Source: Escherichia phage WG01
Sequence record: NC_031928.1
Length of the DNA stretch: 64,000 nt
Direction: 5' to 3' (one strand)
The translations under genes were made by a program, and so were the position numbers. Within the stretch, counting starts at the first letter, position 1; every line of letters starts with the position of its first letter. Below, one piece after another: positions 1-64,000 of the stretch. The notes beneath the pieces were generated by a model. That model searched no databases and was not told the origin of the DNA. It was given only the letters and a program-made list of their open reading frames with translations.

Positions 1-30
1 AGAGGAGGTCAAACACTTAATATTGTACAT
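1..30 (-). CDS. rIIB: rIIB N-terminus (partial; gene continues beyond window start)
   Basis: ATG at 30-28 (minus) preceded by AAGGAAA RBS; encoded MYNIKCLTSS matches recalled T4 rIIB N-terminus; lies immediately downstream of rIIA as in T4. Confidence 0.6.
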   Translation of the reverse strand, partial: MYNIKCLTSS

Positions 31-44
31 AATATTTCCTTAGA

Positions 45-2255
45 TTAAGCCGCTTCCACGGCTTTCATGAATTTAACAATTTGAGCTACAGAAGCCTCGG
101 TAATGGATGTTCCACGACGATACATGTAGTCCGAAACTAAATGGTAATCAGATTCAAACTGTACAGTCATTTTATCATTGTTGCTTGAAGCATTATCAGT
201 CAACTTAAAAAAAGTATTGTTACAAATTTTCTTGATAACGGAAAGCTTATCATCAGTGATATAACCATGGAAATTCATATAACGGAATATATCATAGAAA
301 TTACTCAGACGAGTATATGCTTCAGTTACCGGCTTATCACTGAAATACTTGGTCATGAAATTAAGCTGAGGGAACTTAGCAATGATTTCAAGGTAATACC
401 GAGCTCGAGTATTGCTACCAAGGTAGTCATCAACATCTACCGCGTCTAAGGCTTCAGCATAGGCTTCTAATGTAGCTTCCATCAAGCATTCGCACTGGCC
501 TAACTTTTTAATCTTTTTGGCAATCTGAGGGCGAATGATATGGAATTCGGTAGCACCAATCAAATTAGCCATACGACACATGGTAGTGGTATTGATGTCA
601 AAGATACCATAAGCTTCATCCATTCCCATGATATCAGAACGGCTACCAAACAGAACATAACCTGTAATTTCTTCTGCTTCGGCAGCGGTTAAGTACAGGG
701 TTTCATTAGCCCAGCGCCCGTCTTTAATGAACCAACGATAAGCACTTGGTGTTTTAGGACGCGGTTCTGATGAACGGACAGTAACCGGAATCCATGGCTT
801 AACAATTTTATTCAGTTCAGAGACTTTATAAAAATGAATTGTGTCACCTTTAAAAAGTTCTTTAACCTTTTCAAGTTGTTGCATTTGCAACATTGAATTT
901 GGGTCGACAAAAATAAGGTCAGTTCCGTATTTAGGAATATTGTTCTCTTTAACAATTTTCTTAGCCGAAGCACTGTTGTCCATTGCCAGAGCCCAAAGAC
1001 CTCGAACTAATGGCACACGACCTTTTTCATCATCATAAACAACATGGATTTCTTTCTTATTAATGCCTAATAAATTACTAAGTCCTGCTACCGAAGAAGT
1101 ATTACCACTTGACTTAATTCGTTTCAAACGTGGGTCTGAAACGACTTCGTAAACCACACCTAAATTAATAAGGTCGTTTTGAAGGGTATAACGCTGGTAT
1201 AATTTCTCATATGTCAATTTTTCTGTAGTAAACAGGCTAGTTCCACCTTTTTTGGTAAGATAGTCACGAGCACTGTAACCAAGGTTAGAAAGGTCACGAT
1301 AAACATGGCGTGGATTATCAGATTCAACCCATTCCTGTGTATCGTTTTTAAAGACCACTGCATCCAGTGCTTCGATACGGGTTGCAATATTTTCCATCGT
1401 ACGTTTATCAAGAGACAACACTTCACGAGACGGAGCAATATCCAGTGAACCCATAGGGAACTTAATATAAACTACATCATGGCGAGTACGCATCCATGTG
1501 CCTTTATTATAGGCAGAATCCAATGGATAAACAATACCACCATAAACTGCATAAAGTCCTGAACGTTCGAAGCTGCCATAATTTGTAGTGGTTACAGGAT
1601 GGTAATCGTCAAATTCAGGGAAATAATCAACTTCAACACCGTCTACATCACCAAGACCAATGAAAGGCCGCATGATATAACGAACTTCAGTTTCAAACTT
1701 ACGGAAATCTTCTTCATCAACAGGAACCGTGATTTCGATACCTGTTTTATCACCTGGCTGCATAGGTTCTACGAAAGTAGGTTTAATCTGCGGGCCATCA
1801 CCATCCATATATGCTACATAACCGCGAACTTCGCCATTGTGCCATGAGGTGATATTAAACGTTTCGGTATAACTGAACGGAGATTTTGAACCAAGGCCAA
1901 AGCCACCGATGAAATCGTTAGAAGCCGTTTTGGATGATGCGAAATAAGAGTTGTACAAACCTGTTTCGTTTTCATCACCACGAATTTGGAAATCACTCAT
2001 ACCCGGACCGAAATCACGACATACAAAGCGAGGGTCTAGTTTACCAGGAACCTGTACTTTCCAACGTTCTTTATTACCATTTAGAATATGGGCATCAATC
2101 ATGTTGGTAATTAGTTCACGAACTACGGCACGTACTTTATTACTATAAAGGTCTGATGACAAAATTTTAAAGACCTTAGGCGATGCCTGAATAGTAAAGC
2201 CTGTGGACTTAGCACCATTACCAATGATTTGTTCTTTTTCGGTTTCAATAATCAT
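45..2255 (-). CDS. rIIA: rIIA protein (GHKL/HATPase-like; protector from prophage-mediated exclusion)
   Basis: 736-aa ORF; N-terminus MIIETEKE...PKVFKILSSDLYSNKVRAVVRELITNMIDAH matches recalled T4 rIIA; ATG start confirmed. Confidence 0.9.
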   Translation of the reverse strand: MIIETEKEQIIGNGAKSTGFTIQASPKVFKILSSDLYSNKVRAVVRELITNMIDAHILNGNKERWKVQVPGKLDPRFVCRDFGPGMSDFQIRGDENETGLYNSYFASSKTASNDFIGGFGLGSKSPFSYTETFNITSWHNGEVRGYVAYMDGDGPQIKPTFVEPMQPGDKTGIEITVPVDEEDFRKFETEVRYIMRPFIGLGDVDGVEVDYFPEFDDYHPVTTTNYGSFERSGLYAVYGGIVYPLDSAYNKGTWMRTRHDVVYIKFPMGSLDIAPSREVLSLDKRTMENIATRIEALDAVVFKNDTQEWVESDNPRHVYRDLSNLGYSARDYLTKKGGTSLFTTEKLTYEKLYQRYTLQNDLINLGVVYEVVSDPRLKRIKSSGNTSSVAGLSNLLGINKKEIHVVYDDEKGRVPLVRGLWALAMDNSASAKKIVKENNIPKYGTDLIFVDPNSMLQMQQLEKVKELFKGDTIHFYKVSELNKIVKPWIPVTVRSSEPRPKTPSAYRWFIKDGRWANETLYLTAAEAEEITGYVLFGSRSDIMGMDEAYGIFDINTTTMCRMANLIGATEFHIIRPQIAKKIKKLGQCECLMEATLEAYAEALDAVDVDDYLGSNTRARYYLEIIAKFPQLNFMTKYFSDKPVTEAYTRLSNFYDIFRYMNFHGYITDDKLSVIKKICNNTFFKLTDNASSNNDKMTVQFESDYHLVSDYMYRRGTSITEASVAQIVKFMKAVEAA

Positions 2256-2262
2256 ATTTTTC

Positions 2263-2466
2263 TCAATTCAGGTTACGTTTAAAAATGTCTGCCACTTCAA
2301 GGAGCTCGTCCTTAGTAGCGATGTCGTTGAGTATTTTATATCTGATTTCTTTAAAGCGTTCTTTAAAATCCTCAGCCGCATTGATATCAAAAAATCGTTG
2401 GATTAACCGGAATTCTTTATGGACGGCTTTATCGAACAAATCAATATTCACTTTAAAGTTTGTCAT
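2263..2466 (-). CDS. hypothetical small protein (rIIA.1 position)
   Basis: 67-aa ORF directly upstream of rIIA, co-directional; no recognised motif. Confidence 0.5.
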   Translation of the reverse strand: MTNFKVNIDLFDKAVHKEFRLIQRFFDINAAEDFKERFKEIRYKILNDIATKDELLEVADIFKRNLN

Positions 2467-2776
2467 TTTTAACTACCTCATGTTGAACATATTCTCTGGT
2501 AGAACCTAGTTCAGCCAGAATTCTTCTCATAGAACCCATTGTACTTTTGTGCTCTCTGTGGCGATACATTATCTCTAAAACCTTTTCCTGGACCACAGGA
2601 GAGAGCGCCTGGTTATCTTTAATCTTTAAGGCAATAGATTTTACAGCCTTAAGGTATTCAAGTCCCTTACCGCTTGTAGTCACTACTCCTTCATCTTTAC
2701 AGTTACGAATGGCCGTTTCCATAAAGGATAAAGCTAGATTGTCAGTGTTCACTATACTGTTATCTTGCATAATCAT
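2453..2776 (-). CDS. hypothetical protein
   Basis: ORF-track ORF 2453..2809 trimmed to ATG at 2776 which has a GAGGTGA RBS; no recognised motif. Confidence 0.45.
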   Translation of the reverse strand: MIMQDNSIVNTDNLALSFMETAIRNCKDEGVVTTSGKGLEYLKAVKSIALKIKDNQALSPVVQEKVLEIMYRHREHKSTMGSMRRILAELGSTREYVQHEVVKNDKL

Positions 2777-2823
2777 ATTCTCACCTCTAGATAATCCTAT
2801 CATAACCACAGGTCTTTGTAAAC

Positions 2824-2848
2824 CCCGAAAAGGGCCCGAAGGCCCTTA
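2824..2848 (-). terminator. stem-loop terminator (GNRA-like CGAA loop)
   Basis: AAGGGCC CGAA GGCCCTT hairpin after small ORF 2854..3015. Confidence 0.5.
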
Positions 2849-2853
2849 TTAGT

Positions 2854-3015
2854 TTAGTTACTTGAATCGACCTTATAGACTTGTCCGCGGGTTTGGTAAA
2901 CTTCGCCGTCCCATGTCTCGACTGTAATAGTCACGTATTCTGCAAACTGAGGTCTAGTATCAGTCCAGATATAACCGTATTCACCGGTGACGAGCGTAAC
3001 CCAGTACTTTCTCAT
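2854..3015 (-). CDS. hypothetical small protein (53 aa)
   Basis: Hand-translated minus ORF MRKYWVTLVTGEYGYIW... with AAGGAG RBS 6 nt upstream; below the track length cutoff; followed by terminator hairpin. Confidence 0.35.
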   Translation of the reverse strand: MRKYWVTLVTGEYGYIWTDTRPQFAEYVTITVETWDGEVYQTRGQVYKVDSSN

Positions 3016-3059
3016 AAAGTCTCCTTTTGTATGGCACCAATTAGTACCATACGTATTTA

Positions 3060-4877
3060 TTACGACATCCAGGCCTTACGGAGTTGTGGGTCATTACCAA
3101 GGAGCATTTCGAACTGTTCTTTCCAATCTTCAGGTAATTGAACCACATCAAATTTAGGGTCTTGAATCATTCGACGGTATTCAGCTTTCTCAAGAGAACC
3201 TAGTCCTTTGATATACCGAATAGAATGTTTTGGTAGAGAGTCCTTAGCTTTGGTATAACTAGGAACATCATAGAACCATTCTTGTTCTTTACCAACCTGG
3301 GCAATAATTACAGGTGTTTTACAGAAACGTACTCGGCCTTGTTCGAACAATTCAGGCCATTGACTAAAGAAGGCTAGCAATGATGGATAAATCGAGCCAG
3401 TACCATCCACATCGGCATCAGTCATAATAGCAATATTACGATAGTTAGTTTTCTCTGCAGGTTCACCAATAACCAATCCAGTGATTGCACAGATATCAAA
3501 TAGTTCTTTGTTCTTCATGATATCTGTTGCTGTCATTCCCCAGGTATTCATAACCTTACCACGTAATGGGTAACCGCCTTGAAGGTCTTTATTACGGACT
3601 TCAATGAAAGGACCCATAGCGGAATCACCTTCGGTTAGGAACAGGGTTGTATCAGCATCTTTGCCGTATAAGTTAGCTTTAATATGCTTATGGACCTTGG
3701 CTTTAGAAGCTTTCTTAGCGGCTTTAGTTTCAGCGGCCTTTTCAGCTGCTAATTTACGTGCTAAAGCAGCTTCAACGATAGGCATAATCAACCCATCGAC
3801 TTTAAGAATAGCTGTGGCAATTTTCTTAGCATCAATTTGGATATGATTACGAATCTCGCCAAAAGGAGATGTTAAGCGCTCTTTAGTCTGGGAATCAAAA
3901 CGCATGTTGCTCATATCACGAATGAACATCACCATCGTAAGGCATTCTTTAACACGAGCTTTAGTTACTTCAATTCCACGGTATTTCTTTTTAATACCTG
4001 GCAGAAGGTGCTCACAGATATCATCGAATACGCATTCAACGTGGTGACCGCCATTCTTGGTGTGGATATTGTTTACATAAGTCAGTTGACGAAATCCATC
4101 CGGAGAAGGAGTGAATGCCATCGAAACATTATCAGTTTCCTGGATTACAAAGTCTTCACCAAATTGCTTAGCATACTTTTTAAAGTTGCCATCTACTTTT
4201 TTACCATTAAAAGTAAATTGAATATCAGGATAAACTACGGCCAGAGTTTGCAATCGGTCTAATGTAATATCCAGATAAATTTGTGACAGGCTATTTTCTT
4301 CGAAATGATTAAAGTCTGGGGTGAATATAACCGAAGTACCCTTACCTTTAGATTTCTTAGTAGACCAACCTTTGTTTTCCATTCCGTTTGAACAGTTAAC
4401 AGTAATCTCATTCTCACCATCAGAGGTGATGCCTGTGAACAAAACAGAGAAGATATTAGTTAAACTACTACCGACACCATTCATGCCGCCTGTCTTACGC
4501 TCAGCGTCATCTCCAAAGTTACCACCTGCCTTTGGAATAGTCCATGCAGCTACAGGACCTGGAATCTGTTCACCATTTTGGTCGGTGACCATTGCTTGTG
4601 GAATACCACGACCATTATCAGAAACTGAAACCTGGTTATTCTTAATTTGAACATCAATTTTATTTGCGAATTTAAAATTGGTACGAATAGCTTCATCGAC
4701 AGAGTTATCAATGATTTCATCAATTAATTTAACCAGTCCAGGAACATAGTTTACCTGTGTAAAATTACCAAACAGGAATCGACCGTGAGCTTCATTAGCA
4801 CTTGAGCCAATATACATCCCACTACGTTTTTTGATATGTTCAATGTCGGACAGTACTTTAATTTCATTCTTAATCAT
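3060..4877 (-). CDS. 39: DNA topoisomerase II large subunit (fused gp39/gp60-type, GyrB-like ATPase)
   Basis: 605-aa ORF with GHKL ATPase N-terminus (LVKLIDEIIDNSVDEA, SDNGRGIP) and TOPRIM-like region; length fits the uninterrupted 39+60 fusion seen in T4 relatives. Confidence 0.9.
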   Translation of the reverse strand: MIKNEIKVLSDIEHIKKRSGMYIGSSANEAHGRFLFGNFTQVNYVPGLVKLIDEIIDNSVDEAIRTNFKFANKIDVQIKNNQVSVSDNGRGIPQAMVTDQNGEQIPGPVAAWTIPKAGGNFGDDAERKTGGMNGVGSSLTNIFSVLFTGITSDGENEITVNCSNGMENKGWSTKKSKGKGTSVIFTPDFNHFEENSLSQIYLDITLDRLQTLAVVYPDIQFTFNGKKVDGNFKKYAKQFGEDFVIQETDNVSMAFTPSPDGFRQLTYVNNIHTKNGGHHVECVFDDICEHLLPGIKKKYRGIEVTKARVKECLTMVMFIRDMSNMRFDSQTKERLTSPFGEIRNHIQIDAKKIATAILKVDGLIMPIVEAALARKLAAEKAAETKAAKKASKAKVHKHIKANLYGKDADTTLFLTEGDSAMGPFIEVRNKDLQGGYPLRGKVMNTWGMTATDIMKNKELFDICAITGLVIGEPAEKTNYRNIAIMTDADVDGTGSIYPSLLAFFSQWPELFEQGRVRFCKTPVIIAQVGKEQEWFYDVPSYTKAKDSLPKHSIRYIKGLGSLEKAEYRRMIQDPKFDVVQLPEDWKEQFEMLLGNDPQLRKAWMS

Positions 4878-4927
4878 GTTATTTCCTCATGTAGTAGGAG
4901 AATATTATCCCATTTCACTTAAAGCAT

Positions 4928-4946
4928 AAAAGGGCCGAAGCCCTTA
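4928..4946 (-). terminator. stem-loop terminator
   Basis: AAGGGC CGAA GCCCTT hairpin at stop of lipoprotein gene. Confidence 0.5.
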
Positions 4947-5204
4947 ATCAAATCGAATGGTCGACTTTTTAAAGAATAATCCAGAACAAACAGTTCCTTC
5001 AACCCTTTTACCTGTCGGACCCACAGCAATAAAGCCTGTACGTTGGAAATCATCTTCAGAACAGCCGAATAGGTTGTATCCTGTGATTTGGATTTGTTCG
5101 TAGCCATTTGCATCCAATACACGGGTAGCATTATCGGCATCAGTACATCCAACCAAAGAAACTGCTAATACGAGAGCTGCAATAGAACGATTAATATATT
5201 TCAT
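4944..5204 (-). CDS. putative lipoprotein
   Basis: 86 aa; N-terminal signal peptide with lipobox-like LVGC (MKYINRSIAALVLAVSLVGC). Confidence 0.55.
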   Translation of the reverse strand: MKYINRSIAALVLAVSLVGCTDADNATRVLDANGYEQIQITGYNLFGCSEDDFQRTGFIAVGPTGKRVEGTVCSGLFFKKSTIRFD

Positions 5205-5210
5205 AATTTC

Positions 5211-5387
5211 TCACTTAGTCAGCAGGTCGTAAAAACCGCCATTAACATGTTTAGGAGCCGAGACTAACCGAACAGCCAGCCGATGGCAATCAGGACAAAC
5301 ATCATTATCTCTTTCAGAGATTTTCTTGATTTTTTCGTATTCTTTTGCACAGTCTTCAGATTGGCATTTGTAATCATAAAGTGGCAT
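5211..5387 (-). CDS. small zinc-ribbon protein (FmdB-like CxxC...CPxC)
   Basis: Hand-translated 58-aa ORF MPLYDYKCQSEDCAKEYEKIKKISERDNDVCPDCHRL...; start is 1 nt after the upstream stop; below track cutoff. Confidence 0.45.
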   Translation of the reverse strand: MPLYDYKCQSEDCAKEYEKIKKISERDNDVCPDCHRLAVRLVSAPKHVNGGFYDLLTK

Positions 5388-5388
5388 A

Positions 5389-5826
5389 TTATTCCTTAAA
5401 GTGAGCTTTCAACATCTGGAAAACTGACCAGGCTTCAGAATTATTAGAGATAGTGATTTTAGTTAAAGGAAAATCACTCGGTTCGAATGGAGCTGCATCT
5501 TCAGACCGGTCTTCGTCTTCAGAGAAACCATCTTCAGCCCATTCGTCTTCACTGTCAACTACAACCATTTCTGTAAAGAATTTACGCTCGCTTGGATATA
5601 AAACCATATCAGTGTTATCACCATAAGCCAAGTCCACGTTCATCACATAACCTGCCGCTAATCTAACAGGGCAAAAACCTTCAGAATTGACAATAATATC
5701 TGCTATAGAAGAATTATCAAGACTCCTAATATTACTGGAATTCAGGTTACGGAATTCAGCTTCTGCCGCATCATCTTTAAAATAATACCACTTACCTTTT
5801 TCAAATTCAAGTTCTTGATTAAGCAT
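5389..5826 (-). CDS. hypothetical acidic protein
   Basis: ORF-track ORF trimmed to first ATG (5826) with GGAAGGA RBS; acidic C-terminus; no recognised motif. Confidence 0.5.
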   Translation of the reverse strand: MLNQELEFEKGKWYYFKDDAAEAEFRNLNSSNIRSLDNSSIADIIVNSEGFCPVRLAAGYVMNVDLAYGDNTDMVLYPSERKFFTEMVVVDSEDEWAEDGFSEDEDRSEDAAPFEPSDFPLTKITISNNSEAWSVFQMLKAHFKE

Positions 5827-6037
5827 TGTAAGTTTCCTTCCAGAAGTCGGTGCCTTCAGCAGTGATTTCACGGAACACTGCATAGATAGGATTTTTATCG
5901 CCTTGATTTTCGTATACATAAACTGACGATAAATGAGAAAACGTATCAGAATGTTCCTTTTGAACCACGATTAAATCAGGGTTGAACAGAACATCTTCAA
6001 ATTCTTCACGAGTAGAGTTCACAGTAACTTTAGCCAT
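5819..6037 (-). CDS. hypothetical protein
   Basis: 72-aa ORF preceded by early-promoter cassette at 6056-6097. Confidence 0.5.
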   Translation of the reverse strand: MAKVTVNSTREEFEDVLFNPDLIVVQKEHSDTFSHLSSVYVYENQGDKNPIYAVFREITAEGTDFWKETYNA

Positions 6038-6055
6038 TTTATTTTCCTCTCATTT

Positions 6056-6097
6056 GTTGATAGGGTAATAGTATCACACTACTACCCTGTTGTATAC
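6056..6097 (-). promoter_or_regulatory. early promoter cassette (variant -35 GTATAC)
   Basis: Conserved motif GTTGATAGG-TA-ATAGTATCA...-35 upstream of 5819..6037. Confidence 0.5.
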
Positions 6098-6109
6098 TGT
6101 TTTTAAACT

Positions 6110-6661
6110 TTATGCAAAATGAATATCAGCATACTCAACAATAAAACTTTCAGGAACTACTTTAAAGGTGCCAAGGAACACGATGTTATACAGCTTAACA
6201 CCTTCTTCAACCCATTGGTCTGTGATGTAACCGGACATACTAGTGGTTTCATAAGTCGGACCGTACTTGCACTTGTATTCAAACGGTTTAGGTGAAACGA
6301 AAAAGACACCTTTACCTAATTTCCATTTGAAATCAACACCAACATGAGATTGGTCAATAGTTTCAACGTCTTGAGCTACTACGCCACGGATATCATTGCT
6401 TTCACACACATACCCATCATGGGATTCAACTTCTTCAACTACAGGAGCGATGTATCCGGTAAATTCAGTCGATTCCAAGAATTTAGGATGCACATAGGCA
6501 AATTCGGTTTCGGTATGGCCATTTTTAGGAATGATACGCACTTTAACTTCTTTAATTCCACCTACTAAATTAGTACGAATACCTGCAACTTCAACAAAAC
6601 GACCCGCGGCTTTTGAGCGAGATTCTTTGGATACACGAACAATTTCACCGATAGTAATCAT
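6110..6661 (-). CDS. hypothetical protein, paralog A of tandem pair
   Basis: 183 aa; C-terminal block ITDQWVEEGVKLYNIVFLGTFKVVPESF shared with the adjacent ORF. Confidence 0.6.
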   Translation of the reverse strand: MITIGEIVRVSKESRSKAAGRFVEVAGIRTNLVGGIKEVKVRIIPKNGHTETEFAYVHPKFLESTEFTGYIAPVVEEVESHDGYVCESNDIRGVVAQDVETIDQSHVGVDFKWKLGKGVFFVSPKPFEYKCKYGPTYETTSMSGYITDQWVEEGVKLYNIVFLGTFKVVPESFIVEYADIHFA

Positions 6662-6692
6662 AATTTTTCTCTCTTGGTTAAAGGTTTATTCT

Positions 6693-6731
6693 CCATGAGA
6701 GCCATTATAACATGGCCCTCGATAAAGTAAA
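6693..6731 (-). promoter_or_regulatory. early promoter (GTTTAC -35, TTATAAT -10) with inverted repeat
   Basis: gtaaac at 6726-6731 and attataa -10 region; flanking ccatgagag/ctccatgag repeat upstream of 6110..6661. Confidence 0.45.
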
Positions 6732-6734
6732 CTA

Positions 6735-7283
6735 TTAATTCAATACATTAACCACTGCACTACGAGGTACTACACTAAAATCACCAGCATGTACAACGTT
6801 CAACAGCTCAACCCCATCTTCAACCCATTGGTCTGTTACCCATCCACAGATAGGATTATCAAAAGGACGACGGATAGACACAGCACGAGTTAGAAGGTCG
6901 GTAGGGCCTTGTTCTTCAACTTCTTGGAACAGGATGAACTCTGCTTCATAAACCAGGGTTTGCTCAATTTTGTTATTGTCTAAACGACGGCCGTGGAGAA
7001 TATAGGCTTTAGAGAACCACTCACTTTTGGCAAATTCTTCAACAATAAATTCGCCTTCGCCAAAAACATCAGTCAGGGTTTTATGGCCGGAAATCAAGGC
7101 CTTAGTTTTAATTTCAGGTTCAACCAGTTTGTAGGTTTTGCCGATTTCGATAGTCTGAGTAGTCATAGTAGGTTCCTTAATTTCCAGTGGTTTAACAGGG
7201 CATACATAAGTGCTTAAAACATCAAAATCAATCAGTTTAGCTGCAGGATTTGGTGTATATTCAGGGTTATAATTAAATTTCAT
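6735..7283 (-). CDS. hypothetical protein, paralog B of tandem pair
   Basis: 182 aa; C-terminal block VTDQWVEDGVELLNVVHAGDFSVVPRSAV shared with 6110..6661. Confidence 0.6.
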   Translation of the reverse strand: MKFNYNPEYTPNPAAKLIDFDVLSTYVCPVKPLEIKEPTMTTQTIEIGKTYKLVEPEIKTKALISGHKTLTDVFGEGEFIVEEFAKSEWFSKAYILHGRRLDNNKIEQTLVYEAEFILFQEVEEQGPTDLLTRAVSIRRPFDNPICGWVTDQWVEDGVELLNVVHAGDFSVVPRSAVVNVLN

Positions 7284-7789
7284 AATTTTCTCATTTCAAT
7301 AAAATCTACGAGTTCGGCATAGGATTTGCGGAACATTAATTGTCGGCCACCGATGACAACCTCATCTTCTGGTATTTCGTAAACAGCAAGATAGAATCCT
7401 TTAGAAGATAATTCTTCACGCTCTTCACGAGTGAACCAGCGCATCATATCATACTCGCTGGCAAAAGCAAAATGGTAAAGATTAACAAACCAACCTGGAA
7501 TATAATCATCACAGCCTTCATAATCAGGCTGGTTCCACTTAGTTCGAATGGTTTTATTAGAATTTTCCACCAACAACTTGTCTTGACTTGGTAGTGGAAT
7601 ATTTTTATTATTGGTATGATGGTGTCTAAAATTAGGTCTGTCGAAACCTACTTCCAATAACCAACCTTCACTCCATTCGTCAAATGAGCCTCTATACGGG
7701 GTTAATTGGCGGCATTGTTGTCGAGTGATTGCGATAACATCGCTGTTGTCTAGGATACTGAACGATGACTCCACTCGATAAATTTTCAT
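7280..7789 (-). CDS. hypothetical protein
   Basis: 169-aa ORF with own early-promoter cassette; no recognised motif. Confidence 0.5.
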   Translation of the reverse strand: MKIYRVESSFSILDNSDVIAITRQQCRQLTPYRGSFDEWSEGWLLEVGFDRPNFRHHHTNNKNIPLPSQDKLLVENSNKTIRTKWNQPDYEGCDDYIPGWFVNLYHFAFASEYDMMRWFTREEREELSSKGFYLAVYEIPEDEVVIGGRQLMFRKSYAELVDFIEMRKL

Positions 7790-7803
7790 TTTGTTCTCCT
7801 CAT

Positions 7804-7845
7804 GTTGATAGGGTAGATAATATCATGTCATGAGGAGAAGTAAAC
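7804..7845 (-). promoter_or_regulatory. early promoter cassette with perfect inverted repeat CTCCTCATG/CATGAGGAG
   Basis: GTTGATAGGGTAGATAATATCA core, gtaaac 7840-7845. Confidence 0.55.
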
Positions 7846-7849
7846 ACTT

Positions 7850-8524
7850 TTATCGATTTTTTACACTTAACGGGTCAGGATTCTCAGGGACATCTTCCAG
7901 GCCTAAGGCATAACGTTGGGCATATTTCAGCATCAAGATATCCTTAGCACAGTCATGGATGGAGTCATGGGCAACAAAGCCATTCAATGTTCCGTTAGGC
8001 AGAGGACACATGCTCAATCCACGAGTTAGTGAATATGCTTCAATAGCCGTACGGATGTCACGTTGGTTCCAGAATTTAACCGGTTCTAATTTACTGGTAT
8101 CGATTTCATTCTCAGGAACACCTTCAGAACGATAAGCATCACGAATTAAGTCGACTAAGATAGGAAAGTCAAAGGACATTCCACGGCACCACATCTGTGA
8201 TTTCCACTGGTCTACTTCGTTTTTACGGCAGTATTCCAAGAAATTACCAAGGCCGATAGAAGTGGACACATCAATTTCGGATGGCGCCAGGTTTTTACGT
8301 GCTTCAGGCCCTTGCTCTTTCCACCACTGTAACGTGCTTTTAGAAAACAGACGTCTATCACGCTGAGAAGCGAGGTCAAATTTAATACGAAGGCCTCGTT
8401 GAGTAAGCTCTTCAAACGTTTCTACAACCTCTGGATTAGGGTCGTAAGCAATTACGGCTAGGTCGATAACCGCTGCATTTTGAGTAGTGGCAAAGGTTTC
8501 AAAGTCAATAATTATATCTTTCAT
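7850..8524 (-). CDS. dexA: exonuclease A (DnaQ-like 3'-5' DEDD exonuclease)
   Basis: 224 aa; N-terminal IIDFETFATT Exo I motif; position upstream of dda as in T4. Confidence 0.75.
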   Translation of the reverse strand: MKDIIIDFETFATTQNAAVIDLAVIAYDPNPEVVETFEELTQRGLRIKFDLASQRDRRLFSKSTLQWWKEQGPEARKNLAPSEIDVSTSIGLGNFLEYCRKNEVDQWKSQMWCRGMSFDFPILVDLIRDAYRSEGVPENEIDTSKLEPVKFWNQRDIRTAIEAYSLTRGLSMCPLPNGTLNGFVAHDSIHDCAKDILMLKYAQRYALGLEDVPENPDPLSVKNR

Positions 8525-8760
8525 TTAACGTACCTCATAAGGTCTCGGATTTGGCCAACGGTGTAGTCTTCAATATAAACCGAAGAGATATTGTCGTCCA
8601 TCAGATTTTGTACTGCAATAAAATCACTTTCAATCTCTTTAAGAGAGTTCAGGACAGTATGGGCCTTTTGCCTAATGCTGATATTATTTTGGTTGACTTT
8701 AATAATATGTTCGGTTTCGAATTTCAACTTATAAAATTGGTCTTTAGTTACTTTAATCAT
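8521..8760 (-). CDS. hypothetical small protein
   Basis: ORF-track ORF trimmed to ATG at 8760 with GAGGAAA RBS; sits between dda and dexA. Confidence 0.4.
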   Translation of the reverse strand: MIKVTKDQFYKLKFETEHIIKVNQNNISIRQKAHTVLNSLKEIESDFIAVQNLMDDNISSVYIEDYTVGQIRDLMRYVK

Positions 8761-8767
8761 ATTTTCC

Positions 8768-10099
8768 TCAAACGTAGTAGGCGTCAGTACGAGCACGAGT
8801 AATACTAACATAAGCCAGCTGTGAAGCTAAATTCGCATCAGCCATATGCATGCATGGAGTATAGATGAAACTGTTTTGGACTGTAAGTCCTTGGGATTTA
8901 TGAACAGTGCTCACAGGAAGAGCTCGAACCTTACTGAACATTCGCTTGGCTTTCCAGAAATCAGCCCACTTAGGTTTCTTACCACTACCACGCATGGCTT
9001 TGTACTCTGTAGCAACCTTAGCCAAGAAATAATGGAACTTCTCAACTGAAGCCTCATCGATAACCTTTAAATGCTCTACATAGTACTCGTCGTCTTCATC
9101 AACAGATTCTACTTGCAAGTCCCAGTAATTAATCATTTGACGAGTGCCTACATCCTTAGCAGACAAAAACAACGAGGTATGGTTCACATCCAGAATACGA
9201 ACCATTTGTCCATTATTAAAAATGGTTTCAGAGAATTTCTTACCATCGTATTCAAGTTCCTTCATAAAAGGCTCTTGCATCACTAGGATTTCGCCCTTGA
9301 TATAAGGTGCATCGGTTTCATAAAGCTTTTTACGAATAATGCTATTCAGCTTTTCAACCGATTTATTGGTATAAGCAAACATCCTATTCTCAAACAGGGC
9401 ATCAGCATCTTTTACAATGGAAAAATAATTCATCATAAAATCTTTTAATGCTGTTTGGGATTTAAAACCATGGACACCATGTCCTTCGAATACACAATCT
9501 CTAAACCACCCACCATTACGGATTTCAGTAGCCACCTCAATGATAGGAGCATTACTACGCATCACTTCAGTCAAATGTAATTGTTTGATTTTTGGATGTG
9601 TAAAGAATGGAGACAACTGAGGGCTACCATCACTTCCAGGTTCCACTGGCTGTAGCTGAGCTCTGTCGCCAATCCCTAATACAGTACACCATGGTGGCAC
9701 GGAGGATTCAATAATCTTAAACAGCTTACCGTCAATCATCGAGCCTTCGTCAACAACTAGAACATTACATTTGCTCAAGTCAGGAGCTTCGCGTTGTTCA
9801 AAGATGTCCTGGTCTTCGTACGTAGTAGGGTTAATTTTTAGAATTCTATGAATTGTTGATGCTTCTTGACCTGCGAGTTTCGACAGCACCTTTTTGGCCG
9901 CATGGGTAGGTGCAGTCAAAATAACTCCGAGTTCACCATTCTTGACTAGATGGTCAAGAATAAATTTGGTAAGGGTTGTTTTACCCGTACCAGCAGGGCC
10001 GTTCAATGTAATCCATTCGCCCTTACGTCGTTTAATAGCTTCAATGATTTCTTTAAAGGCCGTCCTCTGGCCGATGTTCAAGTCTTCAAATGTAATCAT
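8768..10099 (-). CDS. dda: Dda DNA helicase (SF1)
   Basis: 443 aa; Walker A GPAGTGKTT; length and position as T4 Dda. Confidence 0.9.
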   Translation of the reverse strand: MITFEDLNIGQRTAFKEIIEAIKRRKGEWITLNGPAGTGKTTLTKFILDHLVKNGELGVILTAPTHAAKKVLSKLAGQEASTIHRILKINPTTYEDQDIFEQREAPDLSKCNVLVVDEGSMIDGKLFKIIESSVPPWCTVLGIGDRAQLQPVEPGSDGSPQLSPFFTHPKIKQLHLTEVMRSNAPIIEVATEIRNGGWFRDCVFEGHGVHGFKSQTALKDFMMNYFSIVKDADALFENRMFAYTNKSVEKLNSIIRKKLYETDAPYIKGEILVMQEPFMKELEYDGKKFSETIFNNGQMVRILDVNHTSLFLSAKDVGTRQMINYWDLQVESVDEDDEYYVEHLKVIDEASVEKFHYFLAKVATEYKAMRGSGKKPKWADFWKAKRMFSKVRALPVSTVHKSQGLTVQNSFIYTPCMHMADANLASQLAYVSITRARTDAYYV

Positions 10100-10395
10100 G
10101 CCAATTTTACTCGCTTAACATATAAAGTGTCTAAAACTAATTTAAGTTCTCGGGCTCGTTCTTCGGTAGGATATACTGTTTTAGTTTCCCACTTATCAAA
10201 CCACCATTTTCTAGGTGTGCACACCGTTTCAAGGCGTCCAAGCCGAAGATATCTTTTTGTTGACATTTCATAAACGGATAGAGCGGTATCGGCTCCAATC
10301 TTTGTCGAATACAAAGTCACTTCACCGGCCTCTTCTAATGGAATTTCGTACCCGTCTTTGTCCTTGTGAACTAATACGTATGCATAGTACATCAC
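10096..10395 (-). CDS. hypothetical protein (dda.1 position)
   Basis: 99-aa ORF overlapping dda start by 4 nt. Confidence 0.5.
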   Translation of the reverse strand: MMYYAYVLVHKDKDGYEIPLEEAGEVTLYSTKIGADTALSVYEMSTKRYLRLGRLETVCTPRKWWFDKWETKTVYPTEERARELKLVLDTLYVKRVKLA

Positions 10396-10396
10396 G

Positions 10397-11146
10397 TTAA
10401 CCTCTAATCAGTGAAAAAATTGAAGCATTCAGCGGAAGACCTTTTTTCAACTTCATTTTGTCAATAAAAGAAAGGTGTTCTAAACGCTCCAGACCTTGAA
10501 TAATTTTATCATACATATCGTAACGCGTTTCTGCTTCAGACAATTTAAACTTGACACGCCAATCAGGCCCACCAATTAAAGATTTAAGACCCTTTTCCAT
10601 AGTACCTATTGAAGCGTTAGAACCATGGATACGGGCCTTAACCGCGATGACAGAAGGGGTATTATCAGTGGCTCCCGATTTAATAAGGTCCTTAAGACGT
10701 TTTTCACGCTTTTTAAGACCTCTTTGGGTATCTTTAATATTTTTAACTATTTTACGAATTTTATAATAATTATCTGGGGTAACTTTAAAACTATTAGGCA
10801 TTTTAGAACCACCTGAAATACGGGACGCTAAACGAGTCTGTGCACGTTTCAATTCATCTAAAGACAAATCAGCTCGCAACCCGTTGTACTTAACTTTAAC
10901 CGGGATTACATTACCTTCGATATAACCTATATCGTTGTTAAAGCGTTCAAACGAAATCTTATCTTTATCTGAATTCTCATCAAAGCGCTCGCCTGAATAT
11001 GCACACACTTTTTGTTCAAGAAGTCTACGAACGTACTTACTAGACAGGTTAAAGTCCTTACCACGTTTTTTGGCAGAGGCTTTAGTGTGTTCGCGACGTT
11101 TGTAAACCTTTAACTCAAATTCATCGTTAGTTTTAATAGTAGGCAT
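10397..11146 (-). CDS. Srd-like protein (assigned by position and length only)
   Basis: 249-aa basic protein between dda.1 and modA, the T4 srd position; no motif verified. Confidence 0.45.
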   Translation of the reverse strand: MPTIKTNDEFELKVYKRREHTKASAKKRGKDFNLSSKYVRRLLEQKVCAYSGERFDENSDKDKISFERFNNDIGYIEGNVIPVKVKYNGLRADLSLDELKRAQTRLASRISGGSKMPNSFKVTPDNYYKIRKIVKNIKDTQRGLKKREKRLKDLIKSGATDNTPSVIAVKARIHGSNASIGTMEKGLKSLIGGPDWRVKFKLSEAETRYDMYDKIIQGLERLEHLSFIDKMKLKKGLPLNASIFSLIRG

Positions 11147-11175
11147 AATATTTTTCTCATCTTACGGACGATTAG

Positions 11176-11215
11176 CTGATAGGTCTATAGTATCATGTTG
11201 CTCGGTAAAGTAAAC
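11176..11215 (-). promoter_or_regulatory. early promoter cassette (srd-like gene)
   Basis: CTGATAGGTCTATAGTATCA core, gtaaac 11210-11215. Confidence 0.55.
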
Positions 11216-11284
11216 ACTTTTTTGCTTTAAATTTTCGACGGTATAATGAATCAAGGACTTTGCCTTTCAATTAAACCGGGTGGT

Positions 11285-11899
11285 TCAGTAAGAAAGAACG
11301 GAAAGATTCCAAATGGTGTAATTATTCCATTTAGGATTTCTCTCAATAGAGTCTACGCGCAGCGTAGTTCCCGCAGGGAACATCATCTCATCTTCATCAT
11401 TGATTAATTGTAAGTTTGCTACACGGGTAGATTCAGGAAATGCTCCTGGGAACTCTTCAGGGGGCGCAGCACATAACATTTTAAAGATTTCTTCCTGATA
11501 ATTGTACACAAATGGTGCATCATTAATACAAAAGATATTAAATGTGCCGTAGAAGTTATAAGATGCGAAATTCCTTGCCACGTTGAAGTCTTTAGAGAAG
11601 CTCATCACGCGGTCGAATTCAATTACCGCACCTACACACATTGTGGACTCTAGATACTTCATAGTCTTTTTAGATATGCCGCGATAGAGCTTATCAGGCA
11701 CTACAGAAGTCAGGTTCTTACGGATGATTTTGTTCAGAGTTTCCTGGATACAATCTGGTTTATTTTCCATGCACTGCCAGAGGGTACTCTGTTCTAAATC
11801 AGAATACACTTCATCAATTTCTATCTGAGTATTCTCACGGAAATCATCGCATTTGGCATTGTTGATAAATTCTGCTAATTTATGGCTCGGATATAACAT
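11285..11899 (-). CDS. modA: ADP-ribosyltransferase ModA-like
   Basis: 204 aa; R-S-E ART signature (LYRGI, MSFSKD, acidic DEDEMMF) and position next to srd. Confidence 0.7.
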   Translation of the reverse strand: MLYPSHKLAEFINNAKCDDFRENTQIEIDEVYSDLEQSTLWQCMENKPDCIQETLNKIIRKNLTSVVPDKLYRGISKKTMKYLESTMCVGAVIEFDRVMSFSKDFNVARNFASYNFYGTFNIFCINDAPFVYNYQEEIFKMLCAAPPEEFPGAFPESTRVANLQLINDEDEMMFPAGTTLRVDSIERNPKWNNYTIWNLSVLSY

Positions 11900-11912
11900 A
11901 TTATTCTCCTCA

Positions 11913-11954
11913 GTTGATAGAAAGATAGTACCACAAGCTTCCTTGCCTGTAAAC
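11913..11954 (-). promoter_or_regulatory. early promoter cassette (modA)
   Basis: GTTGATAGAAAGATAGTACCA core, gtaaac 11949-11954. Confidence 0.5.
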
Positions 11955-12523
11955 TAAAAATCCAACATTTTTAAATGAATTGTTTTATACTCGATTTCGT
12001 ACGGGTCTCTTTTGACGGTTTCGATTGCAACAATCTCAAACCGAGATAGGCTGGAGACCATGAACTCACATTCAGTTTCGACCATATCATAGAGGTCAAT
12101 ACGAGTTTCATCTATTTCAAGCTCATCCACATTCCCTGCAAGAACAAGGTCGATAGCATGATTGTAGTAGTCGAAAATGAACGGTGCATTCCTGAGACTT
12201 AAAATGGTTTTGGTTCCATATTCCCATGCCCCTGCGAACTGACGAGCCTGAGAGTATTGTGTACTAAAAGAAGTAACGCGACCAGGAGACCATTGACATC
12301 CTACTGAAAGGAGCTCTAATTGCTCAAGTTCTCTGGTAGTAATCCCGCGATATAACTCTACTGGAACCGCTGAAGTAACATGCTTGCGAACCAGTTTGTC
12401 GAGGTCGTAATGGAAGTTAGGGTCCTTTTTAGCATCCAGACATTTTTCTAAAAGATTCTGTTCGTGTTTTGAGAATTTGGAATTGATTCGGTCTTGATAA
12501 AGACATTTTTGTTCGATGTTCAT
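11954..12523 (-). CDS. modB: ADP-ribosyltransferase ModB-like
   Basis: 189 aa; R-S-E ART signature (LYRGIT, TSFSTQ, DELEIDE); paralog of neighbouring modA. Confidence 0.7.
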   Translation of the reverse strand: MNIEQKCLYQDRINSKFSKHEQNLLEKCLDAKKDPNFHYDLDKLVRKHVTSAVPVELYRGITTRELEQLELLSVGCQWSPGRVTSFSTQYSQARQFAGAWEYGTKTILSLRNAPFIFDYYNHAIDLVLAGNVDELEIDETRIDLYDMVETECEFMVSSLSRFEIVAIETVKRDPYEIEYKTIHLKMLDF

Positions 12524-12526
12524 ATG

Positions 12527-12576
12527 ACCTCCAGTGATTTAGAGGTCATTATAACATGAAGGGAGGAGGTGTAAAC
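12527..12576 (-). promoter_or_regulatory. early promoter (modB) with inverted repeat
   Basis: gtaaac 12571-12576, TTATAAT -10, tgacctc/gaggtca repeat. Confidence 0.5.
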
Positions 12577-12809
12577 TACTTAAACACACCAAGTGGGACG
12601 CCAAACACTGCAATGTCAGCAGCCATGCCTAATGAGGATTGGGTATATGAAGTATAGGAGCTTTTTGATTCATACGAGCTTTTTGTTTCTGACTTCTCGA
12701 CTTCAATCTTAGGAGCTTTCGCCTGAATATTTTTTTGCTCGATTTCCTTACGAGCCTGTTTACGGTCGATATCCAACGCCGATGTAGGTATATTAGTCAG
12801 CCAATTCAT
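12576..12809 (-). CDS. hypothetical protein
   Basis: ORF-track ORF trimmed to ATG 12809 (TAATG overlap with upstream stop). Confidence 0.45.
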   Translation of the reverse strand: MNWLTNIPTSALDIDRKQARKEIEQKNIQAKAPKIEVEKSETKSSYESKSSYTSYTQSSLGMAADIAVFGVPLGVFK

Positions 12810-12997
12810 TATTTTACCCAAGGAGCCCAAGGTGGAGGGTCTAAGTAATAAGAAGCAAGGTCACTAAGGACCTCTTTAGGCAACTTAAACCCATGCTTCT
12901 GTATAATCATATCAAGTTCGTTGACAAGGTCAACAGGCGGCTCCTGAGTTGTTTCAGGCTCAGGGTCCGGAATGACAAACATATCAAATAAGTCCAT
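12809..12997 (-). CDS. hypothetical acidic/proline-rich protein
   Basis: 62-aa ORF, TAATG-coupled to upstream gene. Confidence 0.45.
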   Translation of the reverse strand: MDLFDMFVIPDPEPETTQEPPVDLVNELDMIIQKHGFKLPKEVLSDLASYYLDPPPWAPWVK

Positions 12998-13488
12998 TAG
13001 TAACCACCGATAGGGCCGTAACCGTACATACGAGCTCGTAACTTAGCATCACGAATAGCTTCTTCGGTCGGGGTAAAACGCAATCCAATATCAAAGTGTT
13101 TCCAAATCTGACGTTCTACTTCCATCAGGTCTTCGACGGCAGAAATCAGATAAGTACGACCTTTAAGACGTTCGTTGGACATTCTATCGGTATCTTTATA
13201 GAAAATGTCCATTGTTCCTTCAGCATACGGGTCAGCCGGATAACGATAGCCTTTGATATGCAAGGCTTGAGCCACACTAAAAGGACAACCCTCAGCAACA
13301 TCAACGTTTTGATTATGGCGTACTTTCATCATAACATTTTCTGGAAGCTTAATATCTTTTAAGTGCGTTTCTAACTGGGTGATAGAATTCATACCGTTGT
13401 CAACAAGGATAAGACTTACCGTAGCATCATAAGGACGCGTTTGTCCGGCAGAATCACGAACAAAGAATTCTAGTTCATAAACTTTCAT
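12997..13488 (-). CDS. hypothetical protein
   Basis: 163-aa ORF with AGAGGAAAT RBS. Confidence 0.5.
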
Positions 13489-13642
13489 TATGATTTCCTC
13501 TTCTTAGTTTACCTACTAAAGGACCATCCGGAATTTTATTTTCTTGGATGTATTTCTCGTTTTCTTCCATCATTTTACTACCGATTTTAAGAAGCAAATC
13601 CAATGCCTCTTTAGCATGTTTTTCAGCCTCTTCAGTAGTCAT
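13475..13642 (-). CDS. hypothetical small protein (55 aa)
   Basis: Hand-translated [31 protein letters not shown]...; ATGA-coupled to upstream ORF; below track cutoff. Confidence 0.3.
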
Positions 13643-13839
13643 GATTTATCCCCATAGATGTCACGCATAATTCTAAGAGCTTCGCGTTCTAATTTCTTTT
13701 CGCGTTCTTCACGAATACCTTTAAGAATCCATTCTTCGGAGTCACGTTTCATTTCTGCATTGGCTTGGTCCAACCATCCGTCATCAAGATAATCGCCTGG
13801 ACGGTCTAGCCAATCTTTAAGCCATGATAAAGGTTTCAT
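13639..13839 (-). CDS. hypothetical protein
   Basis: 66-aa ORF in operon frame. Confidence 0.45.
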
Positions 13840-14174
13840 TAATCACACGAGCCGGACGACGAGTCACAGCTTCCTGAGTCATAAGACGAATAAGAAGAAT
13901 CACCAGTCCAAGAACTGACAGCAGCCGCAACCATAATAGGAGTGGTATCAATATGGCTTGTGCGACGAGCTTCTAAATGTTCTTTTAACTTTTCAGAATT
14001 CAATGGTGTGGCGCATAGACCGACATTACCAGCTTTTTCAGGTTGCCTGATAACTTCTTCCATCGTACCATCACCCATGTAAACATATTCCCTTAACTTA
14101 ACGTCTGATGGACTAATAGGAACCGGCCCTTCGCCAGGGGTAATCTTGAAAAAATTCTTAAGCCAACGAATCAT
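13839..14174 (-). CDS. hypothetical protein with Ser/Cys-rich C-terminus
   Basis: 111-aa ORF; low-complexity C-terminal tail SSYSSYDSGSCDSSSGSCD. Confidence 0.45.
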   Translation of the reverse strand: MIRWLKNFFKITPGEGPVPISPSDVKLREYVYMGDGTMEEVIRQPEKAGNVGLCATPLNSEKLKEHLEARRTSHIDTTPIMVAAAVSSWTGDSSYSSYDSGSCDSSSGSCD

Positions 14175-14380
14175 AGGAAACCTCGTTTAAATTCAACTTT
14201 ATCAATATCATCAGTCTCGTGACGGATTTCGGCATTAAATTCGATAGAACCGTCTTCGTGCATCATAAATGAATGGACAATAACTTCGGTATACCAAGGA
14301 GTATAAAAGTACTTTTTCAATACGTGGTTAGCGATAATTTCATCCAAAGTTTTATTAGGTTTAATCCAACGATTTAACAT
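14171..14380 (-). CDS. hypothetical protein
   Basis: ORF-track ORF trimmed to ATG 14380 with GGAGAA RBS, downstream of promoter cassette. Confidence 0.45.
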   Translation of the reverse strand: MLNRWIKPNKTLDEIIANHVLKKYFYTPWYTEVIVHSFMMHEDGSIEFNAEIRHETDDIDKVEFKRGFL

Positions 14381-14394
14381 AGTGTTCTCCTCTA

Positions 14395-14436
14395 TAAGGT
14401 AAGACCATCTTAACACAACCTTCCTAGAAAGTAAAC
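14395..14436 (-). promoter_or_regulatory. early promoter following soc terminator
   Basis: gtaaac 14431-14436 then -10-like region and GGAGAA RBS. Confidence 0.45.
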
Positions 14437-14440
14437 CCTT

Positions 14441-14470
14441 AAAACGAAAAAAGGAACCCGAAGGTTCCTT
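14441..14470 (-). terminator. rho-independent terminator after soc
   Basis: AAGGAACC CGAA GGTTCCTT hairpin followed by T-run on minus strand. Confidence 0.65.
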
Positions 14471-14474
14471 ATAA

Positions 14475-14708
14475 TTAAACTACTGGGGTCGGCGTGAACA
14501 TTGCTGCGTTCTTAGTTCGCCAATCGGCTGCATCAGTCACTACGGTTGAGTAGGCCGCAACGGCTGAAGGGAAAGTCTGATAATGAGAGTCTGCAATACG
14601 GTGCTCGTTTGAATAAATCTCAAACGGGACCGAAACCTCAGTACCTTTAACTTCTTTGCCTTCGCCAGCTGGATGCGTGAAGGTTTTAATATTAACGAAA
14701 CCACCCAT
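14475..14708 (-). CDS. soc: small outer capsid protein Soc
   Basis: 77 aa; GFVNIKTF...AHYQTFPSAVAAYSTV matches recalled T4 Soc; late-promoter TATAAATA upstream; terminator downstream. Confidence 0.8.
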   Translation of the reverse strand: MGGFVNIKTFTHPAGEGKEVKGTEVSVPFEIYSNEHRIADSHYQTFPSAVAAYSTVVTDAADWRTKNAAMFTPTPVV

Positions 14709-14739
14709 AATTAACTCCTTTGTTGTTTAATTACAGGTG

Positions 14740-14747
14740 TATTTATA
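14740..14747 (-). promoter_or_regulatory. late promoter TATAAATA (soc)
   Basis: Minus-strand TATAAATA between gene 56 stop and soc start. Confidence 0.6.
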
Positions 14748-14749
14748 AC

Positions 14750-15271
14750 TTAATAACCTCGGTCTTGGCGAGCGAAGTTTTCAGCATTTTTCAGATAATA
14801 CAGTTTAAAGATTTCTTCAGCAGTCAGTCCAAGACCTTGGAACATATTCAGAACAAAGTGCAGAATATCAATCATTTCGAATTTAATTTCGAGCTGGTCT
14901 TCAGGAGACAAATCGTTAATCAGGGTTTCACGACGTTCAGCATGTTGAGCTTTCCAAGGCTTCCATACAGCGCTCGCATCTTTTTCGCCATTGCTCATGC
15001 CACCAAGAGAAGTCAGAAGTTCGCGGAATTCATCATCAATATAATCTTTCTGATTGCGCAACCAATCAACAACTTCACCTGCAGTAGCCAAGTCATCAGG
15101 ATGACGGTTATATTCAGGTTTATCTTTAGCCAAACGGACCTGTAATGATTTCTGCATATCAAGCATAACCTGCAGAGGGTCTTTATCTTCGTGAATCAGA
15201 GCATTAAAATAAGCTTCCTCAGCTTTATCAACACCAGCAATAAGTTGTGAGCATTCGTTAAAGTGTGCCAT
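14750..15271 (-). CDS. 56: dCTP pyrophosphatase (MazG-like dCTPase)
   Basis: 173 aa, length and position between soc and 61 as T4 gp56. Confidence 0.8.
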   Translation of the reverse strand: MAHFNECSQLIAGVDKAEEAYFNALIHEDKDPLQVMLDMQKSLQVRLAKDKPEYNRHPDDLATAGEVVDWLRNQKDYIDDEFRELLTSLGGMSNGEKDASAVWKPWKAQHAERRETLINDLSPEDQLEIKFEMIDILHFVLNMFQGLGLTAEEIFKLYYLKNAENFARQDRGY

Positions 15272-15362
15272 TATATTTTTTCCTTTTCAATTCATTAGTA
15301 AGTTAGATAATTATAAACTGTTAGATTAAAGCGAATAAATATTATTTTAACAGGAGGATAAC

Positions 15363-15563
15363 ATGGGCAGTATTTTTTACCAAATCTGGAAATTGGCCGA
15401 AAAGAAAGACAAGAAAATGATGTTAGGTTTTCTTGCGCTAGACGTATTCCTTTGGAATCTTCTAGTAGTCCCTGTAGCCGCTAGCCAAGGGATAATTTTA
15501 CCAGCGGTTACAATGGAACACGTATTAAGCATAATTGGATTCTTTAGCGGAGTTCCTGCCTAA
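15363..15563 (+). CDS. small hydrophobic protein (only plus-strand gene called)
   Basis: 66-aa ORF with strong AGGAGG RBS 5 nt before ATG; predicted TM segments; convergent with gene 61. Confidence 0.5.
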   Translation: MGSIFYQIWKLAEKKDKKMMLGFLALDVFLWNLLVVPVAASQGIILPAVTMEHVLSIIGFFSGVPA

Positions 15564-16588
15564 ATTTTAGAATATTTTGAAAGTCTCATTTTTGCCATTA
15601 AACCTTGGGCTATATTAGCTTTCATATATGCCAGTACATCATTTATATCAGCTTTATCTTTCATAATCATATCATTTATATCTTTAGAAGGCCATGGAGC
15701 CTTGTCCCAGAATAGAACCCTTTCGCCAGCATCAACTAATCGTTGCATACGCTTAATTGTGTCAGGATGGCGGGGTTCATTGTCCATTACCCAGGCACGA
15801 GTTTCTTTACATGGAACCATAGCCAAGTCCAACGACCCGCCAGTAATTGCTATTGCATTCGGAACAAACAAAGAGTCAATAGGGCCTTCCATTACCCACA
15901 CCAACTGACGTTCGTCAACTGTATCCATTCCATATATTTTTGTAGCTTGGTCATGAGCTTTTATTGTAATATATTTTTGTGGAGCATCTTTACGTAAGGC
16001 TCGACCCTGAAAACTTTCAATTTGTTTATTCTTATTGAAAATTGGAATAACCAAACGAGGCTCAGGCATTTCTTTAGAATAGGTCCCTGGATTGACAGAG
16101 TTCACCAATGCCGGCCATTCTTTAGTAAACCATAAGCGATTCCATTTGTTTTCAGGAATGCAACGTAGTGTTACATATTTGATAATAGGATGGTCCTTTG
16201 GCATTCTATCCAGACGTTCACAGAAATTAAGCTTTTCGATGACAGGCATCTTGGCTTTAATCTTTTCTGATATCTCCACCTTAGGTGCAGCTTGTCTCCC
16301 GAACGATTGCTCTTTATGTTTCTCAAGAATATATTCTCGATATAAATCAGGCTCATATTCGTATAGATACTTCTTAATTCCTGCTGAATAGTCACAGTTA
16401 AAACAGTGCAGCATTACGGAGCCGTCATTGGCCGGATAGGCCCAAAAACGAGCTTTGTTCTCATCTTTTAGGGAGTCGCCACATACACGACAACGACAGT
16501 TTAATTTAAAATCACTACCGGTTACTTGTCTGAATTTAGGTTGGTAATTCAAGGCACGTACAGCAAATTCTCTATCGACATATGACAT
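15560..16588 (-). CDS. 61: DNA primase
   Basis: 342 aa; zinc-binding CRCRVCGD...CFNC N-terminus plus TOPRIM-like core; length as T4 gp61. Confidence 0.9.
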   Translation of the reverse strand: MSYVDREFAVRALNYQPKFRQVTGSDFKLNCRCRVCGDSLKDENKARFWAYPANDGSVMLHCFNCDYSAGIKKYLYEYEPDLYREYILEKHKEQSFGRQAAPKVEISEKIKAKMPVIEKLNFCERLDRMPKDHPIIKYVTLRCIPENKWNRLWFTKEWPALVNSVNPGTYSKEMPEPRLVIPIFNKNKQIESFQGRALRKDAPQKYITIKAHDQATKIYGMDTVDERQLVWVMEGPIDSLFVPNAIAITGGSLDLAMVPCKETRAWVMDNEPRHPDTIKRMQRLVDAGERVLFWDKAPWPSKDINDMIMKDKADINDVLAYMKANIAQGLMAKMRLSKYSKI

Positions 16589-16626
16589 TATTTTTCCTTG
16601 GGCTCTAAATTAATAGAGCCATTATA

Positions 16627-16788
16627 TCATTCGTTTTCGGATTTTTCTTTACGCTTTTTAGATGGGATTTGTTCAGGCCCTTTGTTGACGACCGCGCCTG
16701 AGGTAGTTCCGGAGGCAATATTAGATGGGTTACCACCTGCATCGCCTGCGACCATATCTTCGTTCATAACTTCTTTAAAAGATTTCAT
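16627..16788 (-). CDS. hypothetical small hydrophilic protein (53 aa)
   Basis: Hand-translated ORF MKSFKEVMNEDMVAGDAGGNPSNIASG...; AGGAG RBS; below track cutoff. Confidence 0.3.
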   Translation of the reverse strand: MKSFKEVMNEDMVAGDAGGNPSNIASGTTSGAVVNKGPEQIPSKKRKEKSENE

Positions 16789-16801
16789 AGGCTCCTGGCC
16801 T

Positions 16802-16809
16802 TATTTATA
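16802..16809 (-). promoter_or_regulatory. late promoter-like TATAAATA
   Basis: Minus-strand TATAAATA upstream of small ORF 16627..16788 and gene 61. Confidence 0.35.
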
Positions 16810-16996
16810 TTACGAAAATAGCTTTATCACCATTCGCATCAGTGACTTCATAGGTATCTTCATGATACAGTGGGATAATCCAAGTCACACCATCACCGGC
16901 AATAATATGGATAGCTTCTTGGTCCTTTGATACGATTTCATACTCTTCGAATAATTCGAATACAGAAATCTTAGAGCCCGTACACATTGCACTCAT
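16805..16996 (-). CDS. hypothetical protein
   Basis: ORF-track ORF trimmed to first ATG with GAGAAGGGA RBS. Confidence 0.4.
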   Translation of the reverse strand: MSAMCTGSKISVFELFEEYEIVSKDQEAIHIIAGDGVTWIIPLYHEDTYEVTDANGDKAIFVI

Positions 16997-17192
16997 ATTG
17001 TTCCCTTCTCTCAATCAGTTGGCGATGGGCCTTTTTAAGTTTACGAAGCTGGCGCTTAGTTGGCCGTGCAACATAAGCTTGAGTAGTTACTCGACCAAAA
17101 ACACCGTACTTAGGTGAAGGAGAATCGATAAAGACTTCCCACTGACAAGAGTAACTATACACCGCTTTAGAGAATTGAGTTAAGACAAACAT
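16971..17192 (-). CDS. hypothetical basic protein
   Basis: 73-aa ORF in operon frame. Confidence 0.45.
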   Translation of the reverse strand: MFVLTQFSKAVYSYSCQWEVFIDSPSPKYGVFGRVTTQAYVARPTKRQLRKLKKAHRQLIERREQYECNVYGL

Positions 17193-17193
17193 A

Positions 17194-17634
17194 TTAACCT
17201 CGATTCATAAAGGCATTAAAAATCTGGTCATCTATTGAATAAACCGGAGCTTCCAGAATTTTCAACAGACTGTTTTTGATATACTTGCTAGGGATGTCCA
17301 TATTAACGCGGTCGTTCAATTCGTTGTCTGGGAGGATGTCTTTAAATTCGAATCCATCAAACTCAACCTTGTCAGGAATACCTTCAGCGAAAAAATAAAC
17401 CAATTGGTGCATTGTATTGCACGAAAATAATTTAGACCTCACCGCGATAAGTTCTTGCCAATGGTTTAATTCTCTGTTAAGAAGTTTATGAGCCATTGTA
17501 ATTCGATCATCGCTATCAACAAGAAAATAACCCAGGTATTGGTGGTCGTCGCTCCAAAACATCCTGTATGCTTGTGCATTTGGATTTTTACAACGAAGTT
17601 TTTTGATAACTAAATTTCTGTTAATCTTATTCAC
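17194..17634 (-). CDS. hypothetical protein
   Basis: 146-aa ORF in operon frame. Confidence 0.5.
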   Translation of the reverse strand: MNKINRNLVIKKLRCKNPNAQAYRMFWSDDHQYLGYFLVDSDDRITMAHKLLNRELNHWQELIAVRSKLFSCNTMHQLVYFFAEGIPDKVEFDGFEFKDILPDNELNDRVNMDIPSKYIKNSLLKILEAPVYSIDDQIFNAFMNRG

Positions 17635-17920
17635 CTGTCACCTCTTTAACGATATTTTTGTTATCGAAATTGGCATCACAATACAAATTCCAGTTATATT
17701 GCATAACACCACCTGAAGCTAATTGGTCTGACACTTCTTTAGCCATGTCAGGACGGTCGCGTTTAGTGATGTTCATGATATCAGCATAAATCTGATGCTC
17801 AACCGCTTCTTGATCGGCAGTCATAGACCATTCACAAAGGTCTTTATCCAATCCAGCCGTAACTGGAGCCGTGCCACATGACGCTACTGTAAGGATTGCT
17901 GCGATTAATAACTTTTTCAT
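17627..17920 (-). CDS. sp: Spackle periplasmic protein (superinfection exclusion / lysozyme-domain inhibitor)
   Basis: 97 aa from ATG 17920; signal peptide MKKLLIAAILTVASC; DKDLCEWSMTADQ...MQYNWNLYCDANFDNKNI matches recalled T4 Sp. Confidence 0.75.
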   Translation of the reverse strand: MKKLLIAAILTVASCGTAPVTAGLDKDLCEWSMTADQEAVEHQIYADIMNITKRDRPDMAKEVSDQLASGGVMQYNWNLYCDANFDNKNIVKEVTGE

Positions 17921-17935
17921 AATGTTCTCCTCGGT

Positions 17936-17978
17936 AGTTGATAGGTCCATAGTATCACTACCATAGACCGTTGTAAAC
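17936..17978 (-). promoter_or_regulatory. early promoter cassette (sp)
   Basis: GTTGATAGGTCCATAGTATCA core, gtaaac 17973-17978. Confidence 0.55.
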
Positions 17979-17979
17979 T

Positions 17980-18219
17980 TTATTTTAATGAATCTTCCAA
18001 ATAAATTTTACGGAATTTACGTTTTGTCTGACGAATCTGACGCTTAGTAGGCTTCACAGGAAAATCGAAGAACTCTACGTATTCTTGTTCATAATCATTG
18101 TGACCGACTGAAAGAACTAGTTCCCAGTTGTTTACGGTACGTTGGATAAACATGTTATGCTTACCAAAAGATTTATTCCAAAAAGAGCTAGGAGTCGGTT
18201 TCATTAGTACGATATTCAT
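17980..18219 (-). CDS. hypothetical protein
   Basis: 79-aa ORF in operon frame. Confidence 0.5.
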   Translation of the reverse strand: MNIVLMKPTPSSFWNKSFGKHNMFIQRTVNNWELVLSVGHNDYEQEYVEFFDFPVKPTKRQIRQTKRKFRKIYLEDSLK

Positions 18220-18360
18220 TTATTCCTCACCTTCATGTTTATGAGCAATTTCTTCGAATTCGCTGTCACAGTCTAAACAGGTTGCGTTATCCCAAGCATC
18301 AAATACCGCTTGGTCTTCATAGACTGAACAACCACATACTACACATTCAAATTCTTCCAT
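18220..18360 (-). CDS. small zinc-finger protein (46 aa, CxxC...CxxC)
   Basis: Hand-translated ORF MEEFECVVCGCSVYEDQAVFDAWDNATCLDCDSEF...; fills the gap between dmd and next gene exactly. Confidence 0.4.
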   Translation of the reverse strand: MEEFECVVCGCSVYEDQAVFDAWDNATCLDCDSEFEEIAHKHEGEE

Positions 18361-18555
18361 TTAGATTTCCTCAATGCGAGCATCATGTTCATAAACTTCT
18401 ACGTCGTCGACATAGGCCTTGACTAGAATACTATTGACTTCAGCGAATTGGGTAGCCACCCACACAATATCGTTTTCACGCACTGAAGCTTCTTTGGTAG
18501 CGGTATCACCGTTGGCGAAATGGCCGACAAATTTTACTTTAATTGATTCAGACAT
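18361..18555 (-). CDS. dmd: Dmd antitoxin-like (discriminator of mRNA degradation)
   Basis: 64 aa; WVATQFAEVNSILVKAYVDD resembles recalled T4 Dmd core; position near 41/61. Confidence 0.65.
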   Translation of the reverse strand: MSESIKVKFVGHFANGDTATKEASVRENDIVWVATQFAEVNSILVKAYVDDVEVYEHDARIEEI

Positions 18556-18885
18556 TTAGATTTCCTCGCAGAAGGCCCATTCAGCATGATAAACCGTAGC
18601 GCCTTTAGTATCATTTAAACAAACCACATCCACCGGAGCAATTACACGATAAAGACGGGGTTCTCCTCCCACTGAACGAGCTGCACGTCCAGCATAAATC
18701 TTAGCCAAACCGATATCTTCAGTAAAGAACACACGATTTAGGTTTTTCTTACGACCGGTTTCAGACAGAACTCCTGTTTCCTCAGGAGGACAAAGCATAT
18801 TACCGATATTAGCGACACTACAACTTCCATGGTAATACACTTTATATTCTGCTTTACAGTCGATGGTTTTCATTTTGTTCTCCAA
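18556..18885 (-). CDS. hypothetical protein
   Basis: 109-aa ORF downstream of promoter cassette 18886-18926. Confidence 0.5.
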   Translation of the reverse strand: MENKMKTIDCKAEYKVYYHGSCSVANIGNMLCPPEETGVLSETGRKKNLNRVFFTEDIGLAKIYAGRAARSVGGEPRLYRVIAPVDVVCLNDTKGATVYHAEWAFCEEI

Positions 18886-18926
18886 GTTGATAGGTCTATA
18901 GTATCATGCCTATAGGAGATGTAAAC
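18886..18926 (-). promoter_or_regulatory. early promoter cassette
   Basis: GTTGATAGGTCTATAGTATCA core, gtaaac 18921-18926. Confidence 0.55.
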
Positions 18927-18930
18927 CCTT

Positions 18931-18957
18931 AAAACAAAAAAGGAGCCGAAGCTCCTT
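18931..18957 (-). terminator. rho-independent terminator after gene 41
   Basis: AAGGAGC CGAA GCTCCTT hairpin followed by T-run on minus strand. Confidence 0.65.
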
Positions 18958-20395
18958 AAAATTTGATAGATGCTGCTAAATCGTCTAAATCACTTCTATT
19001 AACACGCGTCTGTCGATTGACCTCGGCTTGGCGATTCATCTCACCTGTAGCCTCACGTACCGTGTTCACTGGACCTGGGTTGGAATCGTCTTCAACTTCA
19101 TACCAACGTTGATTTCCTTTCTTAACACCAATCTTAAATTTGTTGTAGTAGCTCTTATCACCATAACGAGATTTAAGCTGCTTAACCATCTGCATACCCA
19201 TCTGAGCGAACTCTTCTGTCTCGACCACACCCAACATGAAGTCTGCAGTATGTGCAATACCAAAGGATTCAGCAATATCGGCCATATCGATTTCGGCTGC
19301 AACGTTCGCACCACGAGTAGTCTGGGCTGCAGTCCACAACAGTAATTTCTTCTCTACTGCAAGTCCACGTAGTTCTTCAGCAACCATCTTAATCAATCCG
19401 TAACTGTTTTCAGAGAAAACTTTCGTACGAGACGATGCACAGATAGCCAAGTAGTCAACGATAACGACCTGTGGGACAAAGTTTTGTTTGAGCTTGTATT
19501 CGTTTAATAATGCACGGAATGTATCGGCATTAGCACCGCCAGTAGGATACTGTTTAATCTTTAAACGACCTAAAGTAGCAGTTGAACGCCATTTATCCAT
19601 CTTAGCTTTATATTCAGGCCACGAGACGTGACCATCATCGATATCATCCAGCGACACGTCCAGAAGGTTGGCATCGATACGCTTAGCACATACTTCCTCT
19701 GCCATCTCCATGGAGATATAAAGAACATCGTAACCAGATTGAAGGTAATCAGCAGCCAATGAACAAAGACCAAGAGACTTACCTACGTTTGTTCCTGCCA
19801 ACAATACGTTTTCAGTACCAAACTCAGCACCACCTTTGGTAATCTTATTCAGAATATTAAGACGGAACGGAACCTTACGTGCTTTATCAGAATAACTTTT
19901 GAAACGTTCTTCATAGTCATCCATCCAGTCATGACCTAATTCAGAATCGAAACAAATCGATAATGCATCACGCATGATATCCGGAATAGCACCAATACCT
20001 GGAAGTTTTCTATTTTGTTGCTCAACCGGAAGGTCGGCATTAGTTTGGATTTCAATGATTTTTGAAGTTGCATTATACATCGCTGCTTTCTGAACGTATT
20101 TCTCCGTCTCTTTAACCAACCATTCTTGGTCTTCAGGCCCGGCGTTCAGCGAACTTAAAAGCTCTTTAGCGCCTTGATGTTCAACTTCTGAAAGCGTACT
20201 GTTATCTAATGCAATGCTCAATGCGTTCTTAGAAGGCACTGCATTATATTCATTGACGTGTTTTTTAATTTCTTTGAAAAGGGTCTTTGCAGGACCCTGG
20301 TCAAAATAAGAATCATTCATATAAGGCCAGACCTTAGTGAAATAATCACTATTGCCTAGCAGTTGAGCCAAAATAGTTTCTACCACTTCCACCAC
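18956..20395 (-). CDS. 41: replicative DNA helicase (DnaB-like)
   Basis: 479 aa; Walker A LLAGTNVGKSLGL; the first codon at 20395 is GTG; followed by terminator hairpin. Confidence 0.9.
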   Translation of the reverse strand: MVEVVETILAQLLGNSDYFTKVWPYMNDSYFDQGPAKTLFKEIKKHVNEYNAVPSKNALSIALDNSTLSEVEHQGAKELLSSLNAGPEDQEWLVKETEKYVQKAAMYNATSKIIEIQTNADLPVEQQNRKLPGIGAIPDIMRDALSICFDSELGHDWMDDYEERFKSYSDKARKVPFRLNILNKITKGGAEFGTENVLLAGTNVGKSLGLCSLAADYLQSGYDVLYISMEMAEEVCAKRIDANLLDVSLDDIDDGHVSWPEYKAKMDKWRSTATLGRLKIKQYPTGGANADTFRALLNEYKLKQNFVPQVVIVDYLAICASSRTKVFSENSYGLIKMVAEELRGLAVEKKLLLWTAAQTTRGANVAAEIDMADIAESFGIAHTADFMLGVVETEEFAQMGMQMVKQLKSRYGDKSYYNKFKIGVKKGNQRWYEVEDDSNPGPVNTVREATGEMNRQAEVNRQTRVNRSDLDDLAASIKF

Positions 20396-20709
20396 CTCTT
20401 AGATTTAATTTTATCCAGTTCTTCTTGTATTTGCATTGTAACACATTTTTCTACATGAAGCGCTAGCTCTTCTTTTCGGTCTTCGGAAGGTGTTCCGAAA
20501 TCAACCGACACTTTTCCATCTTTCTCAATAACAATATTCATCACATAAACGATGTGAGCAGTGCCATCGGGTAAAGTAAGCATAATTTCCTGCTTAACAG
20601 AACCCATTGACTTACGGATTATATCTAATGATTTCTCATAATACCGAGGGTCACTAGGACCCTCTTCGGTATCTTTAACAAAATTATCTAAATCAGATAA
20701 ATCAGTCAT
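20380..20709 (-). CDS. hypothetical protein (gene 40 position)
   Basis: 109-aa ORF between uvsX and 41; assignment by position only. Confidence 0.45.
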   Translation of the reverse strand: MTDLSDLDNFVKDTEEGPSDPRYYEKSLDIIRKSMGSVKQEIMLTLPDGTAHIVYVMNIVIEKDGKVSVDFGTPSEDRKEELALHVEKCVTMQIQEELDKIKSKRWWKW

Positions 20710-21874
20710 CTAAATCCATCTCTTCTAAATCGCTTTCGATGTCAGCGGCGCTTTGGGTATTTCCGCCTAATTTAACAGCAACGTTCTTAGAGACACGAGA
20801 GTTAATAAGGTCATTTACCGCATCGTCAACTTCTTTAATAGAATTAATTGCACCAAGCTTATACTTATTCTCGATTGCTTCACGGAACGGAGCATGTTTA
20901 AACAGTGGTCCCCAGAACTCAACACAATCGGTAGCTTTAGCACGCCATGCTTTTTCTTCTTGAACCATTTCACCTGTGGTTTCGTCAAGGAATGCACGAT
21001 TATACCAACCAGCTTTAGGTTTCACGACAAAGCCGATATCAGTAGCCATTTCAAGCAATCCACTGAATGGGTCGATACCACCTTCGAAGTTCACTGTAAT
21101 CGGGAACGTTGATTTCTCTTTAACCGTACGAGATTTCTCGGCCTTCAGTGTGAAGTCATAACCAGTGAGCTCAGTACCATCTTTAACCTGACGTTTAGAG
21201 ATAAAGAACACGGTAGAAGCAGAGTACAGAATACCAGTACCACCACCCATAATCTCTTTAGGGTACATTCCACCAATTTCCATAGCCGTGTGGTTAATTG
21301 CTACACAAGGGATATCTTTGATAGTCAGATAAGGTGTTACGATACGGAACAGAGATTTCAGTGACTTAGCACGGGTCATATCACCTACAACTTTCTCGTT
21401 CAAAGCATCTTCGGTTTCTTTCTTAGAAGCAGTGTTACCAATGGAGTCGATAAAGATAATAACCTTTTCGCCACGAGTAATTTCTTCTAACTGGTTGGTC
21501 ATATCAACTTTAAGCTGTTCGACTGACTGGATTGGTGTATGAACCACACGTTCCAAATCAACACCCATCGAACGGAAATAAGATTCTGAAGCACCAAACT
21601 CAGAGTCATAGAACAAACAAATTGCGTCTGGATATTTCTTCATATATGCCGCAACCATGGTAAGTCCAAACAACGTTTTAAAGTGTTTAGATGGAGCAGC
21701 AAAGATTGTCAAACCTGATTGTAAGCCTGCATTCAACGCACCGCCTAATGCAATATTCAGCATAGGGATACGAGTAGGAACTTCGTCACGACCATTAAAC
21801 AATTTAGATTTGGTCAGGTCGGCGGTCATTTTAGAAGTAGAAGCTTTAATCAAACGGGATTTTAAATCAGACAT
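20702..21874 (-). CDS. uvsX: UvsX recombinase (RecA-like)
   Basis: 390 aa; RecA-fold Walker A region around GLQSGLTIFAAPSKHFKT; length as T4 UvsX. Confidence 0.9.
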   Translation of the reverse strand: MSDLKSRLIKASTSKMTADLTKSKLFNGRDEVPTRIPMLNIALGGALNAGLQSGLTIFAAPSKHFKTLFGLTMVAAYMKKYPDAICLFYDSEFGASESYFRSMGVDLERVVHTPIQSVEQLKVDMTNQLEEITRGEKVIIFIDSIGNTASKKETEDALNEKVVGDMTRAKSLKSLFRIVTPYLTIKDIPCVAINHTAMEIGGMYPKEIMGGGTGILYSASTVFFISKRQVKDGTELTGYDFTLKAEKSRTVKEKSTFPITVNFEGGIDPFSGLLEMATDIGFVVKPKAGWYNRAFLDETTGEMVQEEKAWRAKATDCVEFWGPLFKHAPFREAIENKYKLGAINSIKEVDDAVNDLINSRVSKNVAVKLGGNTQSAADIESDLEEMDLDD

Positions 21875-21951
21875 TATATTTTTCCATAGGCATCATTATA
21901 TTTTACTCACGTTTTAAGATAGGGTAATTATATCACTTCACATTTACAGCG

Positions 21952-22845
21952 TTAAAGGACCACGTCCTCATAACTTGGCATTTCGTGCTCAGAATGGATG
22001 TGGGCACCGAAATAAATGAATTCAGCCAGACCAGGATGGAATACTAAACTGGGATTCTCATGATAAATGATATGAGGTCTTGATTTCAGAATCTGATAAT
22101 ATTCAACCTTACTCGGTTTGAATTTAATAATCTCTACATCAGGACGATGGTCTTCACGCTTAAATGAATCATTCGGATCGGTGATATAAAGGCGAGAACC
22201 TTCAGCCGCAGCTTGGTCTACAACTCTTTCGAATTGATAGCATTTATCTGAGATACGGAATGGATGGAAAATACCATCAATTTTAATAGGCGCTAGACCT
22301 TCAGAGTAACGCTCAATTACTGCGGGATTAATTACCTTTTGGTCTACAAAAATCTTATCAGAGGACGCACCTCGTGACACCAGGACGTCTTTCTGACATT
22401 GATTCAAGACTGTAGTATAAATCGAACGTTCAACTGAACCCACGTCGGTATCAATAAACTCATCGATGTAATAACGAGGAACTTCAGGGTCCATTGTAAT
22501 GTTAAAGTTGAATTGTACAGTCTGAGTGCCATCATAACCTGTGATATCGGTTACCAATCCTGAGCAGTCATAGTATTCGATTAACGAATCAACAACGAAC
22601 TCATTTTCAGACCAAAAATGTTTACGAGTTTCATAAGCATTTTCTTTATACCAAAGCGGTACAAAATTCAGTTCAGGAAATAATTCAATGCATTCTTTGA
22701 TATCGCTCGAATTTCTAGGATAAGCCAGATAATCACCTGGGCAAGCACGGTTTAAATGGAGTTGAAAATTACCGTCCTTAAGGACGGCATATTCACCTGT
22801 TTCGTAACTACGCATACTGAAAATAGGAACGATAAACAAACTCAT
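21952..22845 (-). CDS. orphan protein at the beta-glucosyltransferase locus; candidate hmC glycosyl(arabinosyl)transferase
   Basis: 297-aa ORF, ATGA-coupled to gene 42; occupies the position of beta-gt but does not resemble recalled T4 beta-gt; function inferred from context only. Confidence 0.6.
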   Translation of the reverse strand: MSLFIVPIFSMRSYETGEYAVLKDGNFQLHLNRACPGDYLAYPRNSSDIKECIELFPELNFVPLWYKENAYETRKHFWSENEFVVDSLIEYYDCSGLVTDITGYDGTQTVQFNFNITMDPEVPRYYIDEFIDTDVGSVERSIYTTVLNQCQKDVLVSRGASSDKIFVDQKVINPAVIERYSEGLAPIKIDGIFHPFRISDKCYQFERVVDQAAAEGSRLYITDPNDSFKREDHRPDVEIIKFKPSKVEYYQILKSRPHIIYHENPSLVFHPGLAEFIYFGAHIHSEHEMPSYEDVVL

Positions 22846-23540
22846 TTCAGGAATCCTCGAACGTAGTCAAAATCACGTTCAAATACGTGTGCACTAACCA
22901 TAGTATGGGAATACGTACCCAGACCAACACCACACTGTTCAGCAATAAAGGCCATCAGTTTACCCTGCAGATAGAAATCCAGCTGCATAACAATAGCACA
23001 GTTCTGTGAACGCATATGGGTATGTGCATAAAGACGTCCATCACGAATATAATATGTCACTGAATCAGTACATGGATATTCTAAGGATTCGTCAGAATCA
23101 AGGAGGGCTTGGTCTTGTTCTTGGAGAATTTGGAACACAACTCGTCTTGAGTTAGGCTTCTCTTTAAGCTCTTTAAGTAAGGCTGGGAGTTGGGCCACAA
23201 TTCTAGGTCCATAGAAAGTGTTGAAGTTTGCAGGCAATACGTCACTTTTCGGCTTATCAATGAACTTAGCAACATTAGGGTATTCCTTAAATGCTTCGGC
23301 GGCGTCAGTACCACCAGAAATCATAAACTTCCAGAAAGATTCGGCATAATCATAGTTGATACGATTAATACGAGGGTCGGTGAATTTATAGGTGCTTGCA
23401 TCCAGTACTTCTACCGAAGCAGAACCAATTTCATAACAACGGCCGATACGAGAATCAACTGCAAACTGTGGAGCTTCCAGGATTTCTTCGTTCATTTGCT
23501 TAAACGCGTTTTCAAAACTAACAGCGGTAATGTGTTTCAT
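22842..23540 (-). CDS. 42: dCMP hydroxymethylase (thymidylate synthase family)
   Basis: 232 aa; TS-family blocks PNSRRVVFQI, YPCTDSVTYYIRDGRL, MRSQNCAIVMQLDFY align with recalled T4 gp42 (PDSRR, CTNTVQYLIRD, MRSND). Confidence 0.75.
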   Translation of the reverse strand: MKHITAVSFENAFKQMNEEILEAPQFAVDSRIGRCYEIGSASVEVLDASTYKFTDPRINRINYDYAESFWKFMISGGTDAAEAFKEYPNVAKFIDKPKSDVLPANFNTFYGPRIVAQLPALLKELKEKPNSRRVVFQILQEQDQALLDSDESLEYPCTDSVTYYIRDGRLYAHTHMRSQNCAIVMQLDFYLQGKLMAFIAEQCGVGLGTYSHTMVSAHVFERDFDYVRGFLK

Positions 23541-24073
23541 TTATTCACCTTATTTTCAATATATTCATTCAGACGTTTTAATTCTACCATATCGACGTTA
23601 AGCAAGTTATTATGGCCGTCGTGATTTAAGATTTTAAACACGTTTTCAAAACATGTTTCATATTGCCGGATAGTTAGGTTGAACTCATCTTTGGTTAATT
23701 TAATAAGGTCATCTTCAAAGTCTTTATCCAGTGGATTACGGGTTAAAATAACCTCAATAATATTGAATTCAGATTTAAACCCTTTCCAATCTTCCAGTTC
23801 TACATAAGGGTCCATTTCACCACGAAGGAATCCAGAGTAAACAATATTACTAGGATACCCACGGTCTAAGATGTAGACAAAATTAGGGTCTAAAAACTTA
23901 TACAACGTCTCGACTAAAGCCTTGTCATTATCAGTCCCTAATGAAATGCATTTGCCATTAATCTTTTTAGGGAAATCAATAAGACGATATTTCTTATCAG
24001 ATAAAAGTGATTCAATTAAAGTAGACTTCCCGGAATTATCCGGGCCGTCGATAACAATGATTTTTGGTTTCAC
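23537..24073 (-). CDS. P-loop kinase (dNMP/thymidylate kinase-like fold)
   Basis: 178 aa; Walker A IVIDGPDNSGKST at N-terminus; first codon is GTG overlapping the upstream stop. Confidence 0.6.
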   Translation of the reverse strand: MKPKIIVIDGPDNSGKSTLIESLLSDKKYRLIDFPKKINGKCISLGTDNDKALVETLYKFLDPNFVYILDRGYPSNIVYSGFLRGEMDPYVELEDWKGFKSEFNIIEVILTRNPLDKDFEDDLIKLTKDEFNLTIRQYETCFENVFKILNHDGHNNLLNVDMVELKRLNEYIENKVNK

Positions 24074-24444
24074 GGATGATATGCCTTATAGGTTTCAAGA
24101 GTTCCTTCACGAACCATTTCTTTAAAGTGGTCAGGACGGATTGCTCGGTCATCGATGATAAAAGTATAACTCGGCTTATGTGTAAGCAGATTGTGATATT
24201 TCAATCCAATCTTTTCAAGGTTCTTAACTAATGCAGGAACTACTTCAACCAAGATTCGACCCGGGCCGCATGAAGTCATACCACGGGCAGTGAACAAGGT
24301 AATCTCGTACCCTTCATCATAAAGCTTATTAATCATGGACACCATTTCGGTGTCCGGTTTAAAGTTTTCGTAATCACGGTCATCTTGCCAGTGAGTAATG
24401 GTATTATCGATATCAAAACACAGATGCATTAAATTTTCTTCCAT
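24070..24444 (-). CDS. HAD-superfamily phosphatase
   Basis: 124 aa; HAD motif I FDIDNTIT near N-terminus; alternative start at 24429. Confidence 0.6.
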   Translation of the reverse strand: MEENLMHLCFDIDNTITHWQDDRDYENFKPDTEMVSMINKLYDEGYEITLFTARGMTSCGPGRILVEVVPALVKNLEKIGLKYHNLLTHKPSYTFIIDDRAIRPDHFKEMVREGTLETYKAYHP

Positions 24445-26102
24445 TGTTTGTGGAGTTCGGTAGAACCTGTAGGTTTATATTTTACACCAGTTTCCTGGTC
24501 AAGCAAAACCCACTTATCAGGACAACGAGTGATAATTTGAGCCGTGATAGGGTCGCGAACTTCATCAACGAATTCACCTGTGATAAGCTTACGCTTACGA
24601 GGATGCCGCTTCAGCAGCACACTCAGTTGATATAGCCCATTGTAATAAGCGCCCAGAGCTTTCAGAGGGTTATTTTTAAAGTAACCTGCCAATGCCATCC
24701 AAATAACGGCAATCCAGAGCTTGTGCTTAAATGTACACATCGGAATATCATCTAAAGGCATAACCTTTTCAATATCAACGAATACACGAGTTCCGTTACG
24801 AGTTAATCCGCCCCATAGAGGGTCAGAGTTAAATTTGTCATAACCATCGATAGAATAAAGCACCTTAGCTTCATCATAAATCGCAGGGCCTTTAGAACTA
24901 TTACCAAAATAACCACGTGGGTCGATGATTTTAATATTACCTTCGTCCGACAACATAATATTACTGTAGTGCGGGTCGCCATGAATAAGTTGGTACGGTT
25001 CTTTATGTTCAGACAGAATTTCTAAGGCGTGACGAAGAAGTTTTTCTGGGTCGCCTACCTTGAAGTCGTTAACATGGGTAATACCCTGTGGAGCAAAGCC
25101 TTCAATCAATCCGGCAATAGAAGCATTACGAATAAGGACCTTGTCCAATACTTCTTTCTTAACATCAGAATACCATTGCTCATCGGACGGATTATCGATA
25201 GTTCCACCGAACGAACGTAATGCACTAATAACCTTATAAACCATTAGGACTTTAGTTTCTTTAGACATAAACCGGTAGGCATCTGCCATGGTTCGACCAA
25301 AGATACGTTCCATTTTAATGAATTCGCCTGGAGCAAAGTCTACAATGCTAGGAACGAATTCGGAATCAATAGAATTATACCAATTGATTTCTTTAGATTG
25401 GATTTCTTTACCCAATTCGTTAGTTGGTACTTTAATAGCTAGATTCTCGGTGAACTCTAATTTATTAAATTCACGGTTAATTTCAGAATCTTCATGCGCC
25501 TTAGCCAGTTTCAGTTTGTCACCAACATCAACTACAAAGTCTAACTTACGTTCAGTCAAATGGACCATTGAATCCAGGTTGTCAGCAAGGTCTTCACCAT
25601 AATTAGAACGGTCGAAACCTGTCCAATTAGCCACCTGATACAAGCCAACTACGCCACCACCGGTACCAATTTCACGCAAGTACGGTTCTTCAAATGTAAA
25701 ACGACAGTCAGTCCCATAGGTATAACAGTAGTCGTTATCCCACTCAACTTTATGACCTTCAGGAATAATATCACACCAGTTAAACAAGACATTGTGCCCA
25801 ATGATATCTTCGGCAATGCAATCGATAGCATGAGCCGAACCATTGGCAACATCAACGTTACGAATAGTGAATTTAGGCTTATCACTATTAATCATGTTAA
25901 TGGATTTAATATAGCCTTTAACGAGGTCGTTAAATTTGCTGTGAATAACCAGAATAATTTCATCTGATTGATTACTATACAAATCATACAAATGTTTTAA
26001 TACAGTATGTTGTTTGTAGTTAACCAGTACCTTCGGGATTTCGTTGGTAATTGGATACAACCGTGAGCCAAGACCCGCGCCTAAAATAACAACCTTTTTC
26101 AT
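24429..26102 (-). CDS. bifunctional sugar-1-phosphate nucleotidyltransferase / APH-fold sugar kinase
   Basis: 557 aa from ATG 26102 (GAGGAA RBS); N-terminal NTase motif ILGAGLGSRLYPIT; C-terminal kinase motifs LIHGDPHYSNIM and IIDPRGYFG. Confidence 0.75.
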   Translation of the reverse strand: MKKVVILGAGLGSRLYPITNEIPKVLVNYKQHTVLKHLYDLYSNQSDEIILVIHSKFNDLVKGYIKSINMINSDKPKFTIRNVDVANGSAHAIDCIAEDIIGHNVLFNWCDIIPEGHKVEWDNDYCYTYGTDCRFTFEEPYLREIGTGGGVVGLYQVANWTGFDRSNYGEDLADNLDSMVHLTERKLDFVVDVGDKLKLAKAHEDSEINREFNKLEFTENLAIKVPTNELGKEIQSKEINWYNSIDSEFVPSIVDFAPGEFIKMERIFGRTMADAYRFMSKETKVLMVYKVISALRSFGGTIDNPSDEQWYSDVKKEVLDKVLIRNASIAGLIEGFAPQGITHVNDFKVGDPEKLLRHALEILSEHKEPYQLIHGDPHYSNIMLSDEGNIKIIDPRGYFGNSSKGPAIYDEAKVLYSIDGYDKFNSDPLWGGLTRNGTRVFVDIEKVMPLDDIPMCTFKHKLWIAVIWMALAGYFKNNPLKALGAYYNGLYQLSVLLKRHPRKRKLITGEFVDEVRDPITAQIITRCPDKWVLLDQETGVKYKPTGSTELHKQWKKI

Positions 26103-26162
26103 TATCTGTTCCTCAAGTGAATGTAGGTACATTATACACTATTTTTAATAAATTGGTATTGC

Positions 26163-26663
26163 TTAAATCTTATCTTTACCGATTTCAATACACTGTTCTA
26201 TTGCCGCCGGTGCTTTGGTCTTGAGCTTATCGATTTGTTTCTTATAATCACGAGCTTTACCGAAGCTCTCGGTTTCGAGCATTTCGTAATAACGAGCCTC
26301 GTGGATGGAAATCTGTAGATTGATATGGTTTACGCACATCGCATACAGTTTCTGCTTTTTGTACAAATCATCTTGACGCTTCATTTCTGCCTGGTGTTTG
26401 GCTAGTACCGCTTCACGCTTGGACTCTTGTTCACGTTGGAATTCGATTTCCCTTTGAGCATATTTTGCACAGTTATTACCACATTGATTATTGGCTCGGG
26501 TGTACACAAGTCCAGAACCTGCACGGAATTTCATTTCGCCATCGAATTGTTTCTGTTCAGCTGCGATACGAGCTTTACCAACTTCATCAGCCGAAACTGC
26601 ATCACCATATTGGACCGCGCAACCTGATAGGAGCATACTCATTGCGATAATTAACTTTTTCAT
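26163..26663 (-). CDS. putative lipoprotein with coiled-coil region
   Basis: 166 aa; signal peptide with lipobox LLSGC; GAGGA RBS. Confidence 0.55.
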   Translation of the reverse strand: MKKLIIAMSMLLSGCAVQYGDAVSADEVGKARIAAEQKQFDGEMKFRAGSGLVYTRANNQCGNNCAKYAQREIEFQREQESKREAVLAKHQAEMKRQDDLYKKQKLYAMCVNHINLQISIHEARYYEMLETESFGKARDYKKQIDKLKTKAPAAIEQCIEIGKDKI

Positions 26664-26670
26664 AATATCC

Positions 26671-26808
26671 TCAATTAAAACAGTTATACTTAATTTGTGC
26701 TATAAGAATAATCCATCCGATGATTAGTGTCGGAATCATTGGCGGAATTGCCACTGCCCAATAAATGGTAAAGGCAGTCATTATAAGAAATAAAATAATT
26801 ATTTTCAT
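26671..26808 (-). CDS. small membrane protein (45 aa)
   Basis: Hand-translated hydrophobic ORF MKIIILFLIMTAFTIYWAVAIPPMIPTLIIGWIIL...; ATGA-coupled to imm; below track cutoff. Confidence 0.35.
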   Translation of the reverse strand: MKIIILFLIMTAFTIYWAVAIPPMIPTLIIGWIILIAQIKYNCFN

Positions 26809-27041
26809 TGCTTAACAATAATGATTTGTGCGTTTGATTTACGTTCAGCGACGATAGCCCAGATTAAAGCCACTACCCAACCAATCATAGTCCATCCTAA
26901 CAGAAGGTTTAGGAAGAAAATTCCGACATTACTACGAGTGCCTCGCAGAAGAGCCAGAATCCATGGTAAAAAGTAACCGATGAACATAATAACCAGAGAA
27001 CCGAATCCTAAAACACCAGCACTAACGATTAAAGCTTCCAT
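26805..27041 (-). CDS. imm: superinfection immunity membrane protein
   Basis: 78 aa, two TM helices, LNLLLGWTMIGWVVALIWA block typical of Imm family; position next to 43. Confidence 0.6.
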   Translation of the reverse strand: MEALIVSAGVLGFGSLVIMFIGYFLPWILALLRGTRSNVGIFFLNLLLGWTMIGWVVALIWAIVAERKSNAQIIIVKQ

Positions 27042-27056
27042 TGTAATTTCCTCATG

Positions 27057-27101
27057 TAGTTGATAGGAAGGATACTACCACGTTCCTTGTGGTATGTAAA
27101 C
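27057..27101 (-). promoter_or_regulatory. early promoter cassette (imm)
   Basis: GTTGATAGGAAGGATACTACCA core, gtaaac 27096-27101. Confidence 0.5.
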
Positions 27102-27103
27102 AC

Positions 27104-29815
27104 TTAAAAGTCGAACATATCAAATAATGTTGCTTTTTTCTCGTAGTCGATTTTAGCAGACTCAGTAAAACCGGTCAGAGGCTTGATAAAGGTCTTTTGG
27201 AACAGTACGTTGTAGTCCATCCAACGGAGGACCTGGTCGCGAATCTGAACCGGGAGTTCAATACCTGACGGCCATGCCATACAAGCTTCACCGAACGGGT
27301 TGCCTTCTTTAAGTGGCAGTACATATACCTTTTCACCATCAACGATACGAGGCATAGTCAAATCACCTGCAGAAGCACGCATGTAAGCTAAGCAACCTTT
27401 GATGTGGTATGGACATTTAGAACCCGGGAATCCACCTTCATTATATTTCTCGATGTTGTTAGCACTGGATACTGCTGCAATGCTTACATAGTTGAGTTCG
27501 TTAAATTCCTTATTAAACTGTTTGAAATATTCTTGCAAAGATGCCTCGCCTTCCTGAAGCATACGACGGATACATTCCTTCAGAGCTTTCTGAACTGCTT
27601 TAGGTGTACTTGATTTCTGAGTTTCAAGGCCCATGATTTTCAAGTGCGGTTCGGCATAACGAGTACCTTCCATGTCCCAAACGTTCAGTGCATAACGTTT
27701 CTTGCCTGTCCAGAATCCACCAAGACCTTTAGAACCAAGTGGAGGACCTGCGATAGCTTCTCGGTCCATGAACATCAAGTGTTGTTTGTTGTTCATGTAT
27801 TCGCACATCTCACGGAAGCCTGCATCAATAGCTGGTTCCATACGTTCACGTGCAAATTTATCTAAGAAGTCGACCCAGTGGTTAGTATCACGGAATTTAT
27901 CTTCGCCTACTTTATTGATGATTGCATCTGCCTTAACATAAATGGAGTCAGTATCACCGTAGAGCACGAACTTCTGGTTTTCAGTCTTACACACGCTATT
28001 CAGATATTCGTTAACCTTACGTTCAATCCATTGGAGGGCCATTTGACCAAACAATGTGATTGCAGTTGCGTTCCTGAGGTCATAGTAACGGAACCATACG
28101 TTACCAAGTGCACCATAAAGGGAGTTGATAAGCAACTTACGGTTAATCTGAGCAGTGTTACCTGCAACTTCAGTGAGCTCGGCTTTCTTCAACATTTCTC
28201 TTAAAGAAGGCGCTGACAGTGCTTTAATCTGGGCTTTGATTTCGTCAGAGAAGTCAAAACGATAATCGATATCCAGTGGACTATCAACTGAGAGATTAGG
28301 ATTTTCCAATGCTTCTTTAATTAACTCGCCATTACGTTGAGCTGCAAGCATGTAACCTTTATGTTCTTTACGCTGCAAGAATACCTTTGTGATTTCTGTC
28401 GGAATCACACCTTCACGGTCTTTATAATACATCATGCCGTTAGGAGAGCAACTGTAGGTGTCGCTAGGACGCGGAGCTGTTCCGGCAATATATTCATGTA
28501 TCGGTGCGTTAGCGAATGTCCCTGCGATGGTCTCTGGGCTTATATTCACTTGTCTAATGATACTCGGGTACAGAGATGTAAGGTCGAAACTCATTACATA
28601 TTTGTAAGCGTTAGGAATCGGTTCCTTAACGAAAGCACCAGGATAAGGTTGGACCACGTGCGAACGAGCTTGTGGAATTACCTTGCCTTGTTCTTTAAGG
28701 CTATTAAAGATAATAGCGTCCCAAGTCTTAATTGGACTAAACACCGACTGAATCTGCATCTTGGCATAATAACCCATGTCCAAACTCAGAAGAATGAACT
28801 GACGCTTCATATCAATCTGCACTACACGATATACGTCGATAATGTTATAGGAAATATATCGTTGGTGGTTCGTCTCACGTAACTTGGAGATTGGGCCATC
28901 ATATTTCAACTTACCTACTTTCAATTCATATTCAGAAACATAATCCAGAGAATAAGAAGGCTGGTTGGTAAAGCTGAATTTTTTATACAGGTCGATATAA
29001 TCCAGAACAGAGATACCGAACAATGTAATGATTTCACGAGCACCGTACATGTTCTCGATAACTTTAACACGAGTTTTACGATGTGGGCTTAATCGCTTAG
29101 CAGTGTTCTCACCGAACAGATTTTTCAGACGGTTATAAACGTACGGTACGTCAAACGACTCAACGTTCCATCCAGTCAAAATCACAGGAGTTTTCTGTTG
29201 CCAGAAATTCAAGTACTCAAGCATCATTTCTTCTTCAGAATTAAACGGAAGATAAACGATTTTGTCAATGATTTCTTGTGGAACTTCGTCACCGCCTTCG
29301 TCTTGGAGTTTCTCAGCGATTTTAATCGACCACTCTTCGACAGTACCATAAGGCGAAACTAAAAGGTCGAATACATAGAATTTATCGTCAATCGAGTCGT
29401 AGTGGGTAATGGCATCGATAGGATGTTTAGCCTGAGCTGGTTCAGGGAATCCATCAGGAGATGTTACCTCGATGTCGAAGTTAGCAATACGAATCTTAGA
29501 AGAATCATATCTGATTTCTTTACGATAGGTATCAGACAAATAGGCTAATTTATAGTCGTCCATACCCAGGGCTTCGAGACCCATATCGTCCATACGTTTC
29601 ATCCATTGGGATGCATCACGCATAGAGTCGAATTCTTTCTTAACACAACCCTTACCATAGATATCAATGTATTTTACGGCTTGCTCTGGATTAGCATGCA
29701 TAAACATTGTAGGCTTGTAAGGAACTTCACGACTACGTTCGTTACCATTTTTATCGATGTAACGTTCGAGAATATTATCACCGATTTGTTCGACTGTCAA
29801 ATAGAATTCTTGCAT
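27104..29815 (-). CDS. 43: DNA polymerase (family B)
   Basis: 903 aa from ATG 29815 (AAGGAAATGAA RBS); exonuclease FDIEV and polymerase YGDTDS motifs; near-identical blocks to recalled RB69/T4 gp43. Confidence 0.95.
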   Translation of the reverse strand: MQEFYLTVEQIGDNILERYIDKNGNERSREVPYKPTMFMHANPEQAVKYIDIYGKGCVKKEFDSMRDASQWMKRMDDMGLEALGMDDYKLAYLSDTYRKEIRYDSSKIRIANFDIEVTSPDGFPEPAQAKHPIDAITHYDSIDDKFYVFDLLVSPYGTVEEWSIKIAEKLQDEGGDEVPQEIIDKIVYLPFNSEEEMMLEYLNFWQQKTPVILTGWNVESFDVPYVYNRLKNLFGENTAKRLSPHRKTRVKVIENMYGAREIITLFGISVLDYIDLYKKFSFTNQPSYSLDYVSEYELKVGKLKYDGPISKLRETNHQRYISYNIIDVYRVVQIDMKRQFILLSLDMGYYAKMQIQSVFSPIKTWDAIIFNSLKEQGKVIPQARSHVVQPYPGAFVKEPIPNAYKYVMSFDLTSLYPSIIRQVNISPETIAGTFANAPIHEYIAGTAPRPSDTYSCSPNGMMYYKDREGVIPTEITKVFLQRKEHKGYMLAAQRNGELIKEALENPNLSVDSPLDIDYRFDFSDEIKAQIKALSAPSLREMLKKAELTEVAGNTAQINRKLLINSLYGALGNVWFRYYDLRNATAITLFGQMALQWIERKVNEYLNSVCKTENQKFVLYGDTDSIYVKADAIINKVGEDKFRDTNHWVDFLDKFARERMEPAIDAGFREMCEYMNNKQHLMFMDREAIAGPPLGSKGLGGFWTGKKRYALNVWDMEGTRYAEPHLKIMGLETQKSSTPKAVQKALKECIRRMLQEGEASLQEYFKQFNKEFNELNYVSIAAVSSANNIEKYNEGGFPGSKCPYHIKGCLAYMRASAGDLTMPRIVDGEKVYVLPLKEGNPFGEACMAWPSGIELPVQIRDQVLRWMDYNVLFQKTFIKPLTGFTESAKIDYEKKATLFDMFDF

Positions 29816-29869
29816 TTCATTTCCTTTATAGACGAGTGATTGTCTTTTGTTTGTTGATGAATCATTATA

Positions 29870-29894
29870 CTCCAAAAGGGACCGAAGTCCCTTT
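29870..29894 (-). terminator. stem-loop terminator upstream of gene 43
   Basis: AAAGGGAC CGAA GTCCCTTT hairpin followed by TTGGAGTATAATG. Confidence 0.55.
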
Positions 29895-29896
29895 GC

Positions 29897-30112
29897 TTAA
29901 ATTTCTATTGTAAAACGTTTAATGGATGGATTGCCATATTCGTCTTTAGTTCTAATCATAGCCTGGAAGACTTGCTGTCCGGGATGTAATAACTTATGGA
30001 GGTCCTTTTGAAATTCTATTTGGAGCTCTTCGGAAAGGTCAAAAACAGTTTGAGTTGGAGAAAGTCCGTATACCTCTTTAAGACGTTCACACGTTTCAAT
30101 TTCAAGAATCAT
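29897..30112 (-). CDS. hypothetical small protein between regA and 43
   Basis: 71-aa ORF from first ATG, 1 nt after regA stop. Confidence 0.3.
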   Translation of the reverse strand: MILEIETCERLKEVYGLSPTQTVFDLSEELQIEFQKDLHKLLHPGQQVFQAMIRTKDEYGNPSIKRFTIEI

Positions 30113-30113
30113 A

Positions 30114-30476
30114 TTAATTACCAATGGTGTACTTAGACAGTAGTTCCCAGTCATTTTTCTGCTTAAAGGAAATGACACGGAAGTTATTGGTGATTTCGAA
30201 CAGTTCAGAGTCGTCTACGATATCAATCAGTCCCCACTCCTTAAGAAGCTGGGCAATTGAATCACGACGTTGGTAGTCTTCACCATCGATATCAACTTGG
30301 CGGCCATCCATACGCAACATCTCTTTAAAGTGGACGATATAGTATAGCCCTTGCTTTTGCAGAATGTGGCAGGATTGATATAGTTTCTTTTCTTTATTAT
30401 TAGCGATACCCATACGAGTTAGGGTCTCTTTCACTTTCAAGAAGTCTTCAGGTTGTTTCAGAGTAATTTCAATCAT
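30114..30476 (-). CDS. regA: translational repressor RegA
   Basis: 120 aa; MIEITLKQPEDFLKVKETLTRMGIANNKEKKLYQSCHILQKQGLYYIVHFKEMLRMDGRQV nearly identical to recalled T4 RegA. Confidence 0.92.
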   Translation of the reverse strand: MIEITLKQPEDFLKVKETLTRMGIANNKEKKLYQSCHILQKQGLYYIVHFKEMLRMDGRQVDIDGEDYQRRDSIAQLLKEWGLIDIVDDSELFEITNNFRVISFKQKNDWELLSKYTIGN

Positions 30477-30482
30477 TTTAAT

Positions 30483-31055
30483 TTACCATTCCAATGCTTT
30501 CTTTTTCAAGTCTTTTTGTTCTTTAACATTTTTAGTTACGGATTTCAGGAATTCGTCCGTAACCAACCCTTTCATCTTCTTAAGCACTGCCGGAAGATGG
30601 CCTTTAATTTTATAAGTCTCGAGATAACGATAAGCGTCATCATTATTAATTGAATGGTATTTCATCAATAAACGAGTAATAAAAACTACACTAACTTCAT
30701 CATCATGGGCCTTAGCCCATTTACCAAACCTCTTACCCTTAGGAACAGCGTGTAAAAGATAGTTGAAATGACTTTGGTCATCAAGTTTCAGACAGTTAAC
30801 CATTGCAGCCTGCATAATACAATCCACATGTTGGCTCAAACTATTATCGAGCCAAAATTGATTGTAGTTTTCCGACTGAGCCAAGTTACGTTGGTTCTTA
30901 CCATATGTGATATCGTTCATAATGGCAAACAATTCGTTTTCAGCCTTTTCTTTAAATGAATCGGCCAAGGCTTGAATAGCGGCATCGTTACGTTGTTTCC
31001 AAGCAACTTCATGTTCGTTCAGTTCAACGTCATCATCAAAAAGACTTATAGCCAT
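30483..31055 (-). CDS. 62: clamp loader small subunit
   Basis: 190 aa; ADSFKEKAENE, HFNYL, GKRFGKWAK, GLVTDEFLKSVTKNVKEQKDLKKKALEW match recalled T4 gp62. Confidence 0.85.
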   Translation of the reverse strand: MAISLFDDDVELNEHEVAWKQRNDAAIQALADSFKEKAENELFAIMNDITYGKNQRNLAQSENYNQFWLDNSLSQHVDCIMQAAMVNCLKLDDQSHFNYLLHAVPKGKRFGKWAKAHDDEVSVVFITRLLMKYHSINNDDAYRYLETYKIKGHLPAVLKKMKGLVTDEFLKSVTKNVKEQKDLKKKALEW

Positions 31056-32005
31056 TGGAGCTCCAGAGCAAGTTGGATGAACAGATAAGTCATGTGAATT
31101 TCTGGGTTAGCCGCAATACCGTGGTATTGGTTATTTTCACCGACAATTTCATACATTCTAACAATGCTTGGCCCAGGCAATTTACCATAGAGTTCGTTAG
31201 CCAGCGCCATAATAAAGTTGGAATAGTCATTGACATGGCGTGGAGCTAATGCACGGAGTTCTTTAAAGTTTTTATCTTTAAGTGCAGCCACTACTTCATC
31301 AATAGGCGAATTGGTATTCATTACAATACTCAAAATGCCTGAATCGATTTTACCACCGGACGAGTAACGGTCTAGTTGGTTAACTGTTTTACGGAAGTCA
31401 GGAAAGTTTTGTTTAACTAAGGCAGCAATAACTTTAAGGTCTTCGACTTCGATATTTTCGTTTTTACAGATTGCTACAGCACGATGAATCATTTCTTTCA
31501 TCATGGATGTTTGGTCGGCCGGGGTGGCTTCACCAAATTTAATAACACGACAACGGGATTGAAGTGGACCGATAATACCATCAATATTGTTTGCTGTAAT
31601 AATTACAGAACAGTTTGAGGAATAGGCTTCTAAGAACGAACGAAGGTGACGTTGAGCTTCAGCAACACCGGCGCGGTCGAATTCGTCGATAACAATTACC
31701 TTACGCTTACCTTCGATAGATTTGGAAGATGCAAAACGAGTAAGTTCATTACGAACGAAATCAATACGGCAGTCAGAACCGTTAACAAACAACATGTCTG
31801 AATTTGTATCAGCACACAATGCTTTAGCTACGGTAGTTTTACCTGTGCCTGGTGAAGCAGAGACTAGGATAATGTTAGGGATTAGGCCCTTATTAACAAT
31901 GGCTTGGAGGGTTTCTTTATCATGCGCAGGCAGAATACACTCAGATAAAGTACCTGGACGATATTTCTGTTCCCACATGAATTCATTATTGTTTACTGTA
32001 AGCAT
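31046..32005 (-). CDS. 44: clamp loader large subunit (AAA+)
   Basis: 319 aa; Walker A SPGTGKTTVAKAL, Walker B VIVIDEFD. Confidence 0.9.
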   Translation of the reverse strand: MLTVNNNEFMWEQKYRPGTLSECILPAHDKETLQAIVNKGLIPNIILVSASPGTGKTTVAKALCADTNSDMLFVNGSDCRIDFVRNELTRFASSKSIEGKRKVIVIDEFDRAGVAEAQRHLRSFLEAYSSNCSVIITANNIDGIIGPLQSRCRVIKFGEATPADQTSMMKEMIHRAVAICKNENIEVEDLKVIAALVKQNFPDFRKTVNQLDRYSSGGKIDSGILSIVMNTNSPIDEVVAALKDKNFKELRALAPRHVNDYSNFIMALANELYGKLPGPSIVRMYEIVGENNQYHGIAANPEIHMTYLFIQLALELQWL

Positions 32006-32043
32006 ATTAATTTCCTCAGGTTTGTTTTTACATTATACTCCAA

Positions 32044-32060
32044 GGGAGGAAATTCCTCCC
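32044..32060 (-). promoter_or_regulatory. intergenic hairpin between 45 and 44 followed by TATAAT
   Basis: GGGAGGAA-ATT-CCTCCC palindrome followed on minus strand by TTGGAGTATAATG. Confidence 0.4.
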
Positions 32061-32066
32061 TATGCT

Positions 32067-32765
32067 TTAGAACGAGTGGCTTGAGCCTGCTTCCATAGCC
32101 AATACATAAGAAGCTTGTGAACCTTCAAACTTGGCTGCGAAACGAGCGTCCTGGCCTTCACCACGGGCCCATAACAATACATGGTAATCGGCAGGCATCA
32201 TTTTCATATTAGTTTTGTTGATAATGAATTTGAATTCAGGGCCATCATGATCTGCAACCACTAAGGAATACAATGGACGGGCCAGGTCCTTATCATCAAC
32301 TTGTTTGTAGCCATTGATTACAATTTTACCATTGTCTACAGTAATAGCAAATGTATCAATACTCAGTCCAGAGGACACACGCATCAACTGCTGGTAATCT
32401 TCGGCTTTAAGGTCAAAAATAACTTCAGCCACCGGGAACGGAATAGCTTTGCTTGGGAATGCAATTGTGCTTGGGTCGGCAATAGGCCACTTAATAGTTG
32501 AACGTTGGTCTTTAATAATTAAAGTGGTTTGGTCTTCACTTACCGAAACTTCAGCACTTTCAGATACCAATGACAGAATACTTAAGAAGCCGTTCAGGTC
32601 GTAGATTGCGGCTTCGATATCAAAGGTGTCATTTACAGTAGCTTCACCATAACTTGCACCCGTTACTGAACGAGTTAGAATAGTGTTACCAGGTTTAAGC
32701 ATGATACCTGGGTTAATACCGGAGAAGTTTTTCAGAATGTTCAGAGTTTCTTTAGAGAATTTCAT
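32067..32765 (-). CDS. 45: sliding clamp
   Basis: 232 aa; aligns along length with recalled T4 gp45 (LKNFSGINPGIMLK..., AIYDLNGFL..., C-terminal block). Confidence 0.9.
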   Translation of the reverse strand: MKFSKETLNILKNFSGINPGIMLKPGNTILTRSVTGASYGEATVNDTFDIEAAIYDLNGFLSILSLVSESAEVSVSEDQTTLIIKDQRSTIKWPIADPSTIAFPSKAIPFPVAEVIFDLKAEDYQQLMRVSSGLSIDTFAITVDNGKIVINGYKQVDDKDLARPLYSLVVADHDGPEFKFIINKTNMKMMPADYHVLLWARGEGQDARFAAKFEGSQASYVLAMEAGSSHSF

Positions 32766-32793
32766 AATGTTTCCTTATCAAGTCAAAAATTAA

Positions 32794-33207
32794 TTAAGCA
32801 ATAACGATCATTTGTTTACGAATGGATTCAGGCAGAGATTCAATATACTCTGGAATCTGGGAAGCAACAATAGCACCAGCTTCAAGCAGTTGTTCGTCAA
32901 AATCTACACAATAATCATCTTCGAGACGTTCAGAACCATCACGGTCGATAACCAGTTTAGCACCTGCGGCCAGTGAATCATTATAGTGGCGACGCATAAT
33001 TTCTACCCACTTATCGGATACGTCGTTATCAATGATACCGTAGAGCATGAACTTAGTTTCTTGTGGAAGAGACTGCAGACGACGTGCAGAGTCGGTATCA
33101 ATATTCAGTACCCATGATTTACGGATACGGTTTTGATTATGTGGGTTGGAATCAGTACGAATGGTTTTAACTTGGATATCTTTAACAGTAATAGCGTTAG
33201 CAAACAT
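32794..33207 (-). CDS. RpbA-like RNA polymerase-binding protein (by position)
   Basis: ORF between 45 and 46 as T4 rpbA; start moved to internal ATG; no motif verified. Confidence 0.45.
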   Translation of the reverse strand: MFANAITVKDIQVKTIRTDSNPHNQNRIRKSWVLNIDTDSARRLQSLPQETKFMLYGIIDNDVSDKWVEIMRRHYNDSLAAGAKLVIDRDGSERLEDDYCVDFDEQLLEAGAIVASQIPEYIESLPESIRKQMIVIA

Positions 33208-33267
33208 AATATTTTCTCTCATTTGGTTGGTAGATGTATTATAAATCAATATTTTAAAGCACTTAAT

Positions 33268-33459
33268 TTAATCAAAGTATTCATAAACGAACCAGGCAGG
33301 ATTCCTGTTCGACATGATTCTATCATACTCTGACTTAAAAGCATTTCGGAGATAATCTTCAGTAACAAGATGTTCGTCTCCAGAGAAGTTATTAACTAAA
33401 ACATACCGCTTTAGTTCAGGAACGGCCAACAAATGCTGGCCTGTTATAAAATCACTCAT
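33268..33459 (-). CDS. hypothetical protein (45.2 position)
   Basis: 63-aa ORF overlapping start of 46 region. Confidence 0.45.
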   Translation of the reverse strand: MSDFITGQHLLAVPELKRYVLVNNFSGDEHLVTEDYLRNAFKSEYDRIMSNRNPAWFVYEYFD

Positions 33460-35138
33460 TCCATCACCGTGAATCGTCCAACTTTCTTCATTTGAAGATG
33501 TTGGCCATAAGCTTGTGGGTCATGGTCTCGGTGAGAGATAATGAACACGTTCGTATCCTCAAGGCTATTCAAGATGGTTGCAATGGTCTTAACGCCTTCA
33601 GCGTCAGTAGCACTGTCAAATACCTCATCAAGAATTAACGTGCTGATATTAACACCTGATACCTTAGAAGCAATATCGCGCCATGTAAAAAGTAGTGCGA
33701 TATCAATACGTGCTTTCTCACCCTGTGAAAATGAAGCATAACTAAAGTCTTCACGTCCACGTGATTTAATCGTCTCATTGAACTCTTCGTCTAGTGTAAA
33801 GACGTAGTCCGCTTCCATAATCTTCAAATAAGAATTTATCTGCTTATTAAAGATAGGAATGTATTTCTTAATAATGGAACCTTTAATACCAGTATCCTTC
33901 AACATTTCTGTCAGAATTCCACGATGGTATTTTTCCATTACCAAGGACGATTTGGTAGAGACGATTTTATCAAGCTCTGCTTGAAGCGCGGCAATCTCTT
34001 CGGCATTACTTACGAACTCAGCAGCTGCTTGGTCGATTAATACTTTAACTTTTTTAGCTTTCTCTACGGCAGTAATGGCTTGTTGCTTATGAGTAGCTAT
34101 CTGAGATTTAATAGCCAGAGCTTTATTACGTTGTTCGGTTACTTGGTCCTTAATGAGCTTGAGTTCTTGGTACTGTTCGTTAATCTTATCCAAAGATTTT
34201 TGAAGCTCAAAGTTCTTATCCTTAATTTTAGTAAGGATATTTCCATGCTCTTCCAGTCCTTGCATACATGTAGGACAACTACCACCGGTTTCGTATAATT
34301 TCACGACCTTAGTAAAGGTTGCCATATCATTCTTGATTGCAAATCCTTTATTGCTCAGGTCACTCATAGAGTTGCTAGGGTCATCATCGACGATGACATT
34401 GAGTAATTCATCAGTCAGTTTTTCTATATTGCCCTTCGCAGTCCTGGCTTCTTTAACGAGCTCATCGTACATTGTTTGTAGACGTGCTGCGTTCTCACCT
34501 GATAATTTACGCTGACGTTCTTCGTTGTCATTATAAATTTTAATTTGCTGGATAATAGAATCCTGTTTAACGTCGATTACTTGGATTTGGCTATTAGTCT
34601 CACGAATCAAAGATTTGTTCAACTTGTCCATATCCGCTAATACAGAAACCTCTAAGAGGTCTTCCACAAGCTTTCGGCGCGCAGGGGTCGACAAACCCAT
34701 GAAAGGGGTATACCCTGCTGTACCAAGTACGACAATCTGTTTGAAACTGGTATATGACATTCCGATAAGCTGTTCAAATTCTGCTTGGAAGTCTTTACTG
34801 CTGGCAGATTCATCAAGACGTTCACCGCCACAAGAGATTTCAAAAATATTGGGTTTTTGCCCGCGCTTGATATAGTATTCTTTGCCATCATATTCCATCC
34901 ACAGTTCGACCAAAAGGTCTTTCTTATTACTTGAGTTAATCAACTGCCCTTTCTTAACATCACGAAAAGGCTTACCGAACAGAGCAAATGTAACGGCTTC
35001 AAGGAACGTAGATTTACCAGCGCCGTTTTTACCGGTGACTAAGGTCTTTTGGACCTTATCAAGTTGGATTGTAATAGGTTGCTGGCCTACCGACATAATA
35101 TTTTTATACGTTACTTTCTTTAACTTAAACGTTTTCAT
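33456..35138 (-). CDS. 46: recombination endonuclease subunit (Rad50/SbcC-like ATPase)
   Basis: 560 aa; Walker A GKNGAGKST, central coiled coil with CPTC zinc hook, C-terminal signature and Walker B LILDEVFD. Confidence 0.9.
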   Translation of the reverse strand: MKTFKLKKVTYKNIMSVGQQPITIQLDKVQKTLVTGKNGAGKSTFLEAVTFALFGKPFRDVKKGQLINSSNKKDLLVELWMEYDGKEYYIKRGQKPNIFEISCGGERLDESASSKDFQAEFEQLIGMSYTSFKQIVVLGTAGYTPFMGLSTPARRKLVEDLLEVSVLADMDKLNKSLIRETNSQIQVIDVKQDSIIQQIKIYNDNEERQRKLSGENAARLQTMYDELVKEARTAKGNIEKLTDELLNVIVDDDPSNSMSDLSNKGFAIKNDMATFTKVVKLYETGGSCPTCMQGLEEHGNILTKIKDKNFELQKSLDKINEQYQELKLIKDQVTEQRNKALAIKSQIATHKQQAITAVEKAKKVKVLIDQAAAEFVSNAEEIAALQAELDKIVSTKSSLVMEKYHRGILTEMLKDTGIKGSIIKKYIPIFNKQINSYLKIMEADYVFTLDEEFNETIKSRGREDFSYASFSQGEKARIDIALLFTWRDIASKVSGVNISTLILDEVFDSATDAEGVKTIATILNSLEDTNVFIISHRDHDPQAYGQHLQMKKVGRFTVME

Positions 35139-35359
35139 GTATTGTTCTCACGAATTGTTTGTTCAGCATATTCTAGCATTTCTTCGGAAGAAGCAAACAC
35201 GTCGTCAAGTTCCATGGCCCATGAAACACCTTCAGAATATTCAGAAGTGACATACATAGTTCCGGTATACCAAGAACCATCCACGTCCCATTCTACATTA
35301 CCGAACCAGCCATCGCCAATATGAAAATCATGTTTATACATTTTCATCATTATAAGCAT
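35135..35359 (-). CDS. hypothetical protein (46.1 position)
   Basis: 74-aa ORF between 46 and 47. Confidence 0.5.
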   Translation of the reverse strand: MLIMMKMYKHDFHIGDGWFGNVEWDVDGSWYTGTMYVTSEYSEGVSWAMELDDVFASSEEMLEYAEQTIRENNT

Positions 35360-35597
35360 CCTTGATGCATGATTCAGCCATATGAATTAATGTTTCTGGA
35401 GTATCATCTACCATTACATTAAAGCTAAATTCCACAGCCCAATCAGTAGCAACATAAACTTTAATAAGCTCGTTGGTATCGCGAGTGCTCACGGCTTCAA
35501 ACCAGAACTTAATGATATTCGTTTGGTTATCGTCATCAATAACGATGCAGTCGTGTTCTAGTTCAAGGCCTGATTTTTTGAATTCATCTAAAGTCAT
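35334..35597 (-). CDS. hypothetical protein (46.2 position)
   Basis: 87-aa ORF between 46 and 47. Confidence 0.5.
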   Translation of the reverse strand: MTLDEFKKSGLELEHDCIVIDDDNQTNIIKFWFEAVSTRDTNELIKVYVATDWAVEFSFNVMVDDTPETLIHMAESCIKDAYNDENV

Positions 35598-36616
35598 CGT
35601 GTAACCTCATTATAAAGTTGTGCGGCCATAGTCTTAAGGGCTTTAACATCGTCTTCAGTGTGGCCATCAGGAAGGGCATCGATATAATCATACATCATAT
35701 CCAAGAGGGACTTAACTTCATCTTCCTCTTCAGAATCATCGATATCAACACTGTTATCTACCTTAGACACAATACGTAAAGAGTGAACAACCTTTTCAAG
35801 TTCAGATTCGAACTTGGTAAGCCCGTCATCAATTTTATCGACTATAACACGAACCGCAATATTTGTAAAATCTTTGTAATCGATAGTCGCATTCGGATAA
35901 TGAATCTTACGATGCCAACAAGTTTCATTGATGATGAAATCCATTTTATGGGTTTCTGTATCGAAAATCCAGAAGCCACGAGGGTCGTTCTCATCACCTG
36001 CAGTCAGGGTCCATGGCGTACCAATATACTTGACGTTTGCTGCATCAGAAATGGTGTGGAAGTGACCAGACCATACTTGCTTATACTTCTTAAGGAAATC
36101 AGGTTCTAAACCATGTGATTTCATTCCTTTATAGAAATAGAAACCATTTAATTCCCAGTGGCCAATACAGAAATCGGCAGTAGTATTTTTGATATGGTCC
36201 ATGATATCGGTCGTGTTTTCTTCACACATCCATGGAATCAAATCAATTTCTGTACCATCAAAATTAACCGTAGTAGGTTTCTCAATAACCTTGATATGGT
36301 CGTATTTACCCAGAACTTCAGAAGCAGCGTTCGGAGTCAATGTGTTTTTGTAGTGCATATCATGGTTACCAACGACCGTATACATGGTAATGCCGTTGGC
36401 TTTAAGCAAATCGGAGATTTCGCGAGCGAATTCCATACACTTATGGGTAATTGCTTTACGAACGTCAAAGATATCACCGTATTGAATCCATACAGTAATG
36501 CCATTTGCTTTAGAATAATTAATAGCGTCTTGGATACCTTGACGTTGGATATTTTGTACCCACACATCATCGGCCTTCACTCCAAGGTGCCAGTCACCTG
36601 TGTTTAATATTTTCAT
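35594..36616 (-). CDS. 47: recombination nuclease subunit (Mre11/SbcD-like phosphoesterase)
   Basis: 340 aa from ATG 36616; MKILNTGDWHLG phosphoesterase motif I, GNHD motif. Confidence 0.9.
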   Translation of the reverse strand: MKILNTGDWHLGVKADDVWVQNIQRQGIQDAINYSKANGITVWIQYGDIFDVRKAITHKCMEFAREISDLLKANGITMYTVVGNHDMHYKNTLTPNAASEVLGKYDHIKVIEKPTTVNFDGTEIDLIPWMCEENTTDIMDHIKNTTADFCIGHWELNGFYFYKGMKSHGLEPDFLKKYKQVWSGHFHTISDAANVKYIGTPWTLTAGDENDPRGFWIFDTETHKMDFIINETCWHRKIHYPNATIDYKDFTNIAVRVIVDKIDDGLTKFESELEKVVHSLRIVSKVDNSVDIDDSEEEDEVKSLLDMMYDYIDALPDGHTEDDVKALKTMAAQLYNEVTR

Positions 36617-36756
36617 AAGCCAAGCGCCGTTATTGCAATGCAAAATAAAATTATTGAAATGAACCCGTCAGGAGTGGAAAAGAATCCTATCCAACAAGCT
36701 CGTGTGAATGTGTAGAATGCCATGAATAACACGACATATCCTAAAAGTAGTTCCAT
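36613..36756 (-). CDS. small membrane protein (47 aa)
   Basis: Hand-translated ORF MELLLGYVVLFMAFYTFTRACWIGFF...; GAGGAGAACA RBS; ATGA-coupled to gene 47; below track cutoff. Confidence 0.4.
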   Translation of the reverse strand: MELLLGYVVLFMAFYTFTRACWIGFFSTPDGFISIILFCIAITALGL

Positions 36757-36799
36757 ATGTTCTCCTCAGTTGGTTCATTTTATCATCCAAATATAAAGC

Positions 36800-36822
36800 A
36801 AAAAAGGAGCCTAAGCTCCTTT
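36800..36822 (-). terminator. stem-loop terminator
   Basis: AAGGAGC CTAA GCTCCTT hairpin with flanking A/T runs. Confidence 0.5.
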
Positions 36823-36984
36823 ACCAACTAATACACCGTACAGAGGTTCGTGATTAGACCTGAACTTGATAGGCTTATAGGTAATAGTACCTTCATTTTC
36901 TGCTTTAATACGAGCGGCTTCAAATTGAAGTATCATCTCATTTTTGTCAGATTTAATCTTATCAAAATCCATCGAATTCGTCAT
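36811..36984 (-). CDS. hypothetical small protein (57 aa)
   Basis: Hand-translated ORF MTNSMDFDKIKSDKNEMILQFEAARIK...; AAGAGG RBS; 3' end overlaps terminator hairpin. Confidence 0.3.
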   Translation of the reverse strand: MTNSMDFDKIKSDKNEMILQFEAARIKAENEGTITYKPIKFRSNHEPLYGVLVGKGA

Positions 36985-37226
36985 TCATACAACCTCTTAA
37001 ACTTTTTCGTATTCGTCTTTCATTAGCCGCCTGTCCACGTTATCATCGTTGCCACCATTTCTTAAGTTGATGAGAATCTACCCAAACCTTGGCTACGGGC
37101 TCAATCCGAAAAATTCCATCGGAATACTGGCCGACCATTTTATATTCGGTTTCGGACTGCTTAATACAGATATTACCGTATGAGCGAAGTCTAAAGGCGG
37201 CTCCAATAAGAAGCCGTTTAAAGGGT

Positions 37227-37538
37227 TTATTTACTAGGGCCATTGACGATTTCCCAAATTTGTTTGCGGGTAGATTCCCACATCAATTGAACAAGTTCAT
37301 CAGTAACAGGTTGACGGTAAATACCACGTAATTTAATTAAAGCGTACTTATATGCTTCAAAGTTGTTTTCAAGTACAGCGCCTTGGGCATGGAGATTTAA
37401 ACGACGGATTTCACGAGCATTCTTCTTAAGAATCTTAGCCGCTTGAGAATTAGCTTCTTTAATATTGTGCTCTTCTAAACGTTGCTGGGCTTCTTCAATT
37501 TGCTCATCAGTCAATTGAGAAATGTCATGGCTTTGCAT
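37227..37538 (-). CDS. hypothetical protein
   Basis: 103-aa ORF with AAGGA RBS. Confidence 0.5.
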   Translation of the reverse strand: MQSHDISQLTDEQIEEAQQRLEEHNIKEANSQAAKILKKNAREIRRLNLHAQGAVLENNFEAYKYALIKLRGIYRQPVTDELVQLMWESTRKQIWEIVNGPSK

Positions 37539-37539
37539 A

Positions 37540-37770
37540 TTAATCCTTTGGAGTCAATTCAATAGTGAAGTAGAAATTAGCGTTCTCAACATGATAACGG
37601 TAATCTACGTTATTGTCAGGAGAAGTGAATTCAATATTCCTGACGTTAAGTGGGTCAATATCAATAGGAAGACCTTTAACATCCCGTAATATCAATTTAA
37701 TAAAATAAGGGAGTGCTTCGAAGTCTTCCATTCCATCTAAAAGTGGAGTGATATTAATCTGATGTTCCAT
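37540..37770 (-). CDS. hypothetical protein
   Basis: ORF-track ORF trimmed to first ATG; upstream of gene 55. Confidence 0.4.
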
Positions 37771-38311
37771 ATAAAAAATCCAGTTCACCAACTTTAGGTT
37801 GGGCACTCTTATCAGACCCTGGTGCTTTAGTTAAAGAGGTTTCATACTGAGTCATTTTGTCGTAGATATCTTGGATAAAGGTTTCATCTGCAATACCTAC
37901 CATGTCGTCATCATTACTGTCATAGACATTATGGACGAAGTAGCTATATTTCTTTGCCATTTCTTTACGTTCTTTTTTGATACGCTGAACGAAGGCATTA
38001 AAACAAGCCATAGTGATATATGCATGTGGGTTGTCGTATTTTGTTTCGTCGAAGTTGTGAAGACCTTTAATCGAAGCTTCGATTCCATCAGCAATCATTT
38101 CTTGCTTCCAAGATTGGGTATATCCTGAGAAGTTGAAACGTTTACTTAGTCCTTCAGCAATGAGCATAATAGCCAAGCCGATAACGTCGTTCTGGCGAAC
38201 TATTTTATTAGGATCGGTATTTTCTCTGAGTTCTGTTTTCCATTGGGTGATAGCTTTCAGAAGCTCCTTATTATTTACATAGTTATTTTTAGTCAGTTTA
38301 ATTTCGGTCAT
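37754..38311 (-). CDS. 55: late-transcription sigma factor
   Basis: 185 aa; length and N-terminal region consistent with T4 gp55; position between 47 and nrd-region genes. Confidence 0.85.
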
Positions 38312-38377
38312 TGTTACCTCAGATAACTCAAATCATAGGTCTATTATATCATAGTATTTGAAGACCCTTTTAAAGCA

Positions 38378-38641
38378 TCAACGGAGTAAGCAATAAGCCT
38401 GAAATACGGTTTCAAGGATTTGTGTGAACTCGGAATAAGAAATTGTATCAGTACATCCATGTTCAGACATATATCCACAAAATTCTTTAAAAAGACCTGG
38501 ATATTCGCGATGGTTGTATTTGGAAATATGAGACTTCCATACTAAAGAAGTCTCACCACAAACAAACTCAACATCCATACGGTTATCTATTAAGAAAAAT
38601 CCGAGACCTTCGTAGGCGAGGGTGGTGGATATGGGTTTCAT
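38378..38641 (-). CDS. hypothetical protein
   Basis: 87-aa ORF in operon frame. Confidence 0.45.
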   Translation of the reverse strand: MKPISTTLAYEGLGFFLIDNRMDVEFVCGETSLVWKSHISKYNHREYPGLFKEFCGYMSEHGCTDTISYSEFTQILETVFQAYCLLR

Positions 38642-38904
38642 TGTAGGAATCGAGCTCCTTCTAGTGCGTCATCAAGATTATCAAACTCGTCGACATAATC
38701 AACACCGCCAACTTCGTCCTTCGCATAAAGCCAGTACTGTTTAAATTCGTATTCGATGATGAAGTGGTCACCCTCAATCTGGAGAGCCCCATCACCATTA
38801 AATTGAACTGCATAACCTGTAAAGCGGACATCATTCAAGAGTTCTTCTTTCATAGCAATCATTTCCAAGTTTTTATCGTAATTAGAGAGTTTTATTTTAA
38901 TCAT
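38638..38904 (-). CDS. hypothetical acidic protein
   Basis: 88-aa ORF, ATGA-coupled. Confidence 0.45.
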   Translation of the reverse strand: MIKIKLSNYDKNLEMIAMKEELLNDVRFTGYAVQFNGDGALQIEGDHFIIEYEFKQYWLYAKDEVGGVDYVDEFDNLDDALEGARFLQ

Positions 38905-39230
38905 TTCGCTGCCTTAACAATTTTCAGGTCAACGAATTTTTTCTTACGTTGGTTTTTCATACGACGGATGGTTTTATCCGTGATTTCACCAGGGGCCCAA
39001 GCTTTAGATTCTACACCAAAGGCAGCGACATCGAATTCATCGAGGATATATTGAACCAGGATTTCACGAATACCGTTCTTACCAATTTTCTGGTCTTTAG
39101 AGTGCATGATAGGTAACAGTTCAGCAACCCATTGGTCAAGAACCTGAGGAGTTACAAAACCTGTTTTCATCAGTTCGTTTACTTTATCGAAAGCGAAAGA
39201 GTTCAGTACGTTTTTAATAGCTTGTGACAT
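38901..39230 (-). CDS. hypothetical protein
   Basis: ORF-track ORF trimmed to ATG 39230 with GAGGAAATTAT RBS. Confidence 0.5.
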   Translation of the reverse strand: MSQAIKNVLNSFAFDKVNELMKTGFVTPQVLDQWVAELLPIMHSKDQKIGKNGIREILVQYILDEFDVAAFGVESKAWAPGEITDKTIRRMKNQRKKKFVDLKIVKAAK

Positions 39231-39298
39231 AATAATTTCCTCAGTTTTAAAGTTATAATCCGTAGGACCATTATACTCTGGTCCCAAGAGTTTGTAAA

Positions 39299-39499
39299 CT
39301 ATTTTTGACTCATTGCACCTTTCCAGCCTTCGTACATAGATGCAGCTGAAATTAATAAAGCGCCTGAACAACTTGAATATTTGTGGTTCCAAAACCAGTT
39401 CAGAAAAACTTCGTCATCAATACCTTGGGCTATCATATTTTCAAAGAACTGACGACGAGCTTCAGCAATTCGCTGTGATAATTTAGATTCAGGATTCAT
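39299..39499 (-). CDS. hypothetical protein
   Basis: 66-aa ORF. Confidence 0.4.
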   Translation of the reverse strand: MNPESKLSQRIAEARRQFFENMIAQGIDDEVFLNWFWNHKYSSCSGALLISAASMYEGWKGAMSQK

Positions 39500-39631
39500 T
39501 TAAATTTTCCAGTTTCCGTGTTTATCAATGAATTTAATCCAGTCATTTACTGACCACGTGGTTGTATCGCCCTTTGGACTAACATTTAAAGTGTATAGTC
39601 CTTGCTTAAAAAGCATTCGTTTGATATTCAT
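39500..39631 (-). CDS. hypothetical small protein (43 aa)
   Basis: ORF-track ORF trimmed to first ATG with GAGGAAAAT RBS. Confidence 0.35.
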   Translation of the reverse strand: MNIKRMLFKQGLYTLNVSPKGDTTTWSVNDWIKFIDKHGNWKI

Positions 39632-39638
39632 ATTTTCC

Positions 39639-39932
39639 TCAGCTATAACGATAACATTCGTTTGATTTACGTTTTGCAACTCGATGAGAAGTATTGTAAT
39701 CAGGTTCATCGTCATTGTAAACATCTTTTTTCAGCTTTCTCACTTCTTTACGAAGCTGGCGGTTCATTTCGTTCTTAACTTCAGAATCAACACCGCGCAT
39801 ACGTTTCCACTTGTCGGAACGGAAGATATTTTCTTCAACCAGTTCCTGACTTACGCCGTCCGGTGCTTTACGACGTCCGGAATAATAAAAATCTTTTACA
39901 GACAATTCTTTACGACGAATAGTTTTACCCAT
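39639..39932 (-). CDS. hypothetical basic protein
   Basis: 97-aa ORF. Confidence 0.45.
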   Translation of the reverse strand: MGKTIRRKELSVKDFYYSGRRKAPDGVSQELVEENIFRSDKWKRMRGVDSEVKNEMNRQLRKEVRKLKKDVYNDDEPDYNTSHRVAKRKSNECYRYS

Positions 39933-39934
39933 AG

Positions 39935-40189
39935 TTACCTCAGCAGTTTGTATCCAATAAGATTTTTAATGTATTGGACATCTTTGACATCCAAATCTAA
40001 CTTAATATCTTTCAGACGGTCGCACAGGGTCAAAAAGGTTACATGTTTCCAATTCTTCACTGGGCAACAATAAGTCTTAGGACCATTTGCAATTTCAATA
40101 TTCTTATCAGTGACGGTGAGAAAAATCAGGCGCTCATCATCCAGATTAAGGGTAATGATATTTTTCATTGAATGTAATTTCAGACTCAT
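39935..40189 (-). CDS. hypothetical protein
   Basis: 84-aa ORF. Confidence 0.45.
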   Translation of the reverse strand: MSLKLHSMKNIITLNLDDERLIFLTVTDKNIEIANGPKTYCCPVKNWKHVTFLTLCDRLKDIKLDLDVKDVQYIKNLIGYKLLR

Positions 40190-40368
40190 GATTTAATTTC
40201 CTTAGCTACTGAACAAAATAAAGAACGGTCGCACACCATCAATGGAGCATCAGGGTGAGTCAAAGGTTGATACCATACATCGAGATTTGTTACCTTTGTT
40301 ACTTGAACAGGGTAGCCATTTACTGAATAATACTGGTCGGCTTTAATTTCTTTATCTTGGATAGTCAT
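40186..40368 (-). CDS. hypothetical protein
   Basis: 60-aa ORF downstream of promoter cassette 40385-40426. Confidence 0.45.
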   Translation of the reverse strand: MTIQDKEIKADQYYSVNGYPVQVTKVTNLDVWYQPLTHPDAPLMVCDRSLFCSVAKEIKS

Positions 40369-40384
40369 AATGTTCTCCTCATGT

Positions 40385-40426
40385 GTTGATAGGATAGACT
40401 ATAACACGTGAGGAGAGGAAGTAAAT
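40385..40426 (-). promoter_or_regulatory. early promoter cassette with inverted repeat CTCCTCATGTG/CACGTGAGGAG
   Basis: GTTGATAGGATAGACTATAACA core; -35 variant gtaaat. Confidence 0.5.
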
Positions 40427-40427
40427 A

Positions 40428-40745
40428 CTAATCTTCAATTAAATCTTGGTCATAACCAAGTTCAATCAAAAGCGATTTGAAGGCAGGAATATTTTCTATT
40501 TTCTTATTATCGACAAATATGACAGGATAGCGTATCGCTAAGCTCTTGAAGCCTGCACGTTTGGCCAATGATACTATAAGAGGCTTGTCGTATACTGCGC
40601 CTGACGGCGTCTGGTTAATCACAGGATAGAAAGTATGTGGGATAGAAAGGGAATTTAGGAGCGATAGAACAGCAATGCACCCTGGACAGCGCATGACTGT
40701 CTCAGGGATACCGTAAATCTCAATTTTAGTTAACTTTTGGTCCAC
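40428..40745 (-). CDS. glutaredoxin/thioredoxin-fold protein (NrdH-like)
   Basis: 105 aa; CPGC redox motif after first beta-strand. Confidence 0.6.
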   Translation of the reverse strand: MDQKLTKIEIYGIPETVMRCPGCIAVLSLLNSLSIPHTFYPVINQTPSGAVYDKPLIVSLAKRAGFKSLAIRYPVIFVDNKKIENIPAFKSLLIELGYDQDLIED

Positions 40746-41022
40746 AGGAAATAACTCCTTGGTAGTCCCAAGTTTTTAGAACTTCGTCTTCATTAGTTCC
40801 GTATGGGACGTAAATCTGGATAAGGAACCCGGTATCATCAAAAGAGAAATAGACAGTAGGTTTAATACCATGAATCTCTGACAGAGCATAGATGTCCTTG
40901 AGGTCGTCTTCCTTACCTTTAAAGAATTCAGGGTTCAGGTCACAGTCATGGAAGTACCAATCATCACCAAACTTGTCCCAAGCGGTCCAATTCAAAGCTA
41001 CATATTCTTCAAAACGTTTCAT
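40726..41022 (-). CDS. hypothetical protein
   Basis: 98-aa ORF. Confidence 0.45.
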   Translation of the reverse strand: MKRFEEYVALNWTAWDKFGDDWYFHDCDLNPEFFKGKEDDLKDIYALSEIHGIKPTVYFSFDDTGFLIQIYVPYGTNEDEVLKTWDYQGVISCGPKVN

Positions 41023-41234
41023 TCTTTCACCTTCATCATTTTTGCAATAACACTATGAACAGCCTGGATTCGTTTGTCGAACTCGGACCCTTCAAGACCT
41101 TTTTCAGTACTCAGAGCACCAATAATCATGAACAGCAATCCAAACGGAATAGCCAGGATTAAAAGGCATACGATAAACAGAACCAATGTTATATTAGCCA
41201 GGATATCAGAAACAGCATTACGAAATTTATTCAT
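41019..41234 (-). CDS. small membrane protein
   Basis: ORF-track ORF begins with GTG at 41246; trimmed to first ATG 41234, TAATG-coupled to the upstream ORF; one TM helix. Confidence 0.45.
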   Translation of the reverse strand: MNKFRNAVSDILANITLVLFIVCLLILAIPFGLLFMIIGALSTEKGLEGSEFDKRIQAVHSVIAKMMKVKE

Positions 41235-41359
41235 TAAAGAACCCACATGTTAGTTACAACAAATAACCATTGAGCAGGATACTCAACACCCATAATACGC
41301 ACCGCATCATTCAGAGATTCGGCTAAAGCATAAAATGTGTAGCCATAAAAATTAATCAT
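41234..41359 (-). CDS. hypothetical small protein (41 aa)
   Basis: Hand-translated ORF MINFYGYTFYALAESLNDAVRIMGVEYPAQWLF...; ATGA-coupled to gene 49 stop; below track cutoff. Confidence 0.35.
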   Translation of the reverse strand: MINFYGYTFYALAESLNDAVRIMGVEYPAQWLFVVTNMWVL

Positions 41360-41829
41360 TTAAGCGATTTCCTCAGTTGTTTTTTAAATGAATCGACCAT
41401 TTGTTTCTTAGTGTCAGATTCATTATAAGTCATTCCATGTGAAAGCATTTCAGCAATCATTTCTTCCTTACCTAACCTGCTGAACTCTTTGGTTTTATCA
41501 GGAACGAAATTAGGATGGATATTGTTTTCAGTATAATCAGCTTTCAGATAGACCAGCAAATTCTCTAACCATTCGAGGTAGTCAACGTTTTGACCTTTAA
41601 GACCAGAACGGTTGAACTTATGCTTCATTTGTCCTTCTGCAGCATTACACAGATTACATAGTAAACCACGAACCTTACCGGCTTTTGGCCCGTTCAATTC
41701 ATGGTCGTGGTCAAGGTGGTTACTTTGAACATCAGGGTTTAATTCACGTTTACAAATCAAACACTTACCACATTGTGCATCATAAAGTTTTTGTTTTTCT
41801 TCTTTGTATAATTTGCCGGTCAACAACAT
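41356..41829 (-). CDS. 49: endonuclease VII (Holliday junction resolvase)
   Basis: 157 aa; zinc-binding CGKCLIC...HLDHDHELNG...LLCNLCN as T4 gp49. Confidence 0.85.
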   Translation of the reverse strand: MLLTGKLYKEEKQKLYDAQCGKCLICKRELNPDVQSNHLDHDHELNGPKAGKVRGLLCNLCNAAEGQMKHKFNRSGLKGQNVDYLEWLENLLVYLKADYTENNIHPNFVPDKTKEFSRLGKEEMIAEMLSHGMTYNESDTKKQMVDSFKKQLRKSLK

Positions 41830-41864
41830 AATAAACCCTTACCATTATTAGATAAGGGTATTTA

Positions 41865-42062
41865 TTATTTTTCAAATGTACTATAAAACGAGCGATGCAA
41901 CCGTTTAAATTGACGAATCATCTTTTTAGTAGGACGGGTGTATAACCCTACACAAGTGGCCATAAACTGATCAGTAGGACTTCCTTTAATAAGAAGTTTC
42001 CAGACTTTACCGCCATTTAACTTTTCAGTATAAATCAGTTCAGTTTTCATAGTAAAACCCAT
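41865..42062 (-). CDS. hypothetical protein
   Basis: ORF-track ORF begins with TTG; trimmed to first ATG; GTTTAC-N18-TATAAT promoter immediately upstream. Confidence 0.4.
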   Translation of the reverse strand: MGFTMKTELIYTEKLNGGKVWKLLIKGSPTDQFMATCVGLYTRPTKKMIRQFKRLHRSFYSTFEK

Positions 42063-42096
42063 ATTCCATATCAATTAAATCATTGTTTGAAGGTTC

Positions 42097-42126
42097 ATTA
42101 TACTCTATTTCGGAATCGTTGTAAAC
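42097..42126 (-). promoter_or_regulatory. sigma70-type promoter GTTTAC-N18-TATAAT
   Basis: Minus-strand GTTTAC (revcomp of 42121-42126) and TATAAT (revcomp of 42097-42102) upstream of 41865..42062. Confidence 0.45.
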
Positions 42127-42181
42127 GGGTTCCTCTGGCTCGGTAGGTTCTATCGTATCCCACCGAGCGACATACCATGGC

Positions 42182-42490
42182 TTAACGGTCACACCACCAA
42201 CTACTTACTTCAAAATCAGGTTCACCGTGTTCCCAGTACCAAGGACCGACTGGATGCCAATCACCGTGTTCATCTTCTTCAAATTCTTCAGATTCAAGGC
42301 CAACGTATTGCCATTGGACTTCGTAAGCGGTGCCGCCGATTACAACAGTGTTCTCGCCATATGGATGGGCTACAGCAAAGTCTATACCTTCTGCTTTAGC
42401 CAACCAAACCATATATTCGTATAGTTTATATTCCAGGTCATCTTCGGTACCATCACCTAGAAAAATGGTTTGTTCGTTTAATTCAATCAT
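42182..42490 (-). CDS. hypothetical acidic Trp-rich protein
   Basis: ORF-track ORF trimmed to first ATG 42490 (track start is TTG); ATGA-coupled to upstream small ORF. Confidence 0.45.
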   Translation of the reverse strand: MIELNEQTIFLGDGTEDDLEYKLYEYMVWLAKAEGIDFAVAHPYGENTVVIGGTAYEVQWQYVGLESEEFEEDEHGDWHPVGPWYWEHGEPDFEVSSWWCDR

Positions 42491-42648
42491 TTGAAGTTCC
42501 AGAATGAAGCACCAACCAGAAATAAAGGCCAACAAATCATAGACGTCAACCACCAACAAAAGTCACCTGAATCATCTAATTTAGCTAGGGTCTTAGCATA
42601 ACCAATACCGATGATAAGATACAAAACAACCAACATTAATTCAATCAT
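42487..42648 (-). CDS. small membrane protein (53 aa)
   Basis: Hand-translated ORF MIELMLVVLYLIIGIGYAKTLAKLDDSGDFCWWLTSMICWPLFLVGASFWNFK; ATGA-coupled at both ends (nrdC stop and downstream start). Confidence 0.4.
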   Translation of the reverse strand: MIELMLVVLYLIIGIGYAKTLAKLDDSGDFCWWLTSMICWPLFLVGASFWNFK

Positions 42649-42908
42649 TTGAAATACGCTCGCAGTTGGTCAAAGCCACCAATATGACTTCCATCAGGGG
42701 CAAATACTTGCGGCATGGTCAAACCGATTTGAGATTCGCGACCAAGCGCAGCCAGGAGTTGAGCAATCTTCTCATCATCAAATACGCCTTTTTCCGGCAT
42801 CACGTTAATGAATTCGTAAGGTTGTTTCTTAACATCAAGCAGACGTTTGGCATTATCACAGAAAACACAACGGTGAATATTTGAATCATAACCATAAACT
42901 TTAAACAT
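42645..42908 (-). CDS. nrdC: thioredoxin (glutaredoxin-like)
   Basis: 87 aa; MFKVYGYDSNIHRCVFCDNAKRLL...GLTMPQVFAPDGSHIGGFDQL nearly identical to recalled T4 NrdC. Confidence 0.92.
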   Translation of the reverse strand: MFKVYGYDSNIHRCVFCDNAKRLLDVKKQPYEFINVMPEKGVFDDEKIAQLLAALGRESQIGLTMPQVFAPDGSHIGGFDQLRAYFK

Positions 42909-42909
42909 T

Positions 42910-43146
42910 TTAAATTCCTAATATTTGTTTGAATGCTTCAGAACGGTCAAGTTCTGTTCCATATTTTTCCATGTGCTCATATTTTAAATTATACACATCA
43001 GATAGTATATTATTATACGAGCGAGTTAAAGCAGATTTCAATACTGAATAACTGTCCGGAAATTTACCATGCTCTTTATAATAAGCTAAAGTAAGTTCGC
43101 GGACTGCCTTATCGGCAGCCTCTACATATTCTTTACGCTTTGCCAT
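42910..43146 (-). CDS. hypothetical protein
   Basis: ORF-track ORF trimmed to first ATG at 43146. Confidence 0.45.
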
Positions 43147-43444
43147 TTTCTTCTCGCTCAAATTTATGTTTACAATGGCGGCATTTGTAACGAAGATTAC
43201 TAGTCTGCCAATGGACCAATTGAACCTGTTCTGTGCCGCACTTAGGACAGTTAGGAACATTCTTAGAAGCTTGTTCTCGTCGTGCGACCATAGCCATTAC
43301 AGCATCCCAATTAACGGCATCACCATAATCATCACAACCATGAATTTTACCAACCAATTCAACTTCAACATCCGCGGCTTTAATAAATTTCAATAAGCCG
43401 GTATTAGATGCTGAAGCAATATCTTCAGCTAAACGTTGTTTCAT
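43133..43444 (-). CDS. zinc-ribbon protein
   Basis: 103 aa; C-terminal CPKCG...CRHCKHKF four-Cys ribbon; ATGA-coupled. Confidence 0.5.
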
Positions 43445-44451
43445 TTCAGCAGCTCCAGAGCCTGTTCAAGACGGTCTAAACGATTGGTAGACTCTTCCCA
43501 AAGTTTCTTGGCAGCGGTATATTGTCCAGCCAGTTTTTTGTTGATAGCAAGGGCATCTTTATACGCTTTTTCTAAGGCAACGACTTCTGGTAACTTGGAT
43601 TTAGTAATTGGTGTAGGGGCCATGATAGGGCCGTTCAAGTCGTTAATCAAATCTTCTAATGTAGCAGGCTCTTTATCAGTGTTCACAATTTCCTCACATT
43701 TTTCTTGGTAAATTTCAGCGTCAGTTTTTGGAACGGTACATTTGATTTCACGGACTGTTACTAAGACTTCATATCCTTTCCAGCCTAAGTGGTGTTTAAC
43801 TTCTTGGGTCTCATATTTCTCTACGGTATCCATCAGAGCTAAAGCCTGTTCGATAGTATTCAAGGTATCGTAAGCAATATCTTGATACTTTACAACTTCC
43901 GCATCATCTTTAGGTTTCCTATTAGGCGACCAAATAACAGAAATAATAGCTTTTCCTTTATAACTATTTGTTTTAATCATGCAATTAGCCATCGGGTGAA
44001 TAGTACGACAATCACCGGAAACTATAGTTTTAGAGGCCGCTTTGAGAATTAATGCAGAGTTAGCCTTGAATTCGCTAACCCAACGTTGCGGAAATAAACT
44101 ATTAGGGTCCATACCTTTAATTTTGATATAACCTTTTATGGTATCACCAAACCATTTGTAGCTAACAACACGGTTGGAACCTGGATATTTCTCTTTACCG
44201 AACTCAGAAAGGATGTCCTTATTGACCAGGCGCGAAAGCAGTCGAGAACCTTTAAATGTTTTAATGATATCATGAATGCACAAACGGCCTGCAATCTTTT
44301 CGATTTCAGCTTTGAAACAGCGCGATAATGCATCATCAATTTGGTCGACCCATTTATTGATATTAGAAACTATTACCTCGTATGGGGTTAACGGAGGGGT
44401 GTTGGTAGTGATATACGTAGTAAAGGCATTGATGTATTCAGTACGAGTCAT
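43441..44451 (-). CDS. hypothetical protein with C-terminal coiled coil
   Basis: ORF-track ORF trimmed to ATG 44451 with GAGGAGAATAT RBS. Confidence 0.55.
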   Translation of the reverse strand: MTRTEYINAFTTYITTNTPPLTPYEVIVSNINKWVDQIDDALSRCFKAEIEKIAGRLCIHDIIKTFKGSRLLSRLVNKDILSEFGKEKYPGSNRVVSYKWFGDTIKGYIKIKGMDPNSLFPQRWVSEFKANSALILKAASKTIVSGDCRTIHPMANCMIKTNSYKGKAIISVIWSPNRKPKDDAEVVKYQDIAYDTLNTIEQALALMDTVEKYETQEVKHHLGWKGYEVLVTVREIKCTVPKTDAEIYQEKCEEIVNTDKEPATLEDLINDLNGPIMAPTPITKSKLPEVVALEKAYKDALAINKKLAGQYTAAKKLWEESTNRLDRLEQALELLK

Positions 44452-44509
44452 GATATTCTCCTCAGTAGATTTAAAAAGATTATACTCCATCCGTCCTTGG
44501 ATGTAAACA

Positions 44510-45403
44510 TTATTTTAGAGCTAATACTGCCGCGCTAAGCTTGTCACGCTGGATTTCCATGTTCTTGATGCGAATCAATACGTCTTGAATACTCTTTTTC
44601 TCATCTTCGATCTGGCCGTTTAAACGGTGGATTGATTCCTGGAGGTGGTCCTCATGATACTTCTCGATAGGTTTCATCGTAGGGTTAGTAACCACCAAAG
44701 AATTCTCGGGTTTAATTTTCCAATGATACGGTTCGGAATTGAATGGGCTTGGTACAGCAGTGGTTTTGAATTTGTCATAGGCCGCATACTGGCCTACACT
44801 GTCACATGATACTGCAGAGATACGACGTTCCATTTGTGGGTCCTTTTGTTGGGATTGATAAGGGGCATAAGACAAAAGATATTCACGAGTTAGTTTAACA
44901 TTAAAATACACTGCATCAGGCCGTCCGGAACAATCAGCATATTCATCGGTTGTAACTTTATATGATTCTACTGCCTTAATACGAGTCATTGCTTCCCTGA
45001 ATAAGGTTTCGAATGCTTCACGAAGAGCCTTATTGCCTTTTGAGGTGGGACGGAAACGAACTTGAATACCGTCAGGCAGAATATTAATGACTAGGTTACG
45101 AGCCGTAAAATTAATATTCTTGATATTGACAGGAACCGTAGAAATACGTCCTGCGGTAGCCAAGAGGTCTTTGATATTAGCTCGCAGTGTTGCACCAAAT
45201 AAATGAGCAGGGCAACGGCAATAATCGTTCAAAGAACTAATATAAGTCCCTTTACGACCTACACCATAAGTATAATTACCATTACAAATATGGCCAAAGT
45301 CTGCCAGCCGATCGATAGCGATACGACGAGTCGTGTCATGGTCATAGATGGAATATTCTTTACGTGTTTTAATGTTCATATCAGAGTCCAAATAATTTTT
45401 CAT
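44510..45403 (-). CDS. hypothetical protein
   Basis: 297-aa ORF; alternative start at 45379. Confidence 0.5.
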   Translation of the reverse strand: MKNYLDSDMNIKTRKEYSIYDHDTTRRIAIDRLADFGHICNGNYTYGVGRKGTYISSLNDYCRCPAHLFGATLRANIKDLLATAGRISTVPVNIKNINFTARNLVINILPDGIQVRFRPTSKGNKALREAFETLFREAMTRIKAVESYKVTTDEYADCSGRPDAVYFNVKLTREYLLSYAPYQSQQKDPQMERRISAVSCDSVGQYAAYDKFKTTAVPSPFNSEPYHWKIKPENSLVVTNPTMKPIEKYHEDHLQESIHRLNGQIEDEKKSIQDVLIRIKNMEIQRDKLSAAVLALK

Positions 45404-45596
45404 AGAGTTTAGCGATAGGCCACAGAATTAGCATACATAACCAGGCAAAGCAAAATACTGGCCATACAAATGTAATGAATACCGCATCATAGCTTGATTC
45501 AATTTTAACCGGGTTCCACGCGCCTGTTTTATGCGCAATCAAAGCAGTAATAAATCCTATCACAAGATAAGCAAGAATAAAACCAATAATTTCCAT
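45381..45596 (-). CDS. small membrane protein
   Basis: 71-aa ORF with two predicted TM helices. Confidence 0.45.
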   Translation of the reverse strand: MEIIGFILAYLVIGFITALIAHKTGAWNPVKIESSYDAVFITFVWPVFCFAWLCMLILWPIAKLYEKLFGL

Positions 45597-45598
45597 AA

Positions 45599-46441
45599 TT
45601 AATCCTTAAGAAGATTTAGGATATCGATATATTTTTGACGTTCAGCCTTGGCTTTAGCATTCAGACCAGAGAGTCGGAAAATCTCATCATCTTGTTGTTG
45701 AATTGTAACATTCAAGCAAGTAAGCAAATTGCTAAAATACTCAATCTGGGCTTGATGCTTCTCATTGCTGCGCACTGGCACAGGTTCCGGTTTAGGAGCT
45801 TGTTCTGAATGCTCTTCAGCCAGGTCTTTAATTTTATAAAGTTTAATACGCTGACCCACCCCAGTTTCGGCATCACCAAAACTAAGAACACCGTGCTGTT
45901 CTAATTCGGACAAGGCTAATCGGAGATGGAACTTCCAGTTGTCATATTGACAACCACTAAAAGTTGAAATGGTATACTCATTTTCATTTCTGGGGTGGTT
46001 AACAATACTAAAGATAATCCAATCACCTGAACCATTAGTCTTAAAGGTCATTTGTTTATCTTGACCTTTTGCAAGGCGAGCACCTAGTGCTAGTAGACGT
46101 CGTTGGTTGGCATGAAGGTCTTGAACCACTTCGTCAAATGACATCGCCGGGATTAAACGACCATAGAGGTCGTAGCCTTTGTTATAATTTTTAAGAATAA
46201 TTTTGGCATTAGCACGAGACAACATACCTGTTTTACGAAGAGTTTTCATGACCCGGTCTTCTAAGGTAAACGACCTGGTCTTGTCAAAGATTTTAGTGAA
46301 GTCATCTTTAACAGTACAAACGTTGAACTTGTCCCACATCATATATAGAACCTTTTCAACCACTTCTTTAGAACTCGGAATACGACCAAATTTAACAACT
46401 TTTTTAACTTCAGAACGAATTTGATTAATTGCCTGTGACAT
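45599..46441 (-). CDS. hypothetical protein
   Basis: 280-aa ORF with GAGGAAATTAT RBS. Confidence 0.55.
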   Translation of the reverse strand: MSQAINQIRSEVKKVVKFGRIPSSKEVVEKVLYMMWDKFNVCTVKDDFTKIFDKTRSFTLEDRVMKTLRKTGMLSRANAKIILKNYNKGYDLYGRLIPAMSFDEVVQDLHANQRRLLALGARLAKGQDKQMTFKTNGSGDWIIFSIVNHPRNENEYTISTFSGCQYDNWKFHLRLALSELEQHGVLSFGDAETGVGQRIKLYKIKDLAEEHSEQAPKPEPVPVRSNEKHQAQIEYFSNLLTCLNVTIQQQDDEIFRLSGLNAKAKAERQKYIDILNLLKD

Positions 46442-46504
46442 AATAATTTCCTCAGTAAGTAATTAAGAACCTAGAACCATTATACCATCCTTGGTATAAA
46501 GCGT

Positions 46505-47029
46505 TTATGCGAGAACCGTCTTTAAACGCTCTTCAAATTTCTGAAGCAGAGCTTGGCGTTCAGCTCGTTGTGATTTGTACTGCTCGATACGACCTGAAGT
46601 GAGGGCGTACTGTTCGTTTACTGATTCCCGCATGAATTCAGGAATCTCTTTACAAGCTTTGATTTCGTCAAACTTATCAATAACAGCTTGTTGTTCAGCA
46701 ATCAGATTATCGAAATAAGCGATATCAGATTTAACGTTTGCCAGGTCAGATTCGGTAGGCATTAAACGTTTGTTACGTTCAGCTTGATAAGCTTGATTGG
46801 TTTCACGACTCCAGTGAAGAGTACGTTTTTTGTTAGTGTTTTTATAGAGCTCTACAATACCAACTGAATCGATGACAACAATCCAGTTCCAACGGCTTTT
46901 GTAAATCTCTCCTCCAGATACAGTAATCTCATTACCACAAGCAACGTCGTTAAAGAACTTGCTTTGTTTTTCGGATTTGAAATTACCATTGTTATAATTG
47001 ATGAGTGAAAAAATATCTTTAGCGTTCAT
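46505..47029 (-). CDS. hypothetical protein with C-terminal coiled coil
   Basis: 174-aa ORF preceded by promoter cassette 47043-47084. Confidence 0.5.
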   Translation of the reverse strand: MNAKDIFSLINYNNGNFKSEKQSKFFNDVACGNEITVSGGEIYKSRWNWIVVIDSVGIVELYKNTNKKRTLHWSRETNQAYQAERNKRLMPTESDLANVKSDIAYFDNLIAEQQAVIDKFDEIKACKEIPEFMRESVNEQYALTSGRIEQYKSQRAERQALLQKFEERLKTVLA

Positions 47030-47042
47030 GTTAACCTCCAGT

Positions 47043-47084
47043 AGTTGATAGGTCTATAGTATCATTTCTACTGGAGATGTAAAC
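47043..47084 (-). promoter_or_regulatory. early promoter cassette with covarying inverted repeat CTCCAGTAG/CTACTGGAG
   Basis: GTTGATAGGTCTATAGTATCA core, gtaaac 47079-47084. Confidence 0.55.
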
Positions 47085-47086
47085 AA

Positions 47087-47428
47087 CTAATAGAAACTTT
47101 TTTCACCGGCTTGACCACTAAACCAAGCGGATTGGGTGTTCTCTTTCCGTTGGTGTTCAATACGAATGCGATATTCATTCCTGATGGCGCAGAGTTCATC
47201 TCGGAAGTCGCCTGCCAACTTTACCTGCTTATGGTCTAGATTTATTAAGGCCTGGGTCTTCGCGGCCAAGAGCAGTCTCTTGTAGTCTCCTTCTTCACAA
47301 TCGGTTTTATAAACTCTATTAGTATATCCATCGATAAGTTCTTTATCATAGTCCTCGACGGACTGTTTCATAGCTTTGGAAAAAGTCTGACCTGCGTTAT
47401 AAAGATTGTAAATAAATTGTTCAAACAT
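47087..47428 (-). CDS. hypothetical protein
   Basis: 113-aa ORF. Confidence 0.5.
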   Translation of the reverse strand: MFEQFIYNLYNAGQTFSKAMKQSVEDYDKELIDGYTNRVYKTDCEEGDYKRLLLAAKTQALINLDHKQVKLAGDFRDELCAIRNEYRIRIEHQRKENTQSAWFSGQAGEKSFY

Positions 47429-47437
47429 AATTCACCC

Positions 47438-48418
47438 TTATTTCAGAAGTGTAACTTCAGCGATTTCGCTCCAGTCATTTTTATCGGTGGCAATGAAGTC
47501 CGCCAGATAAAGAGCTGTACGTAATGATACGTTACGAAGACGAGATACATTAGCCTTCATCCATGCTAAAGCTTGGTAAGTCTCGGCATCAGTCAGACCA
47601 CGGTTTTGCATCATATCAGTGGACAGGATAACGTCTTCAACACGAACCATAATCTCTTCGTTAGAGTGAACTCCGAGGTCTAAGTAAACTGAACGAGATA
47701 CTAAAGCCTGGAGGTGTGGAGCAAGTTTAGTTCCACGCTCTAATTCACGGTCAATATCAACGTTGGTGATGAACACGATGGTGCCTTCATACTCAAATTC
47801 TTTATCGATATTTTTATCATCAAGATAAGAACTTGAAGTGCTCCAGCACACCTTACGTTTTTCACCAGTATCCAATGCTGCTTTTAACAGGTTCAGGATA
47901 TCCATATCAGAGAATACATCAACATCATCAATAAGAAGAACACTATTAGGGCCGCGGTTATTCCAAAGCTGCTCGTAAAGACCGATTCCACTAATCTTTC
48001 CGTTGATTGATTTATATTCGATAGTTTCATTTTCGTGGGCATTCTGTAATGCTTTATCCAAAGAATATGTTTTACCAATACCTGCGGCACCAGAGATTAT
48101 AAGGGAACGAATTTTACCATCGATGATTCCGTTAGTCATCATGTTCATTACTTTAAAACGTTTGTTGATACGGTGTTTCATTTCTTCAGCGGATTCAGTA
48201 ACCATTGCAGGAGCTGGTGCGCCTTCGGTTTCGATATCACATTTGAATACCCATACACCACGTTCAACACCATCAATCTGTACGAATACCTTGCCATCAC
48301 CGAGGTGAGCTTCGGATTCATGAATTTTGTTAGGGAACCAGGTTTTACCTGAACTCATGAACGTACCAGAGATTTCATTACCGCGATAGATACCTTTGTT
48401 GATTTTGATAGTTAACAT
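47438..48418 (-). CDS. P-loop NTPase (AAA-like)
   Basis: ORF-track ORF trimmed to ATG 48418 (GGAGAA RBS); Walker A ISGAAGIGKTYSL, Walker B VLLIDDVD. Confidence 0.6.
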   Translation of the reverse strand: MLTIKINKGIYRGNEISGTFMSSGKTWFPNKIHESEAHLGDGKVFVQIDGVERGVWVFKCDIETEGAPAPAMVTESAEEMKHRINKRFKVMNMMTNGIIDGKIRSLIISGAAGIGKTYSLDKALQNAHENETIEYKSINGKISGIGLYEQLWNNRGPNSVLLIDDVDVFSDMDILNLLKAALDTGEKRKVCWSTSSSYLDDKNIDKEFEYEGTIVFITNVDIDRELERGTKLAPHLQALVSRSVYLDLGVHSNEEIMVRVEDVILSTDMMQNRGLTDAETYQALAWMKANVSRLRNVSLRTALYLADFIATDKNDWSEIAEVTLLK

Positions 48419-48445
48419 TATATTCTCCATTTCACTCAGTAGATT

Positions 48446-48484
48446 TGATAGGTCTATAATAACATGTTTAAAGCAGATGTACAC
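48446..48484 (-). promoter_or_regulatory. early promoter cassette copy 1 (-35 GTGTAC)
   Basis: TGATAGGTCTATAATAACATGTTTAAAGCAGATGTACAC, near-identical to copy at 48758. Confidence 0.5.
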
Positions 48485-48486
48485 AC

Positions 48487-48717
48487 TTATTTTGCAATAA
48501 TTTCACAGAAGCCATCTTTATAGCGGGCCCATGTTTCACCATTTACTGTATAAAGAGCAGCTTTACGGCCATTAGGCATAACAACTTGTTTACCTTTGTT
48601 TTTAGTTACTGCTTCAATAATTTCGTATTCTTCAGCACGATCAGCTTTAAAGGTATCTTCCAGAGCGATCAAGTTAGTAGTGTAAGAACCGTATTTGTAA
48701 TTTTTGATAGCGTACAT
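48487..48717 (-). CDS. hypothetical protein
   Basis: 76-aa ORF with own promoter cassette copy. Confidence 0.45.
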   Translation of the reverse strand: MYAIKNYKYGSYTTNLIALEDTFKADRAEEYEIIEAVTKNKGKQVVMPNGRKAALYTVNGETWARYKDGFCEIIAK

Positions 48718-48757
48718 TTTTATATCTCCGTTTGGTTTAAGTTTTCAGCTCTTTAGC

Positions 48758-48796
48758 TGATAGGTCTATAATAACATGTTTAAAGCAGATGTACAC
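48758..48796 (-). promoter_or_regulatory. early promoter cassette copy 2 (-35 GTGTAC)
   Basis: Near-identical ~39-bp duplicate of 48446-48484. Confidence 0.5.
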
Positions 48797-48810
48797 TACT
48801 TTTTTGCACT

Positions 48811-48837
48811 AAACCCAAAAAAGGCCCGAAGGCCTTT
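48811..48837 (-). terminator. rho-independent terminator after NTase gene
   Basis: AAGGCC CGAA GGCCTT hairpin followed by T-run on minus strand. Confidence 0.6.
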
Positions 48838-48839
48838 TA

Positions 48840-49850
48840 TCATTTATAATACGAGTTATGGTTTTCTAGGTAAACCTGCTCAACGAACTTGTCCCAGAAC
48901 TTCATGTCTACCTTCTCAGGCATACCGTTCTTGGCCGCCCAGATGGCATTGGTTTCGACTTCATCAACGATAGCTTCAAGTTCGGCCTGTACATCTTTAA
49001 AAGCATGAAGCCCTTGTTTGATTTCAAGGATAAACGGTGCTGTACGTAAAGGATATTGGAGGTCACCTGTTTGATAGATTTCCTTCAACTGGTATCCAGC
49101 ACGATAAGCGTGGCTCAGAGCTTTCCAGTCAATACCTTCGTTAGCTTCAGCTTTACGAGCACGTTCACCATATTCCGCATCAAGCTTATTCAGGGATTGC
49201 TTGAGCTCTGTAATTGATAACGTTGTTTGGTACTTACGTCCGAGAACAGTATAGAACGTTTGCGGACCTGTTTTCTCATGGTTATGGAATACCCATTCAC
49301 AGAACTCATTTTCAGGGAGTCTGTGTTTGATATCTTCTACCTTAGTACGACGAAGTCTATCAGGGATTCCTTCTTGATAATCGACCCACTGTTCAGGAAT
49401 CTGGTTAACAATAGCCAGTACACCACGCAGTGCAGCTAGTCGAGAACCCTTAACACCATATTTAGAAGCTTGCTTACGGACGTACCCTAAATAGGCTTTC
49501 ATGTTAGTCGTATAGAACCGAGAACGATTGTCTTGGATAAATTTCCATACACCAGGTAAATCAGATTTAACCACCAGTTCAGGTGGAGTGTGGAGCATAT
49601 CCAGAGCAACGGTTTCGCCTTCAGCAGCCAGTTTAAAGAAATATTTCAGACTGTAAAGCTCGTGGTCAACATCATCTTTAGTGTTTTTGGAAGCAGTGTT
49701 ATTCGTATTCAGGTTGGTATGGTTCATAGCCGTACCTAACAGAATATCACGCGGATGTGGAACAAAGATTTCTTTAAAATCAACATCAGATTCTGGAGTA
49801 CTTGTTCCATAAAGGTGGCTACCGAAGTAGCCTTTCATAACTGTTCTCAT
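48840..49850 (-). CDS. Pol-beta-type nucleotidyltransferase-fold protein
   Basis: 336 aa; N-terminal GS-x11-DVD motif (FGSHLYGTSTPESDVDF); terminator hairpin downstream. Confidence 0.6.
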   Translation of the reverse strand: MRTVMKGYFGSHLYGTSTPESDVDFKEIFVPHPRDILLGTAMNHTNLNTNNTASKNTKDDVDHELYSLKYFFKLAAEGETVALDMLHTPPELVVKSDLPGVWKFIQDNRSRFYTTNMKAYLGYVRKQASKYGVKGSRLAALRGVLAIVNQIPEQWVDYQEGIPDRLRRTKVEDIKHRLPENEFCEWVFHNHEKTGPQTFYTVLGRKYQTTLSITELKQSLNKLDAEYGERARKAEANEGIDWKALSHAYRAGYQLKEIYQTGDLQYPLRTAPFILEIKQGLHAFKDVQAELEAIVDEVETNAIWAAKNGMPEKVDMKFWDKFVEQVYLENHNSYYK

Positions 49851-50299
49851 TCTTTGTCCTCGAAGTGGATTACCGGACAGACCTTAGATTTACGAGCTTT
49901 AATGTATTGAATAACGATGTTTTCTTTAGTTTCTCGGCCTTCACGCTCAGCTTGAATACGTTGCCATTCCTTTTCTTCTCTACGGGCATCATACCATGCG
50001 TGTAAATTCATCGCACCGAATGCCAAACCAATGGATAGCGCAATAATAAGAGCTATTGCAACCAATCCTAAAACAAACCCTAGACTCAACAGAACAGGGG
50101 TACTTAATACAAAGAAATGCTCTAATACACCAACACCTGCAACAGTTAATCCAAAAAGCGTACTACCTGCAACAACAGCACAAGCAAAACAAGCCCAAAC
50201 CATTTTCCAGAAGTAAGCACACAAAGAGTGTGGTCGAGAATGACGGTCATAAAAACGGTCATGAAGTTTAGCGTGCCAAGAGTTTGCATTGATAATCAT
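49847..50299 (-). CDS. membrane protein
   Basis: 150 aa; 2-3 predicted TM helices; ATGA-coupled to the NTase gene. Confidence 0.5.
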   Translation of the reverse strand: MIINANSWHAKLHDRFYDRHSRPHSLCAYFWKMVWACFACAVVAGSTLFGLTVAGVGVLEHFFVLSTPVLLSLGFVLGLVAIALIIALSIGLAFGAMNLHAWYDARREEKEWQRIQAEREGRETKENIVIQYIKARKSKVCPVIHFEDKE

Positions 50300-50309
50300 A
50301 ATATTTTCC

Positions 50310-50870
50310 TTAAGAGTTCATAGTTGGGATAACAGAGTTCAGATAAGAGACTAAAACTTTTAGTTCGTCTTTAGTAAATACCACTTCACTTTCACCATCG
50401 TGTCTTTGGGTCAAGGATAACAAATCACGGCCCTGATGTTGATACACGGTTAATTCAGTATCATAATTCAGTTCTTCTTCATCACCTTCAAAGGTTTCAC
50501 TAGAACGAATCACGGCATCTTGGCCAGGGACTTTCCATTCAACTTCCGGCTTGCATTCTTCCTGGAACAGTTTGAAAATACAATCAAAGAATTTATCAGA
50601 ATCGCTGATGCTCAGACATTCAATACCATTTTCCAGATTAAACCCGGTTTCATTTTTATAGATATAGGCAAACATATCATCATTGATATCGATAGGAGCA
50701 CTAGCCCGACCGTTAAGATAATCGTGTCTATCTAAAACCATTAAATCATAAAGCGGTTTAATATCAGCGATAGTCAGTACGATTTTATCGTCTTCTTGTG
50801 AAAGCTCAATTGCGTTATTAACTACTTCAGCGGACAGTTCGCCAAACAATTCAGTTGTTTCAATAATCAT
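50310..50870 (-). CDS. hypothetical acidic protein
   Basis: 186-aa ORF. Confidence 0.5.
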   Translation of the reverse strand: MIIETTELFGELSAEVVNNAIELSQEDDKIVLTIADIKPLYDLMVLDRHDYLNGRASAPIDINDDMFAYIYKNETGFNLENGIECLSISDSDKFFDCIFKLFQEECKPEVEWKVPGQDAVIRSSETFEGDEEELNYDTELTVYQHQGRDLLSLTQRHDGESEVVFTKDELKVLVSYLNSVIPTMNS

Positions 50871-50880
50871 TTTCTATTCC

Positions 50881-51078
50881 TCAACGGTTATGTTTTAAAA
50901 TACTATAAAGCTCTTCGACTTGGTCTGCATTCAGACAAATCATATCATTTTCTTGTTGGAGCGTGATTCCACCTTTTTCTTCCCAATCTTTAACAAAGAC
51001 GTCATCGTCAGATTCTTCAACATCTGCTAAAAGGGCAATCACACCATCTTCAGAACAACCATTTGGATCGTATAACAT
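50881..51078 (-). CDS. hypothetical acidic protein
   Basis: 65-aa ORF. Confidence 0.4.
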   Translation of the reverse strand: MLYDPNGCSEDGVIALLADVEESDDDVFVKDWEEKGGITLQQENDMICLNADQVEELYSILKHNR

Positions 51079-51199
51079 TTACAATTTCCTCACTAACCAT
51101 GAAAAGAATAAACCGATTAAAATAGGGCCTATAATCATTGTTGACCAAGCCCAGGGTTCTAAGTAATAAATCATCTTCATGCTCCTATGCCGACAGCCA

Positions 51200-51382
51200 T
51201 TAGGCTTTCAACCCATTCAGATACTCAACCAATGCCGCTTTAGAGTTATCCAAATCTCGTTTACACTGCTCTATTGCGGAATATGAATAGCCTTCGCAAT
51301 GTTCTACTGCACTATCATAAGAATCACGTTCAATAGCAGTAGCTAGTTTAAGGATTTGTTCAATCTGTTCAGTAGTTAACAT
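51200..51382 (-). CDS. hypothetical protein
   Basis: 60-aa ORF. Confidence 0.4.
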   Translation of the reverse strand: MLTTEQIEQILKLATAIERDSYDSAVEHCEGYSYSAIEQCKRDLDNSKAALVEYLNGLKA

Positions 51383-51386
51383 AATA

Positions 51387-51623
51387 TCACCAGTATTTGT
51401 TGATAGTAGAAATTAATTCTTGGGCTTGGGTAGTCTTCAGTTTACATCCACAACCCTTTAATGTGTCTTTAAGGAGCCACGGTTCCTTGAGCTCGTCCTT
51501 TTCTAGACGAATTCTGTATCCTCGATAATCAGCGAAGATACTTCGGTCGTCGAATATCTTAATCTCAAGGATACGACCGTTGATTTCATATTCTAATGAA
51601 ACCGTAGTACTTGTAAGTTTCAT
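51387..51623 (-). CDS. hypothetical protein
   Basis: 78-aa ORF preceded by promoter cassette 51641-51680. Confidence 0.45.
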   Translation of the reverse strand: MKLTSTTVSLEYEINGRILEIKIFDDRSIFADYRGYRIRLEKDELKEPWLLKDTLKGCGCKLKTTQAQELISTINKYW

Positions 51624-51640
51624 ACTGTTCTCCTCATTAG

Positions 51641-51680
51641 TTGATAGGTCTATAGTATCATGTTCCTAGAGGATGTAAAC
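51641..51680 (-). promoter_or_regulatory. early promoter cassette
   Basis: GTTGATAGGTCTATAGTATCA core, gtaaac 51675-51680. Confidence 0.55.
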
Positions 51681-51687
51681 ACCTAAA

Positions 51688-51718
51688 CGAAAAAAGGTCC
51701 CACCGAAGTGAGACCTTT
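51688..51718 (-). terminator. rho-independent terminator
   Basis: AAAGGTCCCAC CGAA GTGAGACCTTT hairpin followed by T-run on minus strand. Confidence 0.55.
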
Positions 51719-51720
51719 GA

Positions 51721-52104
51721 TTATTCTAACGTCAGCAAATACTTAGTCTGGTAAAAGACGCCAGTGATATCGTCCAAAGTCGACTGGATGGCCTTAGGAA
51801 GGGTGTCATAGATTTTATCAGATGCTTTAAGAAGCTCGTCAAGGAAATCTACAGGGTCCTTAGGCAAGTCTGAAGCAGACGGTAATGATGCTTTATATTC
51901 TTTGCCACTGAATCCAAGATATTGCTCACTAAATTGGTCCAGCGGTCCTTGAACTTCTACATAATAGAAGTCATACGCTTTGTGTCTTGCATAGCTTTTG
52001 GTTTCTAAATGGGCTGACTTAAAATAGGCTAAAGAAACCAGTAGCCAACCAATATAAGAATCCACTTCAGACCCTCGACTGGGTACGAAATCATTGAACT
52101 TCAT
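51721..52104 (-). CDS. hypothetical protein (rI.-1 position)
   Basis: 127-aa ORF after terminator hairpin. Confidence 0.45.
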   Translation of the reverse strand: MKFNDFVPSRGSEVDSYIGWLLVSLAYFKSAHLETKSYARHKAYDFYYVEVQGPLDQFSEQYLGFSGKEYKASLPSASDLPKDPVDFLDELLKASDKIYDTLPKAIQSTLDDITGVFYQTKYLLTLE

Positions 52105-52384
52105 CTTCCACCTTCATTAGTTTTACATAACGCTCTCCGATGGCCCGACCTTCAATTGAGCACGCTTCTATAGTCCGACAACTTGAAATCTTCCAGGAAG
52201 CCGTAACATAGGCCCAATAGTCTTCGGAGGCCTTTACGCTGGGTCTACTCATTTGCGCATAAACAGGCATCGCACTACTAGCAAATGCATCCATCAATTT
52301 ATCATTGGCACCATTTGCTAGTGAAACTGTAGGGCTTAAACATCCCGCCATAAGGATACAAGCCGCTGTACGGAAAATATCCAT
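52091..52384 (-). CDS. rI: lysis-inhibition antiholin RI-like
   Basis: 97 aa; N-terminal signal/SAR-like segment; C-terminal SSCRTIEACSIEGRAIGERYVKLM resembles recalled T4 RI; located next to tk. Confidence 0.55.
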   Translation of the reverse strand: MDIFRTAACILMAGCLSPTVSLANGANDKLMDAFASSAMPVYAQMSRPSVKASEDYWAYVTASWKISSCRTIEACSIEGRAIGERYVKLMKVEDEVQ

Positions 52385-52473
52385 ACAAAAGTCCTTTGTT
52401 GTTTTATACTATTTGCCTTTCGGCCTTAACCGATAGCGATTACCAAAAGCTAAAGCTCTACGGTTAGTATTAT

Positions 52474-52481
52474 TATTTATA
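52474..52481 (-). promoter_or_regulatory. late promoter-like TATAAATA (rI region)
   Basis: Minus-strand TATAAATA ~90 nt upstream of rI-like gene. Confidence 0.35.
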
Positions 52482-52755
52482 GCTTTTTAAGCTTACGACA
52501 ATAAGAATAGAACACGTCGTTAAAATTATATTCAACCCAATTCCTCTGTATAGGCGAGGTAATGGAAAGCATATAATGCGCTTTAATTAAATCCATCCCG
52601 TTTTTATTAGGACACTCTTTATTATTAGCATTATACGTCGCTGCTACAACCTCTATCTCTCTTTTGTAAGCCACATCATCCATGATAGGCGAAAGAACAA
52701 TATAAGAAATAGCCACAGCGAACGCTAGAATTAAAATCTTTGAATTTAGGTCCAT
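52477..52755 (-). CDS. small membrane protein (rI.1 position)
   Basis: 92 aa; N-terminal TM helix. Confidence 0.45.
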   Translation of the reverse strand: MDLNSKILILAFAVAISYIVLSPIMDDVAYKREIEVVAATYNANNKECPNKNGMDLIKAHYMLSITSPIQRNWVEYNFNDVFYSYCRKLKKL

Positions 52756-52762
52756 AATACCC

Positions 52763-53335
52763 TCAACTCGTTATTTCTATCCAGTGCTTCCTGCACAATG
52801 ACACGTAAGAATCGTTGCCACCTATAGAAACTTGGGCGCCGTCCTTAATTGCGATACCATCCTGGACCCTAGCAGTCATAGTAGCTTTACGGCCACAATG
52901 GCACACACCTTTGTACTCAACGAGTTTATCTGCCGTAGCGAGTAATTCAGCAGAGCCAGGAAACAGTTTACCCTGAAAATCAGTTCTTAGCCCATAGCAC
53001 ATAACTGGAACATTATAATTGTCTACTATCTTTGCCAGTTGTTTTATCTGTGCAGGTTCTAAGAACTGTGCTTCATCCACAAATACACAGTGGATATCTT
53101 TTTGAGATTCAGCCCAACGATAGAACTCGTATAGGTCCATATCCGGAGTCACGGCATTAGCCTCTTGACTAATCCCTATACGAGACGAAATGCTATGGCT
53201 TGATTCTCTATTGTCTATCGCAGGCTTTAAAAGGAGTACGCCCATACCGCGTTCTTTGTAGTTATGAGCCGCTGTTAGCAATGAAGCGGTCTTCCCAGAA
53301 TTCATCGCCGCATAGTGAAAATAAAGTTGAGCCAT
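52763..53335 (-). CDS. tk: thymidine kinase
   Basis: 190 aa; Walker A AAMNSGKTASLL, zinc-ribbon CHCG...C at C-terminus. Confidence 0.85.
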   Translation of the reverse strand: MAQLYFHYAAMNSGKTASLLTAAHNYKERGMGVLLLKPAIDNRESSHSISSRIGISQEANAVTPDMDLYEFYRWAESQKDIHCVFVDEAQFLEPAQIKQLAKIVDNYNVPVMCYGLRTDFQGKLFPGSAELLATADKLVEYKGVCHCGRKATMTARVQDGIAIKDGAQVSIGGNDSYVSLCRKHWIEITS

Positions 53336-53344
53336 ATTACCTTC

Positions 53345-53551
53345 TTAAAGACTATTTACATAAGCAATTAATTCATTTTCTTTCTCATCAAATCGATTAG
53401 CAAATTCTTCCAGATGGTCGGCATCTATAGGGCCGTATTCATCATAAAAGGCGTTTGCTTCTGTATGCTCGTCCAAAAGCTCATGGATAAGCTCAAACAA
53501 TTTATCTTTCTGTTCTTTACTCAGACTCATAACCATTGCACCTTTAAGCAA
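53345..53551 (-). CDS. hypothetical acidic protein
   Basis: 68-aa ORF. Confidence 0.4.
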   Translation of the reverse strand: MLKGAMVMSLSKEQKDKLFELIHELLDEHTEANAFYDEYGPIDADHLEEFANRFDEKENELIAYVNSL

Positions 53552-53739
53552 TATTCTTCTACATGCTGTTTACGTTTATTTTTATCTATAAAAGTATATT
53601 CAACATATTCACCAATATACCATTTATCGGTGTTGTGTTGACTTTTTATAGGGCATTTAGTTACTCGTGTTTCGGTCCAGCGTCGAATAATTTCCGCTTT
53701 GTTTTTAGGGTCAAACGGATGCGGGTAATGGGCTTTCAT
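53527..53739 (-). CDS. hypothetical protein
   Basis: 70-aa ORF. Confidence 0.4.
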   Translation of the reverse strand: MKAHYPHPFDPKNKAEIIRRWTETRVTKCPIKSQHNTDKWYIGEYVEYTFIDKNKRKQHVEEYCLKVQWL

Positions 53740-54178
53740 AATCTACCACCACTAAATTAATATCAGGAGTAAACAAATTAATCAATTGGTAAACCTTGTC
53801 CCAATCACCACCAGCAATACCACAACCAATGCGAGGAATATAAATTCTTGGTTTAAACAAAAGACCTTTTGCGGTACGGTTTAATTCTATCATACAGTTT
53901 ACTAAAGCACCATAATCAAGATTAGGGCCTGGTTCGTATTGGGTATATAAATTATAGCAAATTTGGCCATTATTACCTGTAGCTTGAGTAAACGTGCCAA
54001 GTTTTGCCAAATTGCCTAAATAAGTAGTTTTATCGATAGCGAGAATAGGCGGATAAGCCTTAGCCAATTGCCCAGCTACACCTGAACCCATTGTGTGGAA
54101 ACAGTTGCACCCGTGTGCAACATTATTACCTTGAAGAAACAGGGCGACGATATCGCCCTTAATATAATCAATAATCAT
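53711..54178 (-). CDS. macro-domain protein (ADP-ribose binding/processing)
   Basis: 155 aa; GNNVAHGCNCFHTMGSGVAGQLAKAYP macro-domain nucleotide-binding motif. Confidence 0.7.
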   Translation of the reverse strand: MIIDYIKGDIVALFLQGNNVAHGCNCFHTMGSGVAGQLAKAYPPILAIDKTTYLGNLAKLGTFTQATGNNGQICYNLYTQYEPGPNLDYGALVNCMIELNRTAKGLLFKPRIYIPRIGCGIAGGDWDKVYQLINLFTPDINLVVVDYESPLPASV

Positions 54179-54531
54179 TTAGAGTTTAATCCTCGATTGT
54201 ATGAGTCAACGAGTCTGTCTACCATAGACGCGCACATTTCTTTGTACTTTTTATCAGATGGAATACATTCAGTAACGTTTAGACGTTGCTCGTATCTTTT
54301 AGAAAGAGTTTTCTCTTTCATTCGGCGATGCTCTACGTCATTCTGGCCATCTTTAAAAGCAGCTGTGATTTTTGAACTGAATTCGATAATGCATTCAGTA
54401 TTGCTCGGATGACAATAATCTTTTGCTGTACGGGTAGCATACTCGACAATTGAATTATTACTATCATCAACTTGTGACGCTAATACTCCCGGAGCAATCA
54501 ACATAAGCGCTATAGTCATCTGCTTAATCAT
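54175..54531 (-). CDS. secreted hypothetical protein
   Basis: 118 aa; N-terminal signal peptide. Confidence 0.45.
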   Translation of the reverse strand: MIKQMTIALMLIAPGVLASQVDDSNNSIVEYATRTAKDYCHPSNTECIIEFSSKITAAFKDGQNDVEHRRMKEKTLSKRYEQRLNVTECIPSDKKYKEMCASMVDRLVDSYNRGLNSK

Positions 54532-55071
54532 TTAATACACCGCCTCAAACATCTTTTTAGATTTTAGGTAATTGGCCTTTTCTAGAACTTCAGAAGCATA
54601 TTTACTGCCTGCTTTGGCGTTCCAGCCCGCATTATAAGAAGCAATCGCTTTTCTCAGGTCACCTTTGTGAACATCAATCCAATAAGACAGTTCAATGTAG
54701 GCCCAAGAGGCACTGTTCTGTCGTTTTTGGACCATACGAATTATTTCTTTGTCTGACATCTTCCAACCTACCTGTTGAACACGACTTCTTAACGTAGGCA
54801 AGTAATTTTGGAACATGCCATAAGCATGGTGCTTATCTTTATTTAAACCCTGATTAATTCCGGCAGATGATTCCTGCCATAGTAATCCGGCCATGATATA
54901 TCCTAATCCTTTTTGATTAGGGTTTTCTTTGAACTTTCCCGACTTTTGGTATTGTTCACCGAAAGCATATGCATAATGCAAATTGTCGAGTTGCTCACTG
55001 TTGAAAGTAGGCTCTACGCTATAGGCAGACATACTAACTGTCAATAGTAAAGTGGCTAATACTTTTTTCAT
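54532..55071 (-). CDS. secreted lytic transglycosylase-like protein
   Basis: 179 aa; signal peptide; SLT-like catalytic region LWQESS and later YNAG. Confidence 0.55.
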   Translation of the reverse strand: MKKVLATLLLTVSMSAYSVEPTFNSEQLDNLHYAYAFGEQYQKSGKFKENPNQKGLGYIMAGLLWQESSAGINQGLNKDKHHAYGMFQNYLPTLRSRVQQVGWKMSDKEIIRMVQKRQNSASWAYIELSYWIDVHKGDLRKAIASYNAGWNAKAGSKYASEVLEKANYLKSKKMFEAVY

Positions 55072-55083
55072 GAGACCTCATTA

Positions 55084-55542
55084 TTAAAGATAGATTACTT
55101 TCGTGCTGGTTTTACCTTCTAAACGTTTAGAGTTAACAAATGCCATACGACATTTAAGGGAATATCCTTTATCAGGATGTTTACGGTCTACAGTCATACC
55201 TAGCCATAAGGTTTTATCGGTAATTTCGAGACGCAATGGGCGATACACTTTACCAGGAATGATTTCGGCTTCTACATCAGGCAGAGGTTCCTGGATTAAA
55301 AATTCATGAATTTCTTTAACATGGTTATGGAGTTGCTTGAATAAAGCAAAAACGTATTTTTCGTCGATTTCACGTTGGATAGCACGGTCCAACAAGTGAT
55401 TAGAGTACTTAATAAAGAAGGCTGGGACTCCGCTCTTAATGGCGGCTTTTTTGATGGACGCATTCAGTTCACGGAATTCGGTTTCGAACTGACGACGTAA
55501 TTTATTGCGGCGGATGAATACTTCTGAATTAATTTCTGACAT
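55084..55542 (-). CDS. regB: RegB site-specific endoribonuclease
   Basis: 152 aa from ATG 55542; EVFIRRNKLRR...KYSNHLLDRAIQREIDE...RLEITD closely matches recalled T4 RegB. Confidence 0.85.
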   Translation of the reverse strand: MSEINSEVFIRRNKLRRQFETEFRELNASIKKAAIKSGVPAFFIKYSNHLLDRAIQREIDEKYVFALFKQLHNHVKEIHEFLIQEPLPDVEAEIIPGKVYRPLRLEITDKTLWLGMTVDRKHPDKGYSLKCRMAFVNSKRLEGKTSTKVIYL

Positions 55543-55557
55543 TTTGTAATCTCCTGT

Positions 55558-55599
55558 AGTTGATAGGTTTATAGTATCATACCTACAGGAGATGTAAAC
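55558..55599 (-). promoter_or_regulatory. early promoter cassette (regB) with inverted repeat CTCCTGTAG/CTACAGGAG
   Basis: GTTGATAGGTTTATAGTATCA core, gtaaac 55594-55599. Confidence 0.55.
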
Positions 55600-55603
55600 T
55601 GCT

Positions 55604-55882
55604 TTAGTACTTTTCTTCCGGTTGGAAAACGGAACGACACGCCCACATACTAGCTTCTTTAAGACGGTCAATTGCATTACGAATCTGGGTAATGCGTTCA
55701 TGAGCCTGGTCTAGTTCTTGTTCAGAAACCTCTTCGGTATCTAAGTTCATATAATAGGTAACATGTTCTTCTTCTAGAGCTTTAAACATCAGCCCTAACC
55801 GAATTTCGGCATCTTTAATAGCATTCACTTTACCGATTTTATCGTCGGTATGTGGTTTGTAACCCTTGATATCTTCAATCAT
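55604..55882 (-). CDS. hypothetical small helical protein (vs.3/vs.4 position)
   Basis: 92-aa ORF immediately upstream of regB. Confidence 0.45.
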   Translation of the reverse strand: MIEDIKGYKPHTDDKIGKVNAIKDAEIRLGLMFKALEEEHVTYYMNLDTEEVSEQELDQAHERITQIRNAIDRLKEASMWACRSVFQPEEKY

Positions 55883-56097
55883 TTCACTTCCTCGCCAGTT
55901 GCGATATCATATTCTACCAAACGAAGGCCTTCAGTCCAACCTTGCACGGAGATATAGGTAGTCGGGTAAATCATTTCTTTACCGTTCCACCGACCGCCAT
56001 CCCAGACTTCCAGAAAGTCTTGTTCACCTGGTCCATTAAGCCATTCAACAAATCTTTTCAGAGCTTCTTCAGAACCTTCAATTGTCAATTTAGACAT
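55879..56097 (-). CDS. hypothetical protein
   Basis: 72-aa ORF, ATGA-coupled. Confidence 0.45.
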   Translation of the reverse strand: MSKLTIEGSEEALKRFVEWLNGPGEQDFLEVWDGGRWNGKEMIYPTTYISVQGWTEGLRLVEYDIATGEEVK

Positions 56098-56383
56098 ATT
56101 TTTTCCAATCAGAAATCATATGAATCTCTTGGTCATAAGTCAAGAGACTACGAGCAATAATACCCTTACAAGGCCCTGAGATGAACTCGAGAGTGAAGTA
56201 AGGAACCTGTTTCATTAATCGGATACTAGGAGCATGACATCTAAAACGAGAGCCCTTAAAGGGCCCTGTCATGAATACATATTCCAATGGGTAGAAATAA
56301 GCATATTCGAAATTTGCAGTAAGGTCCTCTCTTCGAACCTTACGTGAGAAATAACAGAACTCAAAAAGTTCTTCATCAGTCAT
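56090..56383 (-). CDS. hypothetical protein
   Basis: ORF-track ORF trimmed to ATG 56383. Confidence 0.4.
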   Translation of the reverse strand: MTDEELFEFCYFSRKVRREDLTANFEYAYFYPLEYVFMTGPFKGSRFRCHAPSIRLMKQVPYFTLEFISGPCKGIIARSLLTYDQEIHMISDWKKYV

Positions 56384-56910
56384 CATTGCATTCCTATCAC
56401 AAAGAACAGAGGCAAAGGCTTGTCGCCTTGGCACATAAATTTATTAATCATTACCTGGTAAGCTTCATAGAACTTATCCATCGCTGGAAGGCGCATTGGC
56501 TCTTCGATAATAATCAATAATCGAGTAACAGATAGTCCACGATACTTATGGAAATTGTCTTCATCAAGGAAACTGCGCACAGTATCATAGACAACAAAAC
56601 CAGGACCTTCGACTTGGAGATGTGGGTGTGCCTTAGAAACCTGTTTTATTACATTACAAATTTCTCGCGAGCGATGCGAAGAACTCGACATAACAATCAC
56701 ATCATTACCCTTGGAAACCCAATCAGCGGCGAACTGAGCAAGGGCACTTGTTTTACCTGTTTGGCGTCCGCCATCAAGTCGAAGAGTACCAAACTCTTGC
56801 ATTCTTGAAGCAGGTTCATACCAGGTATATTGGTCTGAGTCTAAACGTTCAATGGCGCGTTCAGCGAAGGCGTGCATTAAGGTTAGATAAATGGGAGTTA
56901 AAAATTTCAT
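56383..56910 (-). CDS. P-loop NTPase-like protein
   Basis: 175 aa from ATG 56910 (AAAGGAAATACT RBS); Walker A-like GGRQTGKTSA. Confidence 0.5.
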   Translation of the reverse strand: MKFLTPIYLTLMHAFAERAIERLDSDQYTWYEPASRMQEFGTLRLDGGRQTGKTSALAQFAADWVSKGNDVIVMSSSSHRSREICNVIKQVSKAHPHLQVEGPGFVVYDTVRSFLDEDNFHKYRGLSVTRLLIIIEEPMRLPAMDKFYEAYQVMINKFMCQGDKPLPLFFVIGMQ

Positions 56911-57059
56911 AGTATTTCCTTTGAGGGCCGTTCCTTGGCACATTAATTCGTCCCTTTCTGCATTTACCCATTACCGCACTTGGGCTCGACCTTATTACAG
57001 GTTGGCGGGAGTCCCTCACAGAATTGTGAGGTCCAGGTTGCTCCCATTTAAAATGCTAA

Positions 57060-57317
57060 TTAACGTTCTTCGTGTTTAAAACCTTTCTTAGTAAACAGCT
57101 TAACAACATCTGCTACTTTACGAAGTTGATCTGCATCAGCAACCAGTTGCTTAACCACTTTCTCGTCAGTTTCTTTAGAGCTAAAAGCGTGCTCAAGTTC
57201 GTCATCATTAGGGTCGGCCATAGAAACTTCAGTGCCGGAAGGTTTAACGTTTACAATCATATTCCAACGTTTAGAAACTAAAGTGGATTCTGTAATAAAT
57301 TCTTGGTAAGTTTTCAT
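57060..57317 (-). CDS. internal protein with capsid-targeting leader (85 aa)
   Basis: N-terminus MKTYQEFITES matches the T4 internal-protein capsid targeting sequence. Confidence 0.6.
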   Translation of the reverse strand: MKTYQEFITESTLVSKRWNMIVNVKPSGTEVSMADPNDDELEHAFSSKETDEKVVKQLVADADQLRKVADVVKLFTKKGFKHEER

Positions 57318-57325
57318 ATTAAGCC

Positions 57326-57685
57326 TTAAAGATGGTCTAGTGCCGGGTTATGAGGTTTTTCTGCTTTAGTAGTGTTTTTATGCCAATCTGATTTAGAAAC
57401 ACGGATGGCATCCGCGCCATAAGAACTCTTAAGGAGACCTTTTTTATTGTACACACTTATTGAAGTAAGAGAATCACCATTCCATGTAGCATGAATGAAG
57501 TTAGATTTAGATTTAAGTTCTTTAGCCAAGCTCTGGTTAGTGGCCATGGAAGCAAAGTCTTTACCTGTAACTTTAAAAACTTCAGATGGGTTCAGCCCTT
57601 CTTTGGCCTTAGCCAATTGTTCAGGAGACATAGCTTCGTTAATGCGCTGAGTAGATTCAGTAATAAATTGTTGGTAAGTTTTCAT
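57326..57685 (-). CDS. internal protein with capsid-targeting leader (119 aa)
   Basis: N-terminus MKTYQQFITES capsid-targeting leader. Confidence 0.6.
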   Translation of the reverse strand: MKTYQQFITESTQRINEAMSPEQLAKAKEGLNPSEVFKVTGKDFASMATNQSLAKELKSKSNFIHATWNGDSLTSISVYNKKGLLKSSYGADAIRVSKSDWHKNTTKAEKPHNPALDHL

Positions 57686-57699
57686 ATTATTCCTTAAGT

Positions 57700-57736
57700 T
57701 GATAGAAGTATTCTATCACGGATTTAATTAAGCGTA
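57700..57736 (-). promoter_or_regulatory. early promoter-like cassette (variant)
   Basis: GTTGATAGAAGTATTCTATCA core upstream of internal protein gene; -35 variant gtaaat. Confidence 0.4.
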
Positions 57737-58144
57737 AATAGCCTTGCCGTAATGTTTGTACCAGGTAGAGCGTTGTGCAATTTTTTCGTCCAAACGGGCC
57801 TGAGATATAGCAATAGAAGCTTCGTGTGGAGTATAGTCACCACGGAATTCCTGAGGAATGTCACTAATGTCCTGGACAGTAGTATCCTTGATATTAAAAC
57901 CACGTTTTAAACATTCGGCTATAAGCTCAATTTGTCGCTTACGTAAAAATTCAAGCTTATCGTAAAAGAATGTAACATGGCCTGTGCCAAGGATAAAAGT
58001 AGGACTGATTTTGAAATCACGGACACGTTTACCATTAGCAACATGCTTACGAACTGCACCGAAAACACGTGGTAATTCACGATATTCAGCCATTAAGTGT
58101 TGGTCAGCCAATTCAGATACTAAGGTAAGGTTGATACGAGTCAT
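57728..58144 (-). CDS. denV: endonuclease V (pyrimidine-dimer DNA glycosylase)
   Basis: 138 aa; essentially identical to recalled T4 DenV ([41 protein letters not shown]...). Confidence 0.95.
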
Positions 58145-58150
58145 TTTTAA

Positions 58151-58200
58151 TCTCCTGTAGTTGATAGGTCTATAGTATCATGACTACAGGAGATGTAAAC
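58151..58200 (-). promoter_or_regulatory. early promoter cassette (denV) with inverted repeat CTCCTGTAG/CTACAGGAG
   Basis: GTTGATAGGTCTATAGTATCA core, gtaaac 58195-58200; repeat arms flank the -10. Confidence 0.6.
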
Positions 58201-58224
58201 AACTTTTATCAAGTATAGGCTTTA

Positions 58225-58821
58225 TTAATTACCACGGGCAGCATTAGCAACGGCGTAAGCGTACTGAATATTAGCGTCTTTAAACGTACCTTTAGAGGTA
58301 TCTATTTCTGCCTTAAAGCCGCCTTTAGCCATAACATCGGCAAATTCTTTACGGAAAGTCATTGCATCAAGACCTTTCCATGCGGATTTATGCTTGGCAA
58401 ATTCAAGACCGGCGAAGTTGACCGCCTTAGCCAATTTATTATCAATAGTCCATTTACCTGCTTTAGGTACAAATACAGGACCTTTCTGTTTAGAGAACAG
58501 TTTTAAATTCCAGCGACGAAGGTCGCCGTCAGCTTTAACAAAAGCTGCGTCCAAGTTACTAGCAACAACATCTTGGATATGGGCAAATTTAAGTCCATCA
58601 GCTTCAATATTTAGGTCGTTACGCCAGCGAAGTCCTTCCCAGGCGAAAGCTTTAAAATCAGAAGCTTTTGTAGCCAAGTACCGTTCAATAGGAGCTGTTT
58701 TAGCGTCAAAACCGTTTCCTGGGTTGTCAACGCCGTTTCCTTTGTAAGTCCACTCATCTTTATTAATGCCTTGGACCTTTCCTACAGAAGCTTCGGCGAT
58801 AAATTCTTTATACGTTTTCAT
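58225..58821 (-). CDS. internal protein with capsid-targeting leader (198 aa; IPIII-sized)
   Basis: N-terminus MKTYKEFIAEA capsid-targeting leader; basic Ala/Lys-rich body; early and late promoter motifs upstream. Confidence 0.65.
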   Translation of the reverse strand: MKTYKEFIAEASVGKVQGINKDEWTYKGNGVDNPGNGFDAKTAPIERYLATKASDFKAFAWEGLRWRNDLNIEADGLKFAHIQDVVASNLDAAFVKADGDLRRWNLKLFSKQKGPVFVPKAGKWTIDNKLAKAVNFAGLEFAKHKSAWKGLDAMTFRKEFADVMAKGGFKAEIDTSKGTFKDANIQYAYAVANAARGN

Positions 58822-58866
58822 ACGGGTTCCTTAAAGGAAAATATTTTAATTGGTCTGTTCAAGTAA

Positions 58867-58903
58867 CTGTAGATATACTATCACAATTCTAGGAGATGTA
58901 AAC
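58867..58903 (-). promoter_or_regulatory. early promoter cassette (internal protein gene)
   Basis: ATATACTATCA core, gtaaac 58898-58903. Confidence 0.5.
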
Positions 58904-59302
58904 TTATTTATAGGTCTTCATCCAATTCTTGAACAAAGCCGCGACGTCTTTCTCTTTAACGTTCAGTTTAATGTCCAACATTTTACCACCCGCTGCTCTG
59001 GTTTGGCGAATCTTAGCAGTACCGGTTTCGCCATTCCACTCAACATAATACTGTCCAGTGTTCATTGCAATACCATCACCGTAGTCTTCATTTTTAGAAG
59101 TGGTGAATGCTAGCTTCATAGTCTTAGATACACGAGCCTGCATGCCTGTCTGAAGGGCATTACGAACGCGAATAACCTGAGGAGTGGCCTGGGTCAAGTT
59201 CTCATTCAGTTCTTCAGTGAACTCTTCAGATTCAAACATCGCCAAAAGTTCTTTAGATGCAGGAATTACATTCTCTGCGATAAATTCATTATAAGTTTTC
59301 AT
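58904..59302 (-). CDS. internal protein with capsid-targeting leader (132 aa)
   Basis: N-terminus [11 protein letters not shown] capsid-targeting leader. Confidence 0.6.
58906..58913 (-). promoter_or_regulatory. late promoter TATAAATA (internal protein gene)
   Basis: Minus-strand TATAAATA immediately upstream of early -35 for 58225..58821. Confidence 0.5.
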
Positions 59303-59783
59303 ATGCTTTCCAAGTACCTGTTTTAAATGTTGAAATCACGCGCTTAGCACGATTAGGAGTTTGTTTATACCAACGGGATTGAGCCAGGTTAACTGCCGCA
59401 TCGTTCCAACGTTTCTGTTGGAGCATACGTAAAGAGTTAGTGAACCCTGCTACGCCTGCTTCACCCATTTGGAAGACCATGTTAATTAAAGCACAACGAC
59501 GAACTTCGTCCAGTACATCATAAACAGGTTTCAATTTAGGATTACGCAGAATAGCTCTACGAGCATTTTCAACCGATCGGTTAAAGAGTTGTTCAGCTTC
59601 AGCCATAGTAATACGACCATTACAAACTCGACCCATAAGCTTATCAAGTTCAGCACGAGCAACATCTTTAGAAGGGTTCTTAGTAATCAATTGGCCAATG
59701 CCAATAGTCCAATAACCTTCAGTGTCTTTATAAAGATTTAAATCAAGACCTTCGTCTTGACGTAACATATCAAAAATATCCAT
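59289..59783 (-). CDS. e: lysozyme (endolysin, T4 lysozyme family)
   Basis: 164 aa; catalytic region [11 protein letters not shown] and [32 protein letters not shown] nearly identical to recalled T4 lysozyme. Confidence 0.95.
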
Positions 59784-59787
59784 AATA

Positions 59788-59813
59788 CCTCCTGAGTATA
59801 GGAGGTATTTATA
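59788..59813 (-). promoter_or_regulatory. gene e late promoter TATAAATA embedded in SD-sequestering hairpin
   Basis: Minus-strand TATAAATA CCTCCT ATACTC AGGAGG TATT ATG; same architecture as described for T4 gene e. Confidence 0.7.
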
Positions 59814-60263
59814 TCAAAAGAGTGAATCCAAAACCTTAAACATCGACGGGCCCATGACATATTCCCATTGTGGCCGTTTAATCAAGGCAAAAGCATCGAA
59901 TTCAGGAATAGTACGACCATCAGGGAACGTATGGTAAGCCGTACATTTGCAATCCTTGAACTGCTCGTGTTCCACAGGAACTGTATATAAGAACAGATGT
60001 AGATTCTTATTGCTTGAATATTTGAACTCACCTAGGTCTTTCAGGAACGCAGGATCGTATGCTGTGAATCCAATCTCTTCTTCGGTTTCGCGCATTGCCG
60101 CTTGAATGGGCTCTTCGCCTGGTTCGACATGACCCTTAGGAATGTCCCATTTATGACGCATATTCTCTGGATTACGAGAGCCTGTTACACGGCCCATGAC
60201 CAGTTCTTTATCAACGGTCATGAATAAAATACCGGCAGATAGTTCTTTCACTTTCTTACTCAT
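59814..60263 (-). CDS. nudE: Nudix hydrolase
   Basis: 150 aa from ATG 60263; Nudix box GHVEPGEEPIQAAMRETEEEIG; position next to e. Confidence 0.75.
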   Translation of the reverse strand: MSKKVKELSAGILFMTVDKELVMGRVTGSRNPENMRHKWDIPKGHVEPGEEPIQAAMRETEEEIGFTAYDPAFLKDLGEFKYSSNKNLHLFLYTVPVEHEQFKDCKCTAYHTFPDGRTIPEFDAFALIKRPQWEYVMGPSMFKVLDSLF

Positions 60264-60492
60264 CGTCTCGTTCCCATGATTGTTTAAAAATATCTTGCAT
60301 AATAATTTGAAGTCTATTTTCTGATGATGGACTTTCACTATCAGACACTTGAAGCATATAGTCACCAATAGGACAGAACATATCCATATCGCTTTCTAAG
60401 TCTTCTTTAATTTTCTCTTCTGATGTTCCGGTATCATAGGAATACAGATAAGAATCACATGACTCAGATTTAATATAAATTGCAATGCTCAT
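60256..60492 (-). CDS. hypothetical acidic protein
   Basis: 78-aa ORF. Confidence 0.4.
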   Translation of the reverse strand: MSIAIYIKSESCDSYLYSYDTGTSEEKIKEDLESDMDMFCPIGDYMLQVSDSESPSSENRLQIIMQDIFKQSWERDDE

Positions 60493-61076
60493 TTACGGCA
60501 TTCCTTAATAAAAGAGTTTAATGTATTTTTCTTAGTGATATCGTCATATACCTTTTTAACTTTAGAAATACGAAAAGGTACTTCGATAACAGAGGTCCAT
60601 AAAAATGATGCGATAAGACCTAAGATAGCAGCAGACATCGCTGAAGCGAATACACAAATAGGCAGGTCATTATCTGTTGTCAGGAAAAACCCTAGGAGTG
60701 GGAAAAATAATATACCCATCCAAACATAGAATCTAGAACTCACCAATTTGTCGTATTCATCACTCCAGGCACGGAAGCCGTATTTTTTGCTATAACAAAT
60801 CAATGGGTCTGGAGTCTGTTCTTTATATGGTTCCGCTTGCCAGCCGTTTACAATATAGCCCATTTTATATTCCTCAATTAAAAGCTGTTTCATTTCGGCA
60901 GTACAACCTGACCAATCTATTGTACTGGCTGAAATTCCTTCATCACAGTCATCGATATTTCGCCAGGACTTTTTAATAATCATATTCTCACCACTTGGGA
61001 TAATAATTCCAGCATTTTCCGACCGACGGATGAAGTTTGTATCAATACCCATACAACCAGGTTCATAAAGGGCCAT
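60489..61076 (-). CDS. membrane protein
   Basis: 195 aa; two C-terminal TM helices. Confidence 0.45.
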   Translation of the reverse strand: MALYEPGCMGIDTNFIRRSENAGIIIPSGENMIIKKSWRNIDDCDEGISASTIDWSGCTAEMKQLLIEEYKMGYIVNGWQAEPYKEQTPDPLICYSKKYGFRAWSDEYDKLVSSRFYVWMGILFFPLLGFFLTTDNDLPICVFASAMSAAILGLIASFLWTSVIEVPFRISKVKKVYDDITKKNTLNSFIKECRK

Positions 61077-61762
61077 TACCAGCCCTCCATAGGGAATTCC
61101 AGATATACTTGAGCATTAACGCGGATTTCATTTGTAATCTTTTTAACACGGTCTGTATTACGAGACACACGACCAAACCAGCGCCAACCGTTACTTACTG
61201 CACGAGAACCTGTATGCCATGTCTGCCAATCAAACTGGAGCAACGTGCGGTCAGGAGCATCCCACTTAGTTAATTCATTAGACTCAATTTTTTCCAGAAC
61301 TTCTTTATGCCACTGGCGATAGATAAGTTCGCCTTCAGGAATCTGACTGAACTGGGCAGTTCCGGTTGCAAAATGAGTAGGACACACATCAGCGTTAACA
61401 AGACCAAGAATATGTTCAGAATGGTATCGAGGATTATCATAATCAGGTTGCCCTGCGGTAATAAAGTGTTGACCCACCGGAATATCCGGGCGTGGTACAT
61501 CATCATGGTGGAAGCCTGGAATTGCAGGGTACCAGCCGGGCATTAACATGTGTACACGGGAATCAAATACGCATTCAACGGCTTTCCACTCATCAGGGAG
61601 ATTAGTAATAAAGCTACGAGTAATAGGACCACCATTTTGTGCAGCAAAATTCAAATCACAGTTAAAGAACATAGGCTCGTTTTTAATATCATCATTAGAA
61701 ATATGACCTGCAAAACCACCTACTGCACGAGCTTTAGAATTAAAAGTTTTCGGACCGTTCAT
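61076..61762 (-). CDS. hypothetical protein
   Basis: 228-aa ORF, His/Asp-rich; no assigned fold. Confidence 0.5.
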   Translation of the reverse strand: MNGPKTFNSKARAVGGFAGHISNDDIKNEPMFFNCDLNFAAQNGGPITRSFITNLPDEWKAVECVFDSRVHMLMPGWYPAIPGFHHDDVPRPDIPVGQHFITAGQPDYDNPRYHSEHILGLVNADVCPTHFATGTAQFSQIPEGELIYRQWHKEVLEKIESNELTKWDAPDRTLLQFDWQTWHTGSRAVSNGWRWFGRVSRNTDRVKKITNEIRVNAQVYLEFPMEGW

Positions 61763-61776
61763 AATATTTTCCTCAC

Positions 61777-61989
61777 TTACTTTTTGTTGAAAAAGTACAT
61801 TTTACCTTTAGGAGATAAGGATACACGAAGTGCGTTACCAATACCAACTGAACATTTAACCAGGTCAGCAGATTTCAATTCACCAAATGCTTGACGAAGG
61901 TCACCATCACGAGTGTTAACCATCAGGCATTTAGCACCAGCTGCACGAACTTCGTTTAACATGTTGATTGCTTGGTTAGAAAGTTTCAT
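61777..61989 (-). CDS. hypothetical protein
   Basis: ORF-track ORF trimmed to ATG 61989 with GGAGAA RBS. Confidence 0.45.
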   Translation of the reverse strand: MKLSNQAINMLNEVRAAGAKCLMVNTRDGDLRQAFGELKSADLVKCSVGIGNALRVSLSPKGKMYFFNKK

Positions 61990-62014
61990 TTTATTCTCCA
62001 TTTCACTCTGTTGT

Positions 62015-62055
62015 TTTGATAGGTCTATAGTATCACACCTATAGACCTTGTACAC
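62015..62055 (-). promoter_or_regulatory. early promoter cassette (-35 GTGTAC variant)
   Basis: TTGATAGGTCTATAGTATCA core with aggtctatag/ctatagacc repeat. Confidence 0.5.
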
Positions 62056-62067
62056 TGTTTTGTGCAA

Positions 62068-63027
62068 TTATTTTTCGAAAGGACGAATTAAATGTTGGTT
62101 ACGCTTAAACCGTTCAATGTAGTCGTTTTCACCTAAAGTCTTGTACATATTAACCACAGCTTGGTAGTTTTCCCATGCATAAGTGCGGAACCAACCTGAA
62201 GTGATTGAGGTGCACACTTTCTCAAGGGCCATATAGAAACTTAATGATGGTGAAATATTGAAGTCATTAGGAACCTGTGAACGTTCTAGTGCCAGGACAC
62301 AAGTTTCTTCATACACACCAGCCAGTTTAATAGCTTCAGGCAAAGCCTCGAACTTCTCACGAGAGGTCATGACTTCAGAACCTTCCTTCATATAAAAGGT
62401 ATATGCAGGGCGCCCTGCCAATGCCACTGCTTCATGGATAGAGTCGTGGTCTAGGGTATAAATGGTATCATTAAAGAACGATGATTTGTTTACATCCAAT
62501 TTAGGGTGGGAATAGCTCAACGTTTCTTTTTGACGTTGCAACATAATTTCCTGGAGTTCTTCGTTAAGGGTGATACCTTTATTACGAAGGTATTTGATGT
62601 GGGACATGGTTTTCAAGAAGAACGGATTATTCTTCAAGAAACGATGGGAGGTTTTGATAGCCAGACAGATATCAGGGGTTGCCCAATAGAAACCTGTAAG
62701 ACGGTCCTTTTTAATATGATTTTCAGCATATTTCAGAAGACGATAACTTGAGGTGAAATCTTCATCTTGGAGCTCACCGGTGATTTCTCGTACGTTAGTC
62801 AGAGCACGAACGATATATGCTTCAAAATAGGTTTCTTTACCGTTGTACATGCATTTAAAAGCCTGGACATCAGGATTATCCACAGGAACATGGGCACCAA
62901 ACATCCGAGCTTTAAAGTGATTCCATGAGCCTTGGTCGGCAATGAAATCCCAATCAGAATTTTCGATATGCTTACTTTCAATCAGACCAGCGTGGTGCAG
63001 TGCACGAGAACCAATAACTAACATCAT
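62068..63027 (-). CDS. hypothetical protein with possible nucleotidyltransferase-like N-terminus
   Basis: ORF trimmed to ATG 63027 (GAGGAAAAT RBS); N-terminal GS...DWD spacing loosely resembles Pol-beta NTase motif. Confidence 0.45.
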   Translation of the reverse strand: MMLVIGSRALHHAGLIESKHIENSDWDFIADQGSWNHFKARMFGAHVPVDNPDVQAFKCMYNGKETYFEAYIVRALTNVREITGELQDEDFTSSYRLLKYAENHIKKDRLTGFYWATPDICLAIKTSHRFLKNNPFFLKTMSHIKYLRNKGITLNEELQEIMLQRQKETLSYSHPKLDVNKSSFFNDTIYTLDHDSIHEAVALAGRPAYTFYMKEGSEVMTSREKFEALPEAIKLAGVYEETCVLALERSQVPNDFNISPSLSFYMALEKVCTSITSGWFRTYAWENYQAVVNMYKTLGENDYIERFKRNQHLIRPFEK

Positions 63028-63046
63028 AATATTTTCCTCAGTAAAC

Positions 63047-63286
63047 TTAAATTTCAGCGACGTAATCGTTATGCAATTCCCACATATCATCAGAATTATT
63101 CTTAATGATAGGAATTATCTCATTAGAGATTTCTTCAGCATAAGGGTCATTGATACAGTGGGCATCTTCAAAACGAACACCGTAATCAGACTTCTTATAA
63201 GAGAAGCCATAAATCTTTTTAAACTTGGCGCGAGTAATGCGTACCGGTTCATTAGACTTATCGGACATCGGAGCGTAATACCACAT
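63047..63286 (-). CDS. hypothetical protein
   Basis: 79-aa ORF with GAGGAGAACAT RBS. Confidence 0.45.
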   Translation of the reverse strand: MWYYAPMSDKSNEPVRITRAKFKKIYGFSYKKSDYGVRFEDAHCINDPYAEEISNEIIPIIKNNSDDMWELHNDYVAEI

Positions 63287-63300
63287 ATGTTCTCCTCATG

Positions 63301-63350
63301 TTTGTGTAGGGTAATAGTAACATGATTTTCTAGAGTTGTACATCACTTCT
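63301..63350 (-). promoter_or_regulatory. early promoter-like cassette (variant)
   Basis: TGTGTAGGGTAATAGTAACA core, -35 variant gtacat. Confidence 0.4.
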
Positions 63351-63680
63351 GCAATATTCTAAAAATAATTTATCATTGTCTACTGTATCCCAACGACGCC
63401 AAGACGGGTTCCAGACCAAAGCGTTGTCACCACAATCATTGAGCTTAAAATGGTCGTAGTACATAGCTATGTGTCTAGTCTCGTCACCAGAGAACCCCAG
63501 TATAGGCTCACCGCGGGTGTGATACATATGATGGTGCATTGAGAGGTCGCATTTGTAAAACATCTCACGTTTACCACGAACGAACAAGAAGGCCTGTCCA
63601 TTCATATAGAATTCTTTATTTGTTTTCAAAAGATATTTGAATACTGAATCTTTATGCATAAGTCCTCCTACCACATCCAT
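63330..63680 (-). CDS. hypothetical His-rich protein
   Basis: 116-aa ORF. Confidence 0.45.
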   Translation of the reverse strand: MDVVGGLMHKDSVFKYLLKTNKEFYMNGQAFLFVRGKREMFYKCDLSMHHHMYHTRGEPILGFSGDETRHIAMYYDHFKLNDCGDNALVWNPSWRRWDTVDNDKLFLEYCRSDVQL

Positions 63681-63689
63681 GTGGTTAAA

Positions 63690-63917
63690 TTATTTTCCTA
63701 ACGAAATACGAGTAGGTTTTTTACCGAAATAGTCTTCATAAGAACCATCTAAACGACCTGCTTTAGACCGACAATATGAATCGTACTTTTTGTAATAAGT
63801 CATCTCAGTATTATAACGCGGGTGTCTATCAGCCATAATAATACTTAACGGCCAACCTTTGGCATAATCGCGAAGACCATTTATTTTACGAATGTATCTT
63901 TTCTTTAATTTTAGCAT
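63690..63917 (-). CDS. hypothetical basic protein
   Basis: 75-aa ORF. Confidence 0.45.
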   Translation of the reverse strand: MLKLKKRYIRKINGLRDYAKGWPLSIIMADRHPRYNTEMTYYKKYDSYCRSKAGRLDGSYEDYFGKKPTRISLGK

Positions 63918-64000
63918 GAGCTCGGATACCAGATTTTACCATCGGCCTGAGCAACGAAGGTGCGACCAGCTTCTTCGCCATAACACGAGCTATTCAGCCA

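What the first reader, a model, noticed from the sequence alone, without database searches (positions are those of the whole stretch)
15272..15563. Lone plus-strand gene and AT-rich divergent region between 56 and 61
The only convincing plus-strand gene in 64 kb is a 66-aa hydrophobic ORF with a perfect AGGAGG RBS, diverging from gene 56 across a 92-bp AT-rich spacer and converging on gene 61. In T4 the 56-61 interval holds other genes on the main strand, so the content here differs. A strand switch plus AT-rich spacer is also the kind of place a replication origin or regulatory hub could sit.
Basis: partly seen in the sequence, partly recalled or inferred. Interest (0 to 1): 0.5.

Follow-up and report, generated by a model that had tools for sequence, protein, structure and literature searches.

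The report
Conserved late small membrane gene (dam.1)
The lone plus-strand ORF is a real, conserved small membrane-protein gene of T4-like phages, also present but unannotated in the T4 reference genome, that appears to be switched on late and is distantly related to phage holins; its function has never been tested.

Summary
Window 15363-15563 (+) encodes a 66-aa hydrophobic protein with an AGGAGG ribosome-binding site. It diverges from gene 56 across a 91-bp spacer of 21% GC, and its stop codon overlaps that of primase gene 61. The window is a Dhakavirus, 99.5% identical to phage QL01. In QL01 this is the only plus-strand CDS among about 130 in the first 64 kb.

The gene is real. It belongs to PHROG 2024 (unknown function), known as dam.1 in T4T and ORF029w in RB69. 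About 1000 T4-like phage records carry it, always tail-to-tail with gene 61. dN/dS is 0.07-0.34 and variable sites by codon position are 26/15/57.

T4 has the same ORF between dam and 61, but RefSeq NC_000866 does not annotate it.

An ATAAATA box lies 13-21 nt before the start codon in most genera. It matches the T4 late promoter TATAAATA exactly in four of them. In the window and several relatives it abuts, back to back, the MotA-type middle promoter of gene 56. That promoter is the orthologue of the one linked to T4 oriA.

Profile comparisons link the family, through 97-aa prophage relatives, to the PF11351 "GTA 3TM" holins. The link is transitive only. I infer a late, holin-like inner-membrane role. 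This is not shown.

The parts
15363..15563 (+). 66-aa ORF (dam.1 / RB69 ORF029w family, PHROG 2024). Predicted N-in membrane protein with a basic amphipathic N-terminus, a TM helix at about residues 19-41, a conserved turn (G43, P47) and a second short hydrophobic helix at 51-62.
15352..15357 (+). Shine-Dalgarno AGGAGG, 5 nt before the ATG. GGAGG or AGGAG is present in all 19 homologues examined except VR26b (GGTGG).
15334..15341 (+). Late-promoter-like box AATAAATA (7 of 8 matches to the T4 late promoter TATAAATA), ending 21 nt before the ATG. The ATAAATA core is at the same place in most genera and is a perfect TATAAATA in Marfa, Kosakonia 305, Q7622 and L021.
15327..15333 (-). MotA-box-like CGCTTTA of the gene 56 middle promoter (minus strand). 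It directly abuts the late box of the other strand.
15310..15315 (-). -10 hexamer TATAAT of the gene 56 middle promoter, 13 nt downstream of GCTT. It is conserved with T4 P(M)16.53.
15272..15362 (.). 91-bp AT-rich (20.9% GC) divergent promoter spacer.
14750..15271 (-). Gene 56 (dCTPase), the divergent neighbour.
15560..16588 (-). Gene 61 (DNA primase), the convergent neighbour. Its stop codon overlaps the ORF's stop within CTAA at 15560-15563.

Best explanation
The ORF is a real gene of T4-like phages: the dam.1 / ORF029w family, PHROG 2024.

Expression. Late in infection it is transcribed from a gp55-type late promoter, the ATAAATA box at 15334-15341, and translated from a strong AGGAGG site. 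That promoter sits back to back with the MotA-dependent middle promoter of gene 56 in the 91-bp AT-rich spacer. One short stretch thus fires leftward in the middle period (gene 56, orthologue of the T4 oriA-associated promoter) and rightward in the late period.

Product. It is a 66-aa inner-membrane protein. It has a basic cytoplasmic N-terminus and a TM helix carrying invariant W31-N32 and P37. A conserved periplasmic turn (G43, P47) follows, then a second short hydrophobic helix with a conserved acidic residue.

Ancestry. This two-helix core is homologous to the membrane core of PF11351-type ('GTA 3TM') holins. The link runs through 97-aa relatives in enterobacterial prophages. The N-terminal region and the charged C-terminal tail of those holins are missing.

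Inferred mechanism. It oligomerises, or pairs with another membrane protein, in the inner membrane late in infection. It acts as an accessory holin-like factor affecting membrane integrity or lysis timing, not as the main holin, which in T4 is gpt.

Status of each step:
- Shown: the gene exists, is under purifying selection, is syntenic, carries the promoter-like motifs, and is hydrophobic with a helical model.
- Probable: late timing and remote homology to holins.
- Inferred only: a role in lysis.
For: Gene reality:
- PHROG 2024 match, E=5.8e-28.
- tblastn hits in 120 + 698 + 279 phage records across many genera (Dhakavirus, Tequatrovirus, Mosigvirus, Gaprivervirus, Kanagawavirus, Gelderlandvirus, Jiaodavirus, Mosugukvirus, Marfavirus and others), next to the primase in every locus I fetched (loci).
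- dN/dS 0.07 (Kosakonia 305/PEi20), 0.16 (Marfa/Q7622), 0.22 (VR26a/SP18a) and 0.13 (window/JS98).
- Variable sites by codon position 26/15/57.
- GC skew flips across the ORF.

Late promoter:
- The ATAAATA core lies 13-21 nt before the ATG in 15 of the 19 independent upstream regions, although the rest of these regions does not align between genera. It is a perfect TATAAATA in 4.
- In Kosakonia 305 the box lies within the 22 nt that separate the ORF from the neighbouring divergent gene.
- soc, a known late gene, carries TATAAATA in the window as an internal control.

Middle promoter: (C/T)GCTT(T/A/C)A, 13-14 nt, TATAAT is conserved upstream of gene 56 in 9 phages including T4. T4's annotation gives a mot box and -10 there and places oriA beside it.

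Membrane protein:
- Best 19-residue Kyte-Doolittle window 2.05; N-terminal net charge +3 to +7.
- AF2 model with pLDDT 74 and helices at 2-10, 14-41 and 51-62.
- Invariant W31, N32, P37 and P47.

Holin link:
- Distant family members and the 97-aa prophage relatives hit phrog_3427 'holin' (E about 5e-4) and PF11351 (15-20 bits, E down to 8.5e-4).
- hhalign: family vs prophage relatives 99.1% (E=2e-18). Prophage relatives vs 27 PF11351 holins 93.3% (E=2.6e-7). Family vs holins 77% (score 33). Combined family plus relatives vs holins 91% over 78 columns.
- Controls: reversed profiles scored 10-20, and column- or block-shuffled profiles scored at most 17.
- The reference holin (Paracoccus phage ParKuw1) scores 72 bits on PF11351 and directly follows the endolysin.
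- The RcGTA locus rcc00555-rcc00556, which I take from my own knowledge to be the source of PF11351's name (no membership test was run here), is required for lysis and release (PMC5026251).
- In the prophages the relative lies in a cluster with a lysozyme and a TM-plus-coiled-coil Rz/XhlA-like protein, and it is the only multi-TM small protein there.
Against: - The window protein and the T4 protein themselves score like reversed decoys against a holin HMM (1.4 vs 0.6 bits). They have no Pfam, NCBIfam or PDB hit. The holin link is only transitive, and short TM proteins are prone to spurious profile matches.
- The protein lacks the N-terminal about 60 residues and the charged C-terminal tail typical of PF11351 and of holins in general.
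- It is not next to an endolysin. The e gene lies about 44 kb away in the QL01 annotation.
- From my own knowledge of T4 genetics, not tested here: t-defective T4 does not lyse. A dam.1 product therefore cannot be a sufficient holin.
- The late box is 7/8 in this window and only 6/8 in Gelderlandvirus and phage Ursula.
- No transcript, peptide or mutant data were found.
Confidence: 0.45

Rival explanations
1. It is a real late small inner-membrane protein, but its job is unrelated to lysis. Examples would be binding and modulating a host or phage membrane protein, exclusion or immunity, envelope remodelling, or an assembly aid. On this view the holin resemblance is either ancient ancestry without retained function or a compositional artefact.
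For: All the evidence for a conserved membrane protein applies. The protein itself has no significant direct match to any holin model. It lacks the holin N- and C-terminal regions and is not near an endolysin. The family is narrow, with only 20 representative clusters at 50% identity among 1.84 billion proteins, which suits a host-specific interaction. The prophage relatives sit at the border of variable defence-like cargo (RelA_SpoT, KAP NTPase).
Against: Profile-profile and stepping-stone evidence links the family to PF11351 holins well above the reversed and shuffled controls. Late-promoter timing fits a lysis-phase role better than early functions such as superinfection exclusion.
Confidence: 0.35
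2. The AT-rich spacer and the start of gene 56 act as a replication origin equivalent to T4 oriA. It would be primed by the MotA-dependent gene 56 transcript. The small ORF would be a neighbour, not part of the origin. This reading is not exclusive of the best explanation.
For: The T4 records place oriA at the 5' end of gene 56 and name the gene 56 transcript as the primer. The review PMC3016281 reports that oriA is active and that 'some evidence' points to a nearby MotA-dependent promoter. The mot-box plus TATAAT promoter is conserved in the window's spacer and in 8 other phages. The spacer has the lowest GC of the neighbourhood.
Against: T4 origins share no sequence motif, and oriA lies outside skew or strand-switch regions in T4. 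The strand switch here therefore says nothing either way. AT-richness is expected of any promoter region. No repeats or iterons were sought or seen, and no replication data exist for a Dhakavirus. In T4 the ORF and this promoter are separated by dam, so the two are not a functional unit.
Confidence: 0.25
3. The ORF is not translated. What matters is the late plus-strand RNA, which runs antisense into primase gene 61 and down-regulates primase or gene 56 mRNA late in infection. Alternatively, the conservation reflects DNA or RNA signals of the minus-strand 61->56 transcript.
For: The two stop codons overlap, so any late transcript must enter gene 61 in antisense. No terminator-like site lies between them on either strand. 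The region is read in antisense by any 61->56 read-through.
Against: The variation has a codon-position pattern (26/15/57) and dN/dS is 0.07-0.34. Motifs are invariant at the amino-acid level despite saturated synonymous change between genera. Every first-copy homologue has a strong SD. Rfam finds nothing in the region beyond two chance-level hits outside the ORF. An antisense effect could still exist in addition to the protein.
Confidence: 0.05

Closest known systems
T4T dam.1 / RB69 ORF029w / QL01 gp028 (PHROG 2024, 'unknown function')
   Same: Same family, with E=5.8e-28 to the PHROG profile. It has the same length (63-69 aa) and the same WN-x4-P-x5-G-x3-P core. It sits in the same tail-to-tail position against primase gene 61 and has the same ATAAATA + GGAGG upstream signals.
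   Different: The window protein belongs to the Dhakavirus/Marfavirus-type subfamily. It is about 20-26% identical to the T4/RB69 type over the full length, and BLASTP aligns only the core (E=3e-7). Gaprivervirus VR26 carries one copy of each type in tandem, so the two types are paralogous rather than strictly orthologous. In T4 the upstream neighbour is dam, not gene 56.
PF11351 GTA_holin_3TM (RcGTA rcc00556-type holins; e.g. Paracoccus phage ParKuw1 holin)
   Same: It shares a two-helix membrane core. The pattern is a basic stretch, then a TM with an aromatic residue (W or Y) followed a few positions later by P, then an acidic turn containing LP..(L/V)(D/E), then a short hydrophobic helix ending in G(L)G. 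hhalign gives 77-93% probability with clean controls.
   Different: No direct HMM hit at Pfam's threshold. The protein lacks the N-terminal amphipathic region and the 'TSDEEREAAK' helix (about 60 aa), and it lacks the basic C-terminal tail. It is not adjacent to an endolysin. It occurs in phages that already have a different, well-studied holin (T4 gpt type). No functional data exist.
97-aa proteins of enterobacterial prophages (P0132/P0133 type) and 70-aa E. coli prophage proteins (P0141/P0142)
   Same: Clear homologues: hhalign 99.1%, E=2e-18, and PHROG 2024 hits at E about 1e-11.
   Different: They carry an extra N-terminal amphipathic helix and linker that align with the holin family. They lie in temperate-phage clusters with a lysozyme and a spanin-like protein, as the last conserved gene before variable cargo.
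Class II holins / pinholins (two TM helices, N-in C-in), e.g. phage 21 S68. This comparison is recalled from my own knowledge and was not tested by sequence.
   Same: Similar size (about 66-70 aa), a predicted hairpin of two hydrophobic helices, and late expression.
   Different: No sequence similarity was tested or claimed. There is no charged C-terminal domain and no dual-start motif. The second helix is short and carries E/H or D residues.

Membership tests
PHROG 2024 / dam.1-ORF029w family | Significant match to the family profile | tested here: met
   E=5.8e-28 covering 1-64 of 65 profile positions. T4, RB69, PKO111 and Kosakonia 305 members match the same profile.
PHROG 2024 / dam.1-ORF029w family | Conserved core W-N-x4-P-x5-G-x3-P | tested here: met
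   W31, N32, P37 and P47 are invariant and G43 is conserved in at least 90% of 30 diverse members.
PHROG 2024 / dam.1-ORF029w family | Position: opposite strand to the early genes, tail-to-tail with primase gene 61 | tested here: met
   A 4-nt end overlap with gene 61 occurs in the window and in T4, RB69, WFL6982, VR26, Kosakonia 305, PEi20, Marfa, STP4-a and Ursula. A 21-24 nt overlap or a short gap occurs in PM2, Q7622, CGG4-1 and PKO111.
T4 late genes (gp55/gp33/gp45-dependent) | TATAAATA box a short distance upstream of the transcription start | tested here: inconclusive
   The window has AATAAATA (7/8). Four relatives have a perfect TATAAATA. The ATAAATA core is positionally conserved in 15 of 19 upstream regions. 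Gelderlandvirus and Ursula have ATTAAATA (6/8).
T4 late genes (gp55/gp33/gp45-dependent) | Transcript appears late and depends on gp55 | not testable with these tools
   No transcript data were found.
PF11351 GTA_holin_3TM | Pfam HMM score at or above the gathering threshold (24.8 bits) | tested here: not met
   The window protein has no hit. The best family relatives reach 15.3-20.3 bits. Against my own holin HMM the window protein scores 1.4 bits, equal to decoys.
PF11351 GTA_holin_3TM | Profile-profile homology of the membrane core | tested here: met
   hhalign gives 77% (family), 93% (prophage relatives) and 91% (combined, 78 columns). Reversed, column-shuffled and block-shuffled controls score 20 or less, against 33-46 for the real comparisons.
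PF11351 GTA_holin_3TM | Full architecture: N-terminal segment + charged helix + two C-terminal TM helices + basic tail | tested here: not met
   Only the part aligned to profile positions about 63-125 of 151 is present. There is no N-terminal region and no basic tail.
PF11351 GTA_holin_3TM | Encoded next to an endolysin | tested here: not met
   The neighbours are gene 56 and gene 61. The e lysozyme gene is at about 59.3-59.8 kb in QL01. ParKuw1 does have the endolysin-holin pair.
PF11351 GTA_holin_3TM | Permeabilises the inner membrane / required for lysis | not testable with these tools
   Needs genetics or expression tests.
T4-type R-loop replication origin (oriA/oriF/oriG kind) | MotA-dependent middle promoter whose transcript can prime | tested here: met
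   The match is by sequence only. CGCTTTA, 13 nt, TATAAT lies upstream of gene 56 and is orthologous to T4 P(M)16.53.
T4-type R-loop replication origin (oriA/oriF/oriG kind) | Origin activity (nascent DNA peak, R-loop, DNA unwinding element) | not testable with these tools
   Only the T4 annotation and review statements are available.

The most novel reading that the evidence does not exclude
T4-like phages, including the model phage T4, encode a second, previously unstudied holin-derived membrane protein (dam.1). It would be expressed from a late promoter and would contribute to lysis timing, lysis inhibition or late membrane depolarisation alongside the canonical T/RI/RIII system. In Gaprivervirus it would work as a two-paralogue pair. 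Its promoter would form a compact middle/late bidirectional switch with the oriA-associated gene 56 promoter.
Probability: 0.25. Interest if true: 0.6.

Novelty: new member of a known kind. Interest (0 to 1): 0.35.

Why it matters
T4 is one of the best-studied genomes, yet its RefSeq record lacks this gene and nothing has been published on it. If the product really is a holin-derived late membrane protein, the T4 lysis and lysis-inhibition paradigm (T, RI, RIII, spanins) has an unexamined conserved component. That can be tested directly with one deletion mutant.

More modestly, the analysis fixes an annotation gap in T4 NC_000866 and JS98. It also flags wrong product names in several other records. 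It shows a neat back-to-back middle/late promoter module next to the oriA-associated promoter.

If the holin link is wrong, the finding is just one more conserved small hypothetical membrane protein of T4-like phages.

Tried and rejected
- Direct family searches with the window protein gave nothing. Pfam had none. NCBIfam had only a chance SspI hit at E=0.12. The PDB sequence profile gave only chance TM matches at E>=0.66. Scanning all 30 alignment members against Pfam gave only scattered hits at E>0.01.
- Rfam on 14000-17000 gave two sub-threshold chance hits outside the ORF. I rejected a structured-RNA reading.
- The sigma-70 promoter and terminator scan gave no more sites than shuffles. It found no terminator between the ORF and gene 61 or between 61 and 56.
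- Foldseek against BFVD returned only family members at E about 0.02-0.06. Weak, non-significant 'holin' entries followed, with E of 2.1 or worse for every entry named 'holin'. I treated these as a lead only. The afdb50 library was unavailable.
- The search for related loci with the family alignment failed because no stretch was conserved enough. With the single protein it gave only 9 loci.
- tblastn of the metagenomic relative P0130 against phages found no match.
- Literature searches found nothing for dam.1, for T4 small-protein or Ribo-seq work, or in a phage essentiality preprint (HIDEN-SEQ) that mentions T4.
- I considered the 51-aa antisense ORF 15377..15532 (-). It is interrupted in a close relative (L017), and the codon-position pattern supports the plus frame.
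- I considered that the ORF is a Dhakavirus novelty replacing T4 dam. I rejected this because T4 and RB69 carry it too.

Full report
WHAT THE WINDOW IS. The 2-kb stretch around the finding is 99.5% identical to Escherichia phage QL01 and about 95% identical to JS98. Both are T4-type phages of the genus Dhakavirus. The neighbours are soc (14475-14708, -), gene 56 dCTPase (14750-15271, -) and gene 61 primase (15560-16588, -).

THE OBSERVATION. The ORF at 15363-15563 (+) encodes 66 aa: MGSIFYQIWKLAEKKDKKMMLGFLALDVFLWNLLVVPVAASQGIILPAVTMEHVLSIIGFFSGVPA. AGGAGG lies at 15352-15357, 5 nt before the ATG.

The spacer to gene 56 is 91 nt with 20.9% GC, against 39.4% for the window. It is the GC minimum of the surrounding 5 kb. 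GC skew turns positive exactly over the ORF.

The ORF's TAA and gene 61's TAG overlap within CTAA at 15560-15563. In QL01 every one of the roughly 130 CDS annotated in the first 64.5 kb is on the minus strand except this ORF, gp028. The description is therefore confirmed.

IS IT A GENE? Yes, on four lines of evidence.
- It matches PHROG 2024 ('unknown function') at E=5.8e-28.
- tblastn finds it in 120 phage records of the Dhakavirus/Marfavirus/Kanagawavirus/Gelderlandvirus type.
- Among nine ungapped homologues, variable sites fall 26/15/57 on codon positions 1/2/3.
- Pairwise dN/dS is 0.07-0.34 wherever dS is not saturated. Examples are Kosakonia 305 vs PEi20 (7 non-synonymous against 21 synonymous changes) and Marfa vs Q7622 (0.16).

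The 51-aa antisense ORF is broken in a close relative. Rfam finds nothing in the region.

T4 AND RB69. T4 does have dam between 56 and 61. However, the 310-nt 'gap' between dam and 61 contains a 66-aa plus-strand ORF (NC_000866 17738-17938). It ends in the same 4-nt overlap with gene 61 and shares the core LWN....PVA...G...P.VT.

RefSeq T4 and JS98 do not annotate this ORF. T4T calls it dam.1 and RB69 calls it ORF029w. With the T4 protein as query, 698 further records match, from Tequatrovirus, Mosigvirus and Gaprivervirus. A third group covers Jiaodavirus, Gelderlandvirus and others.

RB69 has exactly the window's layout. The flank on the gene 61 side is constant. The other flank varies: gene 56, dam, a small NTP-pyrophosphohydrolase-like gene, or a second copy.

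Gaprivervirus VR26 has both subtypes in tandem, 8 nt apart, behind a single promoter-like box. The window's protein (Dhakavirus type) and T4's are therefore paralogous subtypes of one family. All members hit PHROG 2024.

An exhaustive HMM search of 1.84 billion representatives finds only 20 clusters. This is a small family restricted to enterobacterial phages.

THE SPACER. On the plus strand an ATAAATA core ends 13-21 nt before the ATG in 15 of the 19 independent homologues examined. The rest of the upstream sequence does not align between genera.

The box is a perfect T4 late promoter TATAAATA in Marfa, Kosakonia 305, Q7622 and L021. It is AATAAATA here and in RB69, GATAAATA in T4 and PM2, and ATTAAATA in Gelderlandvirus and Ursula. 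In Kosakonia 305 the box lies within the 22 nt between the ORF and the neighbouring divergent gene. ATAAATA-N8-16-GGAGG occurs twice in the window against 0.13 expected. The known late gene soc has TATAAATA at 14740-14747.

On the minus strand the spacer reads CGCTTTA, 13 nt, TATAAT, then about 40 nt to the gene 56 ATG. This is a MotA-box middle promoter. The same arrangement is found in T4, VR26, SP18, RB69, WFL6982, CGG4-1, PM2 and JS98. It corresponds to the mot box and -10 annotated as P(M)16.53 in the old T4 record.

The mot box (15327-15333, -) and the late box (15334-15341, +) abut. The AT-rich spacer is thus a compact bidirectional promoter: middle-mode leftward and, probably, late-mode rightward.

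ORIGIN IDEA. T4 records place oriA at the 5' end of gene 56, with the gene 56 transcript as primer. The T4 replication review says oriA is active and that 'some evidence' implicates a nearby MotA-dependent promoter. It also says oriA lies outside strand-switch and skew regions and that T4 origins share no motif (PMC3016281).

The window keeps the orthologous promoter. Nothing here can show origin activity. The strand switch is not evidence for it.

THE PROTEIN. The N-terminus is amphipathic and basic, with net charge +3 to +7 across subtypes. Hydrophobicity is continuous from residue 19 to the end. AlphaFold2 with a 30-sequence alignment gives pLDDT 74, with helices at 2-10, 14-41 and 51-62 and a loop at 42-50. 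W31, N32, P37 and P47 are invariant, G43 is nearly so, and an acidic residue follows at 52.

I read this as N-in, TM1, a short periplasmic turn, and a second short helix that either re-crosses the membrane or lies in it.

REMOTE HOMOLOGY. Direct searches of Pfam, NCBIfam and PDB are empty. A search with an alignment of distant members brought in two groups from enterobacterial prophages: 97-aa proteins (P0132/P0133) and 70-aa E. coli proteins.

The 97-aa proteins, and two short distant family members (P0123, P0127), hit phrog_3427 'holin' at E from about 5e-4 to 2e-3. P0123 and the 97-aa proteins also hit PF11351 'Holin of 3TMs, for gene-transfer release' at 15-20 bits, below the 24.8-bit cut-off. 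P0132 also finds the annotated holin of Paracoccus phage ParKuw1 by tblastn. That holin scores 72 bits on PF11351 and directly follows the endolysin.

I built three alignments: D (42 dam.1-type), I (32 prophage-type) and H (27 PF11351 holins from IMG/VR). The hhalign results were:

| Comparison | Probability | E-value | Score |
|---|---|---|---|
| D vs I | 99.1% | 2e-18 | 97.9 |
| I vs H | 93.3% | 2.6e-7 | 46 |
| D vs H | 77% | 2e-5 | 33 |
| D+I vs H (78 columns) | 91% | 1e-6 | 43.4 |

Controls scored much lower. Reversed profiles scored 10-20, 20 column shuffles at most 12.6, and 60 block shuffles at most 17.1.

HMM-to-sequence scores also separate real sequences from reversed ones. I sequences have a median of 13.8 bits against at most 0.4 for decoys. 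A D-only HMM against the holins has a median of 8.1 bits against at most 2.7.

There is a caveat. The window protein itself scores 1.4 bits against the holin HMM, no better than its reversed decoy. The link is therefore transitive.

The shared pattern runs as follows: a basic stretch; a TM with an aromatic residue (W or Y) followed a few positions later by P; a turn with LP..(L/V)(D/E); then a short helix ending in G(L)G. The dam.1 proteins lack the holins' N-terminal about 60 residues and their basic C-terminal tail.

The RcGTA locus rcc00555-rcc00556 is reported to be required for lysis and release (PMC5026251). An earlier paper noted that direct lytic evidence was then missing (PMC3423380). 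That this locus gives PF11351 its name is my own knowledge; no membership test of rcc00556 was run here.

In the prophages the relative sits in a cluster with a lysozyme and a 94-aa TM-plus-coiled-coil protein that is weakly Rz/XhlA-like. It is the only small multi-TM protein there. Variable defence-like cargo follows it.

HOW IT MOST LIKELY WORKS. The claims stand at three levels.
- Shown: a conserved, selected gene for a small hydrophobic protein, with conserved promoter-like and SD signals.
- Probable: late transcription by gp55-RNA polymerase; insertion in the inner membrane with the N-terminus inside; descent from a PF11351-type holin.
- Inferred: an accessory holin-like or lysis-timing role.

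Several points argue against a canonical holin. The regulatory termini are missing and there is no endolysin neighbour. From my own knowledge, T4 t mutants do not lyse, so this protein cannot suffice for lysis.

A non-lysis membrane role is nearly as likely. Because the stops overlap and no terminator intervenes, late transcription must also run antisense into the primase gene. That could matter in addition to the protein.

NOVELTY AND SCORE. The gene is annotated as hypothetical in many records and forms a PHROG. One UniProt entry for a family member is even labelled 'Holin'. As an object it is therefore known, and no function has been published.

This analysis adds four things:
- proof that the gene is real and is shared with T4 and RB69;
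- the late-promoter signal, which in the window and several relatives abuts the middle promoter;
- the paralogue structure of the family;
- a controlled, transitive link to the GTA-type holin family.

I rate it a new (divergent, truncated) member of a known kind. Interest is 0.35. It is mildly surprising for T4 specialists and cheaply testable, but it is not strange.

Noticed in passing
window 16802-16809 (-), upstream of ORF 16627-16788 (-): A perfect late-promoter box TATAAATA followed by AGGAG lies just upstream of the gene 61.1 homologue (53 aa). This small 'early-region' gene also looks late-promoted.
   Followed up: partly
window 16601-16620 (-): A perfect hairpin, GGCTCTA-ttaatt-TAGAGCC, sits between 61.1 and the Shine-Dalgarno of primase gene 61. 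It may be an RNA processing, stability or translational-control element.
   Followed up: no
L005 (VR26) 1995-2192 and 2201-2401; L014 (SP18) 1311-1508 and 1501-1617: Gapriverviruses carry two tandem paralogues of the small ORF. One is T4/RB69-type and one is Dhakavirus-type, 8 nt apart behind one ATAAATA box. In SP18 only the C-terminal part of the second copy matches, so it may be decaying.
   Followed up: partly
L003 3239-3439 (= T4 NC_000866 17738-17938); L001 3667-3867 (JS98): The T4 RefSeq record and the JS98 record do not annotate this conserved ORF. T4T (dam.1), RB69 (ORF029w) and QL01 (gp028) do.
   Followed up: yes
phage records (e.g. SAKp28, VAC36, CGG4-1, SHP1): Several GenBank records give this 66-aa ORF obviously wrong product names ('DNA packaging ATPase', 'dCTP pyrophosphatase', 'thymidylate synthase'). 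These look like shifted annotation lines.
   Followed up: no
L033 6001-7368; L035; L123 3001-4587; L110 3001-5737: In enterobacterial prophages the 97-aa relative is the last conserved phage gene. It is followed by variable, defence-like cargo: a RelA_SpoT small alarmone synthetase-like protein, a KAP-family NTPase and a DNA methyltransferase. A GIY-YIG SegE-like gene lies in the same cluster.
   Followed up: partly
L010 (Marfa) 1191-1472, L008 (PEi20) 1650-1943, L027 (Ursula) 1193-1477, L011 1166-1393: In several genera a small (75-97 aa) gene lies between gene 56 and the small ORF. RefSeq or PHROG labels it 'nucleoside triphosphate pyrophosphohydrolase' (phrog 4856). It takes the place that dam occupies in T4.
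   Followed up: no

What the first reader, a model, noticed from the sequence alone, without database searches (positions are those of the whole stretch)
21952..26132. Candidate non-glucose hmC hypermodification module: orphan transferase at the beta-gt locus plus an inserted NDP-sugar salvage block
dCMP hydroxymethylase (42) is present, so the phage makes hmC DNA. At the T4 beta-gt position (between uvsX and 42) there is a 297-aa protein unlike recalled T4 beta-gt, and no alpha-gt lies between 47 and 55. Inserted between 42 and imm, where T4 has no genes, are three translationally coupled genes: a P-loop kinase, a HAD phosphatase (DxDxT) and a nucleotidyltransferase fused to an APH-fold kinase. 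A free sugar or sugar-phosphate could be dephosphorylated, phosphorylated at C1 and activated to an NDP-sugar for transfer to hmC. This is the architecture expected for arabinosyl-hmC phages of the RB69 type, but the pathway logic here is inferred from the sequence, not known.
Basis: partly seen in the sequence, partly recalled or inferred. Interest (0 to 1): 0.85.

Follow-up and report, generated by a model that had tools for sequence, protein, structure and literature searches.

The report
Arabinosyl-5-hydroxycytosine DNA modification gene cluster
This is a JS98-type (Dhakavirus) coliphage's copy of the recently characterised RB69-type gene cluster that replaces cytosine with 5-hydroxycytosine and attaches arabinose to it; it is a real module already described in the literature, here in a reduced form with one transferase and no phage isomerase.

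Summary
The five minus-strand genes at 21952-26132 are real, joined by overlapping stop and start codons, and 99% identical to Dhakavirus genomes (QL01, IME540). Each is an orthologue of a gene in the RB69 cytosine-arabinosylation cluster.

- **The base.** The "gene 42" protein is 79% identical to RB69 gp48, the experimentally shown flavin-dependent 5-hydroxy-dCMP synthase. It is only 25% identical to T4 gp42. It carries the published diagnostic D169N substitution. The base is therefore 5-hydroxycytosine, not hmC.
- **The P-loop protein.** It has a thymidylate-kinase fold, so it is a nucleotide kinase, not a sugar kinase.
- **The sugar route.** The published order is arabinose-5-P to Araf-1,5-bisphosphate (kinase domain), to Araf-1-P (HAD phosphatase), to UDP-Araf (nucleotidyltransferase domain).

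The 297-aa protein models confidently as a GT-B glycosyltransferase and is the orthologue of RB69 gp46:47.

Compared with RB69, this genome lacks the phage arabinose-5-P isomerase, the U32-like gene and the second transferase. This predicts mono-arabinosylation fed by host arabinose-5-P. A 2026 paper already lists Dhakaviruses as carrying this syntenic cluster, so novelty is low. Three things remain untested: the actual nucleoside in Dhakavirus DNA, the role of the kinase, and the acceptor of the first transferase.

The parts
21952..22845 (-). First DNA/nucleotide arabinosyltransferase (GT1), 297 aa, GT-B fold; orthologue of RB69 gp46:47 and DLP3 gp79
22842..23540 (-). 5-hydroxy-dCMP synthase (thymidylate-synthase-superfamily, flavin-dependent dCMP hydroxylase), 232 aa; not a gene-42 hydroxymethylase
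   Evidence: It is 79% identical to RB69 gp48 and 25% identical to T4 gp42. It matches PDB 9iqu/9iqc/9ir2 at E 1.5e-125. Alignment A1 shows C146 kept, D169N, N177D and L143E, whereas T4 gp42 keeps D169. The diagnostic value of D169N and the enzyme activity of RB69 gp48 are shown in PMC13326640.
23537..24073 (-). Thymidylate-kinase-like P-loop nucleotide kinase, 178 aa (GTG start); orthologue of RB69 gp45; substrate unknown
24070..24444 (-). HAD phosphatase, 124 aa (alternative start ATG 24429, 119 aa); orthologue of RB69 gp51 and HY126 AfhF; predicted Araf-1,5-bisphosphate 5-phosphatase
   Evidence: It is 62% identical to RB69 gp51. It matches PDB 9iqw at E 2.8e-53 and 1xpj at 2.8e-12. It hits TIGR01689 capsule biosynthesis phosphatase at 1.6e-14, below the family cut-off. 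It has the DIDNT motif. The function of the orthologue is taken from PMC13326640.
24429..26102 (-). Bifunctional sugar-1-P nucleotidyltransferase (N-terminal) and APH-fold sugar kinase (C-terminal), 557 aa; orthologue of RB69 gp52:53 and HY126 AfhE; predicted arabinose-5-P 1-kinase plus UDP-Araf pyrophosphorylase
   Evidence: Pfam gives NTP_transferase at residues 13-110 and APH at 356-427 of the 567-aa ORF. It is 44% and 41% identical to RB69 gp53 and gp52, and 80% to Marfavirus F48. It matches phrog_4098 at E 5e-269 from residue 11. Motifs GLGSR, HGDPHYSN and IDPRG are present. The start at 26102 follows a GAGG ribosome-binding site.
26103..26162 (-). Intergenic leader of the five-gene unit, with a TATAAT box at 26136-26131 and a GAGG ribosome-binding site
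   Evidence: Read directly from the sequence. There is no good -35 element, and the consensus scan did not list the site. Promoter function is therefore inferred only.
14750..15271 (-). gp56-type dCTPase/dUTPase (173 aa), outside the finding; supplies dCMP and keeps dCTP out of the DNA
   Evidence: It matches phrog_173 nucleoside triphosphate pyrophosphohydrolase at E 1.3e-46 and phrog_18650 dUTPase. Its role is taken from established T4 biology and PMC13326640 Table 1 (RB69p028).

Best explanation
The block is the Dhakavirus version of the arabinosyl-5-hydroxycytosine pathway described for RB69, DLP3 and HY126.

Nucleotide branch:
1. The phage dCTPase makes dCMP.
2. The 232-aa thymidylate-synthase homologue hydroxylates dCMP at C5 using flavin and O2, giving 5-hydroxy-dCMP.
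3. The gp1-type dNMP kinase, which lies elsewhere in the genome, and possibly the 178-aa thymidylate-kinase-like enzyme, together with host NDP kinase, make the triphosphate.
4. The gene-43 polymerase incorporates it in place of dC.

Sugar branch:
1. Arabinose-5-phosphate comes from the host isomerases KdsD and GutQ, because no phage isomerase is present.
2. The C-terminal kinase domain of the 557-aa protein phosphorylates it at C1.
3. The 124-aa HAD phosphatase removes the 5-phosphate.
4. The N-terminal nucleotidyltransferase domain converts Araf-1-P to UDP-arabinofuranose.

The 297-aa GT-B transferase then attaches arabinofuranose to the 5-hydroxyl. With no second transferase, the expected product is mono-arabinosyl-5-hydroxycytosine.

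Status of each step: orthology, folds and signature residues are shown here. The enzyme activities are shown only for the orthologues, in the literature. Host supply of arabinose-5-P, mono-arabinosylation and the role of the 178-aa kinase are inferred.
For: - One-to-one orthology of all five proteins with RB69 gp45, gp46:47, gp48, gp51 and gp52:53.
- D169N, N177D, L143E and C146 in the synthase. These were validated as a predictor of 5-hydroxy-dCMP synthesis on nine further homologues in PMC13326640.
- Solved structures of near relatives: 9iqu/9iqc at E 1e-125 and 9iqw at E 3e-53.
- The GT-B fold of the 297-aa protein has the same best structural matches (6kih, 3c4q) as published for RB69 gp46:47.
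- The 178-aa protein has a thymidylate-kinase fold.
- The pathway steps come from PMC13326640.
- Dhakaviruses are named in that paper as carrying the syntenic cluster.
- tblastn with the RB69 isomerase, U32-like protein, second transferase, and T4 alpha-gt and beta-gt finds nothing in the window or in the rest of QL01.
- The rIIA-gene 39 gap that holds the second transferase in RB69 holds only a 118-aa ORF here.
- A dCTPase is present in the window. alc, denA, denB and gene 1 are present in QL01.
Against: - No nucleoside analysis of any Dhakavirus DNA was found in the searchable literature.
- The sugar-activating enzyme is only 41-44% identical to the characterised Mosigvirus type, and no phage isomerase is present. 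Arabinose specificity is therefore extrapolated.
- According to PMC13326640, the first transferase showed no activity in vitro on 5-hydroxycytosine DNA with UDP-Araf or UDP-Arap when tested alone. Its acceptor is not established.
- A second transferase of an unrecognisable family cannot be excluded, because these transferases have no Pfam match.
- The two key primary papers, He et al. 2026 and Mahler et al. 2025, could not be read.
Confidence: 0.85

Rival explanations
1. The phage makes hydroxymethylcytosine with a gene-42 enzyme, and a non-glucose sugar is attached to the hydroxymethyl group. The sugar would be salvaged by dephosphorylation, phosphorylated at C1 by the P-loop kinase, and then activated.
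For: The protein sits at the gene-42 position and belongs to the thymidylate synthase family. Older literature described JS98 and RB69 as gene-42 phages, and RB69 DNA as arabosyl-hmC.
Against: It is 25% identical to T4 gp42 and 79% identical to the proven hydroxylase RB69 gp48. It has D169N. The RB69 modification has been re-determined as an ether to 5-hydroxycytosine (PMC13326640, PMC13390438). The P-loop protein has a thymidylate-kinase fold. The C1-kinase is the APH-like domain of the fusion protein.
Confidence: 0.03
2. The base is the same (5-hydroxycytosine) but the sugar differs. On this view the isomerase-less Dhaka/Marfa/Braga-type sugar block activates another pentose or sugar phosphate available in the host, such as ribose-5-P or xylulose-derived sugars, so the DNA carries a pentoside other than arabinofuranoside.
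For: The fusion enzyme is only 41-44% identical to the RB69 type, although the flanking UvsX and gp43 are 89% and 83% identical. It groups at 71-80% with the Marfavirus and Bragavirus enzymes, whose clusters also lack an isomerase beside gene 43. Records with an isomerase hit show no Klebsiella or Proteus phages among the ten most frequent organism names, and 137 Escherichia records against 175 with the fusion enzyme. The modification of the related phage Thanatos was first reported simply as a pentose or deoxypentose.
Against: E. coli makes arabinose-5-P for Kdo synthesis through KdsD and GutQ (established knowledge), so the isomerase is not strictly required. The HAD phosphatase (62%) and the transferase (about 67%) remain close to the RB69 proteins. 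PMC13326640 treats these genera as arabinosylation clusters.
Confidence: 0.08
3. The genes are the same, but the first sugar is added before replication. GT1 would glycosylate 5-hydroxy-dCMP, and the adjacent thymidylate-kinase-like enzyme would phosphorylate the bulky product that the general dNMP kinase cannot handle. The polymerase would then incorporate an already arabinosylated nucleotide.
For: - The synthase, GT1 and P-loop kinase occur together in RB69, F48, SJ_PmiM, this window, and the unrelated Pootjesviridae (phiM9; RL38J1 gp214-216).
- The genes are linked here by overlapping stop and start codons.
- The GT1 family is strongly acidic: net charge -19 and pI 4.9 here, family median pI 5.2, against 9.05 for T4 beta-gt.
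- PMC13326640 reports no activity of single transferases on 5-hydroxycytosine DNA. It states that the experiments do not distinguish mononucleotide from post-replicative arabinosylation.
Against: - All known phage DNA glycosylation is post-replicative.
- T4 alpha-gt, a true DNA enzyme, is also mildly acidic with pI 6.1.
- The synthase plus the gp1-type kinase suffice to put 5-hydroxy-dC into E. coli DNA.
- The later transferases act on DNA.
- He et al. 2026, which I could not read, may already have settled this.
Confidence: 0.1

Closest known systems
RB69 (Mosigvirus) cytosine arabinosylation cluster gp45-gp55 plus gp3; the DLP3 gp76-83 and HY126 Afh genes (Lee et al., NAR 2026, PMC13326640; He et al., Nat Chem Biol 2026; Mahler et al., Cell Host Microbe 2025)
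   Same: It occupies the same position between uvsX and gene 43. It has the same five protein families in one-to-one orthology: 5-hydroxy-dCMP synthase, GT-B transferase 1, thymidylate-kinase-like kinase, HAD phosphatase and the nucleotidyltransferase-kinase fusion. The synthase carries the same D169N signature.
   Different: There is no phage arabinose-5-P isomerase (RB69 gp55), no U32-like gene with its small partner (gp50, gp49), and no second transferase (gp3). The kinase has moved from the uvsX end to between the phosphatase and the synthase. The sugar-block proteins are only 37-62% identical to RB69's. The imm gene and two small membrane or lipoprotein genes lie between the block and gene 43.
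Marfavirus (Klebsiella phage vB_Kpn_F48) and Bragavirus (Proteus phage SJ_PmiM) clusters
   Same: The gene order is the same: fusion enzyme, phosphatase, kinase, synthase, transferase. Neither has an isomerase beside gene 43. Identity to F48 is 76-86% for four of the five proteins and 68% for GT1.
   Different: Those clusters keep the U32-like gene and a small ORF between the kinase and the synthase. The window has lost them or never had them.
T4 hmC glucosylation system (gene 42, alpha-gt, beta-gt)
   Same: The overall logic is the same: a dCTPase, a thymidylate-synthase-family enzyme making a C5-oxygenated dCMP, then a GT-B transferase using a UDP-sugar. The genomic slot between uvsX and gene 43 is also the same.
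   Different: The chemistry differs: flavin- and O2-dependent hydroxylation instead of folate-dependent hydroxymethylation, giving an ether rather than a hydroxymethyl linkage. The sugar differs and must be made by the phage (UDP-Araf) rather than taken from the host (UDP-glucose). There is no sequence homology to alpha-gt or beta-gt.
Shewanella phage Thanatos cluster (TH1_060-063)
   Same: It has a 561-aa fusion enzyme, a 237-aa thymidylate-synthase homologue and a single 300-aa GT-fold protein. PMC13326640 describes it as mono-arabinosylated with a single transferase. This is the closest precedent for the single-transferase prediction made here.
   Different: The host and lineage are distant. 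The 300-aa protein was reported there as a UDP-xylose pyrophosphorylase, which conflicts with a transferase assignment.

Membership tests
[quoted passage not shown] | Thymidylate synthase fold and homology with the catalytic Cys146 retained | tested here: met
   Pfam PF00303 at E 4.8e-14. C146 is invariant in alignment A1. PDB 9iqu matches at E 1.5e-125.
[quoted passage not shown] | Asp169 to Asn (E. coli ThyA numbering), the published diagnostic residue; plus N177D (dCMP preference) and L143E/D | tested here: met
   The window and RB69 gp48 have RSQN where E. coli has RSCD and T4 gp42 has RSND. The window has D at position 177 and E at position 143. The criterion comes from PMC13326640.
[quoted passage not shown] | Produces 5-hydroxy-dCMP from dCMP with a flavin cofactor and O2 | not testable with these tools
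   Shown for RB69 gp48, which is 79% identical, and for the HY126 enzyme. Not shown for this protein.
T4 gp42 dCMP hydroxymethylase | Orthology to gp42 with Asp169 retained | tested here: not met
   25% identity over 159 of 232 residues. Position 169 is Asn. PDB 1b49 (T4 gp42) matches only at E 4.7e-6, against 1e-125 for 9iqu.
AfhE-type bifunctional arabinose-5-P 1-kinase / UDP-Araf pyrophosphorylase (RB69 gp52:53, DLP3 gp82) | N-terminal sugar-1-P nucleotidyltransferase domain fused to a C-terminal APH-fold kinase domain, with full-length homology to the family | tested here: met
   Pfam NTP_transferase plus APH. 44% and 41% identity to RB69 gp53 and gp52 over the whole length. Motifs GLGSR, HGDPHYSN and IDPRG are present.
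AfhE-type bifunctional arabinose-5-P 1-kinase / UDP-Araf pyrophosphorylase (RB69 gp52:53, DLP3 gp82) | Specificity for D-arabinose-5-P and UTP | not testable with these tools
   Extrapolated from HY126 AfhE as summarised in PMC13326640. This protein belongs to a subgroup only about 42% identical to the characterised type.
AfhF-type HAD phosphatase (RB69 gp51, DLP3 gp81) | HAD fold with the DxDxT nucleophile motif and homology to the family | tested here: met
   DIDNT at residues 11-15. 62% identity to RB69 gp51. PDB 9iqw matches at E 2.8e-53.
First arabinosyltransferase (RB69 gp46:47, DLP3 gp79) | Homology to the family, GT-B fold, and a position adjacent to the synthase gene | tested here: met
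First arabinosyltransferase (RB69 gp46:47, DLP3 gp79) | Transfers arabinofuranose from UDP-Araf to the 5-hydroxyl of cytosine | not testable with these tools
   Not demonstrated in vitro even for the orthologues in the paper I could read.
T4 alpha- and beta-glucosyltransferases | Sequence homology to T4 a-gt or b-gt | tested here: not met
Complete RB69-type cluster (poly-arabinosylating) | Phage arabinose-5-P isomerase (SIS domain, gp55) | tested here: not met
   tblastn with RB69 gp55 finds nothing in the window or the rest of QL01.
Complete RB69-type cluster (poly-arabinosylating) | Second GT4-type transferase (gp3) between rIIA and gene 39, and the U32-like gene (gp50) | tested here: not met
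   No tblastn hit. The rIIA-gene 39 gap (2256-3059) holds only a 118-aa ORF. The larger unknown ORFs of the window are homologues of T4 nrdC.4, nrdC.5, nrdC.6, nrdC.10 and nrdC.11.
Thymidylate-kinase-like nucleotide kinase (RB69 gp45, DLP3 gp78, RL38J1 gp214) | P-loop NMP-kinase fold closest to thymidylate kinases, with homology to RB69 gp45 | tested here: met

The most novel reading that the evidence does not exclude
In this minimal cluster, the acidic GT1 and the thymidylate-kinase-like enzyme, which always accompany the synthase, would form a pre-replicative route. On this reading 5-hydroxy-dCMP is arabinosylated as a free nucleotide, phosphorylated by the dedicated kinase, and incorporated by the polymerase already glycosylated. 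That would be the first case of nucleotide-level glycosylation in phage DNA hypermodification. A related possibility is that the isomerase-less Dhaka/Marfa/Braga sugar block attaches a pentose other than arabinose.
Probability: 0.12. Interest if true: 0.7.

Novelty: already known. Interest (0 to 1): 0.22.

Why it matters
It corrects the annotation of a whole genus. Public records label these genes thymidylate synthase or dCMP hydroxymethylase, thymidylate kinase, phosphoheptose isomerase and hypothetical protein. They are in fact the pathway for arabosyl-5-hydroxycytosine DNA.

Dhakaviruses are used as candidate therapeutic coliphages. Their DNA chemistry affects sensitivity to restriction enzymes, CRISPR and type IV restriction systems such as GmrSD/BrxU, and it degrades nanopore sequencing.

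The reduced gene set acts as a natural deletion experiment. It suggests that the phage isomerase, the U32-like gene and the second transferase are dispensable for a functional modification. It also offers a simple system in which to settle the unresolved acceptor of the first transferase and the role of the kinase.

Tried and rejected
- **T4 transferase relative.** I tested whether the 297-aa protein is related to T4 beta-gt or alpha-gt. There is no sequence similarity, so the idea was rejected.
- **Sugar kinase.** I tested whether the P-loop protein is a sugar kinase. Family and fold searches give thymidylate or nucleotide kinases, so the idea was rejected.
- **Missing genes elsewhere.** I looked for the isomerase, the U32-like gene and the second transferase elsewhere in the genome. 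tblastn over the window and the remaining 107 kb of QL01 found none.
- **Hidden second transferase.** I checked the large unannotated ORFs of the window. Five are homologues of T4 nrdC.4, nrdC.5, nrdC.6, nrdC.10 and nrdC.11. Pfam and PHROGs gave no transferase. This check is weak, because GT1 and RB69 gp3 themselves have no Pfam match.
- **Promoter and terminator scan.** It gave no more sites than shuffled sequence and did not define the transcription unit.
- **Literature.** He et al. 2026 and Mahler et al. 2025 are not held. No supplementary files are held for PMC13326640. Searches for Dhakavirus or JS98 nucleoside data found only genomic statements.
- **Kinase homologues.** The word-indexed search found only 9 homologues of the kinase, so its model rests on a shallow alignment.

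Full report
**What is there**

The window is a Dhakavirus (JS98-type T4-like coliphage). Region 21900-26200 is 99.3% identical to phages IME540 and QL01, and 50 records cover at least 80% of it, the listed ones at 93% identity or more.

Five ORFs lie on the minus strand between uvsX (20702-21874) and imm / gene 43:

| Coordinates | Length | Note |
|---|---|---|
| 24429-26132 | 567 aa as the maximal ORF | Real start is ATG 26102, which follows a GAGG ribosome-binding site. The upstream ATG overlaps a TATAAT box. The QL01 annotation agrees with 26102. |
| 24070-24444 | 124 aa | |
| 23537-24073 | 178 aa | GTG start |
| 22842-23540 | 232 aa | |
| 21952-22845 | 297 aa | |

Successive genes overlap by four bases, or by 1-16 bases at the HAD start. 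The unit therefore has five coupled genes, not three.

Pfam gives NTP_transferase plus APH for the large protein.

**What each protein is**

I compared each protein with RB69, whose cluster between uvsX and gene 43 was fetched.

| Window protein | RB69 counterpart | Identity |
|---|---|---|
| 232 aa | gp48 | 79% |
| 297 aa | gp47 and gp46 (two halves of one gene split by a sequencing error) | 69% and 62% |
| 124 aa | gp51 | 62% |
| 557 aa | gp53 and gp52 | 44% and 41% |
| 178 aa | gp45 | 37% |

The 232-aa protein is only 25% identical to T4 gp42, over 159 residues. The 297-aa protein has no similarity to T4 beta-gt.

*The synthase.* In an alignment with E. coli ThyA, T4 gp42, RB69 gp48 and the phage's own thymidylate synthase, the 232-aa protein keeps Cys146. 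It has Asn at position 169, Asp at 177 and Glu at 143. T4 gp42 keeps Asp169. PDB entries 9iqu, 9iqc and 9ir2 match it at E 1e-125.

*The phosphatase.* PDB entry 9iqw matches it at E 3e-53.

**What the literature says**

Lee et al. (NAR 2026, PMC13326640) showed that RB69 and Acinetobacter phage DLP3 carry mono- and poly-arabinosylated 5-hydroxycytosine. The sugar is ether-linked directly to C5, not to hmC.

The main findings relevant here are:
- RB69 gp48 and DLP3 gp80 are 5-hydroxy-dCMP synthases that bind a flavin.
- D169N predicts this activity. The prediction was validated on nine further homologues.
- gp46:47 is proposed as the first arabinosyltransferase, with 3c4q and 6kih as its best structural matches.
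- gp45 is an uncharacterised 'nucleotide kinase'.
- gp51 corresponds to AfhF of phage HY126 and gp52:53 to AfhE.
- The sugar route runs from arabinose-5-P to Araf-1,5-bisphosphate (kinase domain), to Araf-1-P (HAD phosphatase), to UDP-Araf (nucleotidyltransferase domain). gp55 supplies arabinose-5-P from ribulose-5-P.
- The paper names Dhakaviruses among the genera with the syntenic cluster.

A second 2026 paper confirms the revised chemistry for a Mosigvirus (PMC13390438). Older work listed JS98 with RB69 as 'gene 42 but no glucosyltransferase' phages with an unknown modification (PMC2993671).

I found no nucleoside analysis of any Dhakavirus. I could not read He et al. 2026 or Mahler et al. 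2025.

**How this copy differs**

tblastn with the RB69 isomerase (gp55), the U32-like protein (gp50) and the second transferase (gp3), and with T4 alpha-gt and beta-gt, finds nothing in the window. It also finds nothing in the other 107 kb of QL01.

The rIIA-gene 39 gap, where RB69 carries gp3, holds only a 118-aa ORF here. The larger unknown ORFs of the window are homologues of T4 nrdC.4, nrdC.5, nrdC.6, nrdC.10 and nrdC.11.

The gene order here is fusion enzyme, phosphatase, kinase, synthase, transferase. The same order occurs in Marfavirus F48 and Bragavirus SJ_PmiM. Both also lack an isomerase beside gene 43, but both keep the U32-like gene.

The identities are mosaic:

| Protein | vs RB69 | vs Marfavirus F48 |
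|---|---|---|
| UvsX | 89% | 88% |
| gp43 | 83% | 69% |
| Synthase | 79% | 86% |
| GT1 | about 67% | 68% |
| Phosphatase | 62% | 84% |
| Fusion enzyme | 41-44% | 80% |
| Kinase | 37% | 76% |

The sugar block is therefore a distinct allele shared with the isomerase-less genera.

Across the phage collection, 366 records carry the fusion enzyme and 276 carry an isomerase. No Klebsiella or Proteus phages appear among the ten most frequent organism names in the isomerase hits.

**Most likely mechanism**

The pathway in this phage most likely runs as follows:
1. The dCTPase (14750-15271) makes dCMP.
2. The 232-aa enzyme converts dCMP to 5-hydroxy-dCMP.
3. Kinases make the triphosphate, and the polymerase incorporates it.
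4. Host KdsD and GutQ supply arabinose-5-P. This step is my inference from established E. coli Kdo metabolism.
5. The 557-aa and 124-aa proteins make UDP-Araf.
6. The 297-aa GT-B enzyme attaches one arabinofuranose.

A single transferase predicts mono-arabinosylation. Thanatos, with a single transferase, is described as mono-arabinosylated.

Orthology, folds and signature residues are shown here. Enzyme activities are shown only for orthologues. Host supply of arabinose-5-P, the number of sugars and the kinase's role are inferred.

**Open points**

The synthase, GT1 and a P-loop kinase travel together in Straboviridae and in the unrelated Pootjesviridae. In phiM9 the synthase also has RSQN, and the next two genes are a GT1 homologue and a P-loop protein. 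RL38J1 gp214-216 show the same arrangement.

The GT1 family is strongly acidic. Net charge is -19 here and the family median pI is 5.2, against pI 9.05 for T4 beta-gt and 6.1 for alpha-gt.

Lee et al. saw no activity of single transferases on 5-hydroxycytosine DNA. They state that their experiments do not distinguish mononucleotide from post-replicative arabinosylation for the first sugar.

This leaves room for a pre-replicative, nucleotide-level first glycosylation. I rate this at about 10%. A different pentose in the isomerase-less subgroup I rate at about 8%.

**Verdict**

The system is already described, including for this genus at the level of synteny. Interest is therefore low. What remains is the untested chemistry of the reduced Dhakavirus version.

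Noticed in passing
window 26163-27041 (minus strand): Three small envelope-type genes lie between the modification block and gene 43. The first is a 166-aa protein with a lipoprotein signal (MKKLIIAMSMLLSGC; phrog_1754, unknown function). The second is a 45-aa hydrophobic peptide (phrog_3610). The third is Imm (Pfam Imm_superinfect, E 5e-18). In RB69 imm lies elsewhere, next to sp. This may be a superinfection-exclusion cassette.
   Followed up: partly
window 21952-26102 compared with L002 (RB69) and L008 (Marfavirus F48): There is a recombination mosaic inside the module. gp43 and UvsX are closest to RB69 (83% and 89%). The fusion enzyme, phosphatase and kinase are 76-84% identical to Marfavirus F48 but only 37-62% to RB69. 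The sugar block behaves as an exchangeable cassette with two alleles, one with a phage isomerase and one without.
   Followed up: partly
L002 8493-9662 (RB69 gp50); L008 6907-8067 (F48 gp095); absent from the window: The cluster gene called 'peptidase' or 'sugar or heterocycle reductase' matches Pfam Peptidase_U32. From my own knowledge, this family contains E. coli RlhA and TrhP, which are needed for 5-hydroxycytidine in 23S rRNA and for oxygen-independent 5-hydroxyuridine in tRNA. It might therefore be an anaerobic route to 5-hydroxycytosine. The Dhakavirus lacks it.
   Followed up: no
window 26102-26136: The longest ORF of the fusion enzyme begins at an ATG (26132) that overlaps a TATAAT box. 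The real start, ATG 26102, follows a GAGG ribosome-binding site. The finding's end coordinate is therefore 30 bases too far.
   Followed up: yes
L011 (Serratia phage PS2, Muldoonvirus) 6217-9925: A distant GT1 homologue (23% identity, E 4e-9) sits directly after a gene-42-type thymidylate-synthase homologue. It is followed by annotated beta-alpha-gt and beta-gt genes. The GT1 family therefore also occurs in a phage that looks like a glucosylating one.
   Followed up: no
Literature: Shewanella phage Thanatos TH1_063 (PMC12838424): The 300-aa GT1-family protein of Thanatos was reported to have UDP-xylose pyrophosphorylase activity in vitro. Its orthologues are assigned as transferases with a GT-B fold. 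This conflict is unresolved.
   Followed up: no
Public annotations of the same locus (L001, QL01): RefSeq and GenBank records label the five genes hypothetical protein, thymidylate synthase, thymidylate kinase, phosphoheptose isomerase and hypothetical protein. Some records use 'RNA polymerase binding protein' or 'capsid and scaffold protein'. None reflects the arabinosylation pathway.
   Followed up: yes
window 61076-63090 (minus strand): Two conserved proteins of unknown function lie here: 228 aa (phrog_1843) and 340 aa (DUF7277 plus DUF7275). Neither has a homologue in the T4 regions examined. They are the only sizeable window ORFs I could not exclude as additional modification enzymes.
   Followed up: partly
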